NCBI GenBank assembly: GCA_964542745.1
Contig: CAZIVR010000001.1
Location: forward strand, 43,041-107,040
Source: an uncultured bacterium
GTDB taxonomy: Bacteria > Eisenbacteria > RBG-16-71-46
Reading direction: 5' to 3'
DNA length: 64,000 nt
Part shown: piece by piece, positions 1-64,000 of the stretch
Layout of the letters: the number at the start of each line of letters is the position of its first letter
How positions within the stretch are numbered: the first letter of the stretch is position 1
Made by a program: the position numbers and the translations under genes
The notes under the pieces: generated by a model
The model's database searches: none
Told to the model about the DNA's origin: nothing
Seen by the model: the letters and a program-made list of their open reading frames with translations, nothing else

Positions 1-189
1 GAGCTGCTGTCGAACGGAGCGCTGTTCTCCCTCGGCGCGCTGCTGGCCGGCATGGCGGCGCTCCACGGCGTGTTCGGAGCGGTGCTGGTGATCCTGCCCC
101 TGCTGGTGGCCTTCCAGGGCTACCGCTGGCACGTGCGGTCGCGTTCGGCCGCGGAGGAGGAGGTGCCGGCCCCGGCGAGGGCGGCGTGA
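1..189 (+). CDS. 3' end of a membrane protein (truncated by window edge)
   Basis: Frame 1 is open from base 1 to TGA at 187-189: ELLSNGALFSLGALLAGMAALHGVFGAVLVILPLLVAFQGYRWHVRSR...; hydrophobic helices and GC3-rich codons. Confidence 0.65.
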   Translation, partial: ELLSNGALFSLGALLAGMAALHGVFGAVLVILPLLVAFQGYRWHVRSRSAAEEEVPAPARAA

Positions 190-281
190 CGCGGCACCGG
201 TGACGGGCCGGATCCGCCGGGCCGGGGGGGACTCGCGCTTCCCCCGGCCACCGGCGGGTCCGGCCCTCGCGTTTCATCCGG

Positions 282-1907
282 TCAGCGCGCCGGGACGTCC
301 TCGCGTTCGAGCAGGATCAGCCGCGCGGTGCGGAGCGCGATGCGGTAGCCGCCGCGGTCCGAGATCAGGCGCGCGGTCGCGGGGTTCGCGAACAGCAGGT
401 ACTCGGGGCGGTAGACGTCGAGGAAGCGGTTGAAGGGCTCCGGCGCCAGCGCCTTCCCGGACGGCAGCGAGACGAAGGGCCGCTCGAAGTAGAACGGATC
501 CTTCAGGAACTCCGAGGCGACCTTCGCGTCCTTCGGGGCGTTCGCCTTGATCCAGCTCACGACCTCGCTCCGCTCGGCGCGGTACTCGTTGAGGGACTCG
601 GGGAACTGGAACCCGTGCTTGAGCCGGAACCGCGCGTAGGAGGTGAACGTCATCGCGAACAGGAAGCCCGCCACCGCGGCGGTGCCGAGCCAGAAGCGGA
701 GCTCCGGGCCGGCGGCGGGGCGGGTGAGCGCGGCGCGCACCACCGCGAATCCCGCGGGCACGAGCATGGCGATCGGGAGCACCGAGTAGCGGTCCTGCTC
801 GATGCCCCGGTTCCACGCGAGGCTCGCGGCGTAGGCGAGGATCGAGAGCACGCCGACGCACGTGGTGGCGACGAGGAACGGATCGCGCGCGCCCGCCCGA
901 CGCCACGCGGTCCCGGCCACCGCGGCGCCTCCGAGCCACGCGGTGGGGCCCATGGTCCGGAGCAGCGCGGTCACGTGGTTCGTGAAGTGCCCCGCCATCT
1001 CGCGGAGCCCGGGTGAGGGGATGCCCGACACGCCGAGCACCGGGAGCGCGTCGCGATACACCGCGCCGCCCTCGTTCATCGCGATCGTGTAGCGCTTTGC
1101 CGCCGCGAGGTACTCGGGATAGATCGCGCCGTAGCGGACCAGGCAGAACAACTCGTAGGGCACCATCACCGCGAGGAACCCGGCCGCCATGCCGGCGCAC
1201 TCCGCGAACGTCCGCCGCCGGAACCCGTGCAGCACGGCCACCGCCACGAACAGCGCGGCCGCGTTGTAGACGCCGGCGAAGCGCACCAGGCACCCGATCC
1301 CGAGGAGCACGCCGACCCAGACGCGGGAAATCCGATCGTTCAGGAACAGCATCAGCGCCGCGAGCAGCGTGGCGGTGTGGAGCGGCTCGGTCCACGGGTG
1401 GATCGCGGTGTACAGGAGGTTCGGGTGGAACGAGACGTAGAGCGCCGCGAGGAGCGCGGTGGTGCGACCGAGCGCCCGGCGGGAGAGCAGGTAGAGCAGG
1501 CCACCGTTGACGGCGTTCAGCAGCAGGTTGAACGACGTGACCCCGCGGATGCCGTCGAGCTTGTAGAGGAGCCCCGCCAGGATCGGGTAGCCGGGCTGCA
1601 TGTAGGCGGGGAACGGGTGCTGGGTGCCGGGCCAGTACTGGTAGAGGTTGTAGGTGGTGACCGCGCCCCGGCCCGAGAACAGGTTGATTCCCATGTCGAG
1701 GTACCCGGCGGCGTCGGGCGTGAGGTGCTCGTAGGCGGCGAGCGGCAGGTGGAAGAAGTAGCCCACGATCACGATCGCGAGCACCAGCGCGACGTCGGTG
1801 GCCCACGCGACCGAATCCGGAAGCGCGGGGGCGTCGCCCCGCGCCGGGCGCGCGGGGCGCGCGGGGGCGGCGCGCCGCTTCGCGCCGCGGCGGTCAGTGG
1901 CGGTCAA
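282..1907 (-). CDS. Polytopic GT-C-type (ArnT/PMT-like, family 39-like) glycosyltransferase
   Basis: 541 aa with many TM helices; 'LTPDAAGY' acidic motif after TM1, 'QPGYPIL', 'WTEPLH'; soluble C-terminal tail. TTG start overlaps the upstream stop. Confidence 0.7.
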   Translation of the reverse strand: MTATDRRGAKRRAAPARPARPARGDAPALPDSVAWATDVALVLAIVIVGYFFHLPLAAYEHLTPDAAGYLDMGINLFSGRGAVTTYNLYQYWPGTQHPFPAYMQPGYPILAGLLYKLDGIRGVTSFNLLLNAVNGGLLYLLSRRALGRTTALLAALYVSFHPNLLYTAIHPWTEPLHTATLLAALMLFLNDRISRVWVGVLLGIGCLVRFAGVYNAAALFVAVAVLHGFRRRTFAECAGMAAGFLAVMVPYELFCLVRYGAIYPEYLAAAKRYTIAMNEGGAVYRDALPVLGVSGIPSPGLREMAGHFTNHVTALLRTMGPTAWLGGAAVAGTAWRRAGARDPFLVATTCVGVLSILAYAASLAWNRGIEQDRYSVLPIAMLVPAGFAVVRAALTRPAAGPELRFWLGTAAVAGFLFAMTFTSYARFRLKHGFQFPESLNEYRAERSEVVSWIKANAPKDAKVASEFLKDPFYFERPFVSLPSGKALAPEPFNRFLDVYRPEYLLFANPATARLISDRGGYRIALRTARLILLEREDVPAR

Positions 1908-2922
1908 GGTCGCGCCCCACCACCACCGGACCGCCGAAGCCCCCCGCGCGGACGCCCGCCAACAGCTCGTCGTCGGTGCCGCCCATGCGCACCACGTGGT
2001 GCAGCACGAGCCGCCGGACGCCGGCGCGCGCTGCGAGCGCGCCCACCTCGCGGTCGGAGGTGTGGAACGCGCGCATGTAGCGCGGCCAGTCCTCGCCGCC
2101 GGGCCGCGGCTCGGGAGCGAGCCGCACCTCGGGGTAGACCTCGTGGACCAGCACGTCGGCGCCTCGCGCCGCGCGCTCCAGCGCTTCGCTCGGCGCGGTG
2201 TCCCCCGAGATCACGACGGTCTTGCCCGGCGTCTCCACGCGGTAGCCGAACGCGTGCGCCCAGCCGCCGTGCGGCACCGGGATCGCGGTGATCCGCACGC
2301 CGGCCGAGTCGTAGACCACGCCGCCCGCGGTCTCGCGCACCGCCACGCGCTCCCCGCCGGGAATCCCGCGCTCGAGACCCTCGGTCCGGATCCGCACGTC
2401 CTCGCTCCACGCCTCGAGGATCAGGTCCGCCATGCGGCGGGTGCCCGGGGGGCCCACCAGCGCGAGCGGCGCGCGGCGTCCCATCACCCACGAGGTCAGG
2501 ATCAGGTCGGGAAGCCCGAGCGTGTGGTCGCTGTGGAGGTGGGTGAGGAACGTCGCGGTGACGGGACCGGCGCGCGTGGGCAGCCCCGCGGCGGCCATCT
2601 GCCGCATCACTCCCGCGCCGGCGTCGAAGAGGAAGATGCGGCCGCCGAAGGTGACGGCGGTGGCGGGCCCCTGCGCCAGCGGGTTCGGGACCGGCATGCC
2701 GGTCCCGAGCAGGATCACGGTGCAGGTGTCGGCTCCCGCCGCGGCGGGCGGGCCGGGGGCCGCCGCGGTTCGCGCCGCGGGCGTCGCGGCCCGCGCGGTC
2801 GTTCCCGCGGCGGCGCCGAACGCGAACAGGCCGGGGAGGAACACGCGGCCGAATCGCGCGAGGGCGCCGTGCGCGCCCGCGCCGCGCGCGCGCCGGGCCG
2901 GAAGGGGATCGTGCGTGCCCAC
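1894..2922 (-). CDS. MBL-fold metallo-hydrolase, RNase Z/arylsulfatase-like
   Basis: Motifs ILLGTG, FDAGAG, THLHSDH, ISGDT, DVLVHE, LVLHH. GTG start at 2922 inferred within the long ORF 1894..4092; N-terminus may be a signal peptide. Confidence 0.85.
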   Translation of the reverse strand: MGTHDPLPARRARGAGAHGALARFGRVFLPGLFAFGAAAGTTARAATPAARTAAAPGPPAAAGADTCTVILLGTGMPVPNPLAQGPATAVTFGGRIFLFDAGAGVMRQMAAAGLPTRAGPVTATFLTHLHSDHTLGLPDLILTSWVMGRRAPLALVGPPGTRRMADLILEAWSEDVRIRTEGLERGIPGGERVAVRETAGGVVYDSAGVRITAIPVPHGGWAHAFGYRVETPGKTVVISGDTAPSEALERAARGADVLVHEVYPEVRLAPEPRPGGEDWPRYMRAFHTSDREVGALAARAGVRRLVLHHVVRMGGTDDELLAGVRAGGFGGPVVVGRDLDRH

Positions 2923-2954
2923 GGCGCGCACGATCCCACATTCGGGCCGCAGCG

Positions 2955-3908
2955 TCAGCGGGCGACGACCACCCTCGCGGCGCGCGCGACGCCGCCCCGG
3001 CTCACCCTCGCGAAGTAGAGCCCGGGAGCGAGCGGCGCCCCGGCCGAAAGCTCCACCGCCTGCCGACCCGGCCCCGCCGCGTCCAGCGCGCGGGACGCCA
3101 CCCGGCGGCCGGCGAGGTCGAGCAGCTCGACCTGCGCGGGCCCCGCGCCCGGCAGCGACAGCTCGAGGCGCACCCGGCCGCCGTGCGCCGGGTTCGGGGT
3201 CGCGCGCACGGCGAGCGCGCCCCGGGCGAAGTCTCCGTCCACGCCGGTGGTCTGGGTGGACACCTCGACCGAGACGGCGTCGAGCGCCCACGACTCGTCG
3301 TCCCCGCCCTGCCACTGGGCGGCGGCCGGACCGGAGATCGCGCTGATCGTCCACAGCACCACCACGGAGTCGGCGGTGTGCGGAATGTCGAGGAAGGCCG
3401 GCTCCGCGCCGAGGTCGTAGGCGCGGTCGCGGTGGTAGTAGCAGCAGCCGCTGAAGCCCAGGTTGGTGCCCATGCTCAGGATCGCGCCGGGGGGCGCGGG
3501 GTGATAGCTCGTCGTGTCGCCCGTCGCGAGCTGGAACCAGTGGTTGAACCGAAGGGAGTCGTCCACCCGGATCTGCATCAGCTCGGTGCCGTCCCACGAG
3601 TCGATCAGCCCGAGCAGGAACTTGACGCTGAGCCGGTCGTGGGGCGGGAGGTTGCGCACGGTGAGCGTGGTCGGGAGGATCGGGACGCTGGTGTAGCGGA
3701 GGAAACTGCCGCCGAACTGACGCCCGGCAGGACCGAGTCCCGCGAAGCCCTGGACGCCGGTCAGGACCGCGCCTGGCGCCGAGAACTCGGGGGGCACGCC
3801 GCTCTCGAACTGGGTCGAGAACACCACCACGGGGGAGGCGAGCGCCGGAGTGGCCAGCAGGCCCGCGGACAGGAGGAGGGGAAAGAGCCTCGAGGTGAGG
3901 AAGCGCAT
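2955..3908 (-). CDS. Secreted protein with FlgD-Ig/T9SS-CTD-like C-terminal domain
   Basis: GGAGG upstream of ATG 3908; signal peptide MRFLTSRLFPLLLSAGLLATPALA; C-terminus ATPNP...DLAGRRV...PGLYFARV. Confidence 0.8.
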   Translation of the reverse strand: MRFLTSRLFPLLLSAGLLATPALASPVVVFSTQFESGVPPEFSAPGAVLTGVQGFAGLGPAGRQFGGSFLRYTSVPILPTTLTVRNLPPHDRLSVKFLLGLIDSWDGTELMQIRVDDSLRFNHWFQLATGDTTSYHPAPPGAILSMGTNLGFSGCCYYHRDRAYDLGAEPAFLDIPHTADSVVVLWTISAISGPAAAQWQGGDDESWALDAVSVEVSTQTTGVDGDFARGALAVRATPNPAHGGRVRLELSLPGAGPAQVELLDLAGRRVASRALDAAGPGRQAVELSAGAPLAPGLYFARVSRGGVARAARVVVAR

Positions 3909-4057
3909 CGGTGCCTCCGCGAACGGGGGGTACTGCATCCCGCGCCGGGGTGCGAAACGTGGCGCGGGCCTGCTCCGTGAGACGACGCCGCGCCCGGGGC
4001 GTCAGCGCCTCCGCCCCGGAAATCATGGCCCGGCTTGCGGCGCCGGGGAAAACGATT

Positions 4058-4085
4058 CGGCCCCGGGCGCCTAGGCCCGGGGCCG
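4058..4085 (-). terminator. Probable intrinsic terminator hairpin downstream of HU
   Basis: Perfect 11-bp inverted repeat CGGCCCCGGGC (4058-4068) / GCCCGGGGCCG (4075-4085) with a 6-nt loop, followed on the - strand by AATCGTTTT. Confidence 0.55.
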
Positions 4086-4103
4086 TTCGCAAGACGGTGC
4101 GAC

Positions 4104-4385
4104 CTACTTGAGGGCCAGTTCCTTCATGGCCTTCGCGATGCGGAACTTCAGGACGGTCTTCGCCGGGATCTTGATCGGCTCGCCGGTCTGCGGGTTCCGG
4201 CCCATGCGGGCCTTGCGCTTCACGACCACCAGCTTGCCGACGCCGGGGAACACGAAGCCGTTCTTCGCCTGCTTGGCGGCCAGCGTGGCGAGCTCCTCGA
4301 GGATCGCGGTGCTCGTCTTCTTCTTGAGGTCGAACTTGTTCGCGAGGTAGCCCGCGATCTGCGACTTCGTCATCATCTTGGCCAT
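4104..4385 (-). CDS. hup: HU family DNA-binding protein
   Basis: 93 aa, MAKMMTKSQIA...KRKARMGRNPQTGEPIKIPAKTVLKFRIAKAMKE; AAAGGA RBS before ATG 4385. Confidence 0.95.
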   Translation of the reverse strand: MAKMMTKSQIAGYLANKFDLKKKTSTAILEELATLAAKQAKNGFVFPGVGKLVVVKRKARMGRNPQTGEPIKIPAKTVLKFRIAKAMKELALK

Positions 4386-4504
4386 CTGCTCATCCTTTCG
4401 CTGAGGCCCTGGACTTCGCGCGCCCGGCCGCGTGGCCATCCTTGAGTCTCAAGGAAGAGGGCGCCGAACCGTTGCGGACACGAGTCGCGTGTCCGGCGCG
4501 CGTG

Positions 4505-4532
4505 TGTATAGCAAGACCGGCCGCGAAATCAA
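4505..4532 (-). promoter_or_regulatory. Putative sigma70 promoter of hup
   Basis: On the - strand: TTGATT-16 nt-TATACA with extended -10 TGc. Confidence 0.55.
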
Positions 4533-4668
4533 AGGCAATTCTGGAGGTCGCAGCGCTTTTGGCCAGTGGTGGCGCGGGTCCAAACGATGCATTTTCCGGG
4601 CCGCGTCCAGAGCGGGTGAAACGCGCCTCCCCTCCGGGGAGGCCGGAGGGGAGGTGTGGAGGGCCGAG

Positions 4669-7284
4669 TCAGTTCCCGCGGACGACGGTTCGGGTTCGAG
4701 TCTCGAGGCCGGAGGAGACGCGCGCGAAGTAGACGCCGGCGGGAACCCGATCGCCGCGCGAGCTTCGGCCGTCCCACTCGAGCACGTGCCGCCCGGCGGC
4801 AAGACGTCCGGATGCGAGCCCCGCGACGCGCCGCCCGGAGAGGTCGTAGATCGCGGCCTCGACCGCGCTTGGCGCGGGTAGCTCGAGAGTCAGCCGAACC
4901 TGCCCGCGACTCGGATTGGGCGCGGGCGCCGACAGCTCGAGCCGCACCGCCGACGGGGGAGCCGGCACGTCGAGCGGGAGCTGCGTGAGATCCAGCGTCC
5001 ACTGGGAGCGCCCGTGGGTCGCCGCGATCAGCCGTCGGGTGCCCCCCGCGGAGTAGAGCGAGAGGTCGAAGACGGTCTGGACCGGCATCCCGGTTCCGAG
5101 CGGGAACCAGCCCGCGCCCTGGTTGCGGCTCGCGTAGACCCCGACGTCGGTCGCGAGGTACAGCGACTGGGTGTCGGTCGGGTCCACGACGATGTCGTTG
5201 GCCGGGACGTCCGGCAGGTTGGCGGAGATCGAGGTCCAGCTCGTTCCCCGGTTGGCGCTCCGGTAGACGTGCGAGAGGTGCTCGTCCTGCCCGAAGCCGG
5301 AGAGGGTGACGTAGACCGCGTTCGGGTCCGAGGGATCCGGGGTCACGCGCGTCACGTAGCGGAGCGGCAGCCCGGCCGAGACGTTCTCCCAGGTTCCGCC
5401 CGCGTTCTGGGAGCGCCACACCCGGCCGTCGTCGGTCCCCGCGTAGTAGAGGGCGGTGTCGGCGGGGGAGATCGAGAGGGTGGTCAGCGTGCCGTAGACC
5501 AGGCTCGAGGGCGGGGCGCCGCTCAGGTCGCCGCTCACCGGCACGTAGCTCGAGCCCGAGTTGGTGCTCTTGTAGACCCGGTGGCTGCCGACCAGCAGGA
5601 TCGCCGGGTTCGCGGGGTTCATAGCGATCGGCGTGTTCCAGTTGTAGCGGTCGCCGCTCGAGAAGCCCGACGGGGTGATCCACGAGGACCCGCCGTTGAT
5701 CGAGCGGCGGAGCCCCGAGCGGTCGCAGCAGTACTGCCACTCGGCGTAGATCACGTTGGGATCGGCCGGGCTCACGATGGTCTGGAATCCGTCGCCCCCG
5801 AGGATGATCGTCCACCCGCTCGGCGATCCGGTCGTGATCATGGTGCTGTTGTCCTGCGTGCCCCCCAGCAGCCGGTCGGGGTTCGAGGGATCCACGCTGC
5901 CCGCGTAGAACTGCGTGATCGGCGTGTCGAGCGACTGCGTCCACCCGACGCCCCCGTTCAGCGAGGAGAAGAACCCGCCGTCGTTGCCGAGGTAGACGCG
6001 GTTCTGGTTCGACGGGTCGATCCACACGCCGTGGTGGTCCACGTGGGTGCCGCTCTGGATGCTGGTGAGCGTGGTGCCGCCGTCCAGCGAGCGCAGGAGG
6101 CCCACCCCCTGCACGTAGACCCGGTTGGGGTCGGTCGGGGAGACGGCCACGTCGCCGAAGTACCAGCCGAAGCCGCCGAAGTTGTTGGTGAAGGTGGAGC
6201 CGCCGCGTGGGCCCCAGACGTTGCCGCCGTCGGCGGTGCGGTACAGCGCGCGGCCGGTGTAGCCGCCGATCGCCCCCGAGATGATCTGGGCGTACACCAC
6301 CGAGGGTTGCGACTTCGCGATCGCGAGCCCGATGCGGCCGAGGTTGTCGTCCGAGGCCGGCAGCCCGCCGGCGAGCTTGGTCCAGGTGGTGCCGCCGTTG
6401 ACGCTGCGCCAGACGCCGCCGCCGGGCCCGTAGGCGCGCCGGTAGGTGGAGCGCCGCACCCGCTCCCACGTGGCGCAGAACATCGTCTCGGGATGGGCCG
6501 GATTGATCACCACGTCGCACACGCCGGTGCTGTCGTTCACGAACAGGACCTTGGTCCAGTTCGCGCCCCCGTCCTCGCTCCGGTAGAGGCCGCGGTCGGG
6601 GCTGGTCGAGAACTGGGTGCCCATCGCCGCGACGAACAGGCGCTGGGGGTTCACGGGGTCCACCGCGATGCGCGCGATGCGCCGCGTCTCCGCGAGCCCG
6701 AGCGACGTCCAGCTCGCGCCGCCGTCGGTGGTGCGGAACACGCCGGCCCCGTCGTAGGAGTCCACCGACGAGTTGGCCTCGCCGGTGCCGACGTAGACGG
6801 TGTTCGCGTCGGTCGGGTGCATTGCGAGCGCGCCGATCGAGAACACGCCCATCTCGTCGAACACCGGCGTCCAGTTCACCCCGGAGTTGGTGGACTTGAA
6901 CACGCCGCCCCCGGCCGCGCCGAAGTAGGCCGGGTTGCCGCCCGGGGCCGCGACCACCGCCGTGACGCGGCCGCCGATGTTGAACGGGCCCGCCTGCACC
7001 CACGCCGGGCCCGCCAGCGTGCCGTTGCCGCGCCCGCGCGCCGCGCGCGCCCGGTCGGCCCGGGCCTGGTCGTAGGCCGCGATCCACTTCTCCTGGGGCA
7101 CGGTCTCGAAGGGAAAGGCCCGCTGCGCCATGAACCACTCGTTCGGGACCTTGCCGGCCTCGGACTTCTCGCGCGGGCCGTCGGCCGGGACGCCGGCGGC
7201 CCGCGGACGGTGCAGGAGCAGGCCACCGGCGGCGGCGGCGACGAGCAGCACGGCTGCGGGAACGAGGGCACGGTCGAGGCGCAT
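4669..7284 (-). CDS. Secreted VPS10/BNR-repeat (GH74/sortilin-like) beta-propeller protein with FlgD-like CTD
   Basis: 871 aa; repeated S/T-x-D/N-GG-x-T/S-W Asp-box motifs; N-terminal signal/anchor; C-terminus PAPNP...DLSGRRV...WDGRSSRGDRVPAGVYFARV. Confidence 0.88.
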   Translation of the reverse strand: MRLDRALVPAAVLLVAAAAGGLLLHRPRAAGVPADGPREKSEAGKVPNEWFMAQRAFPFETVPQEKWIAAYDQARADRARAARGRGNGTLAGPAWVQAGPFNIGGRVTAVVAAPGGNPAYFGAAGGGVFKSTNSGVNWTPVFDEMGVFSIGALAMHPTDANTVYVGTGEANSSVDSYDGAGVFRTTDGGASWTSLGLAETRRIARIAVDPVNPQRLFVAAMGTQFSTSPDRGLYRSEDGGANWTKVLFVNDSTGVCDVVINPAHPETMFCATWERVRRSTYRRAYGPGGGVWRSVNGGTTWTKLAGGLPASDDNLGRIGLAIAKSQPSVVYAQIISGAIGGYTGRALYRTADGGNVWGPRGGSTFTNNFGGFGWYFGDVAVSPTDPNRVYVQGVGLLRSLDGGTTLTSIQSGTHVDHHGVWIDPSNQNRVYLGNDGGFFSSLNGGVGWTQSLDTPITQFYAGSVDPSNPDRLLGGTQDNSTMITTGSPSGWTIILGGDGFQTIVSPADPNVIYAEWQYCCDRSGLRRSINGGSSWITPSGFSSGDRYNWNTPIAMNPANPAILLVGSHRVYKSTNSGSSYVPVSGDLSGAPPSSLVYGTLTTLSISPADTALYYAGTDDGRVWRSQNAGGTWENVSAGLPLRYVTRVTPDPSDPNAVYVTLSGFGQDEHLSHVYRSANRGTSWTSISANLPDVPANDIVVDPTDTQSLYLATDVGVYASRNQGAGWFPLGTGMPVQTVFDLSLYSAGGTRRLIAATHGRSQWTLDLTQLPLDVPAPPSAVRLELSAPAPNPSRGQVRLTLELPAPSAVEAAIYDLSGRRVAGLASGRLAAGRHVLEWDGRSSRGDRVPAGVYFARVSSGLETRTRTVVRGN

Positions 7285-7396
7285 GCGGTGGCTCCAGAAG
7301 GGGAGTGGTCACGCCGGGTGCGGAAGCCGGTCTCAACCGCGATTCGAGGCGCGCAAAGTGTAGCGAGGGGCGGCGCGCCGCGTCCACCGCGGATTG

Positions 7397-7918
7397 CTAG
7401 CGTCGCGCCAGGGGAATCACCAGCTTGAGGGCGCTCAACGCCTCGGAGAAGGCGCAAACCTTCACGTCCACGAGGCCCGCCGCGAGGGCCGCGGCCCTCA
7501 CCATGTCCTCCTTGAGCGCGGGGCGCCCCTTCGGCCACACCACCCAGATCATCCCGTCGCGCGGCATGCGGCGTTCGAGCGCCGCGAGCCGCGCGAGGTC
7601 GCGCGGGGATTCCGCCCGCAGGAGGACCATCGCCGAGCCCGGCGCCACCCGGCCGCGGCTCACGTCGCCCGCGCGCGCCTCGAGCTCCGCGAGGAACCCG
7701 CCCTGGTCGTCGAGCCCGAGCACGCTCACGTTCATGCCGGGCTTCACCCCGAGCTTGTCGATCGTGGGCTTGCCCGAGTAACCGGCGAGCGGGGCCGGAC
7801 GATTGGCGGGCGAGGCGTCCTTGCCGGCGCCCCGCTTCGAGCGCGCGGGCCCCGCAGGTCCCGCGGGCCCGGAGGGCCGGCGCGATTTCACAGGCCGCTT
7901 CGCCCGGGCGCGTTTCAC
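7397..7918 (-). CDS. DUF3052-like protein
   Basis: AGYSGKPTIDKLGVKPG...GMIWVVWPK...GLVDVKVCAFSEALSALKLVIP. The GTG start overlaps the ycaQ stop (GTGA). Confidence 0.8.
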   Translation of the reverse strand: MKRARAKRPVKSRRPSGPAGPAGPARSKRGAGKDASPANRPAPLAGYSGKPTIDKLGVKPGMNVSVLGLDDQGGFLAELEARAGDVSRGRVAPGSAMVLLRAESPRDLARLAALERRMPRDGMIWVVWPKGRPALKEDMVRAAALAAGLVDVKVCAFSEALSALKLVIPLARR

Positions 7919-9264
7919 GTTCCGGCCGCCCCGCCGGCCATCGCCGGCTCGGGCCGCTCGGCGCGCGGCGTTTCGCGCGGATCGGGCCGCGCCGCCGCGA
8001 GCGCCGCCCGCATCGGTGGGGCCAGCGCGCGAGGCGACACGGACCCGAGCGCGACTTCGGAAGCGCCCACGAACTTGGCCAGCGACCAGGCGGCGGCCGC
8101 GGCGCCGGCCAGCGCCGCGTCGCGGTCGGGCTTGCCCCAGTGCGCGACCGGGGGCGCGACCCCTTTCGCGAACCACGTCTCGAAGTGAAGGGCGCGCATC
8201 TCGAGGACGCCGCGCTCGCGGTGGGTCTTGAAGTCGGCGCGGCCGATCAGCGATCCGTCGTGGAGGAGCGGGAGCACGTAGTAGCCGAACTTGCGCTTCG
8301 GGCCGGGGACGTACACCTCGATCTTGTAATCGAAGCCGAACAGCGCCTGCACGCGCTCGCGGTGCCACAGGAACGAGTCGAAGGGGCAGAGGAAGGTGGC
8401 GCCGCGCGAACCCGCGCGCCGGCGCGCGGCGCGCTCGAGTGCCGGGAGGTCGCGGGTGAGCGCGAACCAGCGCGCGGCGCTGCCCTCGAACACGACCGGC
8501 GTCACGTCGCCCGAACGCACCAGGCGGCGCAGCTCCTCGCGGCGCCAGCCCGAGGGCGTGCGCGGGAAAGTGAGGTAGAGGCGCAGATCGGCCTCGGTGG
8601 CCGCACCCATCGCGTGGAGCGAGCGTTCGACGTGCCAGCGACGGAACGCCGCGTCGTCGAGCGGCTTCGATGCCATCGGACCGGGAAGCACGCGCTCGAT
8701 TCGGTCGAACCGCTTCTGGAAGTGGCGCCGCGAATGCACGGTCGTGACTCCGGTCATCCACAGGTAGTCGAGCGCGTGCGAGGCGGGCTTCCAGTTCCAC
8801 CAGCCGGAGCTGCGGTGCCCGGGCGGGGGCTCGAAATCGGAATTGCCGAGAGGCCCGCGCTCGCGGATCGCGTCCGAGACCTTGCGGAGCGTGAGCCGAT
8901 GCCGCGTGAGCCACGAACCCCACCCCTTGGAGCGGCGCGTGAAGTCGAGCATCGCGCGCCGCCACGCCGGGAAGTCGCCGGTCGCCACCAGGCACGCGGC
9001 GTGGGCCCAGTACTCGAACAACACGCGGCGGCGGTAGACCAGCCGGTCGAGCACGGCGCGGTCGTAGGGGCCGAAGCGGCTCCATAGCGTGAGGTGGTGG
9101 GCGCGGTCCAGCACGTTGATCGAATCGAGCTGGAGCCCGCCCGCGTTGCCCACGAAGCCGGCGAGGCTCGCCGCCGTGAGCCGCCGCGAGCGTGGCCGGT
9201 CGAGCTGCTGGCGCTCGAGGAACAGCGCGGCCGCGGCGCGAAGGGGAAAGCGGGGCAGGGACAT
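7915..9264 (-). CDS. ycaQ: YcaQ/AlkZ (HTH_42) family crosslink-repair DNA glycosylase
   Basis: LQLDSINV (Q-phi-D motif typical of the YcaQ-like branch), LFEYWAHAACL, LCPFDSFLWHRER, FDYKIEVYVP, KRKFGYYVLPLL. Confidence 0.9.
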   Translation of the reverse strand: MSLPRFPLRAAAALFLERQQLDRPRSRRLTAASLAGFVGNAGGLQLDSINVLDRAHHLTLWSRFGPYDRAVLDRLVYRRRVLFEYWAHAACLVATGDFPAWRRAMLDFTRRSKGWGSWLTRHRLTLRKVSDAIRERGPLGNSDFEPPPGHRSSGWWNWKPASHALDYLWMTGVTTVHSRRHFQKRFDRIERVLPGPMASKPLDDAAFRRWHVERSLHAMGAATEADLRLYLTFPRTPSGWRREELRRLVRSGDVTPVVFEGSAARWFALTRDLPALERAARRRAGSRGATFLCPFDSFLWHRERVQALFGFDYKIEVYVPGPKRKFGYYVLPLLHDGSLIGRADFKTHRERGVLEMRALHFETWFAKGVAPPVAHWGKPDRDAALAGAAAAAWSLAKFVGASEVALGSVSPRALAPPMRAALAAARPDPRETPRAERPEPAMAGGAAGT

Positions 9265-9369
9265 TGCCGCAGTTTGTCGGACGGTAAGCCGCCGGGCAAG
9301 AAGGCGGCGACGGGAGGTCGATCCTTCGCGGCATCTCCTTCGCCCGCCTGCACGACATCGAGCGCCGGG

Positions 9370-10818
9370 TTACGAGCGCGCGTGGGCTGATCGTGCTCCT
9401 GCGGGCGCCGCGGGGTCGCCCGGCGCCGGGTGCGAGCGGCCGAGCAGTTCGACGAGGTGCAGAAACTCGACTCGCGTCCCTCGGGCGGCGCCGCCGCGCT
9501 TCATGTGGAGCAGGCAGCCGGGGTTCGACGCCACCACCACGTCGGGCGCCACGCGCTCGATCGCCTCGAACTTGGGCTCGAGCTGGCGGTCCGCCATCTC
9601 GGGGTGCGTGAGGTTGTAGATCCCGGCGCTGCCGCAGCACCAGTCAGCGTTGGGCAGCTCGACGAACTCCACGCCGGGAAGCGAGCGCAGCAACCGGCGC
9701 GGCGCTTCGCGCACCTTCTGCGCGTGGGCCAGGTGGCAGGCGTCGTGGTAGGTGACGCGTACGGGGCGATCGGACGCCGCGCCTGCCGCGCGCGGCGGCC
9801 CGGGCGGCTCGGGCAGTCCCACCTCGGCCAGCACTTCCGAGACGTCGCGCACCTTTGCCGAGAAGGCGAGCGCTTCCGCCGCGAGCCCGTCGTGTTCGAG
9901 CAGGTGACCCGCCTCGCGCAACGCCGCCCCGCAGCCCGCCGAGTGCGAGACGATCGCGTCCACCGGGGCGTCGCCGGCGAAGGCCGTCACGTTGCGACTC
10001 GCCAGCCGTTTCGCATCGCCGCGCAGCCCCGCGTGCGCGTGGAGCGCGCCGCAGCAGGTCTGGGAGCGCGGCACGCGCACCTCGCAACCCGCGATCACCA
10101 GCAGCCGGACCGTCTCGCGGTGAATGTGCGGGAACAGCGGCTCCATCACGCACGAGGTATGGAACGCGACGCGCAGCTTCGCGGTCCCCGCGGGCCGGAA
10201 CACCAGCGCGTCCGCGCGGGTCTCGATCCGCGCCCCGGCCGGCAACTGTGCGGCGACCCGCTCGAGCGCGCGCTCGCGGCGCGGCGCGATGTCGGGTGTC
10301 ATCTCGAGGCCCTGCGCCGCGAAGCGCGGCAGCAGGCGACGCACCGCCGGGACGCGCATCAGCGCGCCGATCGGCCCGCGCTGGCCGAGCCGCAGCAGGT
10401 CGGCCGCGAAGTGGGTGCGCGCAGCATGCGGCAGCACCGATCGCAGCACCCACTCGCCGAGCATGCGCATCGGCGTGCCTCTCAGAACGCGGCGGTTGAT
10501 CTGGCCGCGCGTCTGTTCGAGCAGCCGGCTGTAGGGGACCCCCGCCGGGCACACCGTCTCGCAGGCGCGGCAGTCGAGGCAGTTATCGAGGTGCTCGACC
10601 AGCGGATCGCGCGGCTCGATGCGGCCCTCGGCGAGCCCGCGCATCAGGTAGAGCCGCCCGCGCGGCGAGTCGGGCTCGATCTTGAGCGTGCGGTAGGTCG
10701 GGCACGCCGTGAGGCACAGCCCGCAGTGGATGCAGGTCTGGAGGTCGGGAAGCGCCGGAGGATCGTCGGCGTCGAACCAACTGGAGAATTCTCGGTCAGG
10801 GATCGGGCCGACGACCAT
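9370..10818 (-). CDS. glcF: Glycolate oxidase iron-sulfur subunit
   Basis: Two 4Fe-4S motifs (CIHCGLCLTACP, CLDCRACETVCP) and two CCG domains (CCGALH, HDACH...WCCGSAG). Start at ATG 10818 inferred. Confidence 0.88.
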   Translation of the reverse strand: MVVGPIPDREFSSWFDADDPPALPDLQTCIHCGLCLTACPTYRTLKIEPDSPRGRLYLMRGLAEGRIEPRDPLVEHLDNCLDCRACETVCPAGVPYSRLLEQTRGQINRRVLRGTPMRMLGEWVLRSVLPHAARTHFAADLLRLGQRGPIGALMRVPAVRRLLPRFAAQGLEMTPDIAPRRERALERVAAQLPAGARIETRADALVFRPAGTAKLRVAFHTSCVMEPLFPHIHRETVRLLVIAGCEVRVPRSQTCCGALHAHAGLRGDAKRLASRNVTAFAGDAPVDAIVSHSAGCGAALREAGHLLEHDGLAAEALAFSAKVRDVSEVLAEVGLPEPPGPPRAAGAASDRPVRVTYHDACHLAHAQKVREAPRRLLRSLPGVEFVELPNADWCCGSAGIYNLTHPEMADRQLEPKFEAIERVAPDVVVASNPGCLLHMKRGGAARGTRVEFLHLVELLGRSHPAPGDPAAPAGARSAHARS

Positions 10819-10945
10819 GAGCGAACCATACCATCGCCTCAGCCCGTGAACCGACGGGAGGGGCGACGGCAGGTGCCCGGCTCCGCTGCGATCGCTCAGT
10901 AGCCTCGCGGGTCTTGGGACGCTCAAGTGCGTCTAGATTGTCGTT

Positions 10946-13900
10946 TCACGGCAACCTCGTGACTCTTCGCTCCGCAACGAATCCTCCTGCCGTGATGCGG
11001 CACAGATAGACGCCCGCGCCGGCACGTCCACCTGCATCGAGCCTTCCGTCCCACATCGCCGAGTGACGCCCGGCCGGCAACTGCCGGTCGAGTAGCTCGG
11101 CCACGCGGCGGCCCTGTACATCGAAGATCTCGATCCGCACGCGGCTCGCCCGCGGCAGGTCGAAGCCGATCGTGGCCGAACTCGCGAACGGGTTGGGCCG
11201 GACCGGATGGAGCGCGAACTCCATGGGCGCCGCCGCCACGTCCGACGCGGGCTCGCGCCCGGAGACGGGCCCGCGTGAGGGGCCGCGCGCCCCACTCGCG
11301 AGCGCCGCTCCCGGCACCCGCACCACGAACAGGCAGTCCTCGCCCTCGCCCGGCGAGGTTGCGGGGGCAAAGCCGATCGTGAGTGTGTCGCCGGCCACGA
11401 AGTCGGCGGCGGCCGAGCCATCGGCCGCGCCTGAGAGGTCCCCGAGCCGCGAGTGGTTCGCACCCGTGAGCGCGTAGCGCCTGGGTGCCAGCACCACCGA
11501 CTCGAGCGTCGCCCCGGCCGGGAACACCAGCCGCCCCATCCCCGGCAGCGCGCGCACCCCGGCGCGGCCCGGCAGGAGCGGAGTCGTCACGTCCGTCACC
11601 CAGCCTTCGGCCTCGCTAAAGCTCTCGGCCACCATCGCCCGTTCGGTCGCGGCGAGCCGCGCGGGATCCTCCGCGAAGTCCTCGATCGTGAGCTGCCAGC
11701 GCGGCTCCGCCTCGCCCGCGTGCCCGGCCACGAGCCGCGAGGTAGTGGCGGCACTCGCGAGCGCGTGGCGCTCGGCCAGTCCCCGGAGGGCCGTCGCGCC
11801 GCGCGCCGGGGCGGATGGATCGGGCACGCCGTCGCCTTCGCCCCGGGTCCGCTCCGCCGAAGCCCCGGCGCCGCTCCCTCCGCACGAGGTGAGCGTCCCG
11901 AACTCGGCGTAGGCGAGCGGCGACCAGTGCCCCGACGTGCTGCGGGTGCGGCCTGCCACGTATACCAGCGTGCCCGGTTCCAAGTCGGTGAGAGTCCCCG
12001 CCGTCTGCGAGGTCCCCCCGGTGGCCGGGTCCGGCACGCCGGGGATCAAGCTCGCCGCCGCGAAGTTGGACGCGGAGATCGGCGCCAGCGACCAGCGCAC
12101 CTCGTACTCCTGCGCCTTTCCCGAGCAGCCGGAGTCCCCGGGGGCCGCCCAGCGCAGTGGCCCGATCGTGCTGCACGTGATCAGGTCCGCGGTGAGGTCC
12201 AGCTCGTCGGGGGCCGGGGTCGTGGAGGAGTTCACCCGGACCCAGCGGGCGATGGAGGGCACGTCAGCGCTCTGCGAGGTGCCGAGCACGAACAGCAGGT
12301 AGTCCCCGGGTGGCGCAGCGTCCGGGCTATCCGGGGTCGTGAGATGGAGCCTTGCCGGGGATGACTTCTTCGCGAGGATGGTGAGGGGGATGAACCGTTG
12401 GTTCATGTCCATCGAATGGGTGGTCGCACCGGGACGCATCAGGCAGGCGCTCTGGATGCTGGCGGTGTTGTCCACGCACACCGTGAACGCCGTGCCCCAG
12501 GTGATCTCCGCCGGTGCGCCCTGGATCTGCGGCCGCGTGGTGATCGGGTTCCCGCCCGAGTCGAACAGGTACGGCGGGCAGAAGAGCTGCGCCAGGCGCT
12601 TGTCGGCGTCGGCCTGCGTGTCGCCGGGACCCTGATTCTCACCCCCGGCGCTCAGCACGCGCCCGTCGGGAAGCAGGATGGCGGTCGAGTGGTCACCCCG
12701 GATGGTTCCCTGTTCGGCCAGCCGGTCCGACCCCGTCATGCTGGTCCAGGTTCCGCCACCGCTGGTTCCGGGAGTCCAGATCTGCGGCCGCTTTACCGGC
12801 CCCGCGCTGACGTTGTCGAAGACGTTGTTGCCGCCCACGGCGAGCACCTTGCCGTTGGGAAGCAGGACGAGATTGTGGTGCGACCGTGGCGCCATGTCCT
12901 CGGAAGCGACCCACGCGCTGTCGAAGCTCGCCGTGTTGAAGGTGATGGTGCGACCGGTGATCGCGTTGCCGGCATCGCTCCCGCCGGCCAGCATGATCTT
13001 CCCCGGGAGGTACTGGACGCCAGTCTTGGGGCGGAACAGCAGGCGATTGTCGTGCAGCGTGTCCCATTGGGCCGCCTGCCCGGTGGCCGGGAAGTCGCTC
13101 CAGTAGGCGCGCATGTCGTCGGTATTGATGTTGATCACCCGGCTGCCGCCGCTGTCGGCGCCCGGCACCACGAAGAGGGGCGGGTAGGAGCCCTGGAACA
13201 TCCGAGCGTTCGAGTGGAGGGTCCACTGGTTCGTGGCGGGGTCGTAGACCTCGGGGCTGCGCGCGATCTCGGCGAAGGGATCGAGCGAGGCCGTGTGGCC
13301 CCTCAGGCTGAAGCCGAGGTCGGACCACTGCTTCCAGGAGTTGTCGCTGGCCCAGGGGTCCACGATGTAGCTCTTCGAGTCGGCCGGCACGACCGAGCCG
13401 CCGGAGGCTCTCTCGCCGCCATACACGTAGAGCCGCGACCCGCCCTGGTTCCGGTCGAGCACCGCGCTGTGCCGCGCGCGGGCTCCGGGGGAGGTGCCGC
13501 CACCGGAGAGCAGCTTCCAGCCGTACCTCCCGTCGCCGAAGAGCCACAGCGCCCACAGCTCGTCCGAGTAGCTCAGGTCCCCGAGCTTGCCGCCATAGAG
13601 CAGGGCGGCGTGGGCGTTCGAGTGGCTGGCGTCGAAGTTGCGCGGCTTGTTGTCGGCGCTGAGCGTGTGCCACAGGCGGGCGGCGGGCTGGCCGTCTCCG
13701 AGTTCCTCCCGCACCATCGTGTGCCAGGTCGGGTTCGCCGGGTCCGAGGGGTTGAAGCGCAACTCGTAGACGTTCTGGTCCGTCGGCGTGCCGTTATGGC
13801 TCGTGGCGCCGCCGAACACGATCATGCGCTTGCGCAGCGTGTCGCTCACCATGGTCTCGTCGTAGATCGCCGTGTGACCGTAGCGGGCTGCCGGGCCGCC

Positions 13901-14995
13901 GGTGGCGCCGATCGCGTTCCAGGTATAGGTCAGGAACGTCGGACTGAAGGCGATTCGGCGAGCGTGGCTCAGGAGGTTGCCGCCTTCATCGAGCCCTCCG
14001 AATACGACGAGGGTGAGGTTCGAGTCTTTGACCGCGATCGCCGAGTGATCGGTCCGGCGAGGCTGTACGCCGCCCCCGGGCTGGATCTTGACCCAGTTGT
14101 ACGTCTGGCCGGCCCCGAGCTGGTTGCGATCCTGCATCAGTCGCCACAGGTCGTTCGCGGGTCCGGTCGCGGTCGTTCCACCGAACACCGTGAGCCCGTT
14201 GAACCCGAGGATCCCGGTCATCTCGGTCGCCGTGTGTCCGCTGCGCGGCGCGGGGCGGCCGTCCGGTCCCGCCGTGGGCAGCACGGGAGTGTCCCACTCG
14301 CCGTCGGGAATGGGCTCGAACCGCTGCAACGAGTCCGCAACGGGGCTCGCGGGCGGCGAGCCATTGCGGTCGCCGAACAGCACGCGATGCCGGGGGTGCT
14401 GGTTGCCGCTCACCACCAGGCCCTTGCCGGATCGCAGCGTGGCGACCGACGCGTACCAACGCCAGTCGTTCATCAGGGACGGCACCGACCAGCTCCCGAT
14501 CCCGCTGGATCCCGAGCCCGAGTGGAACACGTGCGCCTTGTTCTCGCCGTATTGCTTGGTCACCGGATGGGTGCCGCTTGCGAACAGAACCGCGCCATTG
14601 TCGCCGATTGCGGCGTGCCCGCTGCAGAACAGGTCCATGCTGGCGGTCGGCGCGTCGAGCTGCGCGAAGTTAGCGTCCGGGAAGTCCGAACATCCGTCGT
14701 TGCCGGGTGTCCAGCCCCACTGGCCGCCCAGCATCACGTCGGGCCCAAGCAGCTGCTTGTGGAACCAGAGGACGCGGCTGTGGTGCGGGTTGCCGTCGCC
14801 CTTCAGCAGCAGGAGGTGCACGGCGTAGCGTTCGCTGTGGCCGCGGCTCCAGTCCCGGGTCGGAGACCACGCGCCAAGGTCGGCCGCGGCAAGGCCGACC
14901 ATGACGGCCAGCGAGGCGGCAATGCCGGCAAAGTAGGCGAGGGAGAGTGGGCGAACTCGGAACCCTGACAGGACAAGGCGAGACGGACGCGACAT
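10946..14995 (-). CDS. Secreted galactose/glyoxal oxidase (AA5)-like Kelch protein with DUF1929 domain, Fn3-like domain and FlgD-like CTD
   Basis: DLFCSGH, WRWYAS, RGDHSTAILLPDGRVLSAGG, RPGATTHSMDMNQR, APPGDYLLFV; internal extra Kelch repeats; C-terminal RPNP...DVQGRRV...WDG. Confidence 0.82.
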   Translation of the reverse strand: MSRPSRLVLSGFRVRPLSLAYFAGIAASLAVMVGLAAADLGAWSPTRDWSRGHSERYAVHLLLLKGDGNPHHSRVLWFHKQLLGPDVMLGGQWGWTPGNDGCSDFPDANFAQLDAPTASMDLFCSGHAAIGDNGAVLFASGTHPVTKQYGENKAHVFHSGSGSSGIGSWSVPSLMNDWRWYASVATLRSGKGLVVSGNQHPRHRVLFGDRNGSPPASPVADSLQRFEPIPDGEWDTPVLPTAGPDGRPAPRSGHTATEMTGILGFNGLTVFGGTTATGPANDLWRLMQDRNQLGAGQTYNWVKIQPGGGVQPRRTDHSAIAVKDSNLTLVVFGGLDEGGNLLSHARRIAFSPTFLTYTWNAIGATGGPAARYGHTAIYDETMVSDTLRKRMIVFGGATSHNGTPTDQNVYELRFNPSDPANPTWHTMVREELGDGQPAARLWHTLSADNKPRNFDASHSNAHAALLYGGKLGDLSYSDELWALWLFGDGRYGWKLLSGGGTSPGARARHSAVLDRNQGGSRLYVYGGERASGGSVVPADSKSYIVDPWASDNSWKQWSDLGFSLRGHTASLDPFAEIARSPEVYDPATNQWTLHSNARMFQGSYPPLFVVPGADSGGSRVININTDDMRAYWSDFPATGQAAQWDTLHDNRLLFRPKTGVQYLPGKIMLAGGSDAGNAITGRTITFNTASFDSAWVASEDMAPRSHHNLVLLPNGKVLAVGGNNVFDNVSAGPVKRPQIWTPGTSGGGTWTSMTGSDRLAEQGTIRGDHSTAILLPDGRVLSAGGENQGPGDTQADADKRLAQLFCPPYLFDSGGNPITTRPQIQGAPAEITWGTAFTVCVDNTASIQSACLMRPGATTHSMDMNQRFIPLTILAKKSSPARLHLTTPDSPDAAPPGDYLLFVLGTSQSADVPSIARWVRVNSSTTPAPDELDLTADLITCSTIGPLRWAAPGDSGCSGKAQEYEVRWSLAPISASNFAAASLIPGVPDPATGGTSQTAGTLTDLEPGTLVYVAGRTRSTSGHWSPLAYAEFGTLTSCGGSGAGASAERTRGEGDGVPDPSAPARGATALRGLAERHALASAATTSRLVAGHAGEAEPRWQLTIEDFAEDPARLAATERAMVAESFSEAEGWVTDVTTPLLPGRAGVRALPGMGRLVFPAGATLESVVLAPRRYALTGANHSRLGDLSGAADGSAAADFVAGDTLTIGFAPATSPGEGEDCLFVVRVPGAALASGARGPSRGPVSGREPASDVAAAPMEFALHPVRPNPFASSATIGFDLPRASRVRIEIFDVQGRRVAELLDRQLPAGRHSAMWDGRLDAGGRAGAGVYLCRITAGGFVAERRVTRLP

Positions 14996-15194
14996 GGCGG
15001 CCTCCGCTTGGCATGACGTGGTGGACGATCAAAGAACCACGCGGGCCGTCGCGAAAGTCGTACCGGGATGAGGAACCTCGGCGGCGACGCGGAATGAAGA
15101 AAGGCTGGATCCACCCCGGGCACTGTGTCAACGTCTTTATCGCTTCCGGCCCCTCTTGGGGTCGGGTGGACATTCACTGAAGGACACGTTCTCG

Positions 15195-17174
15195 ATGATG
15201 CCCCGGCTGACCCCATCACTGGCCCTGGGGACCCTCCTGGCCACGACTTCTGCTCCCACCTCCGCCCTGGCTCAGTGGCAGCCAGACGGCGTGGCGGTAA
15301 GTGGGGCCTCGGGCGGGATCAACCTGGTGATCGCGGACGGCGAAGGGGGTGGCTACTTCGGGTGGCGCAACGGCGCCAACGCCGGCGATGTCTGGATTCA
15401 GCGGCTGGACGCGTTCGGACTCCCGCCCTTTGGCTGGCAAGCGGGCGGAATCCCCTTGGCGCTTCTCCCGGAATCTCAAGATCTCGTCGAGATCACTCGT
15501 GACGGCACCGGCGGCCTGCTGGTGCTCTGGGAGCACAACATCAACGACGCGCCGACCAGTGCGGATCTCTTCGTCCAGCGCGTGCTTGGCGACGGCTCGA
15601 TCGCTCCCGGTTGGCCCGCGCCTGGCCTCCGGATACTCGCTCCCGGACAGCAGACTCTCTCGGGAATCGCCTCGGATGGCGCGGGCGGAGCGTACATCGT
15701 GTGGCAGGACGACCGTGCCTGGGCCACTCGGCGCTACGACGTGTACGCGCTCCATCTGCTTGCCGATGGCAGCATCGCGCCCGGCTGGCCCGCGGATGGG
15801 CTCCCGATCGCGGCACTTCCGGGACACAACGCCGGTCCGCTCATTGTCTCGGATGGAGTCGGCGGGGCGTTCATCCTCTGGGCCGACGATCGCAACAACC
15901 CGGGCGGCGTGGGGGATACTTACGGCGTGCGGATCAACGGCGACGGCACGCTGGCCCCGGGCTGGGTCGCGAACGGCAATCGGCTGACCGTGCTCCAGCC
16001 ACGCCGGGGTCTGGTGCCCGACGAATCGGGCGGGATCTACCTGTGGACCACCAATGCGGGCGCCACGCCGGGCTTCGACAACGAATACTTCCTCTACCGG
16101 TTCACGGCCGCGGGCGCGCCGTCACCGGGGTGGCCCGCGAACGGCGTGCTGCTGTGCAGCGTGCCGGGGGACCGGGCCGCCACCTCGATGGAGCCGGACG
16201 GACAGGGCGGGGTGCTGCTGGCCTGGTACGACTACCGGCCGCCCTACGACCAGAGTTGCGGGGAGATTTTCGCCCTGCGGGTGCTGCCGAGCGGAGCGCG
16301 GGCGCCGGGCTGGAGCGCGAACGGATCGCTGGTGAGCGATCCGACCAACTCGACCTGCGAATACACGCCGGGAATCACCCGGGACGAGATGGGCGGCGCG
16401 TACATCGTGTGGACCATGAACGGGCCCTCCCAGGTGCAGCACCTGACCGCGAGCGGCCTGCCCGCGCCGGGCTGGCCGCCCTTCGGGGTGAGACTGGCTT
16501 CGTCGGGGGCGCAGAACGATCCCCAGATCGCGGCCGATGGCGAGGGGGGTGCGATCGTGGCGTGGTCGGAGGCGTGTTGCGGGCGGCTGCGGGTGTGGGC
16601 GCAGAAATACGTGCCGACCGGGATCGTGGCGGCGAGCCTGTCGCTGGTGAGCTCGGTCGCCGAGCGCGGGCGGGTGAGCCTCGAGTGGTTCGCGGCGAAT
16701 GGCGCCGGGCTCGCGGCCACGGTGGAGCGCCGCGAGGGCGACGAGGCATGGCGTCCGCTCGCGAACCTCACCGCCGATGGCACCGGGCACCTGCGCTACG
16801 AGGATCGGGACGTGACGCCGGGGGCGCGGTACCGCTATCGCCTCGCCTACCGCGACGGAGGAGCGGCGATGCACAGCGCCGAGACGCTCGTGGAGACGCC
16901 GGCAGCACTGGAACTGGCGCTCGAAGGGTTCCGGCCCAACCCGGCGGTGGGGCCGCCGCTGGTGTCGTTCACGCTGGCGCGATCCGCCCACGGCACGCTC
17001 GAGCTCTACGACCTCGCCGGGCGGCGCATGGCATGGCGCGACCTCGACGGGCTGCCTGCTGGCAGGCACGTGGTGCGGTTCGAGAGCCACCCGTCGCTGG
17101 CGCCGGGAGCGTATGTCATACGGCTCACGCACGCTGGCCGGGTGACCGCGGCTCGAGGCGTCGTGGTCAGATGA
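15195..17174 (+). CDS. Secreted repeat beta-propeller protein with FlgD-like CTD
   Basis: GAAGGA RBS before ATG 15195; signal peptide; about seven repeats of DGxGGx(Y/F)xxW...PGWPxxG; C-terminus RPNP...DLAGRR...PGAYVIRL. Confidence 0.8.
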   Translation: MMPRLTPSLALGTLLATTSAPTSALAQWQPDGVAVSGASGGINLVIADGEGGGYFGWRNGANAGDVWIQRLDAFGLPPFGWQAGGIPLALLPESQDLVEITRDGTGGLLVLWEHNINDAPTSADLFVQRVLGDGSIAPGWPAPGLRILAPGQQTLSGIASDGAGGAYIVWQDDRAWATRRYDVYALHLLADGSIAPGWPADGLPIAALPGHNAGPLIVSDGVGGAFILWADDRNNPGGVGDTYGVRINGDGTLAPGWVANGNRLTVLQPRRGLVPDESGGIYLWTTNAGATPGFDNEYFLYRFTAAGAPSPGWPANGVLLCSVPGDRAATSMEPDGQGGVLLAWYDYRPPYDQSCGEIFALRVLPSGARAPGWSANGSLVSDPTNSTCEYTPGITRDEMGGAYIVWTMNGPSQVQHLTASGLPAPGWPPFGVRLASSGAQNDPQIAADGEGGAIVAWSEACCGRLRVWAQKYVPTGIVAASLSLVSSVAERGRVSLEWFAANGAGLAATVERREGDEAWRPLANLTADGTGHLRYEDRDVTPGARYRYRLAYRDGGAAMHSAETLVETPAALELALEGFRPNPAVGPPLVSFTLARSAHGTLELYDLAGRRMAWRDLDGLPAGRHVVRFESHPSLAPGAYVIRLTHAGRVTAARGVVVR

Positions 17175-17216
17175 GCCAGGTCTTCGCGCGCTCGATGCAG
17201 CGCCCGATCGCCCGCG

Positions 17217-18305
17217 CTAGAGACTGAGCACCAGCTTCCCGAACGCTTGCCGCGCTTCGAGCTTCTCGTGGGCGCGGCGGGCTTCGGCGAGCGGGAACAC
17301 CTGATCCACCACCGGCACGAGCCGCCCGTCGCGCACGAAGCGCAGCACCTCGACCAGTTCCGAGCGGCGGCCCATCCAAGAGCCCATCAGGGTGAGGTGG
17401 CGGCCGAACAGCGGGTTGATGCCGAGCGACACGGCGCTGCCGATGGTGGCGCCGCAGGTCACGAGCCGGCCGTTCTTCGCAAGGGAGGCCGCGGCCTGCT
17501 CGAACACGTAGCCGCCGACGTGCTCGAAGGCCACCTCGACGCCCTTCCTGCCCGTGAGCGCGCGCACCTGCTTCGCGAAATCCTGATCGGCATGGCTCAC
17601 CACGTCGTGCGCGCCGAGGGCGCGAGCGCGCTCGAGCTTGGCGTCGCTGCCGGCGGTGGCGATGACGCGCGCGCCGATCAGGCGTGCGATCTGGATGGCG
17701 GCGCTGCCCACGCCGCTGCCGCCGCCGATCACGAGCACGTCCTCGCCCGCCTGGAGCTTCGCGCGCCCGACCAGCATGTGCCAGGCCGTGAGGAACACCA
17801 GCGGCACGGCGGCGGCCTGCTCCCAGCTCAGGTTTTCGGGGTACGGCAGGCAGTTGGCGGCCGGCACGGCGACGAGTTCCGCGTAGCCGCCATTGCGCCG
17901 CCGGCCGAGCACGTCGTAGTCGCGGCAAAGATTGTCGTCGCCGGCCACGCACGCGGGGCAGGAGCCGCACGAGAGCGTGGGCAGCACCAGCACGCGGTCG
18001 CCGGGTTTCACGTTCCGTGCGGCAGGCCCGGCTTCGCGCACCACGCCCACCACGTCGTTGCCGAGCACGTGCGGCATCTCGATCTCGAGCCCCGGCAGCC
18101 CGCGCCGCACCCACAGGTCGAGGTGGTTGATCCCGCAGGCCCTCACTTCGACGAGCACGTCGCCTGCCGCGAGGGCGGGCTCGGGAAGCTCGCGCGGCTC
18201 CAGCACCTCGGGACCGCCATGGCGGTCGAACACCACGGCCTTCATCCGGCGCGCGGGCTCCGATTCGTACACCCAGCGGCGCTCGGGCTCGCTCCGCTCA
18301 CTCAT
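17217..18305 (-). CDS. Zinc-binding MDR-family dehydrogenase/quinone oxidoreductase
   Basis: CGINHLD, PHVLGND, structural-Zn cluster CGSCPACVAGDDNLC, GGGSGVG NAD(P) site. Alternative start at ATG 18245. Confidence 0.9.
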   Translation of the reverse strand: MSERSEPERRWVYESEPARRMKAVVFDRHGGPEVLEPRELPEPALAAGDVLVEVRACGINHLDLWVRRGLPGLEIEMPHVLGNDVVGVVREAGPAARNVKPGDRVLVLPTLSCGSCPACVAGDDNLCRDYDVLGRRRNGGYAELVAVPAANCLPYPENLSWEQAAAVPLVFLTAWHMLVGRAKLQAGEDVLVIGGGSGVGSAAIQIARLIGARVIATAGSDAKLERARALGAHDVVSHADQDFAKQVRALTGRKGVEVAFEHVGGYVFEQAAASLAKNGRLVTCGATIGSAVSLGINPLFGRHLTLMGSWMGRRSELVEVLRFVRDGRLVPVVDQVFPLAEARRAHEKLEARQAFGKLVLSL

Positions 18306-19149
18306 CGAACGACACCGTGGGCTCCTCGTAGAAGCGCACCTTGCGCGCGGCGAGCTTCGCGGCCACCCACTCGGCGAGCCAGCGGTTCTTCCCGGCGAGC
18401 GGCTCGTCGGAGGCGAGCCGCTCGATCGGCACGTCGAGCCTGAGCGCCCGCCAGCGGATCAGGTGGCGGGTGATCCCGGCCGGGAGCCGCGCGCCGGTGG
18501 TGGCCAGCTCCACGACCTCGGCCGGTTCGAAGTGCGGGTAGACGACCAGCGCGGTGGTGCCGGGGTGGCGGTCGCTGGCGTCGGCGAACTCGTCGCTCGG
18601 CACGCGCACGTAGCGCTGGCGCTCGCGGTAGAGGTCCACCACCCGGTTGAGGAGCGCGTTGCGCTCGCCGATATCGGCGCCGCCGTGAAGCGTGTCGGTC
18701 GAGCCGTCGGCGTAGGCCACGAACGCGAGCGCCTCGCGGCGCGCGAGCAGCGCGCGCGCGTGCAGCAGCGGCTCTTCGCGAACCGTGAGTCCGGCGATGC
18801 CGCGCAGGCCGGCTTCGAGCTCGGCGCGCGGCATCTCGCCCAGGGCGTGGCTCCACGTGGAGAGCTTGACCGCGGGCTCGGCGTAGTCCACGACCTGCAC
18901 CACGAGGTGCGGGAACTTCGCCTCGCGCGCCGCGGTCACGCGGTTCGCGCCATCGAGAACGATGAAGCGCCCGTCGCCGCCCGGAAGCGCCGCCACGATC
19001 GGCGGGTTCTTGAGGTGGGCCTCACTGCGCAGCCGCTCGGCGAGCGGCGCGAGGCGTTTGGCGTCGTGGCGCTCGTGCGGCACCAGCGCCTCGACCGCGA
19101 CGAAGCGCAGGTCGGGCAGGCGATGATCGGAAACCGGCAGCCGGGTCAT
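18298..19149 (-). CDS. ParB/Srx-fold protein resembling SbnI/SerK free L-serine kinases
   Basis: LVPHE...LKNPPIV...FIVLDGANRV...KLSTWSH and C-terminal LPAGITRH...RALRLDVPI...RFYEEP parallel the SbnI layout as I recall it (LHE..., HPILV, MVIDGVHR, STW, PAGVTRF, RCLNLQVP, RCYTE). Confidence 0.72.
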   Translation of the reverse strand: MTRLPVSDHRLPDLRFVAVEALVPHERHDAKRLAPLAERLRSEAHLKNPPIVAALPGGDGRFIVLDGANRVTAAREAKFPHLVVQVVDYAEPAVKLSTWSHALGEMPRAELEAGLRGIAGLTVREEPLLHARALLARREALAFVAYADGSTDTLHGGADIGERNALLNRVVDLYRERQRYVRVPSDEFADASDRHPGTTALVVYPHFEPAEVVELATTGARLPAGITRHLIRWRALRLDVPIERLASDEPLAGKNRWLAEWVAAKLAARKVRFYEEPTVSFDE

Positions 19150-19165
19150 GGCGCCGGAATCTACC

Positions 19166-19951
19166 TCAGGCGGACCGGGAGGGCTCGGCCGCGGGGCGCC
19201 GCGCCCGGTACAGCGCGAATCCCATCGTGTCGCGCCCCCAGCGGCGGTAGAGCGCGTGCCACGAGCGGCTGCGGGCGAGGAACGCCTCGCGGTCGGGGTC
19301 GGCCGGGTGGGCCTCGAAGTGGCGCTCGATGTTCGCGGCGTAGCGGTCTTCGTACGCGTCCCACTCGGCCTCGGTGCTGGCCGCCTCGTCGAGCAGCTCG
19401 AAGCCCGCCGCGGCCAGCGCCGCGCGGTTGTCCTCGAGGGTGCCCAGTTCGTCGCGCGAGCCGCCGAAGCCGGCGAGGTACTCGGGTTCGGGTTCGCGTT
19501 TCCAGTAGCCGTGCCCGAGCAGGAGCCGGCCGCCCGGGGCGAGCCGCCGGTGGAGCGCCGCGAGCGCCTCCGGAAGCGCGCCCAGGGCGTGCGCCGAGCC
19601 CACGCACATCGCGAGGTCGAAGGTGCGGGAGCCCGCGAGCGCCGTCGCGGCCGCGCCCTCGATCCACTCGATGCCGCCGCCGGCGCCGGGCGCGCCCCCC
19701 GCCGCGGCGCGGGCGCGGGCCTCGTCGAGGAACGTTGGGTTCAGGTCCACACCGGTGCCGCGCGCGCCCCAGCGGGCGACCACCCGCACCAGCAGTTCGC
19801 CTTTTCCGCACCCCACGTCGAGCACCCGCGCGCCGGGTTCGAGTTCGAGCGCCTCCACGAAGCGGCTGAGGGTCCCGGCGCCGAGCGGGTTGCAGAAGTC
19901 GTGCGTCGCGTGGGCGAGGGTCGTGAAGCGATAGGGGTTCGCTCCGCTCAT
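19166..19951 (-). CDS. Class I SAM-dependent methyltransferase
   Basis: VLDVGCGKGELL, GVDLNP, FDLAMCVGS, LAPGGRLLLGHGYW. ATG 19951 overlaps the upstream stop (ATGA). Confidence 0.9.
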   Translation of the reverse strand: MSGANPYRFTTLAHATHDFCNPLGAGTLSRFVEALELEPGARVLDVGCGKGELLVRVVARWGARGTGVDLNPTFLDEARARAAAGGAPGAGGGIEWIEGAAATALAGSRTFDLAMCVGSAHALGALPEALAALHRRLAPGGRLLLGHGYWKREPEPEYLAGFGGSRDELGTLEDNRAALAAAGFELLDEAASTEAEWDAYEDRYAANIERHFEAHPADPDREAFLARSRSWHALYRRWGRDTMGFALYRARRPAAEPSRSA

Positions 19952-20772
19952 CGCTCCCACGCCAGGGTCGCGCCGATTCGGGCGAAGGGCCCGCCCAGGT
20001 CGAGGTCGCGTCCCGCCACGAAGTCGCGCAGCTCGTCGTCGAAGTCGAAGGCGAAGCGCGAGCCCCCCGACTGGCTCGACGCGCGGGTGCCGCTGTAGGA
20101 GAGGGGCGTCCGGTGGTGGCGCCAGCCGGCCGCGAAGCGGAGCCCGAGCGGACCGTCGCCGGCCACGACGCCGAGCTCGAGCGAGCCCGCGAAGCCGTGG
20201 CCCTTGCCGAGCGCCGTGCCGCCCGGGGCCGAGAACTGGAGCCGCGCGCTCCCCACGCCGGCCGCGGCCTGCGCGTAGGCCGACGTGCCGCGGCGCGCGC
20301 CGGGCAGCGTCCAGCGCGCGGCGACCAGCCAGGCGTTGCTGGTGGCGTCCGCCTCGGTCGGGTATTCGGCCAGCGCGCCGCCGCCCGAGGCCTCGCGCAC
20401 CGCGAACTCGGACTTGCCCGTGGGCCGGTCGTACTGGATCCCGGCGAAGAGGCCGGGCCGGAGCCTCGCGAGGATCGCGGCCTCGAACGACGTGGTGGTG
20501 GCCGGGAGGTTGGAGGTGGTGACGGCGAGTCCCGAGGCGCGCGCGCCGGACTCGAGGCTCGCCACGCCGTCGTTCCACTCGCCCATCCCGGCCCACGCCT
20601 GCTGGAGCGCGAGCTCGGCGACGAAACCGCGCGTGGCCCGCGCCTCGGCGCGCGGGGGAGGAGACGCCGGGTAGGCCGGAGGCTCGGCCGCCGTGGCTGC
20701 AGTCGGTGCGCTCCCCGCCGGGGCCGCGAAGGCGAGCGCGGCGATCGCGAACGCCGTGGCCGCGCGCCCCAA
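19948..20772 (-). CDS. Putative outer-membrane beta-barrel protein
   Basis: Signal-like RAATAFAIAALAFAAPA, then alternating amphipathic beta-strands and a C-terminal ...ARIGATLAWER. Start uncertain (TTG 20772 or TTG 20835). Confidence 0.6.
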   Translation of the reverse strand: MGRAATAFAIAALAFAAPAGSAPTAATAAEPPAYPASPPPRAEARATRGFVAELALQQAWAGMGEWNDGVASLESGARASGLAVTTSNLPATTTSFEAAILARLRPGLFAGIQYDRPTGKSEFAVREASGGGALAEYPTEADATSNAWLVAARWTLPGARRGTSAYAQAAAGVGSARLQFSAPGGTALGKGHGFAGSLELGVVAGDGPLGLRFAAGWRHHRTPLSYSGTRASSQSGGSRFAFDFDDELRDFVAGRDLDLGGPFARIGATLAWER

Positions 20773-20811
20773 AGCGCGGCGGCCACTCGCGGAGTCGCGG
20801 GTGGCCGCCGG

Positions 20812-20899
20812 GGCCGGGATTCCGGCTCGCGTCAACGGTACAGCGCTTTCATCCGGCCCCACGACACCGCGGTGGCCGGCACCGCGTCCTGGATCGAGA
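20812..20899. repeat. 88-bp perfect direct repeat, copy 1
   Basis: GGCCGGGATTCCGGCTCGCGTCAACGG...CTGGATCGAGA is identical to 21777-21864 (offset 965 bp). Confidence 0.92.
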
Positions 20900-21764
20900 C
20901 CTGGTGAACGGCGCCGCCCTCGTATCTCACATCCGCGACGTAGATCGTCGAATTGTTGAACAGAACCAGATCCAGCGGCTGCGTAAAGTTGGCTGTTCCC
21001 ATGTAAGCCAGCGCCTCGAGCCGCGTGCCCCCCGGAGCGTGGACCGAAAGCACTCCATTGACATACACGCCCCAGGAGATGGCGAAAATACGTCCCGAGT
21101 TGTCCACGTCGATGCCCCGAACGCTCGAATTGATCACGGTGGGGATGGATCCCAGCGGGACGCCGTCCTCGTTGAACTTGAATACGAGTCCGTTGACATC
21201 CCCGGCGAGATAGACCACGCCATTTCGGACCGCAAGAACGCATGCGGCGGTGGTGAGCGACCACGATGCGGTCAGCGCCCCCGTCGTGTCCCAGCGACGG
21301 ATCGTGGTCACACCGCTGTTGTTCGTGGCGATAAAAATACGATCTGCCGAACCGAGCTTGGGGGTGGACCAACCGTGGGTTCCTCTCGGCACCGGCCAAG
21401 CGCTGAGGACTCGACCGGAATCATTCATCAGGATGAGGCGGGGAAAGGCACCACCAAGGTCGAGCGTGAGGAGCCGACCATCCGACATTCTCAAAGCGCC
21501 ATGGTGGCTGGAAATCTGGTCGTCGCCCGGCCACTGAGAGGCGACGCGCGACAGGAGCAGGCTCCAGGACTCGCTGTAGCGAAACATTGCTCCGGAGTCC
21601 GTGAGCAACAGCGTTCCATCGCCGGCGTCTGCGATCGCACGGGTGTTCGTGCCCGGATAGATCGTCCGCTGGAAGTGCAGGATCTGGGCGCGCACCTCGG
21701 TCGCCGCTCCCGCGAGCGCGACGAGCAGGAGTGCGGGGATCAGGCACGCGGGGTTCGTCTTCAT
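20832..21764 (-). CDS. Secreted NHL-like beta-propeller protein with C-terminal SWGRMKALYR motif (paralog B)
   Basis: GGAG RBS before ATG 21764; MKTNPACLIPALLLVALAGAATEVRA signal; ends QDAVPATAVSWGRMKALYR. Confidence 0.8.
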   Translation of the reverse strand: MKTNPACLIPALLLVALAGAATEVRAQILHFQRTIYPGTNTRAIADAGDGTLLLTDSGAMFRYSESWSLLLSRVASQWPGDDQISSHHGALRMSDGRLLTLDLGGAFPRLILMNDSGRVLSAWPVPRGTHGWSTPKLGSADRIFIATNNSGVTTIRRWDTTGALTASWSLTTAACVLAVRNGVVYLAGDVNGLVFKFNEDGVPLGSIPTVINSSVRGIDVDNSGRIFAISWGVYVNGVLSVHAPGGTRLEALAYMGTANFTQPLDLVLFNNSTIYVADVRYEGGAVHQVSIQDAVPATAVSWGRMKALYR

Positions 21765-21776
21765 GATTCGCTCCGA

Positions 21777-21864
21777 GGCCGGGATTCCGGCTCGCGTCAA
21801 CGGTACAGCGCTTTCATCCGGCCCCACGACACCGCGGTGGCCGGCACCGCGTCCTGGATCGAGA
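21777..21864. repeat. 88-bp perfect direct repeat, copy 2
   Basis: Identical to 20812-20899; covers the last ~22 codons of paralog A plus 20 nt downstream of its stop. Confidence 0.92.
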
Positions 21865-22753
21865 ACTGGTGCACCGCGCCAAAGCCCCAGCTTCCGTCCG
21901 CGATGTAGATGGTCGAGTTGTTGACCAGCACCAGGTCGGACGGCGCCGAGAACGAGCTGCCCGTACCCGGGCGATCCAGCGCCTGGAGGCGCGTGCCGCT
22001 GGGAGCGAGGATCGAAAGCACCGCGACGCCACCCGGGCTCCCGGCGATGGCGAGGATCCGGCCCGAGGCGTCCACGTCCATGCCCTGCACGCTCGATCCG
22101 ATCACGGTGGGGACCGACCCCAGCGAGACACCGCCCTCGTTGAACTTGAAGATCTGCCCGCTGGCATCCCCGGCGAGGTAGACCACGCCGTTCCGGACCG
22201 CGAGCACGCACGCGGCGGTGTTGAGCGACCACGACGCGGTGATCGTCCCCGCGGCGTCCCAGCGGCGAACCGTGGTCACGCCGTTGGTGTTCGTGGCGTG
22301 GAAGACCTGCCCCGCCGATCCGAGTTCGGGCGTGGACATGGCGGTCAGCCCGCGCGGCACCGGCCACTCGCCGAGCCGTGCGCCGGCGTCGTCGAAGAAA
22401 ACGAAACGCGACCCGATCCATTCGCCGCCCGGCGCACCGCCGGGATCGAACGTCAGCAGGCGGCCGTCCGGCAGCCGGAGGCCGCCGATCGTGTTGACGA
22501 ACGGCTCGCCGCTCACTCCCGGCGAGTAGTTCTCGCGGGACATGAGCAGGCTCCACCCCCCGGAGTAGCGGCGAAACGTGTTGTGACTCGTGACGAGCAG
22601 CGTTCCGTCGCCGGCGTCGGCGAGCTTGCGCGCGGGAACTCCGGGCAGGATCGTCTGCTGGAAGAGCAGGATCTGGGCGCGCGCCTCGGTGGCCGCGCCG
22701 GCGAGCGCGACGAGGAGGAGCGCGGCGAGCGAAAGGGCCGGACTCGGTTTCAC
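21797..22753 (-). CDS. Secreted NHL-like beta-propeller protein with C-terminal SWGRMKALYR motif (paralog A)
   Basis: GGAGGG RBS before GTG 22753; aligns end to end with paralog B (AQILxFQxTIxPG..., WSLxTAACVLAVRNGVVYLAGD, identical tail). Confidence 0.8.
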   Translation of the reverse strand: MKPSPALSLAALLLVALAGAATEARAQILLFQQTILPGVPARKLADAGDGTLLVTSHNTFRRYSGGWSLLMSRENYSPGVSGEPFVNTIGGLRLPDGRLLTFDPGGAPGGEWIGSRFVFFDDAGARLGEWPVPRGLTAMSTPELGSAGQVFHATNTNGVTTVRRWDAAGTITASWSLNTAACVLAVRNGVVYLAGDASGQIFKFNEGGVSLGSVPTVIGSSVQGMDVDASGRILAIAGSPGGVAVLSILAPSGTRLQALDRPGTGSSFSAPSDLVLVNNSTIYIADGSWGFGAVHQFSIQDAVPATAVSWGRMKALYR

Positions 22754-22897
22754 GATTCCCTCCGGGGCTCGGGGTCGCTCGTACGGTGAACGGGGAGCCC
22801 GATTGTCGCGCTCCAAGCGCCCGGGCTCAACCGAAAAGTCCCTCGCCGCTCAACGCCCGGCGGAGTCGCCCCGGGCGTCCAACAACCTGAGGCGCGG

Positions 22898-24019
22898 CTA
22901 CTTGGCGACTTTCGTCTCGGCCGCGCGACCGCTCTCGAAATAGGCTTTCTTGAGCCGCTCCATGAGCTCGCCGCGGCGCTCGTACAGCCGGCGGGGCTTG
23001 CGCGGCGCGTGGCGGGCGAGCGCGTAGGCGGTGAGCAGCGGCAGGCCGATGGTCGAATCGGTGTAGCAGATCACCGTGCCCGGGAGCTGGTCGGGATCGA
23101 TCTTGCCCCAGCTCACCGCCTCGGCGGGTGTGGCGCCCGAGAGGCCGCCGGTGTCGGGCCGCGCGTCGGTCACGGCGAGGAAGTAGTCGTGGCCCTTCTC
23201 GGCGATGCCGAGCACTTCCTGGATCTGCGGCTCGGTCTGGAGCAGGAAGTTCTTGGGGCTCCCGCCGCCCAGGATCCACACCGCGCTCTTGCCGCCGCCC
23301 GCCTTCGCGTCCCACACGATCGCCGCGGTCTCGTTCACGTCGGCGTTCACGTCGATCAGCAGCTTCGACCCCTCGAGCGCCTTGGCCGCCACGTTCATGC
23401 CGATCGAGGAGTCGCCGGGCGACGAGGTGTAGATCGGCACCGCGTGCTCCCACGCCGCCGCCAGCAGCGAGCGGCCCTTGAGCCCGAGCTTTTCCTCGCG
23501 GGCGCGCACGTACTTGCCGCACAGGTAGTGGAACTCGGCGCTGCTCATGGTGCGCTGGAACTCGGGGGCGGCGATCACCTCGCGGAAGAACGCGTCGGTG
23601 TCGAGCAGCACCGAGTAGTCGAAGAACACGTCGTAGATGCGCACCACTTCCTTCTCGCGCAGCTCGACGTCGTCGGCCTGGTAGGTGCCCTGGTGCATGT
23701 CGAGGCCGATGCCGAAGTGGGTGTCGTGGTACAGGTTCGCGCCGGTCGAGACGATCCAGTCCACGAATCCCGCCTCGATGAGCGGGATCAGCGCGCTCAT
23801 GCCGAGGCCCGCGGGCGTGAGGGCGCCCGTGATCGAGAGCGCCACCGTCACGTCGGGCTCGAGCATGCGCTCGGTGAGGAGCCGCGCCCCCTCGCGGAGC
23901 CGAGCGCCGTTGTAGGCGAGGAACGCGCGGTCCACGAGATCGGCGGCGGTTTCCTTGCCGGTGATGGGCGGCGGGCTGATGCGGGGTCCCCGGATGTGGG
24001 GGTTCTTCTTCGGGCTCAT
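22898..24019 (-). CDS. Deoxyhypusine synthase-like protein (bacterial SpeY/homospermidine synthase type)
   Basis: [50 protein letters not shown] (catalytic Lys). Start at ATG 24019. Confidence 0.92.
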
Positions 24020-24451
24020 GGCGGGCTCCGGTCGGACGGATCGCGGCGGCGTTCGAGTCGCGGAGAGTAGCGCGGGGGGCCGGTGGGTCCAAGCCGGGAG
24101 ACACCGCGCGAGACCCGGGCCGGCTCCCGGCCGTGGGCGCGACGCGGGTGTCGCCCGCGCCGACACTTCGGCCGGCGGGAACGGGGGCATGAACGACTTC
24201 ATCTCGGGCGGCCGGGCCCGGACGCCGGGCGATGCCCCCGGAAATCGCGGCGCCGGCCGGGCGATTCGGCGTGCGAATCGCGACGACGTCCCGGCCCGTC
24301 CCTCCCGGCACCGTGCTTGCGTTCCCGGAGGGTGAGGCGTGAATCTGCGGCCCCTCGACCCGGGGACGCGGCGTGCGCCCTCGGACACGGACGCCCGGCC
24401 GCCCTTCGCGGCGGCGAGCTTCGCAGCCTTCGACCCACTGGCGGATCCTTC

Positions 24452-27400
24452 ATGCACCTCGCGAACGCGCACCCTTCGGGACTCGGGCGGCTGGGAAATC
24501 ACGCGCGATCCCCGCGTCATTCGGCCACGACCTCGGGGCTACCGGCCGGGACCCTCGCGCTGGCCGTGCTTTTCGCAATCCTCGCGGCGCCGGCCTCGTT
24601 CGCCGACACCGTGCTCCACCGCGTCAACGTGGGAGGGGCGCCACTGGCCGCGCTCGACGCCGGGCCCGCGTGGAGCGAGGACTCGAACGCGAACCCCTCC
24701 TCGTACGTGAACTGGGCGCAGTCCGGGAACTGGTTCGGCGGCACCGACCAGCCGATGGGCGCGCCGCACCCTTCGGTGCCCGCGTACGTGCCGGCCGCGC
24801 TCTTCGACACCGAACGCTGGGACTGGGCGGACGCCGACGACCAGACCTGGGAGTTCCCGGTCCCGAACGGAACGGTGCGCGTCAACCTGCTGTTCGCCGA
24901 GGGCTGCAACTGCGCGAACTTCGCGAACGGCCGGAAATTCGACGTGGACCTGGAAGGCGCGCAGGTGCTCGACGATTTCGACCAGTTCGCCACCTTCGGC
25001 AGCTTCACGCCGGGCATGCAGACCTTCCTCGTGAACGTCGCCGACGGGGGACTCACCCTCAAGCTCCGTCACGGGCCCGCCAACGCGCCCTCGATCCGCG
25101 GCATCGAGGTGGTGCAGGTGGACGTGAGCCAGACGCTCCAGTCGTCGCGCACCTCGATCGGCTTCGGCACGGTGTTCGTGGACTCGACCTCGGGCCCGCA
25201 GGGCGTCACGCTCACCCACCTCGGCTCGGGCGGCGATCCCTCGATCACGATCACGGGCGTCTCGGTCACCGGGCCCTTCACCCACACCCTCGCGCCCCAG
25301 ACGCTGCTGCCGGGACAGAGCCGCAACTTCAACGTGAAGTTCACGCCCACGGCGGTGGGCCCGGCGAACGGCACGCTCACCGTGACCCACTCGGGCGACA
25401 ACAGCCCGATCGAGATCGCGCTCGCGGGGACCGGCGCCAACGTGCCGCCGATCGGATTCGGGAAGTCGTGGCTTCAGGGGCTGGTCGCGGCGGGCCCCAC
25501 GTCGCTCCAGTTCGGGCCGGACGGGCGGCTCTACATCGCCGAGATCAACGGCGCCATCCTCGTCGCCGACGTGGTCCGCACCGCGCCCAACGTCTATCAG
25601 GCGAGCCTCGCCCACATCCTCGACCACGTGAAGAACATCCCGAACCACGACGACGACGGCTCGCTCAACCCGAGCCTGGACACCCGCCTCGTCACCGGCC
25701 TGCTCGTGACCGGCACGCCGTCGAACCCGGTGATCTACGTGACGAGCTCGGACTCGCGGATCCAGGAGTCCGGCTTCCCCGGCTCCGACACCAACTCGGG
25801 GATCCTCTCGCGCCTGACGTGGAACGGGTCCGCCTGGGAGAAGCTCGACCTGGTGCGCGGGCTGGCGCGCTCGCAGGAGAACCACGCCTCGAACGGGCTC
25901 GCCCTCGACACCCTCACGAACACGCTCTACATCGCCTCGGGGGGCCACACCAACATGGGGGCGCCCTCGAACAACTTCTACTTCCTGCCCGAGTACGCGC
26001 TGTCCGCCGCGATCCTTTCGGTGGACCTCGACGCGATCGGCGAGACCACCTACGACCTCCCGACGCTCGACGACGAGGACCGGCCCGGAGTCAACGACGC
26101 GAACGATCCGTTCGGCGGCAACAAGGGCAAGAACCAGGCGCGGATCGTTCCCGGCGGGCCGGTCCAGGTTCACTCCTCGGGCTACCGCAACCCCTACGAC
26201 GTGGTGTGGACCGGGGCCGGGCGCCTCTACACGATCGACAACGGCCCGAACATCGCGTGGGGCGGTCCCCCGGTCGGGGAAGGGCCCGGCGACGGCTGCA
26301 CGAACGCCATCAACGAATCGAACAGCGCGACGCTGAACGACAACCTCCATCTCATTCCCGCGGCCGGCTACTATGCCGGTCATCCCAACCCGACGCGGGC
26401 CAGCGTCGCCAACACCTTCAACGCGTCCAACCCGCAATCGCCGGTCCCGGCCGGCAATCCGGCCGAGTGCGACTACCTCGAGCCGGGCGTGGACGGCTCG
26501 CTCGCGTCGTGGCCGTACTCCACCAACGGGCTCTGCGAGTACCGCGCCTCGAACCTCGGCGGCGCGCTTCAGGGCAACCTGCTCGCCGCGAGCTTCAACA
26601 ACGACGTCCAGCGCATCGTGCTGAACGCCGCGGGCGACAGCGCCGTCAGCGTGGGGGCGCTCTTCTCCAACGTCGGCAACATCCCGCTCGACATCACGGC
26701 CCAGGGCGACGAGGGGCCGTTCCCGGGCACGATCTGGGTGTGCAACCTGGGCTCGGGGCTGATCGCGGTGTACGAGCCCTCCGACTACGACGGCAACACC
26801 AGCACCTGCACCGGCGCTGACGACGACCAGCTCGACGAGGACGGCGACGGCTACAACAACGCCGACGAGATCGACAACGGCACCAGCCCGTGCTCGGCGG
26901 GGGACTTCCCGTCCGACTTCGACTCGGACTTCCTCTCCGACCTGAACGATCCCGACGACGACAACGACGGCTGGCTCGACACCGTGGACCCGTTCGCGAT
27001 CGACGCCTCGAACGGCGCCACGCCCATGCCCGTCCTGTACTCGTGGGACGCGGGCAACCCGGGCTTCGGCCTGCTCGGCGTGGGCTTCACCGGGCTCATG
27101 ACCGACAGCCTCACCGACTACCGGCTCCAGTACGACCCGGTCCAGATGACCGCGGGCGGGGCCGCCGGCAAGGTGACGATCGACAACGTGCCCGCGGGCG
27201 ACGCGCTGGGCGCGCAGAACGACCAGCGCTACGCGTTCCAGTTCGGAGTCGCCACCGACTCCACGAGCCCGGTGTTCCTGGTGCGGACCCGCGCCTCGAC
27301 CCCGTACTTCAACGGCAGCCCGCCGAGCGGCTTCCAGTCGCAGGGGCTCTACGTCGGCGACGGCGCCGACGACGACTACCTGAAGATCGCGATCGCCCGC

Positions 27401-28036
27401 GACGGCGCCGATCCCGCCATCGAGGTGGTCCACGAGGTGGACGGCGTGCCGACCTCGTTCGTGATTCCCGTGCCCGGGCTGCTCGCCGGGACGGGCGTGG
27501 ATCTCCAGTTCGTGGTGGACCCGCTGGCCGCCACGATCCAGCCGCGCTACGCCTACGCCGGTGGCCCGATCCAGAACGCCGGCGCGCCGGTCGCGCTGGT
27601 TCCGGGTTCGAAGCTGCACTCGGCGGTCGTCGGCTCGCCCGCGATGGCGGTCGGCGTCATCGCCACGTCGCGGGGCGCCACGCCGTTCGCCGCGACGTGG
27701 GAATTCATGGACGTGCTACCGATGTCGGGGGTGTCGGTCGAGGGGGCCGTCCGCCCCACGCGCGTCGCCCTCGGGCTCCCGCGCCCCAATCCGTCGCGGG
27801 GCTCGGTCGCGCTGAACCTCTCGCTCGGCTCGGCGAGCCGGGTGGAGGGCGCGGTGTTCGACGTGGCCGGCCGGCGCGTGCGGACCCTCATCCGCGGCAC
27901 GCTCGGGCCCGGCGTCCACCCGCTGCGCTGGGACGGACGCGACGACTCGGGCCGCGCCGTGGCGGCGGGCGCCTACCTCGTGCGCCTCGACGCGGGCGGG
28001 GTGGTCGAATCCCGGCGGGTGCTGATGCTGCGGTGA
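24452..28036 (+). CDS. Secreted malectin + Ig-like + GSDH/PQQ-propeller-like + Asp-rich Ca-binding repeat protein with FlgD-like CTD
   Basis: RVNVGG...VRVNLLFAE...RKFDVDLEG (malectin); IGFGTV...FTPTAVG (Ig-like); GPDGRLY...ENH...GYRNPYD (GSDH-like); DxDxDG repeats; PRPNP...DVAGRRV...WDGRDDSG. Confidence 0.8.
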
Positions 28037-28159
28037 GGCGCCGAGTCCCGGTCGCCGGCGAGCGCCGCGAGCGGGGTTCCGACGGGAACATCCGTCAGCT
28101 CCAGCGGATGAGATCGGCGCATCGCGATCTCCCGGGGGTGAGCCTGGGATTGCGATGAC

Positions 28160-28738
28160 CTAGCCGTCGGCATTGACATAGGGCGGGACCTGCATGGGCC
28201 TCGTCGGGCTCGAGTTGGTCGGATTCCGACGCTTCTCTGCCCGGAAGTGCTGCTCGTCTACTTGGAACTTGAATGCTCGAGGCTGATCCTTGGCCTTGTC
28301 GAAGGCGTTGGGATCGAGCCTCAGGGCGCCGGTGCCACCCTGTGCCGGCACGGGGATCGTCATGGCATTGCCGATTCCGACGAAGGGTGGCGGCACACGA
28401 TTGCCAGCCTGGAAAAAGTAGAGCGTGTGGGCCTTGTTGTCCGAGGAAAAAAACTTCATCGTGTCCCCGTTCCGGCTGTTCATCGAGATTCCGGAGTTGC
28501 CGCCGAGGTGGTAGACGACCTCCTCTCGGGTGTAGCAACCGTGTACCAACCCGTCGCCAGTTCCCGGGACACACACCTGGTAGTAGTGCGGCAGTTGCCT
28601 TGCGCAACTCGCATGGCTCGGCTCGGTGGGTTTTTCGTTAGTGCCGCAGTTAGGGCATTTGGCCCAGCCCACTCCGAATCCGCCGCCGATGCCCACGGCG
28701 AACACGGCGAACACGAGAACAAACCTCGCAGCCTTCAT
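28160..28738 (-). CDS. Orphan secreted protein with Cys-rich N-terminus
   Basis: 192 aa; signal peptide MKAARFVLVFAVFAVGIGGGFGVGWA; CPNC...C...C...C; ATGA overlap with the kinase stop; visibly lower GC than the flanks. Confidence 0.65.
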   Translation of the reverse strand: MKAARFVLVFAVFAVGIGGGFGVGWAKCPNCGTNEKPTEPSHASCARQLPHYYQVCVPGTGDGLVHGCYTREEVVYHLGGNSGISMNSRNGDTMKFFSSDNKAHTLYFFQAGNRVPPPFVGIGNAMTIPVPAQGGTGALRLDPNAFDKAKDQPRAFKFQVDEQHFRAEKRRNPTNSSPTRPMQVPPYVNADG

Positions 28739-31212
28739 GGAGACCTCTCCTCATTCTGGCCCGTGGTCTTCGCGACGGCCGCCGCGTAGAGCGGGTGGGC
28801 CCTGAGTCGCGCGAGCGCCGGATCGCTCGCGAACCTTTCCGGACGGTATCCGGCTTCGAGGCATCTCCTCAAGAACGAAATGGCACGTGGGGGATCGTGG
28901 ATCTGGTAGACCCCGACGGCCGCGACCAGAAGTCCGAGATCGTTCGGGCTCTCCGCCAGGGCCCGCTCGATCTCGCGGGAGGCTTCCTCATAGCGCTGGA
29001 TGTTGGAGAGCCAGGCCGCCAGCAGCGCCTTCTCGCGGTGCTGGGCTTGCCGCTCCACCGTCCTGTCCCGCATCAACGCGATCGCCCTTTCGGTGGCCTC
29101 CCGGGCGCGGGCCTCCCGGCCGGGGGCGAGACGGGCGGCGCTCCCGAGGTTGCCCCATGCCTCCGGATCGCCGGGGCTGAGCGCGACCGCGCGTTCGAAC
29201 GTCTCGACCGCCTCCTCGTGGCGGCCCAGGTAGGTGAGCGCGGTGCCGAGGTTGGCGTAGGCGCGAGGGTTGGGCTGGGCGGCGATCGAGCGCCGGCACG
29301 CCGCGACCGCCTCCTCGAGATGGCCGGCCTGGAAGTGCGCGGCGCCGAGGTTGGCGAGGGTCCGGGCGTTGCCGGGGGAGAGCCTGAGCGCTTCGCTCCA
29401 CGCGGCGGTGGCGGCGTCATAGCGGGACTGGCGGAAGTGCAGCAGCCCGAGCCACTGGTGGCAGCTCCAGCGGTCGGGAAAGCTCGTCACGGCCTCGCGC
29501 AGCGTGGCTTCGGCCTCTTCCGTTCGGCCGAGACCCTCGAGGGCTCGTCCGCGACCGACCAGCGCCTCGGGTGTCGGGTGCGCCGCGAGAAGCCGCTCGA
29601 AGCCTTCGAGCGCGAGGGGGTGGCGCCCCGCCTCGAGTTGCAGTTCCGCGTGCGCGAGCAGCGCCTGCTCCGAGCCGGCATCGAGCGCCAGCGCCCGCTC
29701 GCACGCGCTCGCCGCGCGCGCCTCCCACGAGCGCTCGTTCGTGAGCCGGCGCTTCATCAGATACGCGCGCCCGAGCGCGCCGAGAACCGCCGCGGACTCG
29801 CCGTCGCTCTCGATCAACCGCTCGAGCAACTCGATCGCTCCGTCCACGCTCGGCGGATGGTCGTAGCGGTGCAGATAGCCGAGGGCCTGCTGCAGGTGCT
29901 CGGCGGCGGCGGGGTCGTGCCGCCGGCCGGTGCGCGGCGTCGAGGTGGTCGCCTCGAGGCCGAGGCCGCGGATCACGCTCGCCACGAGCCGGTCCTCGAG
30001 CCCGAGCGGATCCACGGCGAGACCTTCCACCGAACCGGCGTGAATCTGCACCGACGAGAAGGGATCGAGCAGCCGCCAGCCCACGCGCACGCTCGTGCCC
30101 GAACGGCGCACGCTGCCCCGCAGGGCACGGTTGGCGCCGAGTGAACGCGCCGCGTCGGAGAGCGGCCGAGCGGGATCGGCGTCGGGCCCCGCGGCCTCGA
30201 TCACCGTCAACTCAGGGAACGCCGCGAGCGCGGTGACGATCGCGGCGCCGAGCCCGGGCGCGAGCCGTTCGCCCCCCGCGTCGGGCGCTGCTTCCTCGAA
30301 CGGAAACACCGCGAGGAACACCCGCGAAACGTCGCGCACCGCGGGCGTCCGGACGGGGGTCCCCGGCCGCGGGTCGCCCGCGTCGAGCCGCGCGGCCGCG
30401 CCGCTCGCGATCAGGGCGCGCAACGCGCTCTCGAGCGCCGCCGCCGAGGGCGTCCGCTTCGTCTCGTCGCGGTCGAGCACCTCCGCGACCAGCGAATCCC
30501 ACTCCGGCGAAAGTCCCGGGCGGGCCGCCGAGGGCGGCGTGACGGGCTCGTTGAGGATCGCGTAGATCAGCGCCTCGGTGCGTTCGTGGCGGAACGGGAG
30601 CCGGCCGGTGAGCGCCTCGTAGAGCACGATGCCGAGGCCCCAGACGTCCGAGACGGCGCCGGGCTTCGCGCCGCGTGCCACCTCGGGTGCCAGGAAGCTG
30701 AGCGTGCCCATCAGCGTGCCGCTGGTGGTGAAGGTGTCGGCGTCGAGCGCGCGCGAGAGCCCGAAGTCGAGCACGAACACGCGGCCGTCGCCCGCCACCA
30801 TGATGTTGCGGCTCGTGACGTCGCGGTGGAGCACGCCGCGCTCGTGGGCGTGGTCGAGGGCTCCGGCGGCCTCGGCGACGATGCGCGCGGCCTCGGCGGG
30901 GTCGAGCGGGGCGCGCGCGATGCGGTCGGCGAGCGTCTCCCCGTTCACGAGCGTGAACGCGATCCATAGCTGCCCGTCGCGCTCGCCGAAATCGAGCACC
31001 GGCACGATGCCCGGATGGTCGAGCCGGCGGCCGTTGTTGGCTTCGACCCGGAAGCGGGCCCGCGCGGAGGGGGAGCGCGAAAGTCCCTCGGCGATCACCT
31101 TGAGCGCGACGGGGCGCCCGAGCAGCGGGTCGGAGGCGCGCCACACGGTGGCCATGCCGCCGCGCCCGAGCGGGGCCTCGACCACGAAACGACCGAAACT
31201 CTGACCGAGCAT
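28735..31212 (-). CDS. Hanks-type protein kinase with TolB-N-like domain and TPR repeats
   Basis: LGRGGMATVW, VALK, HRDVTSRN, DFG, APE, DVWGLG; then FLAVFPF (TolB-N-like) and many TPR helices. Confidence 0.92.
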   Translation of the reverse strand: MLGQSFGRFVVEAPLGRGGMATVWRASDPLLGRPVALKVIAEGLSRSPSARARFRVEANNGRRLDHPGIVPVLDFGERDGQLWIAFTLVNGETLADRIARAPLDPAEAARIVAEAAGALDHAHERGVLHRDVTSRNIMVAGDGRVFVLDFGLSRALDADTFTTSGTLMGTLSFLAPEVARGAKPGAVSDVWGLGIVLYEALTGRLPFRHERTEALIYAILNEPVTPPSAARPGLSPEWDSLVAEVLDRDETKRTPSAAALESALRALIASGAAARLDAGDPRPGTPVRTPAVRDVSRVFLAVFPFEEAAPDAGGERLAPGLGAAIVTALAAFPELTVIEAAGPDADPARPLSDAARSLGANRALRGSVRRSGTSVRVGWRLLDPFSSVQIHAGSVEGLAVDPLGLEDRLVASVIRGLGLEATTSTPRTGRRHDPAAAEHLQQALGYLHRYDHPPSVDGAIELLERLIESDGESAAVLGALGRAYLMKRRLTNERSWEARAASACERALALDAGSEQALLAHAELQLEAGRHPLALEGFERLLAAHPTPEALVGRGRALEGLGRTEEAEATLREAVTSFPDRWSCHQWLGLLHFRQSRYDAATAAWSEALRLSPGNARTLANLGAAHFQAGHLEEAVAACRRSIAAQPNPRAYANLGTALTYLGRHEEAVETFERAVALSPGDPEAWGNLGSAARLAPGREARAREATERAIALMRDRTVERQAQHREKALLAAWLSNIQRYEEASREIERALAESPNDLGLLVAAVGVYQIHDPPRAISFLRRCLEAGYRPERFASDPALARLRAHPLYAAAVAKTTGQNEERSP

Positions 31213-31301
31213 CGCGCGCCTCTCGAACCTGGGTTCGGCGGACGAGGTGCGGGGCCGGCACGACCCGCGCCCGGGTGGCCCCCGCCCCGGCGCGCGAACG
31301 C

Positions 31302-33164
<1,863 letters not shown>

Positions 33165-33260
33165 GCCCCGGAAGCTATCAGCCGCGCCGCGCGCGACAAA
33201 GCGCGCGGGCCTGACGATTCGTGGACGCGAACGGCGGTGCGCCCGGAGTGCGGCGGGCGA

Positions 33261-34301
33261 TCAGCGCAGGAACCGCTGCACCCTCGGCGCCTGCCGCTGC
33301 ACTTCGGCGATCTTCTCCGGGTCGTCGGGGAAGAGCCCCACCTTCGCGAGCCGCGGGATCAGGTCCATCCAGAACCGCTCGCGCACGAACACGCGCCGGA
33401 ACGCCTGCAGCCCCTCGGGCACCCGCCCGTTGGTGTAGAGGCCGACCGCGGCCCAGAACTGCAGTTCGACCACCTCGGGCGCGAGCTTGGCCGCCGCCTC
33501 GTAGTGCCGCAGCGCCTCCTCGGGCTTCTTCTCCGAGATCGCCGCGTCGCCCGCGTCTTCGTGGTTGTAGGCGCGCCGCAGCCGGAGCAGCCGGCGCAAC
33601 TCGCCGAGCGGGTCCTTGTGGTCCTCGACCCGCAGGTCCACGACGCGGTCGGCCCACGGCTTCCCGCTCGACTTCGCCTTCACCACCACGATCGCCGCCG
33701 ACTGGCGGCCGCGGATGTCGCCGCCCGCCTTCTCGGCGGCCTCGAGCGCCTGCATCATGCGCTCGGCCAGGTCGCCCTTCGCGTTCTCGTAGGCCGCGGC
33801 CATCGCCGGCCACACGGTCGCGTTGCGCATGAGATTCGCCTGCACCGAGTAGCCCGCGCCCACACGGTGCCCGGCGTCCGGGATGCAGGCCGGCCCGGTC
33901 CACGCGTCCACGCGGCCCGCGGCGTCCACCATCGCGACCTGGCGCCCGTCGCGCGCCTTGTCCTTCGCGACCAGGCGCTTCAGGGCCTCGGGCGCGGCGA
34001 GGCCGCCGCGCATCAGCTCCAGCCCGTCGGGGCCGTAGTCCACCAGCACCAGCGACTGGGTGGCCACCGCGCCCACGCCCGCCTCGGCCCACGGAACGAT
34101 GGGGCCGACCGAGAAGTAGTGGGACTGCACCGCGACCCCCATGTCGCCGGTCTCGGGGTCGCGCGCCACGATCGAGTACGTGGAGACGAGCGGCGGGCGC
34201 GGGGCGGGGTCGGCCGGCGGTGGGGCCGCGGCCCGGGCGGCGGGCGCGGCGGCGGCCAGCGCGAAGGCGGCGAACGAGAGCGCGAGAACGGGGCGCGGCA
34301 T
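33261..34301 (-). CDS. DUF1028 (Ntn-hydrolase-like) protein with C-terminal TPR
   Basis: Signal peptide, then STYSIVARDPETGDMGVAVQS, GAVATQS, QANLM, GGDIRGRQSAA, DLRVEDH. Confidence 0.88.
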   Translation of the reverse strand: MPRPVLALSFAAFALAAAAPAARAAAPPPADPAPRPPLVSTYSIVARDPETGDMGVAVQSHYFSVGPIVPWAEAGVGAVATQSLVLVDYGPDGLELMRGGLAAPEALKRLVAKDKARDGRQVAMVDAAGRVDAWTGPACIPDAGHRVGAGYSVQANLMRNATVWPAMAAAYENAKGDLAERMMQALEAAEKAGGDIRGRQSAAIVVVKAKSSGKPWADRVVDLRVEDHKDPLGELRRLLRLRRAYNHEDAGDAAISEKKPEEALRHYEAAAKLAPEVVELQFWAAVGLYTNGRVPEGLQAFRRVFVRERFWMDLIPRLAKVGLFPDDPEKIAEVQRQAPRVQRFLR

Positions 34302-34440
34302 GAGGACCTCCGGGAGCGGGAGAGGAGCGGCCGGTCCGAACGCTAGCAGGGATGCGCCGCGCGCGTCACCGGGCGTTGGAGTTCCGGGTTCGGTCGGCTA
34401 ACCTCGGCCGCATGGCTTCCACCCCGGCCGCGGGGGCCGC

Positions 34441-35997
34441 GTGAGCGCGCTGCGTCCCTCCGACCTCGAACAGCTCGCCGCGCAGGGCATCGCGCCCGCC
34501 GAGGCGGAGCGCCAGCTCGCGCTGCTCGCCGATCCCCCGGCGCCCCCCGCGCTCGACCGCCCGTGCACCGTGGGCGACGGCATCGCCCGGATCGGGCCCG
34601 ACGAGGGGCGCGCGCTGCTCGAGCTCCACGCCGAAGCCGCCGAGCGCGGGCGGGTCTCCGCGTTCGTGCCGGCCTCGGGGGCGGCCACGCGCATGTTCGG
34701 CGACCTGATGGCGGTGCGGGCGGAGCCTTCGCTCGGCACGCCGGAGGCGCTGGCCGCCGCGGCGCGCGCGGGACGCCGGGAGGCCGCGGCGGCGCGCGAG
34801 TTCCTCGGCGGCCTCGACCGCTTCGCGTTCTTCCCCGAGCTCAAACGCGCGGCCGAGGCGGGCGGCGTCCCGCTCCGGATGCTGGTGCGCGAAGGCCCGC
34901 TCGAGACGCTGTTCTCCGCGCTGCTCGACGAGACGGGGCTGGGCTACGGCTCGCGGCCCAAGGGGCTGCTCGCGTTCCACGACTACCCCGATGGCCCGCG
35001 CACCCCGTTCGAGGAGCACCTCGTCGAGGCCACCCAGTTCGCCGGCGACGGGGAGGCGCGCTGCCGGCTGCACTTCACGGTCTCGCCGGAGCATCGCGCG
35101 GCCTTCGAGGCCCGGCTGCTCGACGTGGCGCCCCGCCTCGGGCAGCGCCTCGGGGCGGGCCTCGACGTGGGCTTCTCCGAGCAGAAGCGCTCGACCGAGA
35201 CGCTCGCGGCCTCGCCCGGGGGCGGGCCGTTCCGGACCGCCGAGGGGAAGCTGTTGCTGCGGCCCGCGGGCCACGGCGCGCTGCTCGCGAACCTCGCCGA
35301 CCTCGACGCCGACCTGGTGATGGTCAAGAACGTGGACAACGTCGCGCACGAACGGTTCAAGCGCGACACGTTCACCTGGAGCCGGCTCCTGATCGGGCTC
35401 GCCGCGCGGCTCGAGCGCGAGGCGGTGGCGCATCTCGGCCGGCTCGCGGCGGGGGCCGACGAGGCGGCGGTGTCGGGGGCCGAGCGATTCCTCGCCACCG
35501 CGTTCGGCGCCGCGGCGCCGGCGGCGGGCCCCCTGCCCGAGCGCACCCTGCGCGCCGGACGCCGGCTCGCGCGCCCGCTGCGCGTGTGCGGCATGGTGCC
35601 CAGCACCGGCGAGCCCGGCGGCGGCCCGATGTGGGTGCGCGGCGACGACGGCGAGGTGACGGCGCAGGTGGTGGAGCTGTCGCAGGTGCGGCTCGACGAT
35701 CCCGGGCAGCGCGCGGTGGTCGAGAAGTCCACGCACTTCAACCCGGTGTTCATGGCGCTCGCGCTGCGGGGAGCCGGGGACCGCCCCTACCGGCTTGCGG
35801 AATTCGTGGACGAGCGCGCGGTGCTGGTCGTGAAGAAGAGCTTCGAGGGACGCGACCTGCTCGCGCTCGAGCGCCCGGGGCTGTGGAACGGCGCGATGGC
35901 GCGCTGGAACACGGTGTTCGTCGAGGTGCCGCTCTCGGTGTTCAACCCGGTGAAGAGCGTGAACGACCTGCTGCGGAAGGAACACCAGCCGGGATAG
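34441..35997 (+). CDS. DUF4301 family protein (nucleotidyltransferase-like)
   Basis: FVPASGAATRMF, PKGLLAFH, RPAGHGALL, KNVDNV, RPLRVCGMV, GEPGGGP, THFNPV, ERPGLWNGAM, FNPVKSVNDLL. Confidence 0.88.
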   Translation: MSALRPSDLEQLAAQGIAPAEAERQLALLADPPAPPALDRPCTVGDGIARIGPDEGRALLELHAEAAERGRVSAFVPASGAATRMFGDLMAVRAEPSLGTPEALAAAARAGRREAAAAREFLGGLDRFAFFPELKRAAEAGGVPLRMLVREGPLETLFSALLDETGLGYGSRPKGLLAFHDYPDGPRTPFEEHLVEATQFAGDGEARCRLHFTVSPEHRAAFEARLLDVAPRLGQRLGAGLDVGFSEQKRSTETLAASPGGGPFRTAEGKLLLRPAGHGALLANLADLDADLVMVKNVDNVAHERFKRDTFTWSRLLIGLAARLEREAVAHLGRLAAGADEAAVSGAERFLATAFGAAAPAAGPLPERTLRAGRRLARPLRVCGMVPSTGEPGGGPMWVRGDDGEVTAQVVELSQVRLDDPGQRAVVEKSTHFNPVFMALALRGAGDRPYRLAEFVDERAVLVVKKSFEGRDLLALERPGLWNGAMARWNTVFVEVPLSVFNPVKSVNDLLRKEHQPG

Positions 35998-36022
35998 GCG
36001 GGATCCTTCGCGGGAACGGCCG

Positions 36023-37210
36023 TCAGCCGGCCTGCACCCACGCCTCGCCGCCGGCGAAGCGGCCGCCCGGGTCGAGCGCCTCGCGGAGGCGTTCGCGCAT
36101 CGCCCGCACCGCGGCCTGCCCGGACCACGCGGGCGCCGCGAGGCCGCGGCGGGCGATCGGAACCGCGCCGAACTCGGCGAGCGCTCCGACGAGGCCCGGC
36201 GCCTCCGGCTCCGGCGTCCACGCCAGCAGGCGCCCGGCCGGGGCGTGGAACAGGAAGGGCGCCGCCGGGACCCGCGCGAGCAGCGGCGAGACCGCCGCGG
36301 GCGAGTCGTCGGCCGTCGTGAAGGTGAGCCGCGTCCCCGGGGTTTCCTCGAGATCGGCGATCCGCTGCCAGAGCGCGGCCGCCGCGGCGCCCTCGAGCCG
36401 CGCCATCGGCTCGCCGTAGGCCGCGAGCACCGCGCGCTGCTGCTCCGCCACCCGGGCCGGGTCGTCCTCGAGCCCCACCACGCCCACGTAGTCGGCGCCC
36501 TGGGGGTCGAGCCCGGCCGCGCGCGCGAGCTCCGCGCTCATCACGCTCAACACCGCCACCTCGAGGCGCGCGAACGCGCCGCAGCGGTCGCGGTCGCGGA
36601 TCCGGTCGGCGTCGCAGCCGAAGACGCAGGCGAGGCGCGCGGCGGGCGCGGGCTGCAGCTTGAGGCTGGCCTCGAGGATCACGGCGAGCGCCCCGCGCGA
36701 CCCGCACAGCAGGCGATGGAGCCCGTAGCCCGCGACGTTCTTCACCACCTTGCCGCCGGTGCGCGCCTCGCCGCCGTCGCCGAGCAGGTAGCGCGCGCCG
36801 AGCACGCGGTCGCGCGGGGCGCCGAAGCGGCGCCGGCGCGGCCCCGAGGCGTTGGCGGCGAGCACGCCGCCGAGCGTGGCCCGATCGGCCCGCGCCGCCT
36901 CGAGCGGCAGCTCGTGGCCGTGCGCGGCGACCGCGGCGCGCAGCGCGCCGAGCGTGGCCCCGCACTCGGCGGTGAGGGTCAGGTCGTCGGGCTCGTACTC
37001 GACCACCGCGGCGAGCGCCGAGAGATCGAGCGCCACGTCGTAGCGCGCGGGCGCGGCCTCGGCGGGCAGCGAGACGCCGCCGCCCCACGGCACCACGCCG
37101 AGCCGGTCGCGCGCGGCCGCGCGCAGGGCCTCGCGGGCCTCCTCGCGGGTGGCGGGCCGCTCGGCCCGGCGCGGCGCCACGCCCCCGATCGCGTAGCGCG
37201 TCAGATCCAC
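36023..37210 (-). CDS. glcE: Glycolate oxidase FAD-binding subunit
   Basis: EYEPDDLTLTAECG, ATLGG, GPRR...GAPRDRVLG, GGKVVKNVAGY. GTG 37210 overlaps the glcD end. Confidence 0.85.
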   Translation of the reverse strand: MDLTRYAIGGVAPRRAERPATREEAREALRAAARDRLGVVPWGGGVSLPAEAAPARYDVALDLSALAAVVEYEPDDLTLTAECGATLGALRAAVAAHGHELPLEAARADRATLGGVLAANASGPRRRRFGAPRDRVLGARYLLGDGGEARTGGKVVKNVAGYGLHRLLCGSRGALAVILEASLKLQPAPAARLACVFGCDADRIRDRDRCGAFARLEVAVLSVMSAELARAAGLDPQGADYVGVVGLEDDPARVAEQQRAVLAAYGEPMARLEGAAAAALWQRIADLEETPGTRLTFTTADDSPAAVSPLLARVPAAPFLFHAPAGRLLAWTPEPEAPGLVGALAEFGAVPIARRGLAAPAWSGQAAVRAMRERLREALDPGGRFAGGEAWVQAG

Positions 37211-38697
37211 GGCCCCTCCGCGTCGTCGCGCATCGGACCGCCGCGCATCGGCTGCGGCCGGCCCGCCGCGAGCGCGTGGGCGGCGCCCTCGCCGCAGCCC
37301 GCGCCGCCCGGGAGCACCTTGCAGGGGTTGAGGAGCCCGTCCGGGTTGCAGGCCGTGCGCACCCGCTCCATGAGCGCCAGGTCCTCGGGCGCGAACAGCT
37401 CGCGCATCATCGGCTTCTTCTCGATCCCGACGCCGTGCTCGCCGGAGATCGTCCCGCCCGAGCGGATGCACATGCGCAGGATCTCCTCGGAGACCTCGAG
37501 CGCCGCCTGCTGCGACGCGGGGTCGCCCTGGTCGAAGGCGACGTGCGGGTGCAGGTTGCCGTCGCCGGCGTGGAACACGTTGCCGGTGCCGAGCCCGCGC
37601 TCGGCGCACAGCCGGTACACGGTGGAGAGCGCGTGCGCGAGCCGGGTGCGCGGCACCACGCCGTCCATGATGTAGAAGCCGTTGCCGCTCCTCCCGAAGG
37701 CGCCGAACGCCGACTTGCGGCCGCGCCACAGCGCGAGGCGCTCGGCGTCGTCCTTCGCCACTCGGGTCGACCGCGCGCCGTGCCGCTTCGCGATCTCGAC
37801 GATCCGGTCCACCTGCGGGCCGAGGCACACGGCCGGGCCATCCACCTCGATCAGCAGCACGGCGGCGGCGTCGAGCGGCAGGCCGAGGTGCAGCCAGGCC
37901 TCGACCATCTCGTTGACGTGGCGGTCCATGATCTCCATCGCCGCGGGCACGATGCCGGCGGCGATGGTGGCCGAAACCGTGTCGCACGCGGCCTCGATGG
38001 TGTCGTAGTCGAACAGCATCGTCTTCACGGCTTCGGGCTTCGGCAGCAGCCGCACGCAGATCTCGGTGACGATGCCGAGCGTGCCCTCGCTGCCCACGAT
38101 CAGCGAGAGCAGGTCGAAGTCGGGCGCGTCGAGGGCCTCGCCGCCGAGGGTCACCACGTCGCCGCCGGCCAGCACCACGGTGGCCCCGAGCACGTGGTTG
38201 AAGGTCACCCCGTACTTGAGGCAGTGCGGCCCGCCGGCGTTGGTGGAGACGTTGCCGCCGAGCGTGCTGACCTGCTGCGAGGCCGGATCGGGCGCGTAGT
38301 AGAGCCCGTGCTCGGCGGTGCGCTGGGAGAGCGCCAGGTTCACGAGCCCGGGCTGCACCCACGCCAGCATGCGCTCGGGGTCGAGCCGCAGCAGCGCGTC
38401 CATGCGGTTGACCGACAGCACCACGCCGCCCCGGATCGCGGTGGCCCCGCCCGCGAGCCCCGTGCCCGCCCCGCGCGGCGTCACCGGCAGGCCCTTCGCG
38501 TTGGCCCAGCGCACCACCGCGCTCACCTCGTCGGTGTCGCGCGGCAGCACCACCACGTCCGGCATCGCGCGCTCGATCGTGAGCGCGTCGGCCTCGTACG
38601 TGAAGCGCGCCGCCTCGCTGGCGAGCACGCCGTCGTCGCCGAGGAGCGCGCGCAGTTCGTCGAGGTCGGAGGGGGCGAGGGCCGCGACGGTGTTCAT
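37201..38697 (-). CDS. glcD: Glycolate oxidase subunit (FAD-linked oxidase)
   Basis: PRGAGTGLAGGA, YAPDPASQQVSTLGGNVSTNAGGPHCLKYG, GSEGTLG, HAGDGNLHP, SGEHGVGIEK. Confidence 0.9.
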   Translation of the reverse strand: MNTVAALAPSDLDELRALLGDDGVLASEAARFTYEADALTIERAMPDVVVLPRDTDEVSAVVRWANAKGLPVTPRGAGTGLAGGATAIRGGVVLSVNRMDALLRLDPERMLAWVQPGLVNLALSQRTAEHGLYYAPDPASQQVSTLGGNVSTNAGGPHCLKYGVTFNHVLGATVVLAGGDVVTLGGEALDAPDFDLLSLIVGSEGTLGIVTEICVRLLPKPEAVKTMLFDYDTIEAACDTVSATIAAGIVPAAMEIMDRHVNEMVEAWLHLGLPLDAAAVLLIEVDGPAVCLGPQVDRIVEIAKRHGARSTRVAKDDAERLALWRGRKSAFGAFGRSGNGFYIMDGVVPRTRLAHALSTVYRLCAERGLGTGNVFHAGDGNLHPHVAFDQGDPASQQAALEVSEEILRMCIRSGGTISGEHGVGIEKKPMMRELFAPEDLALMERVRTACNPDGLLNPCKVLPGGAGCGEGAAHALAAGRPQPMRGGPMRDDAEGPWI

Positions 38698-38782
38698 GAC
38701 ATGCAGCCTAGCATCAGGGCTCGCAGCGAGGCGCAATGTGGCGGCCCGGAAATCGAATTGGAGCCGGCGAAATTGACTCTGC

Positions 38783-38788
38783 TACACT
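38783..38788 (+). promoter_or_regulatory. Putative extended -10 element upstream of the two-gene islet
   Basis: TGcTACACT about 55 nt upstream of ATG 38843; the -35 box is unclear. Confidence 0.35.
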
Positions 38789-38842
38789 CGCTCGCGGCAT
38801 CAAGCGTGCCCCCTCGTTTGGAAGGATGGCTTCGGAGTCAAC

Positions 38843-39139
38843 ATGGGAAAGAGTGCGACGACCGCGGCTAAGCGGGTGATTCAGGTACCGGAAATCGAGA
38901 GCGACTTGAGAGCTGGAAGAGTGGATCGCGCGTTCGCCCGTGTGCGTGGAGTCCGGAAGGGCAAGCTCCTCTCGAGGCAGCGAGCCAAGAAGGTGCTTTC
39001 GCGGACCTATCAGGAGATCCTCTTCAATCTCAAACCGGAGAATCTGGTCAGCGCGACCTTCAAGGTGCACGCGGGCGGATCCCTCGGCGTTCGCACGGTT
39101 CGCCGGAGGGGAAAGCGGGTTCCTGCCAAGAAGAAATAG
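38843..39139 (+). CDS. Small, highly basic hypothetical protein
   Basis: 98 aa, Lys/Arg-rich; GGAG upstream of the ATG; no recognised family. Confidence 0.6.
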   Translation: MGKSATTAAKRVIQVPEIESDLRAGRVDRAFARVRGVRKGKLLSRQRAKKVLSRTYQEILFNLKPENLVSATFKVHAGGSLGVRTVRRRGKRVPAKKK

Positions 39140-39171
39140 CCGCCGATCCCAAGCCCCTTTGAGAGGCCGCT

Positions 39172-39792
39172 GTGAGCGCAAGGCGCGTTTCGAGCGTCTT
39201 CATCAATGTTCCGTTCGACCGCGCCTACGAGCCCCTGCTGCAGGCGATCATCTTCGCCGTCTCCGACTGTGGATTCGTCGCGCGGTCTGCGCTCGAGATT
39301 GACGACGGCTCGCAGATCCGGATCCAAAAGATCTGCGAAATCATGTCGCAATGCGATTTCGGGATTCACGATATCTCGCGGACCGAGGTGGGGCGCACGG
39401 GGCTGCCGCGATTCAACATGCCGCTCGAACTGGGCCTGTTCCTGGGCGCCAAGCGGTTCGGGAAAGGCAGGCAGCGGAGGAAGAACTGCCTCATCCTCGA
39501 CCGGCATCGGTACCGATTCCACAAATTCTGCTCGGACATCGCCGGCCAGGACATCCGAGCCCACGGAAATCGTCCCGCGAGGGTCATCGCGAGGGTCAGG
39601 GACTGGCTCGCGAGTTCGATGAGTTCGCGGGGGATCATGGTTCCTGGACCGGTGTTCATCTCCCGTCGCTACGCACAGTTCCTTGAGGATCTCCCGGCCG
39701 CTTGCCGCGACCTCGGCTTGCGCGTCCGCCAGTTGACGTTCAACGATTTCCGCTTCTTGGTTTCTCGCTGGCTGCTGAACAATCCCTGGTAG
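39172..39792 (+). CDS. Nucleoside 2-deoxyribosyltransferase/TIR-like fold protein
   Basis: VFINVPF at the N-terminus, CDFGIHDIS, RFNMPLELGLFLG (N-x-x-x-E-L-G catalytic-Glu-like motif), SDIAGQDI. Confidence 0.65.
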   Translation: MSARRVSSVFINVPFDRAYEPLLQAIIFAVSDCGFVARSALEIDDGSQIRIQKICEIMSQCDFGIHDISRTEVGRTGLPRFNMPLELGLFLGAKRFGKGRQRRKNCLILDRHRYRFHKFCSDIAGQDIRAHGNRPARVIARVRDWLASSMSSRGIMVPGPVFISRRYAQFLEDLPAACRDLGLRVRQLTFNDFRFLVSRWLLNNPW

Positions 39793-39840
39793 GCGCACCC
39801 GGGGCCGTGCCTCAACACCCGCTGGGTAGGGCGCCTTGCA

Positions 39841-42090
39841 TCACGCCTGCTCCGTGAGCCCGACCCTCCGCGCGAGATCCGCGAAGCGCGGGTCGTCGCG
39901 GATCGGATCGAGGCGGGGATTTCCGCGCAGCCACACCAGCGCGCTGTCGCGCTCCGCGAAGGCCCGATCGAGCCACTCGAACGCGCGGTCGTGCTCGCCG
40001 AGCGCCACGTGGATCATCGCGATGCCGGCCGGCGAGACGAACTGGCCCTTCCGATGGGCCTCGAGGCGCGCGAGCACCCGTCGCGCCTCGTCCGCGCGGC
40101 CGGCGGCGGCGTAGGCGTAGCCGAGCCCGGGGATCAGTTCGGGCTCGATCTCCCGCAGGCGGGCGGCGGTGCGGAACGAGGCGATGGCCTCGTCGTGGAG
40201 CCCGAGGATGCTGCAGGCGCGGCCCAGGTCGGTGTGCCCGTGCACGAAGCTCGGGTCCACGGTGAGGATCGTGCGCAGCATGGCCGCCGCCTCCGCGGCC
40301 CGCCCGCAGAAATACAGGACGTCGGCGTGCGAGGTCGCGAGCACGGTCGAGAGGGGGTCGAGCTCGCGCGCGCGGCGCGCCTCGGCGATCGCCTCCTCGT
40401 CGCGCCGGTGCATCACGAGGAACTCCGCGTACCACTGGTGGCCGGTGGCGTAGTTGGGCTTGAGTTCGAGCGCCCGCAGGAAGGCGGCCTCGGCCCGCTC
40501 CCAGTCCCAGTCGTGGAACGCGTGCTGGAACGCCAGCGAGACGTGGGCCTCGGCGAGCTGCGGGTCCAGCTCGAGGGCGCGGTTCGCCGCGGCCTTGGCA
40601 CGCGGGGCGGAATCCTCGGGGGCGATCGCGTGCTGGTCGCCGAGGATGTTGTAGCAGTCGGCGAGGCCCGCCCACGCCAGCGCGTAGGTGGGATCGGCGG
40701 CGATCGCGCGCTCGAAGAACTCGATGCCCCTTCGCACCGAGTCGGGGGTGCGCCGGTTCCACTGGAAGCGTCCGCGCAGGTAGGCGTCGTAGGCCTCCGG
40801 GTCCACCGGCCGCGACTCGGCGAGCCGGCGCGACTCGCCCGGCGAGAGATGGCTGCGTACCTCGCCCGCGATGGCGAAGGCGACGTCCCGCTGCAGGGCG
40901 AGGATGTCGCCGAAGTCGCGCTCGTAGCTGCGCGCCCACAGATGCCGGTCGGTGGACGCCTCGATGAGCTGGGCGCTGATGCGCACCCGGTCGCCGGCCC
41001 GCGCCACCGTGCCCTCGACCACCGCGTCCACGCCCAGCTCGCGCGCGATCTCCGGAAGCGGCCGCCGCGTGCCCTTGAAGCGCATCACCGAGGTCCGCGA
41101 GATCACGCGCAGCGACGCCACCTGCGCGAGGTCGCCGATCAGCGCCTCGGTCATGCCGTCCGCGAAGAACTCCTCGGCCGGGTCCCCCGAGAGATTCTCG
41201 AGAGGGAGCACCGCGACCGACGCGATGCGCGCGGGCGCCCCGGCCGGGAGCGCGGTGTCGGGGTGCCGGAGGGCCTCGAGGAACTCGCGCGCCGAACCGA
41301 AGCGGTGCTCGCGGCGCTTCTCGATCGCGCGCAGGATCACGCGCTCGAGCCCGGCCGAGAGCGCCGGGTTGGCGGCGCGGGGCGGTTCGGGCGTGGCGTG
41401 GAGGATCGCGTAGATGAGCGCGGCGTCGTGGGCGGCGGCGTAGGGGCGGCGGCCGGTCGCCATCTCGTAGAGGAGCACGCCGAGCGCGTGCAGGTCGGTG
41501 CGCGGGTCGGGCTCCTCGCCCGTGATCTGCTCCGGCGCCATGTAGGGAAGCGTGCCGGCGAGCGGCGCGAGGGCGGCCGCCGAGGCCGGCGCCGAGCTGG
41601 ATCGCGCCGCCTGCTCGCGGGCGCGCAGGCGGGCGAGGCCGAAGTCCAGCACCTTGGCCTGCCCGCGGGGGGTCAGGTGGATGTTGGCGGGCTTGAGGTC
41701 GCAGTGGACGACGCCGTGCTCGTGCGCGGCCTCCAGCGCCTCGGCGACCTGCGCCGCGATCGCGACCGCCTCGGCCTCGCCAAGCGGGCCGCGCTCGAGC
41801 CGCCTCTGCAGGCTCTCGCCGGGCACCAGCTCCATGACCAGGAAGTCGGTGTCGCCGGCGGTCTCGAAGGCGTGCACCGTGGCGATCCCGGGGTGCGAGA
41901 GGCGGGACGCCGCCAGCGCCTCGCTCCGGAACCGGCGGCGCGCCGGGCCGTCGGCGACGCAGCCGGCGCGCAGCACCTTGAGCGCGATGTCGCGCTCCAG
42001 CCGCTCGTCGCGAGCCCGGTACACCGTGCCCATGCCGCCCTCGCCGAGCAGCGACTCGATCCGGTAGTGGGCGAGCCGGGTTCCGATCAT
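39841..42090 (-). CDS. Hanks-type Ser/Thr kinase (non-RD) with TolB-N-like domain and TPR repeats
   Basis: ATG 42090: MIGTRLAHYRIESLLGEGGMGTVY, HCDLKPAN, DFG, GTLPYMAPE; SVAVLPLENLSGDPAEEFFADG; TPRs. Confidence 0.93.
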   Translation of the reverse strand: MIGTRLAHYRIESLLGEGGMGTVYRARDERLERDIALKVLRAGCVADGPARRRFRSEALAASRLSHPGIATVHAFETAGDTDFLVMELVPGESLQRRLERGPLGEAEAVAIAAQVAEALEAAHEHGVVHCDLKPANIHLTPRGQAKVLDFGLARLRAREQAARSSSAPASAAALAPLAGTLPYMAPEQITGEEPDPRTDLHALGVLLYEMATGRRPYAAAHDAALIYAILHATPEPPRAANPALSAGLERVILRAIEKRREHRFGSAREFLEALRHPDTALPAGAPARIASVAVLPLENLSGDPAEEFFADGMTEALIGDLAQVASLRVISRTSVMRFKGTRRPLPEIARELGVDAVVEGTVARAGDRVRISAQLIEASTDRHLWARSYERDFGDILALQRDVAFAIAGEVRSHLSPGESRRLAESRPVDPEAYDAYLRGRFQWNRRTPDSVRRGIEFFERAIAADPTYALAWAGLADCYNILGDQHAIAPEDSAPRAKAAANRALELDPQLAEAHVSLAFQHAFHDWDWERAEAAFLRALELKPNYATGHQWYAEFLVMHRRDEEAIAEARRARELDPLSTVLATSHADVLYFCGRAAEAAAMLRTILTVDPSFVHGHTDLGRACSILGLHDEAIASFRTAARLREIEPELIPGLGYAYAAAGRADEARRVLARLEAHRKGQFVSPAGIAMIHVALGEHDRAFEWLDRAFAERDSALVWLRGNPRLDPIRDDPRFADLARRVGLTEQA

Positions 42091-42142
42091 GTCCGGCTCG
42101 CCGGGTGGTTTCGGCCGCGCACGGTCCGCACCGGGCTGGCTC

Positions 42143-42493
42143 CTAGGGGCGCGGCCCGAACCGGGCGACGAGGTAGTCGCGCAGCGTGTCGCGCTCGCCC
42201 TCGGAGAGGGGCGCGCCCCACGCCCGCATCTGCGCGAGGGTCTTGTCCCAGGCCGTCGAATCCTTGCGCTGCTGGGTGAGCATCGAGGCCGAGTGGCACA
42301 TGAGGCAGGCGCGCCCCGCGATCTCCCGCCCCGGCGCCTCGGGCAGCGTGTCCGCGTAGAGCCGCGCCACCGTCGGCGGCTGCCGGGTCTTGCGGGGCGT
42401 CTGCGAGCGCGCGTCCGCCAGCCACCCGGCGGCGGGCAGCAGCGCCAGCGCCGCCAGCGCCGCGAGCGCGACCCCCCGCTCAGGCGCGCGCAC
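42143..42493 (-). CDS. sorB: Monoheme cytochrome c (SorB-like)
   Basis: Signal peptide, CLMCH heme motif, W..TLAQM..WGA; overlaps the sorA end. Confidence 0.8.
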   Translation of the reverse strand: MRAPERGVALAALAALALLPAAGWLADARSQTPRKTRQPPTVARLYADTLPEAPGREIAGRACLMCHSASMLTQQRKDSTAWDKTLAQMRAWGAPLSEGERDTLRDYLVARFGPRP

Positions 42494-43616
42494 GGACGGT
42501 CACCCGGTGGATCGAATTGTTGGCGTAGCCCGCGGCGTTCGCGCGCGCCGCGACGGGCTGGGTCTCCCCGGCCGCGTCGGTCGCACGCGCCGCCAGCTCC
42601 AGCGCGCCCGACGCCGGCACGTCCACGCGCAGCTCCCAGCGGCGCCACGCGAACGGACCGGCCTCGGGGCCGAGCGGCGCCTCGTGCCACGTGGCCATGC
42701 CGTCCGAGGACACTTCGACCCGCCGGAGCGGCCGCCCGCTCCACGCCCAGCCGGCCACCGCGAGCGGCCCCGGGCTCACCTCGTCCCCGTCGCGCACCGA
42801 GGTGACCAGCGACTTCACCCGCACGTCCTCGACCGGCGGCGCGGTCGCGGGGTTCTCGCCCGGATACTGGTAGCGGTAGCCGCGCACCATGAAGTGATTG
42901 TCGCTCGGGGTGCGCTCCACGCGAACGCCGGTCACCCACTTGGTCGAAGCCATGCCGTACCAGCCGGGCACGATCGCCCGGCACGGCGCGCCGTGGAGCG
43001 GCGGGAGCGGCGCGCCGTTCATCTCGAGGGCGAGCAGCACGTCGGCGCGCGCCTTGTCGCCGGGCACGCTGCGCAGGAACGGGGGCACCTTGCCGAACGG
43101 CGAGCGGTCGGCGGCCTCGAACCACACGTGCTCGGCGTCGTCCGGGGCGCCCGCCCGCTCGAGCACGTCGGCGAGCCGCACGCCCCGCCAGCGGGCGTTG
43201 CCCACCGCCCCGTGTTCCCACTGGGTGCCGGAGGTGTTCGGCAGCCGGTAGAGGCCGCGGCCGTTGCCCGCACACTCGATCACGCAGGTCACCTCGTGCT
43301 GCGGCATCGCGCGCAGGTCGTCGAGACTCAGCGTGAGCGCGTTCCGGACCCGGCCGGAGACCTGCAGCCGCCACTCGCGCCGGACGAGGTCCGGGGCCGG
43401 CAGGTGGCACCGCACGAAGAACAGCTCGTTCGGGGTGAGCGCGGCGCGGTCAAGGGCGGGGAGCGAGGTCTCCCACTGGCGCGGCCACAGGTTGCGCTCG
43501 AGCAGCGGGGGTCCCGACGCGGCGGCCAGCGCGCCGCGCAGCGCGGGCAGGGCGGTGGCGGCCGCGGCGCCGAGCCCGGCGCGGGCCGCGAGCTGGAGCG
43601 CCGACCGGCGGTTCAT
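42480..43616 (-). CDS. sorA: Tat-exported sulfite oxidase family molybdoenzyme (SorA-like)
   Basis: MNRRSALQ Tat motif, FFVRCH, IECAGNGR (Mo-ligand Cys), GAVGNARW, HGAPCRAIVPGWYGMASTKW, C-terminal Ig dimerisation domain; ATGA overlap with the upstream gene. Confidence 0.9.
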   Translation of the reverse strand: MNRRSALQLAARAGLGAAAATALPALRGALAAASGPPLLERNLWPRQWETSLPALDRAALTPNELFFVRCHLPAPDLVRREWRLQVSGRVRNALTLSLDDLRAMPQHEVTCVIECAGNGRGLYRLPNTSGTQWEHGAVGNARWRGVRLADVLERAGAPDDAEHVWFEAADRSPFGKVPPFLRSVPGDKARADVLLALEMNGAPLPPLHGAPCRAIVPGWYGMASTKWVTGVRVERTPSDNHFMVRGYRYQYPGENPATAPPVEDVRVKSLVTSVRDGDEVSPGPLAVAGWAWSGRPLRRVEVSSDGMATWHEAPLGPEAGPFAWRRWELRVDVPASGALELAARATDAAGETQPVAARANAAGYANNSIHRVTVRARA

Positions 43617-44851
43617 GCCCCGACCGTCCGCGCGCAGTCGCGCGCGATGCGGGCCACGATCTCCGCGACCTGGCGGTAGCCGGTCTCGAGCAGGAAGGCC
43701 GGATGGCGCCCGTAGGACTTGGCGCCCGCCAGGTAGAAGTCGGGCTCGGGGCCGGTGAGCGCCTCGATGCCCGCGGCAGGCACCGCGAGGCAGTCGTCGC
43801 CGGCCTCGAGCAGGGTCGCGGCGAGCTTCATCGGTCCCTCGGTCGCGTAGCACGAATGCACCTGCAGCTCCCGGAAGATCGAAAGATCGGGGTGGTATCC
43901 GCAATTGACGATCACGTGGTCCACTTCCTCGAGCCGGGCTTCCTCGCCGAGCACCAGCGCCACGCGGTAGCGGTGGGTCGCCGAGTTGAACTCGAAGCCC
44001 TCGACGCCCGCGCCGCCGATGTGGACGACCGCCGGGTCGCTCCCGGCGAGCAGCGCCCGGGCGCGCGCCAGCAGTTCGCGGCGCGCGGGGAGCGGATCGC
44101 CCTCGACCGGCGCGTAGAGACGTTCGCGCGGGGCGCGCGTCACCCACGCCACGGAGGTTCCGGGGACCTCGGCGGCGAGGCGCGCGAGATCGCTCACGAC
44201 GGTGGCGGCGCTCGTGCCGGAGCCGATCACCATGACGCGCTTGCCCGCGTAGCGCTCGCGCCGGAGCCCGAGCACGTCGTCGAGGTGGTAGGAGAGCTGC
44301 GGGGCGACGTACAGCTCCTGCCGCGCGGGGATGCCGCCCAGCCCGGCCCAGTTCGGGTTGCCGTAGGTGCCCGAGGCGTCCACCACCGCGAACGCGTGCA
44401 GGAAACTCTCGCGACCCCCCGCGTCGCGCACCAGCAGCCGGAAGGGGTGCTCGCGCCGCTCGGGCTTCGCGATCCAGTCGCCCTTGAGCGCCCCGCGGCG
44501 GCTCAGGTGGACCACCTTCGCGTGGGCATGCACGCGCCCGGCGAGCGCGGGAAGGCGCGAGGCGGGCCCGAGGGCGCGCTCGGCGAACTCGGCGCCGGTC
44601 GGGCATTCCTCCGCCGGGGGCGCGGTCCAGTCCGACCGCTCGAGATGGGCGCGGGTCGCGGGCCCCACGTTCATGCGCCAGGGCGTGAACATCCGGACGT
44701 GGCCCCACGCGATCGGGTGCGAGGCCACCTCGCCGCGCTCGAAGACGTGCACGTCGAGCCCGGCGTCGAGGGCGGCGAGGGCGGTTTCGAGGCCGACGGG
44801 GCCGGCGCCGATCACGGCGAGGGTGTTGCGGGCGGGCTGGGACTGGGGCAT
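43613..44851 (-). CDS. FAD/NAD(P)-dependent oxidoreductase (flavin monooxygenase-like)
   Basis: GAGPVG FAD site, WGHVRMFTPW, VVDASGTYGNPN, GSGTSA NAD(P) site, GAKSYGRHPAFLLETGYRQV. Confidence 0.85.
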   Translation of the reverse strand: MPQSQPARNTLAVIGAGPVGLETALAALDAGLDVHVFERGEVASHPIAWGHVRMFTPWRMNVGPATRAHLERSDWTAPPAEECPTGAEFAERALGPASRLPALAGRVHAHAKVVHLSRRGALKGDWIAKPERREHPFRLLVRDAGGRESFLHAFAVVDASGTYGNPNWAGLGGIPARQELYVAPQLSYHLDDVLGLRRERYAGKRVMVIGSGTSAATVVSDLARLAAEVPGTSVAWVTRAPRERLYAPVEGDPLPARRELLARARALLAGSDPAVVHIGGAGVEGFEFNSATHRYRVALVLGEEARLEEVDHVIVNCGYHPDLSIFRELQVHSCYATEGPMKLAATLLEAGDDCLAVPAAGIEALTGPEPDFYLAGAKSYGRHPAFLLETGYRQVAEIVARIARDCARTVGA

Positions 44852-45033
44852 GGAGGATCCTGATCGAGAGGGGTGGTGACCGGGGGCCAGACTAGCCCAA
44901 ACGGATCGGACGGGCGCGCCCCGCCCCGGCGCCTCGCGTCGCGGATCCCGGCGAGTCCCGGACCGCGGGGTCCGCCGCGCCGGACCGCGCCGGCCGACTC
45001 AACCGCCCGCCGCGCCGGGCCACGCCCGCGGAC

Positions 45034-46911
45034 TCACCGGCCCGGCGGCAGCGAGTCGCGGAGCATGCGGAAGCGCTCGGCGAGCAGCGGGGCCTCGGGA
45101 TTGAGCCGCCGGGTTTGTTCGAGCTGGGCGAGCGCCTCCGGCCAGCGGCGCTCGAGGATCTCGAGCGTGGCGAGCGTGCTCCGCGCCCGCCAGTTCCATT
45201 CCGACTCGCGCAGTTGCCGCTCGAGCTCGGCGCGCAGCGCGCGGCGGGCTTCCGGATCGAAGTGCGCGGCATGCATCCGTTCCGGCAGCGCGCGATCCCC
45301 CGCCGGGAGGATCGAGTAGCGCTCGCGCGCGGCCAGGTCGGAAAACCTCCCGGACCGCCGCAGCCAGAGCGCCGCCACGTCGTCGAGGAACACCAGCGCC
45401 CAGGTCGAGTCGGCGTCCAGCCGGTCGAGCAGGTCCTGCCGCGGGAACTGCGTGCGCGGCAGCAGCAGGTAATCGAACGAATACTTCGCCTCGAGCGCCC
45501 GCCACACCGGCTCCCGTTCCCAGGAGAGGGCGTAGAGATCCTGGTCGGCGCGGGAGCCGGTGACGTGGATGTCCATGAACGGCAGGCGGTCGCGCTGCGG
45601 CCAGAAGCGCCACAGCTGGTAGCCGGCGAAGTGGAAAGCCCCGAACGATCTCCCGCGCACGCCGTGCTTCTCGATCCAGTCGCAGGCCCGCACCGGGAAG
45701 GCCCGCCAGTCGAGGCCGAACCCCGGCCGCCACGGCTCCTGGAGGAGCTGCGGGACCGCGCCGAGCGCGATCAGGAGCGAGGCCCCGGCCGCGCGCGCCG
45801 GGGCGCTTCGCAGCGCAGGCGGCAGGCGCAGGGACTGGACCCCCCACGCGAGATCCCGCGCGAAGATCGGCGCCGCCGCCACGCACAGGAACCCGAGGAA
45901 GCGCTGCGCGCCGAGCGCCGAGGCGAAGAACGCCGCGTAGACCAGCGTGTCCACGAGGTCGCCGCGGCGCCGCACCAGCCGCGCGAGCCACAACCCCCAC
46001 GCCAGCAGCATCCACACGAGCAGGCCGTCGCGCCGGTGCGCCTCCCACGTGATCGGCTTCAGCTCGAGGATCATTCCGAAGAGCGGCTGGTGGCGCCATT
46101 CGAGCAGGTACTGGAAAGGCTGCCACAGGGCCCGCCATCCGAAGGGATTCACGAAGCACGCGGCCGCGCTCGCGGCCAGCACGAGCGCGAGCCGGGCCGG
46201 CGGCCGCGCTCCCGGCCGGCCGCGCCCCGCGGCGAGCCCTTCGGCCAGCACGTGGAATCCCGTGAGCGCGAGCGGGAGGTAGTAGGAGACGTGGGCGTTG
46301 GCCCAGACCCACGTGATCGGGACGATCCACGCGGAGCGGTCGGGCCCGCCGCGCCGGCGCGTCTCGAGGATCCACACCTGGAGCGCGAGCAGCAGGCACG
46401 CGAGCGTTTCGGGACGCACCATGGAGCGCGACCGATAGAGCAGCGCGCACCACGCGATCGCCACCACCACCGTGACCCCGCGCGCCCCCATCCGTCGCGC
46501 CGCCAGTCCGGCGAGCGCGAAGGTCGCGAGCGTGAAGCCCCACCGCCACGCCATCAGGCCCCATTCCCCGGCGAGCGCGTAGAACGGCCAGAGCAGCGCG
46601 CGGAACAGCCACGACGGCAGCAGGTAGGGCTCCCCGAACGTGGGCCACGTCCACACGTTGGTGCGGGGGATCGCGTGGCCCTCCCAGAGCGTGCGTCCCA
46701 CCCGCAGGTGCTGCCAGAGGTCGGGATCGTAGAGCCGGTATGAGACGCCGAGGCCGATCACGACCGCCGCGACCCCGAGCACGAGCAGCCGGTAGGGGCG
46801 GGGGAGCGGGAGGGAGACGGCGGGACGGCCGGAAGGCTTGCTCGCTCGCTTCAGGGGGATCCTCCGGACCGACTCGGGCGACCATCCGCCCCTCCGCCAC
46901 GTCCCGGGCAT
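45034..46911 (-). CDS. Polytopic membrane protein (GT-C-like) with C-terminal TPR
   Basis: DPDLWQHLRVGR...PSWLF, RPET, WANAH, NPFG, about 11 TM helices, periplasmic tail and TPR-like helix pair. Start uncertain. Confidence 0.65.
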   Translation of the reverse strand: MPGTWRRGGWSPESVRRIPLKRASKPSGRPAVSLPLPRPYRLLVLGVAAVVIGLGVSYRLYDPDLWQHLRVGRTLWEGHAIPRTNVWTWPTFGEPYLLPSWLFRALLWPFYALAGEWGLMAWRWGFTLATFALAGLAARRMGARGVTVVVAIAWCALLYRSRSMVRPETLACLLLALQVWILETRRRGGPDRSAWIVPITWVWANAHVSYYLPLALTGFHVLAEGLAAGRGRPGARPPARLALVLAASAAACFVNPFGWRALWQPFQYLLEWRHQPLFGMILELKPITWEAHRRDGLLVWMLLAWGLWLARLVRRRGDLVDTLVYAAFFASALGAQRFLGFLCVAAAPIFARDLAWGVQSLRLPPALRSAPARAAGASLLIALGAVPQLLQEPWRPGFGLDWRAFPVRACDWIEKHGVRGRSFGAFHFAGYQLWRFWPQRDRLPFMDIHVTGSRADQDLYALSWEREPVWRALEAKYSFDYLLLPRTQFPRQDLLDRLDADSTWALVFLDDVAALWLRRSGRFSDLAARERYSILPAGDRALPERMHAAHFDPEARRALRAELERQLRESEWNWRARSTLATLEILERRWPEALAQLEQTRRLNPEAPLLAERFRMLRDSLPPGR

Positions 46912-47011
46912 CGGGCCCGGCGAGTCTAGCCGCCGTCCCGGGGCCACGCCATGCCCGGGGGTGGCCGCGCCCCGGCCGACTCCGCCCGCCCCGCCCCGGG
47001 GCACGGCGGGC

Positions 47012-47050
47012 GAAAAAAGTCCTTGCGCGATCCCCGCCAATTGCTAGGCT
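47012..47050 (+). promoter_or_regulatory. Putative sigma70 promoter with UP-like A-tract
   Basis: GAAAAAA, then TTGCGC (47023-47028), 16 nt, TGcTAGGCT (-10 at 47045-47050). Confidence 0.55.
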
Positions 47051-47056
47051 GTTGGC

Positions 47057-47127
47057 GTTTCTTCGCCATTCAGCGGAGCGAAGGAAGGCCGGCCGGGAGA
47101 TGGCGCCTGACCGGCCTTATTTTTTTT
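47057..47127 (+). ncRNA. Candidate small RNA or attenuator leader (two hairpins plus U-tract)
   Basis: 9-bp stem 47058-47066/47078-47086; 8-bp perfect stem AAGGCCGG (47085-47092)/CCGGCCTT (47111-47118), extendable; T8 at 47120-47127; lies just downstream of the promoter. Confidence 0.4.
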
Positions 47128-47549
47128 CGATGGGACTCCTGAAGAATCTCGGACTCTTCTTCATCGTGTTCCTTCCGGCGGTGGCACTGGCCAGCATGCT
47201 CCTGGCCGGACTGCCGGGAGCGCGAGCGGCGGTTTCCCCGGAGTGGCGGATCGGTTGGAATCCCGTGCCGTGGCTGATCATGACGGCGCCGTGGCTGCTG
47301 CCGACCATCCTCCTCGTCCCGGCCCTCCATCTGCTGGGCAAGTGGCTCGTGAGGAAGCGATCGCGAGGGAACGCCAGGCTCGTGATCGCGCTGGCCTCGT
47401 CAGTGCTCTTTCCAGCCGCAGCGCTCGCCCTGTGGGGCCCGAGCAACCTGCGGGTGGACTTCGTGCTGCCGATCGTGATCTCGGCGCTGGGCTACGGGCT
47501 CGTGTTTCGACTCCCACGATTCGTTTCCGCGGCGGTGGGGGGCGCCTAG
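47100..47549 (+). CDS. Hypothetical 4-TM membrane protein
   Basis: Four hydrophobic helices. Start is ATG 47100 or ATG 47130. Confidence 0.6.
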   Translation: MAPDRPYFFSMGLLKNLGLFFIVFLPAVALASMLLAGLPGARAAVSPEWRIGWNPVPWLIMTAPWLLPTILLVPALHLLGKWLVRKRSRGNARLVIALASSVLFPAAALALWGPSNLRVDFVLPIVISALGYGLVFRLPRFVSAAVGGA

Positions 47550-47603
47550 GCTCCGCTCGAAATCGCCCCGCTCGCGCGCCGTGCTCGCCCCGGGCCTGAC
47601 CGG

Positions 47604-48764
47604 CTACCCCTGGAATTCCGCCACGATCGGCGCGTGGTCGGAGGCGCGTCCGGGACCGTCGAGCCCCGGGACCGTTCGGCCGCTTCCCCCCAGCCAGCCG
47701 CGTCCCGCGAACCAGTCGAGCCGCAGCGCGCCCCGCCGTTCCGCGAAGCCCATCACCGCGCGGCCCACCGGCCCGAGCACGCGGCGCAGCAGCGCCGCCT
47801 CGTCGATCCGGTCGAGGCGGAGCTGCAGCGTCGGCTCGAAGTCCACGAACGAGGTCCACTCGAATCCCGCCTCCCGGAGCAGGTCGAAGAGCGGCTCGCG
47901 GAACCGGCCGCGGTCGGGGCGCGCGAGGCGGCGGCGCAGCGGTCCCGGCGGCCAGAACAGCAGCGCCCCGGCGCCGGTGAGCGGCGAGTGCCAGAGGCCG
48001 CGGTCGAAGGTGTGCGTGTTCCAGTCCCCGGCGAAGATCACGGGCCGCCGCTCGTCGCCGAGGGCTTCGAGGATCAGGCGCACCTGCGCGGCGCGATGCG
48101 CGCGGGTGCGATGCACCTCGAGGTGGGCGGCCACCGCCACGAACGGCGCCCCGGGCCGCTCGACCTCGACGATCAGCCCGATGTTCCGGCCCAGCATGCG
48201 CTCGGCGTCGAACTGAACCTCCTCGGGGCTCGGCAGGTCCACGATGCGCACCCGGCCGAGTGGCCAGCGCGACAGGATCGAGAGGCCGAACAGCGACTCC
48301 TCGTTCTCGCGGGTTCCCGCGGTGAGCGCGTCGTCGTCGCGGCCGATCGTGGTCTCGAGGAAGAGCGGCACCCACACGCCGCCGCGGCCGAGCGCGCGGG
48401 CCAGGTCGGCGGTCACGTCGCGATTCCCGGCCCGGGCCATGCCGAGGTCGATCTCGTTGAAGAACAGCAGGTCGGCGTCGCGCAGGTCCGGGTGCTCGCG
48501 GAGCGCCGCCTCGACCTGCTCGTAGCGGTTGCCGTGCTCGACGTTCCAGTGCACGGCCCGCAGGCGGGGCGGCGAGAGGGGCGCCGGCGCGGCGGGCGGG
48601 GGCTCGGGAATCGGGTAGCGGTGCACCCGGTGGAGCAGGGCGTGGAAGCGCGGCTCGAGCGCGCTCCATTCGCGCGACGCGCGCATCGCGGCGAGGGTGC
48701 GGTGGCGCGCGATCGCCCGCTGGAGCGCGCGGCACTCGACGAGGAGATCGGGGTCGCGTCGCAT
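47604..48764 (-). CDS. Endonuclease/exonuclease/phosphatase (EEP) family protein
   Basis: HWNVEHG, FNEID, AHLE, FAGDWNT, LDW, SDHAPI. Confidence 0.9.
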   Translation of the reverse strand: MRRDPDLLVECRALQRAIARHRTLAAMRASREWSALEPRFHALLHRVHRYPIPEPPPAAPAPLSPPRLRAVHWNVEHGNRYEQVEAALREHPDLRDADLLFFNEIDLGMARAGNRDVTADLARALGRGGVWVPLFLETTIGRDDDALTAGTRENEESLFGLSILSRWPLGRVRIVDLPSPEEVQFDAERMLGRNIGLIVEVERPGAPFVAVAAHLEVHRTRAHRAAQVRLILEALGDERRPVIFAGDWNTHTFDRGLWHSPLTGAGALLFWPPGPLRRRLARPDRGRFREPLFDLLREAGFEWTSFVDFEPTLQLRLDRIDEAALLRRVLGPVGRAVMGFAERRGALRLDWFAGRGWLGGSGRTVPGLDGPGRASDHAPIVAEFQG

Positions 48765-48850
48765 GGGGGCCGCGAGGATAGCAGCCGTCGCGCGGGCGCG
48801 GCCGCGCCCGAGCTTCCCGGCGGCTCCCGCCTCCGGTAGCGTCCCGACCC

Positions 48851-51145
48851 ATGTCGCGACGCTCCCGGCTGCGCCTCCCGACCCTCGCCGTACCCGGTTT
48901 CCGGCGGCCGGAGCCCTTCCCCGAGGACTTCCTGTTCGGGGTCGCCACTTCGGACCACCAGTGCGAGGCCTACGAGCCGCGCTGGGAGGACGTGCGCGAC
49001 CGCTGGGAGCGGCTCGACGGGCGCACGCCGCGCGGGCGGGCCACCGACTTCTGGAACCGTCACCCCGAGGACATCGCGCTGGCGCGCGACCTCGGCTGCC
49101 GCGCGTTCCGCTTCTCGGTGGCGTGGTCCCGGGTGGAGCCCGAGCCCGGGCGCTGGGACCTGGAGGCGCTCGACCACTACCGGAAGCTCGCCGAACGGAT
49201 CGCGGACGCGGGCATGACGCCGATCCTCACGCTCCACCACTTCACGTGGCCGATCCACCTCGAGGATCGCGGCGGAATGACCGCCCCCGAGTTCCCGGTG
49301 TGGTTCGCCGACTACGCCGGGCGCGTGGCGGAGGCGGCGGGCGAGCGGGTGGGCTACTGGATCACGTTCAACGAGCCCACCTACCTGCCGATGGGCTACA
49401 TCAAGCGCTGGGGCGCGCGGTCCTTCCTGATGCCGCCGGGGCTGGGCCGCGCTTCCAGCGACGAGCAGGTGCGGGCCTCGGCGTTCCTGATGCGCAACCT
49501 GTTCCTCGCCCACCGCGAGGCCCGGCTCCGGATCCGCGCCCGGCGGCCGGGCGCGAAGGTGGGCGCCAACCCCTTCGTGCTCGGTTTTCCCGCCGGGGTG
49601 CAGGGATTCCTCGACCGCCGGGCCGCCGCCGCGCGCGAGCCCGAGACGTGGATCCGCCGCGAGCGCCGCCTGCTCGAGGGCTACCCGGACCTGGTGGCCG
49701 GCGTGGTGGACGTGATGTTCGGCGCCTACACCCGCACGCCGGACCGCGAGGCCCAGATGATGTTCTCCGAGGGCTACGCCGAGTCGCGGCCCATGCTGAT
49801 GGTGGCGGACGGCGACCCCGCGCGCGAGGCCTGCGACCTCGAGCACGCCCGCGTCGCCGCGGTGCGCGGGAGCGGCGCGGCCGACGTGGTGCCGCGCTGC
49901 GGCGTGGCGCTGGATCTGAGGTGGGAGCCGAAGCTGGAGCGCTGCCTCGCGCGGCTGCGGCGCGGCGCCGTGCGCGCCGTGCTGAGCGACGACCTGCTGC
50001 TCGCGCCGGTCGCCGAAGCCGAGCCCGGCCGCTGGCGGCTGCTGCCCCTCGACGTGCCGCCCCAGCAGTACGCCGCGGCGGTCGCGCTCAATCGCGAGAG
50101 CCTGCTGCGCGAGGTGGACGAGGCGATCCGCGAGGTGGTCGAGGCGCGTGCCCCCGGGCCGCCCCACGCGCCGGAGCGGCTGGCGCGGCTCGGGACCCCC
50201 GCGCCCGGCGGCGAGGAGGCCTCGGCGCACGCGCCGCCACGGCCCGCGACGACGCGCGAGACCTGGCTCTCGGGCGACCCGGTCGCGGCGGTGCGGCGGC
50301 GCGGCGAGATCGTGGTCGGCCTGCGGCGCGGCGGATCGCCCTTCGCGTGGCGCGATCCCGCGACCGGGGAGTGGCGCGGCCTCGAGGTGGAGATCGCGCG
50401 GGCGCTCGCGCGCAGGCTGTTCGGCGATCCCTCGCGCGTCCGCTTCCTCGCCCTCGACCTGCGCTGGCGTGCCGGCGCCGTGCACAGCTTCTGGCTGTGG
50501 CCGCTCGAGTTCATCCACCGGGTGGTGACGTTGTTCTCGACCGTGGCCAACAGCGACTGGTGGAACCTCGGCATGGCGGGGCGGCTCCCCGGCTTCCTGT
50601 GCCCCGCCGAGTGCGCGGGCCAGATGGACTTCGTGGGCTTCGACTACTACTGGGGCGTGCAGGAGCTGCGCTGGGACCGGATCCGCGGGCTGCTCGACGC
50701 GATCAGCTTCCGGTTCGCGCGCGCCCCGGTCCATCCCGGCGGCCTGCGCCGCCTGCTCGCGCGCTACCAGCGGATGTTCCCGGGGATGGAGATCCTGATC
50801 TTCGAGAACGGCTGCATCGAGCGCGCCGACGGCGTGAGCCGGGAGGAATACCTGCGCACCCACCTGTGGGAGGTGCAGAAGGCGATCGCGGCGGGGATCC
50901 CGGTCACGGGCTACGTGTGCTGGAGCCTCACCTCGAACCGCGAGTGGGGGCTGCCCTTCGGGCCCGACAGCGACTTCGGCCTCTACCACGTGGACCTCGA
51001 CCGCGACCCCGCGCTGAAGCGCGTCGCGACGCCGTCGGCCGAAGCGTTCCGGGAGATCGCGCGCACTCGCGACGCGGTTCCCAGCGAGGGCGAGGCCCTG
51101 CGCGAGTGGATGAGGCGCTTCGGCGTGAGGCGGAAGGGAGGCTAG
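48851..51145 (+). CDS. Glycoside hydrolase family 1 with inserted family-3 solute-binding domain
   Basis: FLFGVATSDHQCE, FRFSVAWSRVEP, TLHHFTWP, TFNEP (acid/base), FVGFDYY, IFENG (nucleophile), WSLTSNREW, FGLY; SBP-like block at about 49700-50470. Confidence 0.9.
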   Translation: MSRRSRLRLPTLAVPGFRRPEPFPEDFLFGVATSDHQCEAYEPRWEDVRDRWERLDGRTPRGRATDFWNRHPEDIALARDLGCRAFRFSVAWSRVEPEPGRWDLEALDHYRKLAERIADAGMTPILTLHHFTWPIHLEDRGGMTAPEFPVWFADYAGRVAEAAGERVGYWITFNEPTYLPMGYIKRWGARSFLMPPGLGRASSDEQVRASAFLMRNLFLAHREARLRIRARRPGAKVGANPFVLGFPAGVQGFLDRRAAAAREPETWIRRERRLLEGYPDLVAGVVDVMFGAYTRTPDREAQMMFSEGYAESRPMLMVADGDPAREACDLEHARVAAVRGSGAADVVPRCGVALDLRWEPKLERCLARLRRGAVRAVLSDDLLLAPVAEAEPGRWRLLPLDVPPQQYAAAVALNRESLLREVDEAIREVVEARAPGPPHAPERLARLGTPAPGGEEASAHAPPRPATTRETWLSGDPVAAVRRRGEIVVGLRRGGSPFAWRDPATGEWRGLEVEIARALARRLFGDPSRVRFLALDLRWRAGAVHSFWLWPLEFIHRVVTLFSTVANSDWWNLGMAGRLPGFLCPAECAGQMDFVGFDYYWGVQELRWDRIRGLLDAISFRFARAPVHPGGLRRLLARYQRMFPGMEILIFENGCIERADGVSREEYLRTHLWEVQKAIAAGIPVTGYVCWSLTSNREWGLPFGPDSDFGLYHVDLDRDPALKRVATPSAEAFREIARTRDAVPSEGEALREWMRRFGVRRKGG

Positions 51146-51182
51146 CGGGGGAGTCCGGCCCGCCGGGCCGGAACCACCCGCG

Positions 51183-51494
51183 CTATCCCGGGGGCAGGGA
51201 TCGCGGGCCGCGGGAGGGCGGCGCCGCGGGCGTTCCCTTCCCGCGGGTCGCGATCCAGCACGCGAGCGTCCAGCTCGGGACGAGATCCACGAAGGGCACC
51301 AGCTCGGCGAGGAACGTGGGCAGGAACGCCCAGTGCCAGCCGATCAGCGCGCTGAGCAGCAGCGCGACCGAAACGTCGAGCACGTTGTTGGCGGGCGAGG
51401 CGAAGCCGGGCCCGAACACCGGGAACACCGCGATCTGGAGCGCGTCGGCGGCGAGCGCCACGAACCAGGCGAGGCGTGGGCGGGGACGGAACAC
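51183..51494 (-). CDS. Small hypothetical membrane protein
   Basis: 103 aa; AADALQI...LIGWHWAFLPTFLAELVPFVDLVPSWT hydrophobic pattern; GTG start. Confidence 0.65.
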   Translation of the reverse strand: MFRPRPRLAWFVALAADALQIAVFPVFGPGFASPANNVLDVSVALLLSALIGWHWAFLPTFLAELVPFVDLVPSWTLACWIATRGKGTPAAPPSRGPRSLPPG

Positions 51495-51703
51495 GCGCGC
51501 ATGATTGGCGCGCGACGGGCGCGGCGCAAGCGGCCGCGCGCGGCGGCCCCGGCGGCGCGCGCCGCCGCCCCCGCGCGTCGCGGCGGCGTGGATCGCGGCC
51601 GCGCGCGTTGCCCCCCCGCCGCATCCCTCCTAGACTCCGGGCATCCAACCCCCGCGTGTCCTCCCCCCACGCGACCCCCGGCCGCCAGGAGACCGCCCGA
51701 TCC

Positions 51704-53209
51704 ATGTCCCGTCCCAGCACCCTCGGTGAACTGAAGGCCTCCGGTTATCGCTCCCGGTCCGTCAAGGACGAGTTGCGCGCCAACGTCATCGCGCGGCTCC
51801 GTTCCGGCGCGCCGCTGTTCCCGGGCATCGTCGGCTACGAGCACACCGTCGAGCCCCAGATCGTGAACGCCCTGCTGTCGCGCCACGACTTCATCCTGCT
51901 CGGTCTGCGCGGCCAGGCCAAGACCCGCCTGCTGCGGGCGCTCGTGCAGTTCCTCGACGAATGGATTCCCGAAGTGGCGGGCTGCCCGCTCCACAGCGAC
52001 CCGTTCCTGCCGCTCACGCACCACGCGCGCGTGCAGCTCGACGCCCACGGCGACGCCACGCCCGTGGCCTGGATCCACCGCGACCAGCGCTACCAGGAGA
52101 AGCTCGCCACGCCCGACGTCACGATCGCCGACCTGATCGGCGACCTCGACCCGATCAAGGCCGCGACGCTCCGGCTCGACTACTCGGACGAGCGCGTCAT
52201 CCACTACGGCATCATCCCGCGCACCAACCGCGGGATCTTCGCGATCAACGAGCTGCCGGACCTCCAGCCGCGCATCCAGGTGGGGCTCCTGAACATGCTC
52301 GAGGAGAAGGATTTCCAGATCCGCGGTTTCCCGGTGCGCATTCCGCTCGACGTGGCGATGGTGTTCTCGGCCAACCCCGAGGACTACACCAACCGCGGCA
52401 ACATCATCACGCCGCTGCGCGACCGCATCAATTCCCAGATCATCACGCACTACCCGCTGACGCGGGAGCAGGGCATGGAGATCACGGCGCAGGAATCGTG
52501 GACGCGCCGGGAGGGCGGCGTGGAGGTGCTGGTGCCCCCCTTCGTGCGGGAGCTGATCGAGGAGGTGGCGATCCAGGCCCGCAAGAGCGAGTACGTGGAC
52601 CAGAACTCGGGCGTGTCGGCCCGGCTCCCGATCGCGCTGATCGAAAACCTGGTCTCCAACGCGGAGCGGCGGGGCCTGGCCACCGGCGAGGCGCGCGTCG
52701 TGACCCGCATCTGCGACCTGCAGAACGCGGTTTCGGCCGTGAGCGGCAAGGTCGAGCTGGTGCTGGAGGGCGAGCAGGAGGGAACGCTCAACGTGGCGCG
52801 CGCGCTGCTCGCCCGGGGCGTGAAGGCGCTCTTCAGCCAGCGCTTCCCCGACGCCTTCAGCCCCAAGCGCCGGCGTTCGCGCTCCGCCGCCGCCGAGGGC
52901 GGGGACGAGCCGCCGGCCGCGTCCGAGTACCGAACCGTGCTCGAGTGGTTCGCGAGCGGCAACCACCTGGAAATCTCGGACGACGTGCCGCAGGCGGAGT
53001 ACGCGGAGCGGCTCACTGAGGTGAAGGGGCTGCGCGAGCTGGCGGCGAAGTACCTGGAGCCGAAGAGCCCCGAGGAGCACGCGGTGGCGATGGAGCTGGT
53101 GCTCGAGGGCCTGCACCAGCATTCGATGCTGTCTCGCGAGCGTACCGGCGAGGCGCGCACGTCGTACAAGGACATGCTGAAGAGCATGCTCACGGGGCTC
53201 GGCGATTGA
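51704..53209 (+). CDS. Magnesium chelatase/MoxR-like AAA+ ATPase
   Basis: ATG 51704; GLRGQAKT Walker A variant, GIFAINELPDL Walker B, SANPEDYTNRG, PLRDR. Confidence 0.88.
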   Translation: MSRPSTLGELKASGYRSRSVKDELRANVIARLRSGAPLFPGIVGYEHTVEPQIVNALLSRHDFILLGLRGQAKTRLLRALVQFLDEWIPEVAGCPLHSDPFLPLTHHARVQLDAHGDATPVAWIHRDQRYQEKLATPDVTIADLIGDLDPIKAATLRLDYSDERVIHYGIIPRTNRGIFAINELPDLQPRIQVGLLNMLEEKDFQIRGFPVRIPLDVAMVFSANPEDYTNRGNIITPLRDRINSQIITHYPLTREQGMEITAQESWTRREGGVEVLVPPFVRELIEEVAIQARKSEYVDQNSGVSARLPIALIENLVSNAERRGLATGEARVVTRICDLQNAVSAVSGKVELVLEGEQEGTLNVARALLARGVKALFSQRFPDAFSPKRRRSRSAAAEGGDEPPAASEYRTVLEWFASGNHLEISDDVPQAEYAERLTEVKGLRELAAKYLEPKSPEEHAVAMELVLEGLHQHSMLSRERTGEARTSYKDMLKSMLTGLGD

Positions 53210-53246
53210 GCGGCCGCGTCCCGGACCCGGGTCCGGAGGAGGGAAG

Positions 53247-53648
53247 ATGCTGAAGCGGCTGCTGGGAGTGATCCTCGGTCTCGTGGTGGGCATGATCGTG
53301 GTGGCGCTGATCGAGGGACTGGGCCACGCGCTGTGGCCGCCGCCCAAGGGCGTGGACCTGCGCGATCCGAAGCAGCTCGCCGCACTCATGCCGAGCCTCC
53401 CCATCGGCGCGCTCCTCGCCGTGGTGGTGGGCTGGGCGCTCGGAGCCTTCGCGGGCGGCTGGATGGCCGCGACGATCTCGCGCGACGCCCGGATGGCGCT
53501 GGCCGTGGGTGCCCTGCTCCTCTGCCTCGGCGTCGTGACGATGATCCAGATCCCGCACCCGCTCTGGATGTGGGTGGTCGGCGTGGCGCTCCCGCTGCCC
53601 GCCGCCTGGCTGGGCTCGAGGTTCACGCCCGCGCCGCCGGGAGCATGA
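53247..53648 (+). CDS. Hypothetical membrane protein
   Basis: GAGGG RBS; 133 aa with about four TM helices. Confidence 0.75.
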   Translation: MLKRLLGVILGLVVGMIVVALIEGLGHALWPPPKGVDLRDPKQLAALMPSLPIGALLAVVVGWALGAFAGGWMAATISRDARMALAVGALLLCLGVVTMIQIPHPLWMWVVGVALPLPAAWLGSRFTPAPPGA

Positions 53649-53666
53649 GGGGAGCTCCCGAGCCCG

Positions 53667-54758
53667 ATGCGCTTCGACTACTCGAAATGGAAGGGCCCGC
53701 GCCCGGACGATCTCCGCTTCCTCAAGCAGATGATGGAGATCTACCGCAACCTGCTGCTCCAGACCGGCGGCGACGCGGACGAGGCGCTCAAGTGGATGGA
53801 GCACTTCGGCGAGCAGTACGGGTTCTTCAACGAGAAGTTCGGCCTCGACGACTTCAAGAAGATGCTCGAGGAGTCGGGCGAGGCCGAGCGCACCCCGCAG
53901 GGCTACCAGGTGACGCCGAAGGGGGAGCGGCGCATCCGGCAGGATTCGCTGAACGAGATCTTCAACACCCTGCAGGCGGGCGGGGCCGGGGACCACCGCA
54001 CGCCTCAGGCGGGCAAGGGCGGCGAGCGCCTGAGCGAGACGCGCGCCTACCAGTTCGGCGACGACCTCGCGAACCTCGATCCGCTGGGATCGGTGAGCAA
54101 CGCCCTGAAGCGCGGGGGCGTGGACGATCTCTCGCTCACCGAGGACGACCTCTCGGTGTTCGAGACCGAGCACCTGTCCTCGTGTGCCACGGTGCTCATG
54201 GTGGACGTGAGCCACAGCATGATCCTGTACGGCGAGGACCGGATCACGCCGGCCAAGAAGATCGCGCTCGCGCTGGCGCAGCTGATCCAGACGCGCTACC
54301 CGAAGGACACGCTCGACGTGGTCCTGTTCGGCGACGACGCGCTGCAGGTGCCGCTCAAGGACCTCATGAAGATCCAGGCCGGGCCCTACCACACCAACAC
54401 TCGCGCCGGGCTCCAGATGGCGAGGCGCATCCTCGAAGGGCGCAAGGGAGTCAACAAGCAGATCTTCATGGTCACCGACGGGAAGCCCTCGGCGATCCGC
54501 GAGTTCGGCCGGATCTACAAGAACCCGTTCGGCCTCGATCCCAAGATCGTGAACAAGACGCTCGAAGAGGCTTCGTACTGCCGCAAGAAGCGCATCACGA
54601 TCACGACCTTCATGCTCGCCACCGACGGGCCGCTGCTGGATTTCGTGAGGAAGCTCACCGAGCTCAACCACGGCCGCATCTACGAGACCGATCCTTCGAA
54701 CGTGGGCGCCTACGTGTTCCGCGACTTCGTGCGGAACCGGAGGAAGCGGCTGCACTGA
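53667..54758 (+). CDS. VWA domain-containing protein
   Basis: MIDAS motif DVSHSM, T (HTNT), D (VTDGKPS). Confidence 0.9.
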   Translation: MRFDYSKWKGPRPDDLRFLKQMMEIYRNLLLQTGGDADEALKWMEHFGEQYGFFNEKFGLDDFKKMLEESGEAERTPQGYQVTPKGERRIRQDSLNEIFNTLQAGGAGDHRTPQAGKGGERLSETRAYQFGDDLANLDPLGSVSNALKRGGVDDLSLTEDDLSVFETEHLSSCATVLMVDVSHSMILYGEDRITPAKKIALALAQLIQTRYPKDTLDVVLFGDDALQVPLKDLMKIQAGPYHTNTRAGLQMARRILEGRKGVNKQIFMVTDGKPSAIREFGRIYKNPFGLDPKIVNKTLEEASYCRKKRITITTFMLATDGPLLDFVRKLTELNHGRIYETDPSNVGAYVFRDFVRNRRKRLH

Positions 54759-54849
54759 CGCCGCGCAGTCGCGACGAAGGCGGTCGCGATCGACGGCGCC
54801 TGCCGGGCGAGCCGGCTCAGCTGATCGCGGCGCGACCGGGCGCACCGGC

Positions 54850-55094
54850 TCCCTCGCTTCGCCCGTGTCGAGCGCGGCCAGAAACACGCCCGGTTCCGCG
54901 TGGCGTCCGCTCCCGTCGCGTCCGTCCCACGCCACTTCCTGCCGTCCGGCTTCGCGGGGCTCATCGAGGATCGCCCGGACGACCCGGCCGGCGGCATCCA
55001 GGATGCGCAGCGTGGTCCGAGCGGGCGAATCCAGTTCGAAGCGAAGCCGAGTTCCCGAACGGGAGAGGGGTGCCGGAAACGCGCTCAGGCGGAG
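54850..55094 (-). pseudogene. Orphan or degenerate FlgD-like CTD fragment (- strand)
   Basis: LRLSAFPAPLSRSGTRLRFELDSPARTTLRILDAAGRVVR...WDGRDGSGRHAEPGVFLAAL; no signal peptide or cargo domain, and no stop at the usual domain end. Confidence 0.5.
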
Positions 55095-55277
55095 CCTCGC
55101 CCGAAGGCCGCCGGCCGCGACATCGGTGGATGCCGTTGCGGAGATCCGGCACACGCGATCGGCAGCGAAGTCGCTCACCTACATCGCTCCGTCCGGTCCA
55201 AGGAGCGGGCGCTCGGCCGGCACCTGCGCGGACGCGGTTTCGGACTCCGCGCGCCGGGGCGGCGACACCGGGCGCAG

Positions 55278-55610
55278 GTGAGTCCATCGTCCTACTGCGA
55301 GCCCGAACTGATTCGGGCACCGGGCGAGGAGCTCGAAGCTGCGAGCCGCTTCGACCTGCGACCGGTGACTCCCAACCCGGCTCCGGGGGTGGTCGAAGTG
55401 CGGTTCAGCCTCCCGCGGCGCGGGAGCGTGTCCCTGACCCTCGTGGATGTCGGCGGTCGAATCGTCGAAAGCGCCGAGCCGGGAAGCCTGGGACCCGGCG
55501 ACCACTCGATTCGGCTCGGCGACGGGTCGCGTCTCGCTCCCGGGTACTACGTCGTGCGCCTGCGGCAGGGCTCCGACATCGCCACCAGGCCGGTGATGAT
55601 CGTTCGCTGA
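55278..55610 (+). CDS. Stand-alone or remnant FlgD-like CTD protein
   Basis: FDLRPVTPNP...FSLPRRGSVSLTLVDVGGRIV...PGYYVVRL...VMIVR*; no cargo domain upstream. GTG start tentative. Confidence 0.5.
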   Translation: MSPSSYCEPELIRAPGEELEAASRFDLRPVTPNPAPGVVEVRFSLPRRGSVSLTLVDVGGRIVESAEPGSLGPGDHSIRLGDGSRLAPGYYVVRLRQGSDIATRPVMIVR

Positions 55611-55799
55611 CGTCGGCGGGCGGGCGGGGGGCCGGCGCGTCCCAAAACTTCGGCCCCCGCCACGGTGGCCCGGCTGGTAGACTTGCCGGCGCGGCGAGCC
55701 TCCCGAAGCGTTCCATCCTGCGCTGACGGACGCTCGCCGCGACCCGCATTCCGGCAGCTCGACTTCCGCGCCTCGCCTCGCACCGATTCCGGAGACCTC

Positions 55800-58700
55800 A
55801 TGCCGCGCTCTCCGCGCCCGCACCATGCCCTGCTGGTCGCCGCCCTGCTGGTTTCGCTCCCGACGACTCCTTCGCCGGCCGCGGTGCTCACGAACTACGT
55901 GCTTCAGTGGGGTTCGTTCGGGTCCGGCAACGGGCAGTTCAACCAGCCGGTCGGGGTCGCGGTGGACTTCAGCGGAAACGTCTACGTCACCGACATGGGC
56001 AACGACCGCGTGCAGGTGTTCAACGGCTCCGGCGTGTGGCAATACAGCTTCGGCGGCACCGGCAGCGGCCCCGGGCAGTTCCTCCGGCCTTACGGCATCT
56101 CGATCAACGGCGGCGACCTGTACGTCGTGGACACCGGCAACTACCGGGTTCAGAAGTTCACGCTGGCGGGTTCGTTCCTGCTCCAGTGGGGTAGCCAGGG
56201 ATCGGGGAACGGCCAATTCCAGCGCCCGCGCGGCGTGGCCGCGAGCGGGACCGGCAGCGTCTTCGTCACCGACGACAGCCTCGACCGCGTGCAGTCGTTC
56301 GACGGGCTGGGCGCGTACCAGTTGCAATGGGGCACGACCGGCAGTTCGCCCGGCGAGTTCCGGGGCCCGAACGGCATCGTGGCCGACGCCGGAGGCGGCG
56401 CGGTGATCGTGGCCGACTCCTCGAACCACCGCATCCAGCGTTTCGACAGCCTGGGGAACCTGCTCAACCTGTGGGGCACCCAGGGCGGCGGGAACGGCCA
56501 GTTTCAGGGCCCGGTCGGGATCGCGTCCACCGGCTTCGAGTATTTCGGTGTGGACACCGGCAACGACCGGATGCAGAAGTTCAACTACTCGTACCTCTAC
56601 GCCACGCAGTGGGGGGGCACGGGGACCGGAAACGGCCAGTTCGTGCGTCCGCATTCGGCGGCCGTGGACGGCAGCTTCATCTACGTAACCGACACCGGGA
56701 ACCATCGCGTGCAGAAGTTCGGCCCGCCCTCCGATGGCGCCTGCGCCACGTGCTTCAGCCCGCCCGAGGGTTGCTGCGCGGCGCTGCCCCAGGTCGGCGG
56801 CCCGTGGACCCGCATCGCCGTCGGGACCCGGGAGTCCGATCCGGGCGGCTCGTGGCCCTACGTGGTGACGATCTTCGATCTCACTTCCACGCCGCTGCCG
56901 CCCGAGGACGCGAACTGGGCGTCCATCACGCGCTACTCCGGCCCCGGGGCGGGCTGGCGTGCGGATTCCCTGGGCAGCGTGTTCGGGCTCACGCTCGACT
57001 CCTACGGGAACATCTTCGTGGCGCACAGCTCGTGCTACGCCAACGACCGGATCGGCCAGGTTTTCGGCGGCGCGCCGGGCGCGATCTACCGCCTCGACGC
57101 CGTTTCCGGCGCGATCTCGACGTTCTGCGTGCTGCCGAACCAGCAGGATCCGATGCTGGCCGTGGGCGACGACTACCCGGGCCTCGGCAACATCACTTAC
57201 GACTGCCAGCACCAGCAGTTCTTCGCCACCAACCTCGAGGACGGGAGGATCTATCGGATCCAGCCCAACGGCGTGAACGGCACGACCGGCAGCGTCGTCG
57301 AGACGTTCGATCCGCTGGCCCCCGACAACGGGCTTCCCGGGTGGGCGGCGGTGGGGGAGCGGCTGTGGGGCGTCCAGGTGCACGGCAATCGCGTGTACTA
57401 CGCGGTGTGGGCGCTCGACCTCGAGTCGGGCAACACGCTCAACGAGATCCGCAGCGTCGGCCTGACGCTCGCGGGCGCGTTCGCCGCCGGAACCGACCAG
57501 CACGAGCTCTGGCTGCCGTTGCTCACCCCCTACGACTTCTCGTTCCCGGTGGCGGACATCAGCTTCTCGAGCCAGGGGCGAATGCTGCTCGGCGAGCGAG
57601 GCATCTCCACGATGTCGTATCCGTATCCGCACTACGCCCGCGCGCTCGAGTACCAGTGCTCGGGCGGCTGCTGGGTGCCGGCCAACGGCTATTCGCTGGG
57701 CGTCGGCAATGGCGAGAACTCCGAAGGCGGCGTGGACTACGACCTGCATCCATTCACCGGCCCGTCCGGCACGATCGGCCGCGTGTGGGTGACGACCGAC
57801 GCCATGCACAGCCCCAGCCAGCCTCCGTACACCGATTACGTGTACGGCTATCAGGGCCTGCGCCCGAACCTGCCCTCGGGGTCCGTGGTCAACAGCATGT
57901 TGATCGACTCGGACGGGGCGACCGTGAACTTCGCCGACAAGTCTCAGAGCGGCGACGTCGAAGTGCCCGGCTGCCCCGTGGTCGAGGTCGGCGCGATCTG
58001 CGGACGCAAGTTCCTCGATGCGAACCGCAACAGCCTCAAAGACCCGGGCGAAAGTTACGCGGGCGGCTGGACGATCCGTGCGACGGGCCCGGGCGGCACC
58101 TACACGACCGTGACGGACGCGAACGGCAACTACTGCTTCACCAATCTCGTGACCGGAACCTGGACCCTGAGCGAGGTCGGCCAGCCCTCGTTCGTCCAGA
58201 CCGCGCCCGCGAGCGTCACCTACAGCGTTTCGCTCGCCGGCGGGCAGACGCTGTTCGGCTACGACTTCGGCAACTACGCCTGCGCCCAGGGCGGCCCGGG
58301 CTGCGTCCAGCCGCCGACCGGCATGTCGGCGTGGTACCCGTTCGCGCCTACGCCCGGCGCGGGCACGACCGCCGCCGACGTCACCCACCTGTCGCCCGCC
58401 CGCAACGCCGCGCAGCTCGTGGGCGGCGCGGCGATCGAGCCGGGCGACCCCGGGAGTTCGGGCGGTCCCGCGAGCTTCGGCGGGCTGCGCCTTGCGACGG
58501 CCGCGGACTACGCCCGCGTGCCCTACGCCGACCAGCTCGACCTCAACTTCGGCACCGGGTCGTTCTCGCTGGACGCCTGGGTTCGCCCCGATCCCGGAAT
58601 CGCTGGCGAGCGCACGATCGTCGAGAAGCGCCACCTCAACTCGTCCTCGCCGTATCGCATGCTCGGCTGGGCCCTCTACCTCGACGGCCAGCAACTCACG

Positions 58701-60065
58701 CTCGAGATCGGCAACGGCATCGAGACGCAGGTCGTGCCGGGACCGGCGATCCCGGCCGGGGACTGGACGCACGTCGCGGTCACCGTGGATCGCGGCTCGA
58801 CCTCCGGCGTGGGCCGCTGGTACGTGAACGGCGCGCCCTTCACCGCCGCCGACTTCGCGCCGCTCGCGGGCTCGGTCTCGAACGCGGCGGATCTCTACAT
58901 CGGCCAGGCCAACCCCGCGTTCGGGTCCAAGCCCGGCTTCGGAGGAACGATCGTTCACCTCGAGGTCTTCCGCACCGTCCTGCCCGGGGGCTCGATCTCG
59001 ACGATCACGGCGGCGTTCGTGGCGGGCAAGTGCCCCGAATTCATCGCGCTGCCTTCGGTCACGACGATGTGCGCCAACGCGAGCACGGCACAGGTGTGCT
59101 TCAGCATCTGCAACACGACGGCCACGCCCCGGACCTACCACTGGTCGGCGGCGGGGCTTCCGGCCGGGCCTGGCTGCACCGTCGCGGGCCCGACCCAGTT
59201 CAATCCGCCCGCGGGCTCGGTGACGGTTCCGCCGGGGAGCTGCTCGCCGCCGATCTGCGTGACCGTGGCGCGCCCTCCGGGAATGACCGCGCACAATTCC
59301 ACCGCGTGCTACGGCATCACCATCGTCAACGACTCCACCGGAACCTGCTACACGAAGCAGGGCAAGCTGCGCGCCGACAACTGCTGGTGCGTGACGCCGC
59401 AGCAGAACGGCGTCGTGAACGTCGCCGCCCGGGTCCCGGCAGGCACCGCGATCGGCATCGGCCTCGATCACCCGTGCGGACCCATTCCCACGGCGAGCTA
59501 CCGCGTGAGCGCGGTCTGGCTCAACACGGACCATCCGGACCCGCAGGCGCTCAGCCTGAACGGCCTGCCGCCGGGAACCCCGGTCACGGGAACGCTGTCG
59601 GGCGGGGCCACCGGGCTGAGCGTGCAGGCGAGCTACCCGGCGGCCTACGACCCCGCGGCGCCCTACGAGATCGTGTTCGAGGTCGACCCGAATGGAACCG
59701 GCGACTGGGAGCGCTGGGGCGGCACGGTCGTCGCCGCTTCCTACGACACGACGCAAGTGCTCGGTCTCGCGCCGACCCTTCCTGCGGTCGAGAGCGTGCG
59801 GCTGGTCGCGACCCCCAACCCGTTCCTGACCGGCTCGACGCTCGCCTTCACGCTCGCACGCGCGGAAGCGGTGACGGTCGGCGTCTACGACCTGGGCGGC
59901 CGCCGCGTGAGGTCGCTCGAGGCCGGGCGGCTGGCCGCCGGCCCCCACCGCTTCGAGTGGAACGGGCGCGACGATCGCGGCCGGCGCGTCGCGGCCGGCG
60001 TCTACTTCGCGAGGCTTGCCATGGGCTCACGGCACGTCGAAGTGAAGGTCGTGAAGCTTCGGTAG
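55800..60065 (+). CDS. Large secreted mosaic protein: NHL repeats, propeller, SdrD-B-like, LamG, Cys-rich Ig-like, FlgD-like CTD
   Basis: GGAG RBS before ATG 55800; signal peptide; repeated WG..GSG.GQF..P.G.AVD...VTD..N.RVQ; GRKFLDANRN (SdrD-B-like); SFSLDAWV...WTHVAVT (LamG); TPNP...DLGGRRV...WNGRDD. Confidence 0.88.
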   Translation: MPRSPRPHHALLVAALLVSLPTTPSPAAVLTNYVLQWGSFGSGNGQFNQPVGVAVDFSGNVYVTDMGNDRVQVFNGSGVWQYSFGGTGSGPGQFLRPYGISINGGDLYVVDTGNYRVQKFTLAGSFLLQWGSQGSGNGQFQRPRGVAASGTGSVFVTDDSLDRVQSFDGLGAYQLQWGTTGSSPGEFRGPNGIVADAGGGAVIVADSSNHRIQRFDSLGNLLNLWGTQGGGNGQFQGPVGIASTGFEYFGVDTGNDRMQKFNYSYLYATQWGGTGTGNGQFVRPHSAAVDGSFIYVTDTGNHRVQKFGPPSDGACATCFSPPEGCCAALPQVGGPWTRIAVGTRESDPGGSWPYVVTIFDLTSTPLPPEDANWASITRYSGPGAGWRADSLGSVFGLTLDSYGNIFVAHSSCYANDRIGQVFGGAPGAIYRLDAVSGAISTFCVLPNQQDPMLAVGDDYPGLGNITYDCQHQQFFATNLEDGRIYRIQPNGVNGTTGSVVETFDPLAPDNGLPGWAAVGERLWGVQVHGNRVYYAVWALDLESGNTLNEIRSVGLTLAGAFAAGTDQHELWLPLLTPYDFSFPVADISFSSQGRMLLGERGISTMSYPYPHYARALEYQCSGGCWVPANGYSLGVGNGENSEGGVDYDLHPFTGPSGTIGRVWVTTDAMHSPSQPPYTDYVYGYQGLRPNLPSGSVVNSMLIDSDGATVNFADKSQSGDVEVPGCPVVEVGAICGRKFLDANRNSLKDPGESYAGGWTIRATGPGGTYTTVTDANGNYCFTNLVTGTWTLSEVGQPSFVQTAPASVTYSVSLAGGQTLFGYDFGNYACAQGGPGCVQPPTGMSAWYPFAPTPGAGTTAADVTHLSPARNAAQLVGGAAIEPGDPGSSGGPASFGGLRLATAADYARVPYADQLDLNFGTGSFSLDAWVRPDPGIAGERTIVEKRHLNSSSPYRMLGWALYLDGQQLTLEIGNGIETQVVPGPAIPAGDWTHVAVTVDRGSTSGVGRWYVNGAPFTAADFAPLAGSVSNAADLYIGQANPAFGSKPGFGGTIVHLEVFRTVLPGGSISTITAAFVAGKCPEFIALPSVTTMCANASTAQVCFSICNTTATPRTYHWSAAGLPAGPGCTVAGPTQFNPPAGSVTVPPGSCSPPICVTVARPPGMTAHNSTACYGITIVNDSTGTCYTKQGKLRADNCWCVTPQQNGVVNVAARVPAGTAIGIGLDHPCGPIPTASYRVSAVWLNTDHPDPQALSLNGLPPGTPVTGTLSGGATGLSVQASYPAAYDPAAPYEIVFEVDPNGTGDWERWGGTVVAASYDTTQVLGLAPTLPAVESVRLVATPNPFLTGSTLAFTLARAEAVTVGVYDLGGRRVRSLEAGRLAAGPHRFEWNGRDDRGRRVAAGVYFARLAMGSRHVEVKVVKLR

Positions 60066-60169
60066 CGGTTCGTGTCGCGGCGGTCCGGTCGTTTGGCCCG
60101 CCCTTCGGAAGGCCCGTGAGCGTGCCCGCTCCGCCCGATTGCGGAGGCCGCCCGAGTCCGCGCCGCGCC

Positions 60170-60198
60170 TTGACCCCCCCGGGTCCCCAAGTTAGCGT
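60170..60198 (+). promoter_or_regulatory. Putative sigma70 promoter of the TPAT operon
   Basis: TTGACC (60170-60175), 17 nt, TAGCGT (60193-60198). Confidence 0.55.
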
Positions 60199-60288
60199 CC
60201 CCATGGCGCTCCCGCTCCGCACGGTGCACGGATGCCCGGCCGCGGAACACCCAAGGACGGACCCCCGCCCGTGAGCCTTCAACCCCAC

Positions 60289-61263
60289 ATGCCCACGCCT
60301 CGATCGAGCCGCTTTCGCGTCCCGCTGACAGCGCTGCTGCTGGCCGCGGTCGCGCTGGGCCTCGGCTCCTGCTCGATCAAGCGCATGGCGGTCAAGAGCG
60401 TCGCCAACTCGATCGCCAGCGGGCCCGACGTGTACGGCACCGACGACGATCCCGAGCTGGTGCGCGACGCGCTGCCCTTCGGGCTCAAGACCATGGAGTC
60501 GCTGCTCGCGGTGGTGCCCGATCACGAAGGCCTGCTGCTCGCCGCCTGCCGCGGCTACACGCAATACGCCGCGGCGTTCGTGCAGTCCGAGGGCGACCTG
60601 CTGGTCAGCAGCGACTACCCGCGCTCGCAGCACCTGCACGGGCGGGCGTTCCGGCTTTACCTGCGCGCGCGCGGCTTCGGGCTGCGCGGGCTCGAGCGCC
60701 GCTACCAGGGCATCGGCCGCGCGCTGGAGTTGGACCCCGCGCGCGCCGCGGCGCGCATCGGCAAGCGCGACGTGCCGATGCTGTTCTGGACCGCGGCGTC
60801 GTGGGGTTCGGCGATCTCGCTCGGCAAGGACCAGCCCGAGATGCTGGCCGACCTGCCCGCGATCCGCGCGCTGCTCGAGCGCGGGCTGGCGCTCGACGAG
60901 GCGTTCGAGGGCGGCGCGTTCCACGAGGCGCTGATCGTGCTCGACGCGCTGCCCGAGGCGATGGGCGGCTCGCCCGAGCGCGCCCGCGGGCACTTCCGGC
61001 GCGCGATCGAGCTCTCGGGCGACGCGCGGCCCGGCCCCTACGTGACGCTCGCCACCAGCGTGTCGGTGGCGAAGCAGGATCGCGCCGAGTTCCGCTCGCT
61101 GCTCGAGAAGGCCCTGACGTACGATCCCGACAAGAACCCGTCGCAACGCCTGGCGACCCTCGTCCTGCAGCGCAAGGCCCGCGCGCTGCTCGAGCGCGAG
61201 GCCGAGTTCTTCATCGAAGACGCACCCGCTCCCGATTCCCTTTCCACCGAGGACAACCGATGA
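60289..61263 (+). CDS. tatT: TRAP transporter TatT component family lipoprotein
   Basis: Lipobox LGSC; DDDPELVRDALPFGLKTMESLL, all-helical; directly upstream of dctP/dctQM. Confidence 0.85.
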   Translation: MPTPRSSRFRVPLTALLLAAVALGLGSCSIKRMAVKSVANSIASGPDVYGTDDDPELVRDALPFGLKTMESLLAVVPDHEGLLLAACRGYTQYAAAFVQSEGDLLVSSDYPRSQHLHGRAFRLYLRARGFGLRGLERRYQGIGRALELDPARAAARIGKRDVPMLFWTAASWGSAISLGKDQPEMLADLPAIRALLERGLALDEAFEGGAFHEALIVLDALPEAMGGSPERARGHFRRAIELSGDARPGPYVTLATSVSVAKQDRAEFRSLLEKALTYDPDKNPSQRLATLVLQRKARALLEREAEFFIEDAPAPDSLSTEDNR

Positions 61264-62330
61264 CCCGACGCACCCGACCGGGCCGACATCCCCGCGCTCC
61301 CATCACCCTGGCCGCGATCCTCCTGCCCCTCGCCGCGCTGGCCGCCGGCGCCGCGACGCTTCCACGCGCCGCGCACGCCCAGCCCGCCCAGGTGGTGAAG
61401 CTCGCCACCCTCGTGCCGGAGGGCTCGGTGTGGGACAAGGCCATGCGCGAGATGGGAGCGGCGTGGGCCACCGGGACGCAGAACCGGGTGGCGCTGCGCG
61501 TCTACCCCGGCGGCGTCGCGGGCGACGAGCCGGACATCGTGCGCAAGATGCGGATCGGCCAGCTCCAGGCGGCGGCGGTCACCACCGCCGGGCTCGCCTC
61601 CATCGATCCGGCGTTCCACATCTTCAACATCCCGATGTTCTTCGACTCGTACCCCGAGCTCTACGCGACCCTCTCGGCGCTCGAGCCGGTGCTCAAGCAG
61701 CGCCTCGAGCAGCGCGGCTTCGTGCTCCTCAACTGGGGCCACGGCGGCTGGGTCTACTTCTTCACCAAGCAGCCGGTCGCGTCGGTGGACGGGCTCAAGA
61801 AGACCAAGCTGTTCGTGTGGGCGGGGGACGACCAGATGGCGCAGCAGTGGAAGGCCCTCGGCTTCCAGCCGGTGGCGCTCGCGGCCACCGACATCATGAC
61901 CGGGCTCCAGACCGGGATGATCGACGCCTATCCCACGACGCCGCTGCTCGGGCTCTCGCTCCAGTGGTACAAGCTGACGCCCAACATGGTGGGGCTCGGC
62001 ATGGCGCCGCTGGTGGGCGGGCTGGTCATGAACAAGTCGGCGTGGATGAGGATCGGGGAGGCCGACCGCGGCAAGATCCTCGCGGCATCGCGGCGCATGG
62101 AGCGGCGGCTGCAGAACGAGGTGCCCGAGCAGGACACGACCGCGGTCGCCGAGATGCGCGAGCGCGGGCTCACGGTGAACGCGGTCGGCGCGACCGACGC
62201 CGGCCAGTTCCGCGCGGTGGCCGACCAGTTCGCGGCGGGCATCCCGGGCTCGCGCGTGCCGCCCGAGATCCTCGCGGCCGCCCGCAAGGCGCGCGACGAG
62301 TTCCGCAGGAAGAACGGGAGCGCGCGCTGA
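61260..62330 (+). CDS. dctP: TRAP transporter substrate-binding protein (DctP/TatP)
   Basis: KLATLVPEGSVW, VYPGGVAGDE, KMRIGQL, GLQTGMID; ATGA overlap with tatT. Confidence 0.9.
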   Translation: MTRRTRPGRHPRAPITLAAILLPLAALAAGAATLPRAAHAQPAQVVKLATLVPEGSVWDKAMREMGAAWATGTQNRVALRVYPGGVAGDEPDIVRKMRIGQLQAAAVTTAGLASIDPAFHIFNIPMFFDSYPELYATLSALEPVLKQRLEQRGFVLLNWGHGGWVYFFTKQPVASVDGLKKTKLFVWAGDDQMAQQWKALGFQPVALAATDIMTGLQTGMIDAYPTTPLLGLSLQWYKLTPNMVGLGMAPLVGGLVMNKSAWMRIGEADRGKILAASRRMERRLQNEVPEQDTTAVAEMRERGLTVNAVGATDAGQFRAVADQFAAGIPGSRVPPEILAAARKARDEFRRKNGSAR

Positions 62331-64000
62331 CCGGCTTCCTCGGCCGCTTCGAGCGCGGCCTCTCGAACGTCGCGCTCGCGCTCATGGCGATCCTGCCGAT
62401 CGCCGAGATCGCGTGGCGCGCGATCTTCAAGATCGGGCTGCCGGGCTCGGGCCCCTTCGTCCAGCACCTCACGCTGTGGGTGGGGTTCATGGGCGCGGCG
62501 CTCGCCGCCCGCGACGGAAGGCTGCTCGCGCTCGCGACCGGCGCGTTCCTCCCGGAGGGCCCGGTGCGGCGGGCCGCCTCGGCCGCATCGAGCACGGTGG
62601 CGGTGGCGATCACGGTGCTGCTGGCGCGCGCCTCGTGGGAGCTCGCGATGGCGGAGCGCGGCTCGGGCGCGGTGATCGCGCTCGCGGTGCCGGTGTGGGT
62701 GGCCCAGCTGGTGCTGCCGCTGGCGTTCGCGCTGATCGCGGCGCGCATCGCGTGGCGCGCCGACGCGTCGTGGTGGGGGCGGGGGATCGCCGCGCTCGGG
62801 GGTGCGGCCGGGTTCGCGCTCGCGAGCCGGCCCGAGCTGCTGGCCGCGATCCCGCCGTGGCCCGCGGCGGCCCTCGTGATCGGGGCGGCCCTGCTCGGGG
62901 GTCCGCTGTTCGCGCTGCTCGGAGGCGTGGCGCTGGTGTTCTTCATGCACGACGGCGTGCCGATCGCCGCGGTGCCCGCGGAGACCTACCGGCTCGCGGT
63001 CTCGCCCACGCTGGCCGCGATCCCGCTCTTCACGCTCACCGGCTTCCTGCTCGCGGAGGGGCGCGCCTCGAGCCGCCTGCTGCGCGTGTTCCGCGCGCTG
63101 CTCGGCTGGATGCCGGGCGGCACGGCGATCGTGGTGGCGGTGGTGTGCGCGTTCTTCACCGCGTTCACGGGGGGGTCGGGCGTCACGATCCTCGCGCTCG
63201 GGGCGCTGCTCTTCAAGGCGCTCACCGAGGAGCGCTACGGCGAGAACTTCTCCCTCGGGCTCCTCACCGGCTGCGGCTCGCTCGGCCTGCTGTTCCCGCC
63301 CGCGCTCCCGATCATCCTGTACGGGATCGTGGCGCAGATCTCGATCGAGGACCTGTTCATCGGCGGCGTCGTGCCCGGTTTCCTGCTGCTCGCGCTCGTG
63401 ATCGCGTGGGGCGTCCGCGAGGGCGCGGCCCGCAAGGTCGCGCGGCCCCCCTTCGACGCCCGCGAGCTGCTCGCGGCCTCGTGGGAGGCGAAGTGGGAGC
63501 TGGCCATGCCGGCGATGGTGCTGGTGGCGATCTTCGGCGGCTTCGCCACGCTGGTCGAGGCCGCCGCGCTCACCGCGCTCTACGCGTTCGTCACCCAGAG
63601 CTTCGTGCTCCGGGATCTCTCGGTGCGCCGCGACCTGCCGCGCGTGCTCGGCGAGAGCGTGGTGCTGGTGGGCGGCGTGCTGGTCATCCTCGGCGCCGCG
63701 ATGGGTCTCTCGAGCTACATGGTGGACGCCCAGGTGCCGGCGCGGCTCGTGGAGTGGACGCAGGGCAACGTGCACTCGGCCGCCGTGTTCCTGCTCGGCC
63801 TCAACCTGTTCCTGCTGGTGGTGGGGGCCTTGATGGACATCTTCTCGGCCACCGTCGTGGTGGTGCCCCTGATCGTGCCGATCGCGCAGGCGTTCGGCAT
63901 CCACCCCGTGCACCTCGGCATCATCTTCGTGGCCAACCTCGAGCTGGGCTACCTCACGCCGCCGGTGGGACTCAACCTGTTCCTCTCCTCGTACCGGTTC
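62327..64000 (+). CDS. dctM: Fused TRAP small + large permease (DctQM), truncated by window edge
   Basis: Frame open from CTG 62327 (or ATG 62384) to the window end; AIPLFTLTG, FTGGSGVTILALG, GSLGLLFPP, GIHPVHLG, ELGYLTPPVGLNLF. Confidence 0.9.
   Translation, partial: MTGFLGRFERGLSNVALALMAILPIAEIAWRAIFKIGLPGSGPFVQHLTLWVGFMGAALAARDGRLLALATGAFLPEGPVRRAASAASSTVAVAITVLLARASWELAMAERGSGAVIALAVPVWVAQLVLPLAFALIAARIAWRADASWWGRGIAALGGAAGFALASRPELLAAIPPWPAAALVIGAALLGGPLFALLGGVALVFFMHDGVPIAAVPAETYRLAVSPTLAAIPLFTLTGFLLAEGRASSRLLRVFRALLGWMPGGTAIVVAVVCAFFTAFTGGSGVTILALGALLFKALTEERYGENFSLGLLTGCGSLGLLFPPALPIILYGIVAQISIEDLFIGGVVPGFLLLALVIAWGVREGAARKVARPPFDARELLAASWEAKWELAMPAMVLVAIFGGFATLVEAAALTALYAFVTQSFVLRDLSVRRDLPRVLGESVVLVGGVLVILGAAMGLSSYMVDAQVPARLVEWTQGNVHSAAVFLLGLNLFLLVVGALMDIFSATVVVVPLIVPIAQAFGIHPVHLGIIFVANLELGYLTPPVGLNLFLSSYRF

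Follow-up and report, generated by a model that had tools for sequence, protein, structure and literature searches.

The open reading frame at 48851..51145 (+ strand) of the 64,000-nucleotide stretch of DNA analysed here (the window), which derives from an uncultured bacterium of the Eisenbacteria lineage, encodes a family 1 glycoside hydrolase (GH1) with the following domain arrangement: with near certainty, its (β/α)8 barrel is interrupted between strands β5 and β6 by one complete, circularly permuted Venus-flytrap domain of solute-binding protein family 3 (SBP3). The frame runs unbroken over 764 residues plus stop, and its GC3 of 0.96 is as expected for coding sequence in a window of 72% GC, with long open reading frames that overlap it in other frames being high-GC artefacts. 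A permuted SBP3 domain grafted into the TIM barrel had been proposed from the sequence alone (the original prediction), and this proposal is borne out by split and reversed HMM matches, by profile alignment with hhalign, by AlphaFold modelling and by Foldseek comparison.

The host enzyme is recognized by PF00232 (GH1) with 183.6 bits (Pfam; cut-off 22.6, E 6e-54) in a match that is split into two stretches, the first of which aligns positions 3–219 of the model with aa 21–240. Delimited by PF00232, DSSP and residues conserved in 118/118 family sequences, the N-terminal part of the barrel (β1–β5, aa 21–247; 48911..49591, +) contains Gln37, His130 and, at the end of β4, the acid/base motif TFNEP (49364..49378, +). 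The C-terminal part (aa 547–764; 50489..51142, +) comprises the remaining α5 region and β6–β8, with Tyr599/600, Glu652, Trp691 and Glu698-Trp699, and carries the nucleophile motif IFENG (50798..50812, +) at the end of β7. The codons of the two catalytic glutamates, Glu175 (49373–49375) and Glu652 (50804–50806), lie exactly where they had been predicted; 477 residues separate them, the usual spacing between acid/base and nucleophile in GH1 being ~186 residues. Q37, H130, N174, E175, Y600, E652, W691, E698, W699 and F709 do not vary among the 118 family sequences, and with the exception of the catalytic glutamates we take these residues to have the roles in the –1 (glycone) subsite that they have in GH1 structures, with the Glu marking non-phosphorylated sugars. 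By its sequence, the protein is a GH1 retaining β-glycosidase with a complete catalytic and –1 subsite apparatus, and it is predicted to be active. A 6-phospho-β-glycosidase was considered and rejected on the grounds of the invariant Glu698, as was a myrosinase-type enzyme, given the presence of the acid/base Glu. With TIGR03356, the NCBIfam equivalog model for BGL, the protein scores 198.4 bits, i.e. far below the cut-off of 478.5, and therefore should not be named a standard β-glucosidase.

Like other GH1 enzymes such as Streptomyces Bgl3 (1gnx), Thermotoga maritima BglA (1od0) and BGL167 (4r27), the protein combines a (β/α)8 fold with an NEP motif after β4 and an ENG motif after β7, and it shares the full –1 subsite (Gln, His, Asn, Tyr, Trp, Glu-Trp) and a cytoplasmic location with GH1 β-glucosidases and galactosidases. 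Unlike in these enzymes, however, the barrel is split by a foreign domain of ~285 aa, and the α5/β6 region is divergent and has an invariant motif of its own. This motif, WWNLGMAGRLPGFLCPAEC (aa 570–588; 50558..50614, +), directly follows the insert, lies between the exit from the flytrap and β6 and is the most conserved family-specific motif (pattern WW.LG.AG.L...FLCP.EC, in which W570, W571, G574, G577, L579, C584 and P585 are invariant).

Including connectors and linker, the extra sequence between β5 and β6 amounts to about 285–300 residues, to which the originally given size of ~260 aa has to be corrected. PF00497 (SBP_bac_3) matches it with 42.1 bits (Pfam; cut-off 26.4, E 8.8e-11), again in two stretches. 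At higher resolution, NCBIfam models align aa 278–428 with positions 76–235 of the 250-position LAO-binding model and aa 476–540 with positions 32–93 of two other SBP3 models. Since the first of these segments falls on later and the second on earlier model positions, the SBP3 order is reversed, and the canonical order of secondary-structure elements is absent. A phmmer search against the PDB matched GlnH of M. tuberculosis (6h1u; E 1.4e-19), with insert residues 201–288 aligned to chain residues 24–109 and insert residues 29–172 to chain residues 113–255. PF00232 and PF00497, the two profiles named in the original prediction, both score above threshold, and Pfam, NCBIfam and phmmer agree on SBP3 matches that are split and in reversed order. 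When an alignment of 35 family members was de-permuted by placing part B before part A and aligned to canonical SBP3 with hhalign, 222 collinear columns were obtained (E 8.4e-39, score 253, probability 99.96%), whereas the native-order profile yielded 154 columns only (E 1.1e-22, score 155).

Along the polypeptide, β5 is followed by an entry connector of two helices (aa 248–259 and 264–276; 49592..49681, +; DSSP, pLDDT 77–92) and then by SBP3 part A (aa 278–434; 49682..50152, +), which comprises canonical β3, the ligand loop, lobe 2, the return strand and the C-terminal helix and contains Thr294, Arg299 and Asp380. The original C-terminus of the SBP is tied to its original N-terminus by a disordered, Pro/Ala-rich linker (aa 435–475; 50153..50275, +) that is poorly conserved, with a pairwise identity of 0.32 and a median length of 49 aa across the family. 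SBP3 part B (aa 476–546; 50276..50488, +) then supplies canonical β1-α1-β2 and the start of α2 of lobe 1, with Arg492/Arg493 and Arg540. The nucleotide ranges first given for the two parts (~49700–50150 and ~50276–50470, equivalent to aa 284–434 and 476–540) were correct. The new termini of the permuted flytrap are located in helix α2 of lobe 1, and it is lobe 1 that is joined to the barrel by pairs of entry and exit helices, with lobe 2 having no covalent link to the barrel.

A full-length AlphaFold model computed with 118 sequences reached a pLDDT of 87.6 and a pTM of 0.87, with low confidence limited to aa 1–15 and aa 435–462 (pLDDT below 50 for the latter); the high pTM suggests that the arrangement of the modelled domains relative to each other is fixed. 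Foldseek top matches to the whole model are all GH1 enzymes (TM normalized to target ~0.70, E 1e-18). The insert modelled by itself in native order (pLDDT 84.2, pTM 0.78) matches amino-acid-binding SBP3 structures in Foldseek with an rmsd of 2.7–3.0 Å and a TMt of 0.61–0.63 over ~157 of ~220 columns, the most that a sequential aligner can achieve with a permutant, the other ~70 residues being placed by high pLDDT only. Closed or liganded SBP3 structures fit the insert model better than apo structures. The earlier caveat that the two halves might not match SBP3 or fold together thus falls away: both are matched by SBP3 profiles, and both are modelled with confidence in the two AlphaFold runs.

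Ligand-binding roles have been described for Ser164, Arg169, Asp250 and Arg147 of GlnH (PMC6069109), and the roles assigned here to flytrap residues all come from this one paper, as a literature search on the binding-site residues of PEB1a gave no result. In the alignment with GlnH, Thr294, Arg299, Asp380 and Arg540 occupy these positions. Thr294, Arg299 and Asp380 represent the α-amino-acid triad, i.e. Ser/Thr plus Arg for the carboxylate and Asp for the ammonium group (96–99% conserved), and Arg540 (50468..50470, +; alignment, DSSP), located ~6 residues ahead of re-entry into the barrel, corresponds to the side-chain-carboxylate binder Arg147. Among the family sequences, Thr or Ser is found at position 294 in 113/118, Arg299 in 117/118, Asp380 in 112/118 and Arg540 in 116/118; these residues are among the most conserved of the entire flytrap, against an insert identity of just 0.44–0.53, and they are kept in the clade of the window, too. 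Such retention at 95–99% is hard to explain without binding, and the flytrap has probably kept its ability to bind a small molecule that bears an α-amino-acid moiety.

The part of the pocket facing the ligand side chain seems to differ between clades. Besides Arg147, GlnH uses Thr162 and Trp232 to bind the side-chain carboxylate. Where GlnH has Thr162, the clade of the window has Ala292, and 58 of the remaining 101 sequences have Thr; at position 362, the equivalent of GlnH Trp232, the window has Leu and 71/101 of the others have Tyr. Relative to the family majority, the clade of the window shows the replacements T292A, T342G and Y362L. Thus, most family members appear to carry a GlnH-type Asp/Glu pocket signature, which the Eisenbacteria-like clade of the window fits in part: here, the side-chain pocket has probably been remodelled (Ala292, Leu362, Trp358, Arg493, Trp500), with the binders of the α-groups and Arg540 kept. 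That several side-chain-pocket residues in this clade depart from the Asp/Glu signature is a point against the gating mechanism considered below.

Judged from its sequence, the protein is cytoplasmic. Its GH1 core begins with residue 21, an N-terminus of 10–25 residues precedes the core in nearly all members of the family, and an SBP-type export signal (signal peptide, lipobox) is absent, such that the absence of a signal peptide noted originally is confirmed by the lengths of the N-termini; Tat or Sec export was rejected, as there is no room for a signal before the GH1 core. Genes for ABC-transporter permeases or ATPases do not adjoin the gene in the window and show no consistent association with it in 90 related loci. 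Upstream, at a distance of 86 bp, lies a divergent gene of the endonuclease/exonuclease/phosphatase family (47604..48764, –; Pfam PF03372), in an arrangement that is shared with related loci L082, L083 and L084, absent in L085 and conserved solely in the close clade of the window; we regard this gene as context and claim no functional link. Clustering of the neighbours in 81 loci and the window revealed no universal partner gene. Short-chain dehydrogenases occur near the gene in 17 of these loci, but this family is too common for the recurrence to be interpretable. In several phyla, homologues adjoin genes for patatin, α/β-hydrolases, GMC oxidoreductase, 3-β-HSD-like and ADC-like proteins, i.e. 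functions of a lipid/sterol type.

The closest SBP3 proteins, GlnH of M. tuberculosis (6h1u) and PEB1a of C. jejuni (2v25), both belong to cluster F and bind Asp/Glu. They have in common with the insert the two-lobed flytrap, the conserved Ser/Thr, Arg and Asp for the α-amino-acid moiety and the Arg for an acidic side chain; in contrast to them, the domain described here is permuted, embedded in an enzyme and cytoplasmic, and it has no signal peptide or lipobox, no partner ABC transporter and no membrane sensor. The best natural analogue for a possible function is MltF, in which a covalent link likewise connects a glycan-cleaving enzyme with an SBP-like domain of family 3 and occupancy of this SBP3-like module by muropeptide turns on the lytic transglycosylase domain (PMC10746161). 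MltF is an analogue and not a relative, however, as its catalytic part, a lysozyme-like SLT fold, is not homologous to a GH1 barrel; it also differs in being periplasmic and in having an N-terminal tandem SBP module in normal order. Domain insertion combined with circular permutation has been used to build switches from maltose-binding protein and β-lactamase. Such engineered proteins likewise unite an enzyme with a periplasmic-binding-protein fold through insertion and circular permutation, and ligand binding modulates catalysis; yet these are laboratory constructs, whereas the present fusion is natural, ancient and conserved, with the binding protein as the guest and the enzyme as the host. 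An engineered chimera of a xylanase and a xylose-binding protein, a switch of the same kind, is reported to be stimulated by xylose (PMC4896006) and, together with MltF, provides a precedent for the control of glycan cleavage by an SBP. Ionotropic glutamate receptor domains such as GluR0 (1ii5 and 2pyy, both among the Foldseek matches to the insert model) also feature an SBP3-fold flytrap within a larger protein, with the chain crossing twice; their organization is the inverse, though, as there a channel is inserted into the SBP with linkers leaving from lobe 2, whereas here the SBP is inserted into an enzyme with both links in lobe 1.

What, then, could an amino-acid-binding domain do within a glycosidase? 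Most likely, either β-glycosidase activity or aglycone recognition would depend on an amino-acid-type ligand, two possibilities that the original prediction had already raised. In the first case, the flytrap would bind such a small molecule and close, and its occupancy or closure would be transmitted to the barrel to switch or tune hydrolysis. A point against this mechanism is that the two connections reach lobe 1 at a single site: unlike in glutamate receptors, the barrel cannot be pulled by closure, and coupling would therefore need either contacts or the Arg540 helix. Two possible routes can be envisaged: via Arg540, which is placed at the start of the helix returning to the α5/β6 region of the barrel, or via lobe 2 acting as a lid. 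Glutamate is very abundant in the cytoplasm and a high-affinity glutamate sensor would hence stay saturated, which argues against gating, and no recurrent sign of regulation linked to amino acids emerges from the gene neighbourhoods in the window and the related loci. On balance, we see somewhat less than an even chance that the state of the flytrap controls glycoside hydrolysis, and it is slightly more tentatively still that we propose the family as natural, ancient ligand-gated glycosidases, in which a permuted amino-acid sensor in the TIM barrel would switch sugar hydrolysis on or off. If so, a single polypeptide would couple the release of carbon from a β-glycoside in the cytoplasm directly to the amino-acid (nitrogen) status. 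If the flytrap does control catalysis, nature would have produced a counterpart to engineered domain-insertion switches, and the family could serve both as a tractable model of how domain insertion gives rise to allostery and as a ready scaffold for building biosensors or glycosidases under metabolite control.

Alternatively, the flytrap may be a module for substrate recognition that grips an amino-acid-like aglycone part and thus serves specificity rather than regulation, with the substrate being a β-glycoside of an amino acid, an amino-lipid, a peptide or a similar conjugate whose bond would be presented to the GH1 pocket. The conserved α-amino-acid-binding residues fit this reading equally, the position of the motif at aa 570–588 is as expected for a new composite site, and the lipid/sterol-type neighbour enzymes in several phyla suggest a specific conjugated substrate, even though this neighbourhood is not conserved family-wide and is absent from the window. 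That some proteins of the SBP3 class bind sugar–amino-acid conjugates (opines, Amadori compounds) also speaks for aglycone capture. By sequence topology, however, the chain passes between barrel and flytrap at the start of β3 and in α2 of lobe 1, a face which in canonical SBP3 would point away from the cleft, so that a direct channel from cleft to pocket is not obvious; moreover, no candidate substrate is known. We consider aglycone capture rather unlikely.

Still less probable is that the flytrap has lost small-molecule binding altogether and has become a structural, oligomerization or protein-docking domain on an ordinary cytoplasmic β-glucosidase or galactosidase. The replacements T292A, T342G and Y362L in the pocket of the window's clade would be in line with such a loss, as would the faster evolution of the insert, which shows mean pairwise identities of 0.44–0.53 as compared with 0.61–0.63 for the barrel. 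It is the retention of Arg299, Asp380, Thr294 and Arg540 throughout the family, this clade included, that stands against it.

A chimeric assembly, a frameshift or a mis-joined contig fusing GH1 and SBP genes has virtually no probability, as nothing specific beyond the general caution over an uncultured, metagenome-derived source supports it, and the unbroken frame, a uniform GC3 of 0.94–0.98 over all parts of the gene, a GH1 barrel that is incomplete unless both flanks are present and, above all, the same architecture in hundreds of independent genomes exclude it. All 118 full-length proteins (650–830 aa) among the best 120 database matches carry both PF00232 and PF00497, and the remaining two, although cut off by contig ends, retain the insert. 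Among species-representative genomes, relatives are encoded by 418 stretches; these belong to at least eight bacterial phyla, with cyanobacteria, Eisenbacteria, Chloroflexota, Verrucomicrobiota and Vulcanimicrobiota among the lineages, and include complete chromosomes of cultured cyanobacteria. Examples of homologues from cultured strains are WP_016876662.1 and BAZ52881.1. The search for orthologues originally envisaged has thus uncovered a widespread architecture with hundreds of full-length homologues rather than a one-off. Between pairs of sequences, identity in the barrel correlates with identity in the insert (r = 0.89), which together with the uniform GC3 shows that the two have evolved jointly, as a unit, across many phyla.

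In a single-sequence search with the insert alone for other host enzymes among 1.8 billion representatives, the single-stretch full-length matches that were checked were GH1 fusions or fragments thereof, barring two proteins of 503 and 300 aa with an SBP3 match only; with just two matches of E below 1e-30, this search is too insensitive for counting the family. The best matches outside the family were tandem SBP3 proteins, which is expected for any permutant and therefore provides no evidence of ancestry. Few protein families have been studied as well as GH1 and SBP3, yet no description of their combination was found in the literature: full-text searches returned no paper on GH1 enzymes with an inserted permuted SBP3 domain or on natural permuted SBPs in enzymes, and the CIRPIN survey of circular permutations mentions neither the GH1 nor the SBP3 family. 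A look-up of the exact protein sequence gave no match, and in public records, members go under inconsistent names, including 'family 1 glycosylhydrolase' and 'extracellular solute-binding protein'. The family also represents a branch of carbohydrate metabolism that has gone without annotation in cyanobacteria and in many soil phyla known from uncultured members. As members are present in culture-collection strains such as Chlorogloeopsis fritschii PCC 6912, Nostoc sp. NIES-4103 and Fischerella sp. PCC 9431, the gating hypothesis is directly testable.

The window has a G+C content of 72% and, for this reason, long spurious open reading frames in every frame. The real frame of the glycosidase, at 48851-51145 on the forward strand, is unbroken (GC3 0.96, GC2 0.54), and its product is found as an unchanged entry in the protein database (P0001). 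The acid/base motif TFNEP (49364-49378, forward strand; Glu175 at 49373-49375) and the nucleophile motif IFENG (50798-50812, forward strand; Glu652 at 50804-50806) lie exactly where the original prediction had placed them. A distance of 477 residues separates the two glutamates, compared with ~186 in ordinary GH1 enzymes (T. maritima BglA numbering). In a Pfam search, the GH1 profile PF00232 matches the protein in two stretches (183.6 bits, E 6e-54), the first of which places residues 21-240 on profile positions 3-219 of 453, and SBP_bac_3 (PF00497) likewise matches in two stretches, with 42.1 bits against a cut-off of 26.4. With the NCBIfam models, residues 278-428 fall on positions 76-235 of the 250-position LAO-binding model, and residues 476-540 on positions 32-93 of the Asp/Glu and cystine SBP models. 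The top match of the insert among PDB sequences is GlnH of Mycobacterium tuberculosis (6h1u, E 1.4e-19); here, insert residues 201-288 align with chain residues 24-109 and insert residues 29-172 with 113-255, i.e. the canonical sequence is broken between GlnH chain residues 109 and 113, within helix alpha2 of lobe 1. Thus, the two parts of the SBP3 domain do stand in reversed order within a split GH1 domain, as had been proposed.

The family alignment was also cut at these break points and its parts were rejoined in canonical order (alignment A2). The resulting profile matches the single-domain SBP3 protein P0131 in one collinear block of 222 columns (E 8.4e-39, score 253), whereas the profile in native order (A3) matches the same protein in 154 columns (E 1.1e-22, score 155). 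At the level of these profiles, only a circular permutant would be expected to give this contrast. By every testable criterion, the glycosidase is a member of GH1; profile and fold mark the insert as an SBP3 domain, which nevertheless lacks the canonical order, the export and the transporter partner of SBP3 proteins as a class.

A full-length AlphaFold2 model, built from an alignment of the 118 full-length family members, has a mean pLDDT of 87.6 and a pTM of 0.87, with low confidence only at residues 1-15 and 435-462, the latter within the linker. According to DSSP, it contains a standard barrel with beta4 at 169-174 (NEP at its end), beta5 at 236-245, beta6 at 595-602 and beta7 at 648-651 (ENG at its end); from beta5 the chain enters the flytrap via helices 248-259 and 264-276, and it returns to beta6 via helices 537-544 and 547-561 and the motif region 570-588. 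In Foldseek, the whole model groups with GH1 enzymes (TM normalised to the target ~0.70, E 1e-18). A model of the insert only (residues 262-548, from a 28-sequence alignment; pLDDT 84.2, pTM 0.78) resembles amino-acid SBPs including GlnBP, PEB1a, GluR0 and ArgBP, with an rmsd of 2.7-3.0 A across ~157 of ~220 residues, roughly the most that a sequence-order-dependent aligner can reach on a permutant. Also as expected for a permutant, the tandem SBD1-SBD2 protein 6h30 matches across 285-294 columns. Closed, liganded structures are fitted better than open ones (1wdn 0.61 versus 1ggg 0.46; 4psh 0.58 versus 4prs 0.38). Both models are thus confident and match GH1 as a whole and SBP3 in the insert, in agreement with the original prediction. 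The modelled flytrap has two lobes, with part B (residues 476-546, the canonical N-terminal part; pLDDT 88-97 in both models) predicted to pack against part A (278-434); the high pTM suggests a fixed orientation of barrel and flytrap, and both covalent links between them are in lobe 1.

This architecture is not confined to the window. A protein search returned 635 clusters at E <=1e-5; among the best 120 sequences, all 118 of full length (650-830 residues) contain both Pfam domains, and the remaining two (P0018 and P0019) are contig-end fragments in which the insert is still present. Across the prokaryotes, with each species represented by one genome, 418 stretches were found to encode a relative. 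The search for orthologues that had been proposed thus recovers the same architecture in every full-length sequence among the best 120, an artefact is ruled out, and the structural interpretation—drawing together profiles, de-permutation comparison, models and family—is supported. Among the best 80 of the 418 stretches, those closest to the window belong to Candidatus Eisenbacteria (53-54%), and one partial NCBI protein with 73% identity is likewise labelled Eisenbacteria. These 80 include many Nostocales and other cyanobacteria, with the complete genomes of Chlorogloeopsis fritschii PCC 6912 and Nostoc sp. NIES-4103, as well as Chloroflexota, Verrucomicrobiota, Vulcanimicrobiota/Eremiobacterota, Acidobacteriota, a Mucilaginibacter, a Dongiaceae and two Methanotrichaceae MAGs. 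The full-length homologues on Methanotrichaceae-binned contigs (L044:8001-10250 and L053:8001-10289) were either acquired by archaea through horizontal transfer or binned to them in error.

The barrel has a pairwise identity of 0.61-0.63 among the 118 sequences, compared with 0.44 and 0.53 for the two parts of the flytrap and 0.32 for the linker. Since barrel and flytrap distances are correlated (r = 0.89) and GC3 is even along the gene, the insertion looks single and old, with both domains inherited together. When the insert alone was used as query, the matches checked that contain it as one contiguous stretch were GH1 fusions or fragments thereof, except for two short proteins with an SBP3 match alone; the best outsiders were tandem SBP3 proteins. 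In full-text searches of the literature, we found no description of a GH1-SBP3 fusion or of an enzyme with a naturally occurring, circularly permuted SBP. Both component families and the idea of SBP-controlled enzymes are already known; new, as far as could be found, are the topology and the family. A glycosidase with a permuted flytrap is certainly out of the ordinary, and cultured cyanobacteria allow a direct test of it; its parts are familiar, and its mechanism is so far only a proposed one.

Ten residues are invariant in 118 of 118 sequences (Gln37, His130, Asn174, Glu175, Tyr600, Glu652, Trp691, Glu698, Trp699 and Phe709). We take these to be the complete -1 subsite of a retaining beta-gluco/galactosidase, and the predicted catalytic residue set is complete. 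Retention of Glu698 speaks against a substrate with a 6-phospho sugar. In the NCBIfam profile search, the score falls far short of the TIGR03356 equivalog threshold, and the stretch between insert and beta6 carries an invariant family-specific motif, WW.LG.AG.L...FLCP.EC (motif region 50558-50614, forward strand); the aglycone side thus probably differs from that of characterised GH1 enzymes. Two cysteines, Cys83 and Cys584, do not vary in the family and a third, Cys588, is conserved to at least 90%, the latter two lying within FLCP.EC; we know of no such conserved cysteines in ordinary GH1 enzymes, and a metal or redox site adjoining the flytrap exit might be built from them. The GH1 core starts at residue 21, and because only 10-25 residues precede it in nearly all members of the family, the glycosidase is predicted to be cytoplasmic, the absence of a signal peptide having been anticipated. 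Public names are inconsistent (e.g. P0275, BAZ52881.1, and P0270, WP_016876662.1), ranging over 'family 1 glycosylhydrolase', 'extracellular solute-binding protein' and 'Solute-binding protein family 3/N-terminal domain-containing protein'; the protein lacks an export signal.

In GlnH, Ser164, Arg169 and Asp250 contact the alpha-carboxylate and alpha-ammonium groups of the ligand, and Arg147, Thr162 and Trp232 its acidic side chain (PMC6069109). Via the insert-6h1u alignment, the first three correspond to Thr294 (T/S in 113 of 118), Arg299 (R in 117) and Asp380 (D in 112), and Arg147 to Arg540 (R in 116). Thr162 and Trp232 are replaced by Ala292 and Leu362 in the window's clade, whereas 58 and 71 of the 101 others have Thr and Tyr, respectively. 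Most of the family carries a putative Asp/Glu signature. The window's protein comes from a divergent clade in which the ligand pocket is altered: Arg540 and the binders of the alpha groups are kept, the side-chain pocket is remodelled (Ala292, Gly342, Trp358, Leu362, Arg493, Trp500), and a different anionic compound resembling an amino acid is probably bound.

We tentatively favour a ligand-gated glycosidase, in which ligand binding by the flytrap would affect glycoside hydrolysis. Coupling could run into the barrel via the helix that has Arg540—the residue aligned with a GlnH side-chain binder—near its beginning and forms the flytrap's new C-terminus. In the DSSP of the model, this helix continues after a two-residue break as barrel helix 547-561 towards the invariant motif and beta6, which makes such coupling plausible; alternatively, lobe 2 might act as a lid. 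By analogy, SBP-type control of glycan-cleaving enzymes has a natural precedent in MltF, activated once muropeptides occupy its SBP-like N-terminal domain (PMC10746161), and an engineered one in a laboratory-built xylanase/xylose-binding-protein chimera described as xylose-stimulated (PMC4896006). Less likely, the flytrap instead grips an amino-acid-like aglycone. A purely structural role is improbable; the GlnH-equivalent positions are among the most conserved of a flytrap with 44-53% identity on average, and ligand binding thus appears to be under selection.

The glycosidase gene stands alone in the window. Divergent from it, 86 bp upstream, is an endonuclease/exonuclease/phosphatase-family (EEP) gene (47604-48764, reverse strand). 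Directly downstream follow a 103-residue ORF without Pfam match (51183-51494, reverse) and, on the forward strand, a MoxR-like AAA ATPase with weak AAA_5 and Sigma54_activat matches (51476-53209) and a von Willebrand factor A protein (53667-54758), a typical gene pair. Beyond lie a 1466-residue protein with NHL repeats, Laminin_G_3, SdrD B-like and C-terminal FlgD Ig-like domains (55665-60065, forward) and a TRAP-transporter T-component (TAtT) homologue (60232-61263, forward). Relatives with 64-77% identity (L082, L083, L084) also have the EEP gene and a flavoprotein gene (43613-44851 in the window), but one with 55% (L085) lacks both, so that their association may be mere recent synteny. Between these two genes, the window has a 668-residue ORF without Pfam match (45034-47040, reverse; coding-like GC3 0.92); in related loci they are adjacent or separated only by a 71-residue ORF, with none of 668-residue size between them.

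Among 90 loci, no neighbour is universal. A recurring set stands beside homologues in three phyla (Nostoc, Mucilaginibacter and Vulcanimicrobiota; L007:1178-10196, L052:7965-18167, L079:7959-16381), consisting of a GMC oxidoreductase (at times fused to an alpha/beta-hydrolase), an alpha/beta-hydrolase, an acetoacetate-decarboxylase-like protein, a 139-residue unknown and a patatin-like lipase; the metagenomic relative L087 (5001-12193) has only the patatin and acetoacetate-decarboxylase-like genes. This set may reflect a lipid-linked glycoside substrate or a horizontally moving cluster. Fischerella-type loci (L027-L030) contain a GMC oxidoreductase, DUF6765, a 3-beta-hydroxysteroid-dehydrogenase-like protein and an alpha/beta-hydrolase. 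In many Nostocales (L004, L010, L011, L015, L016, L019, L021, L023 and L024, about 750-7980), the glycosidase gene closes a run of four same-strand upstream genes, encoding a 487-residue unknown without Pfam match, a RoxA-like cytochrome c, a P450 with an N-terminal membrane region and a metallo-beta-lactamase-fold protein. As a lead only, these neighbourhoods suggest that the substrate in those lineages may be a glycoside linked to a lipid or terpenoid.
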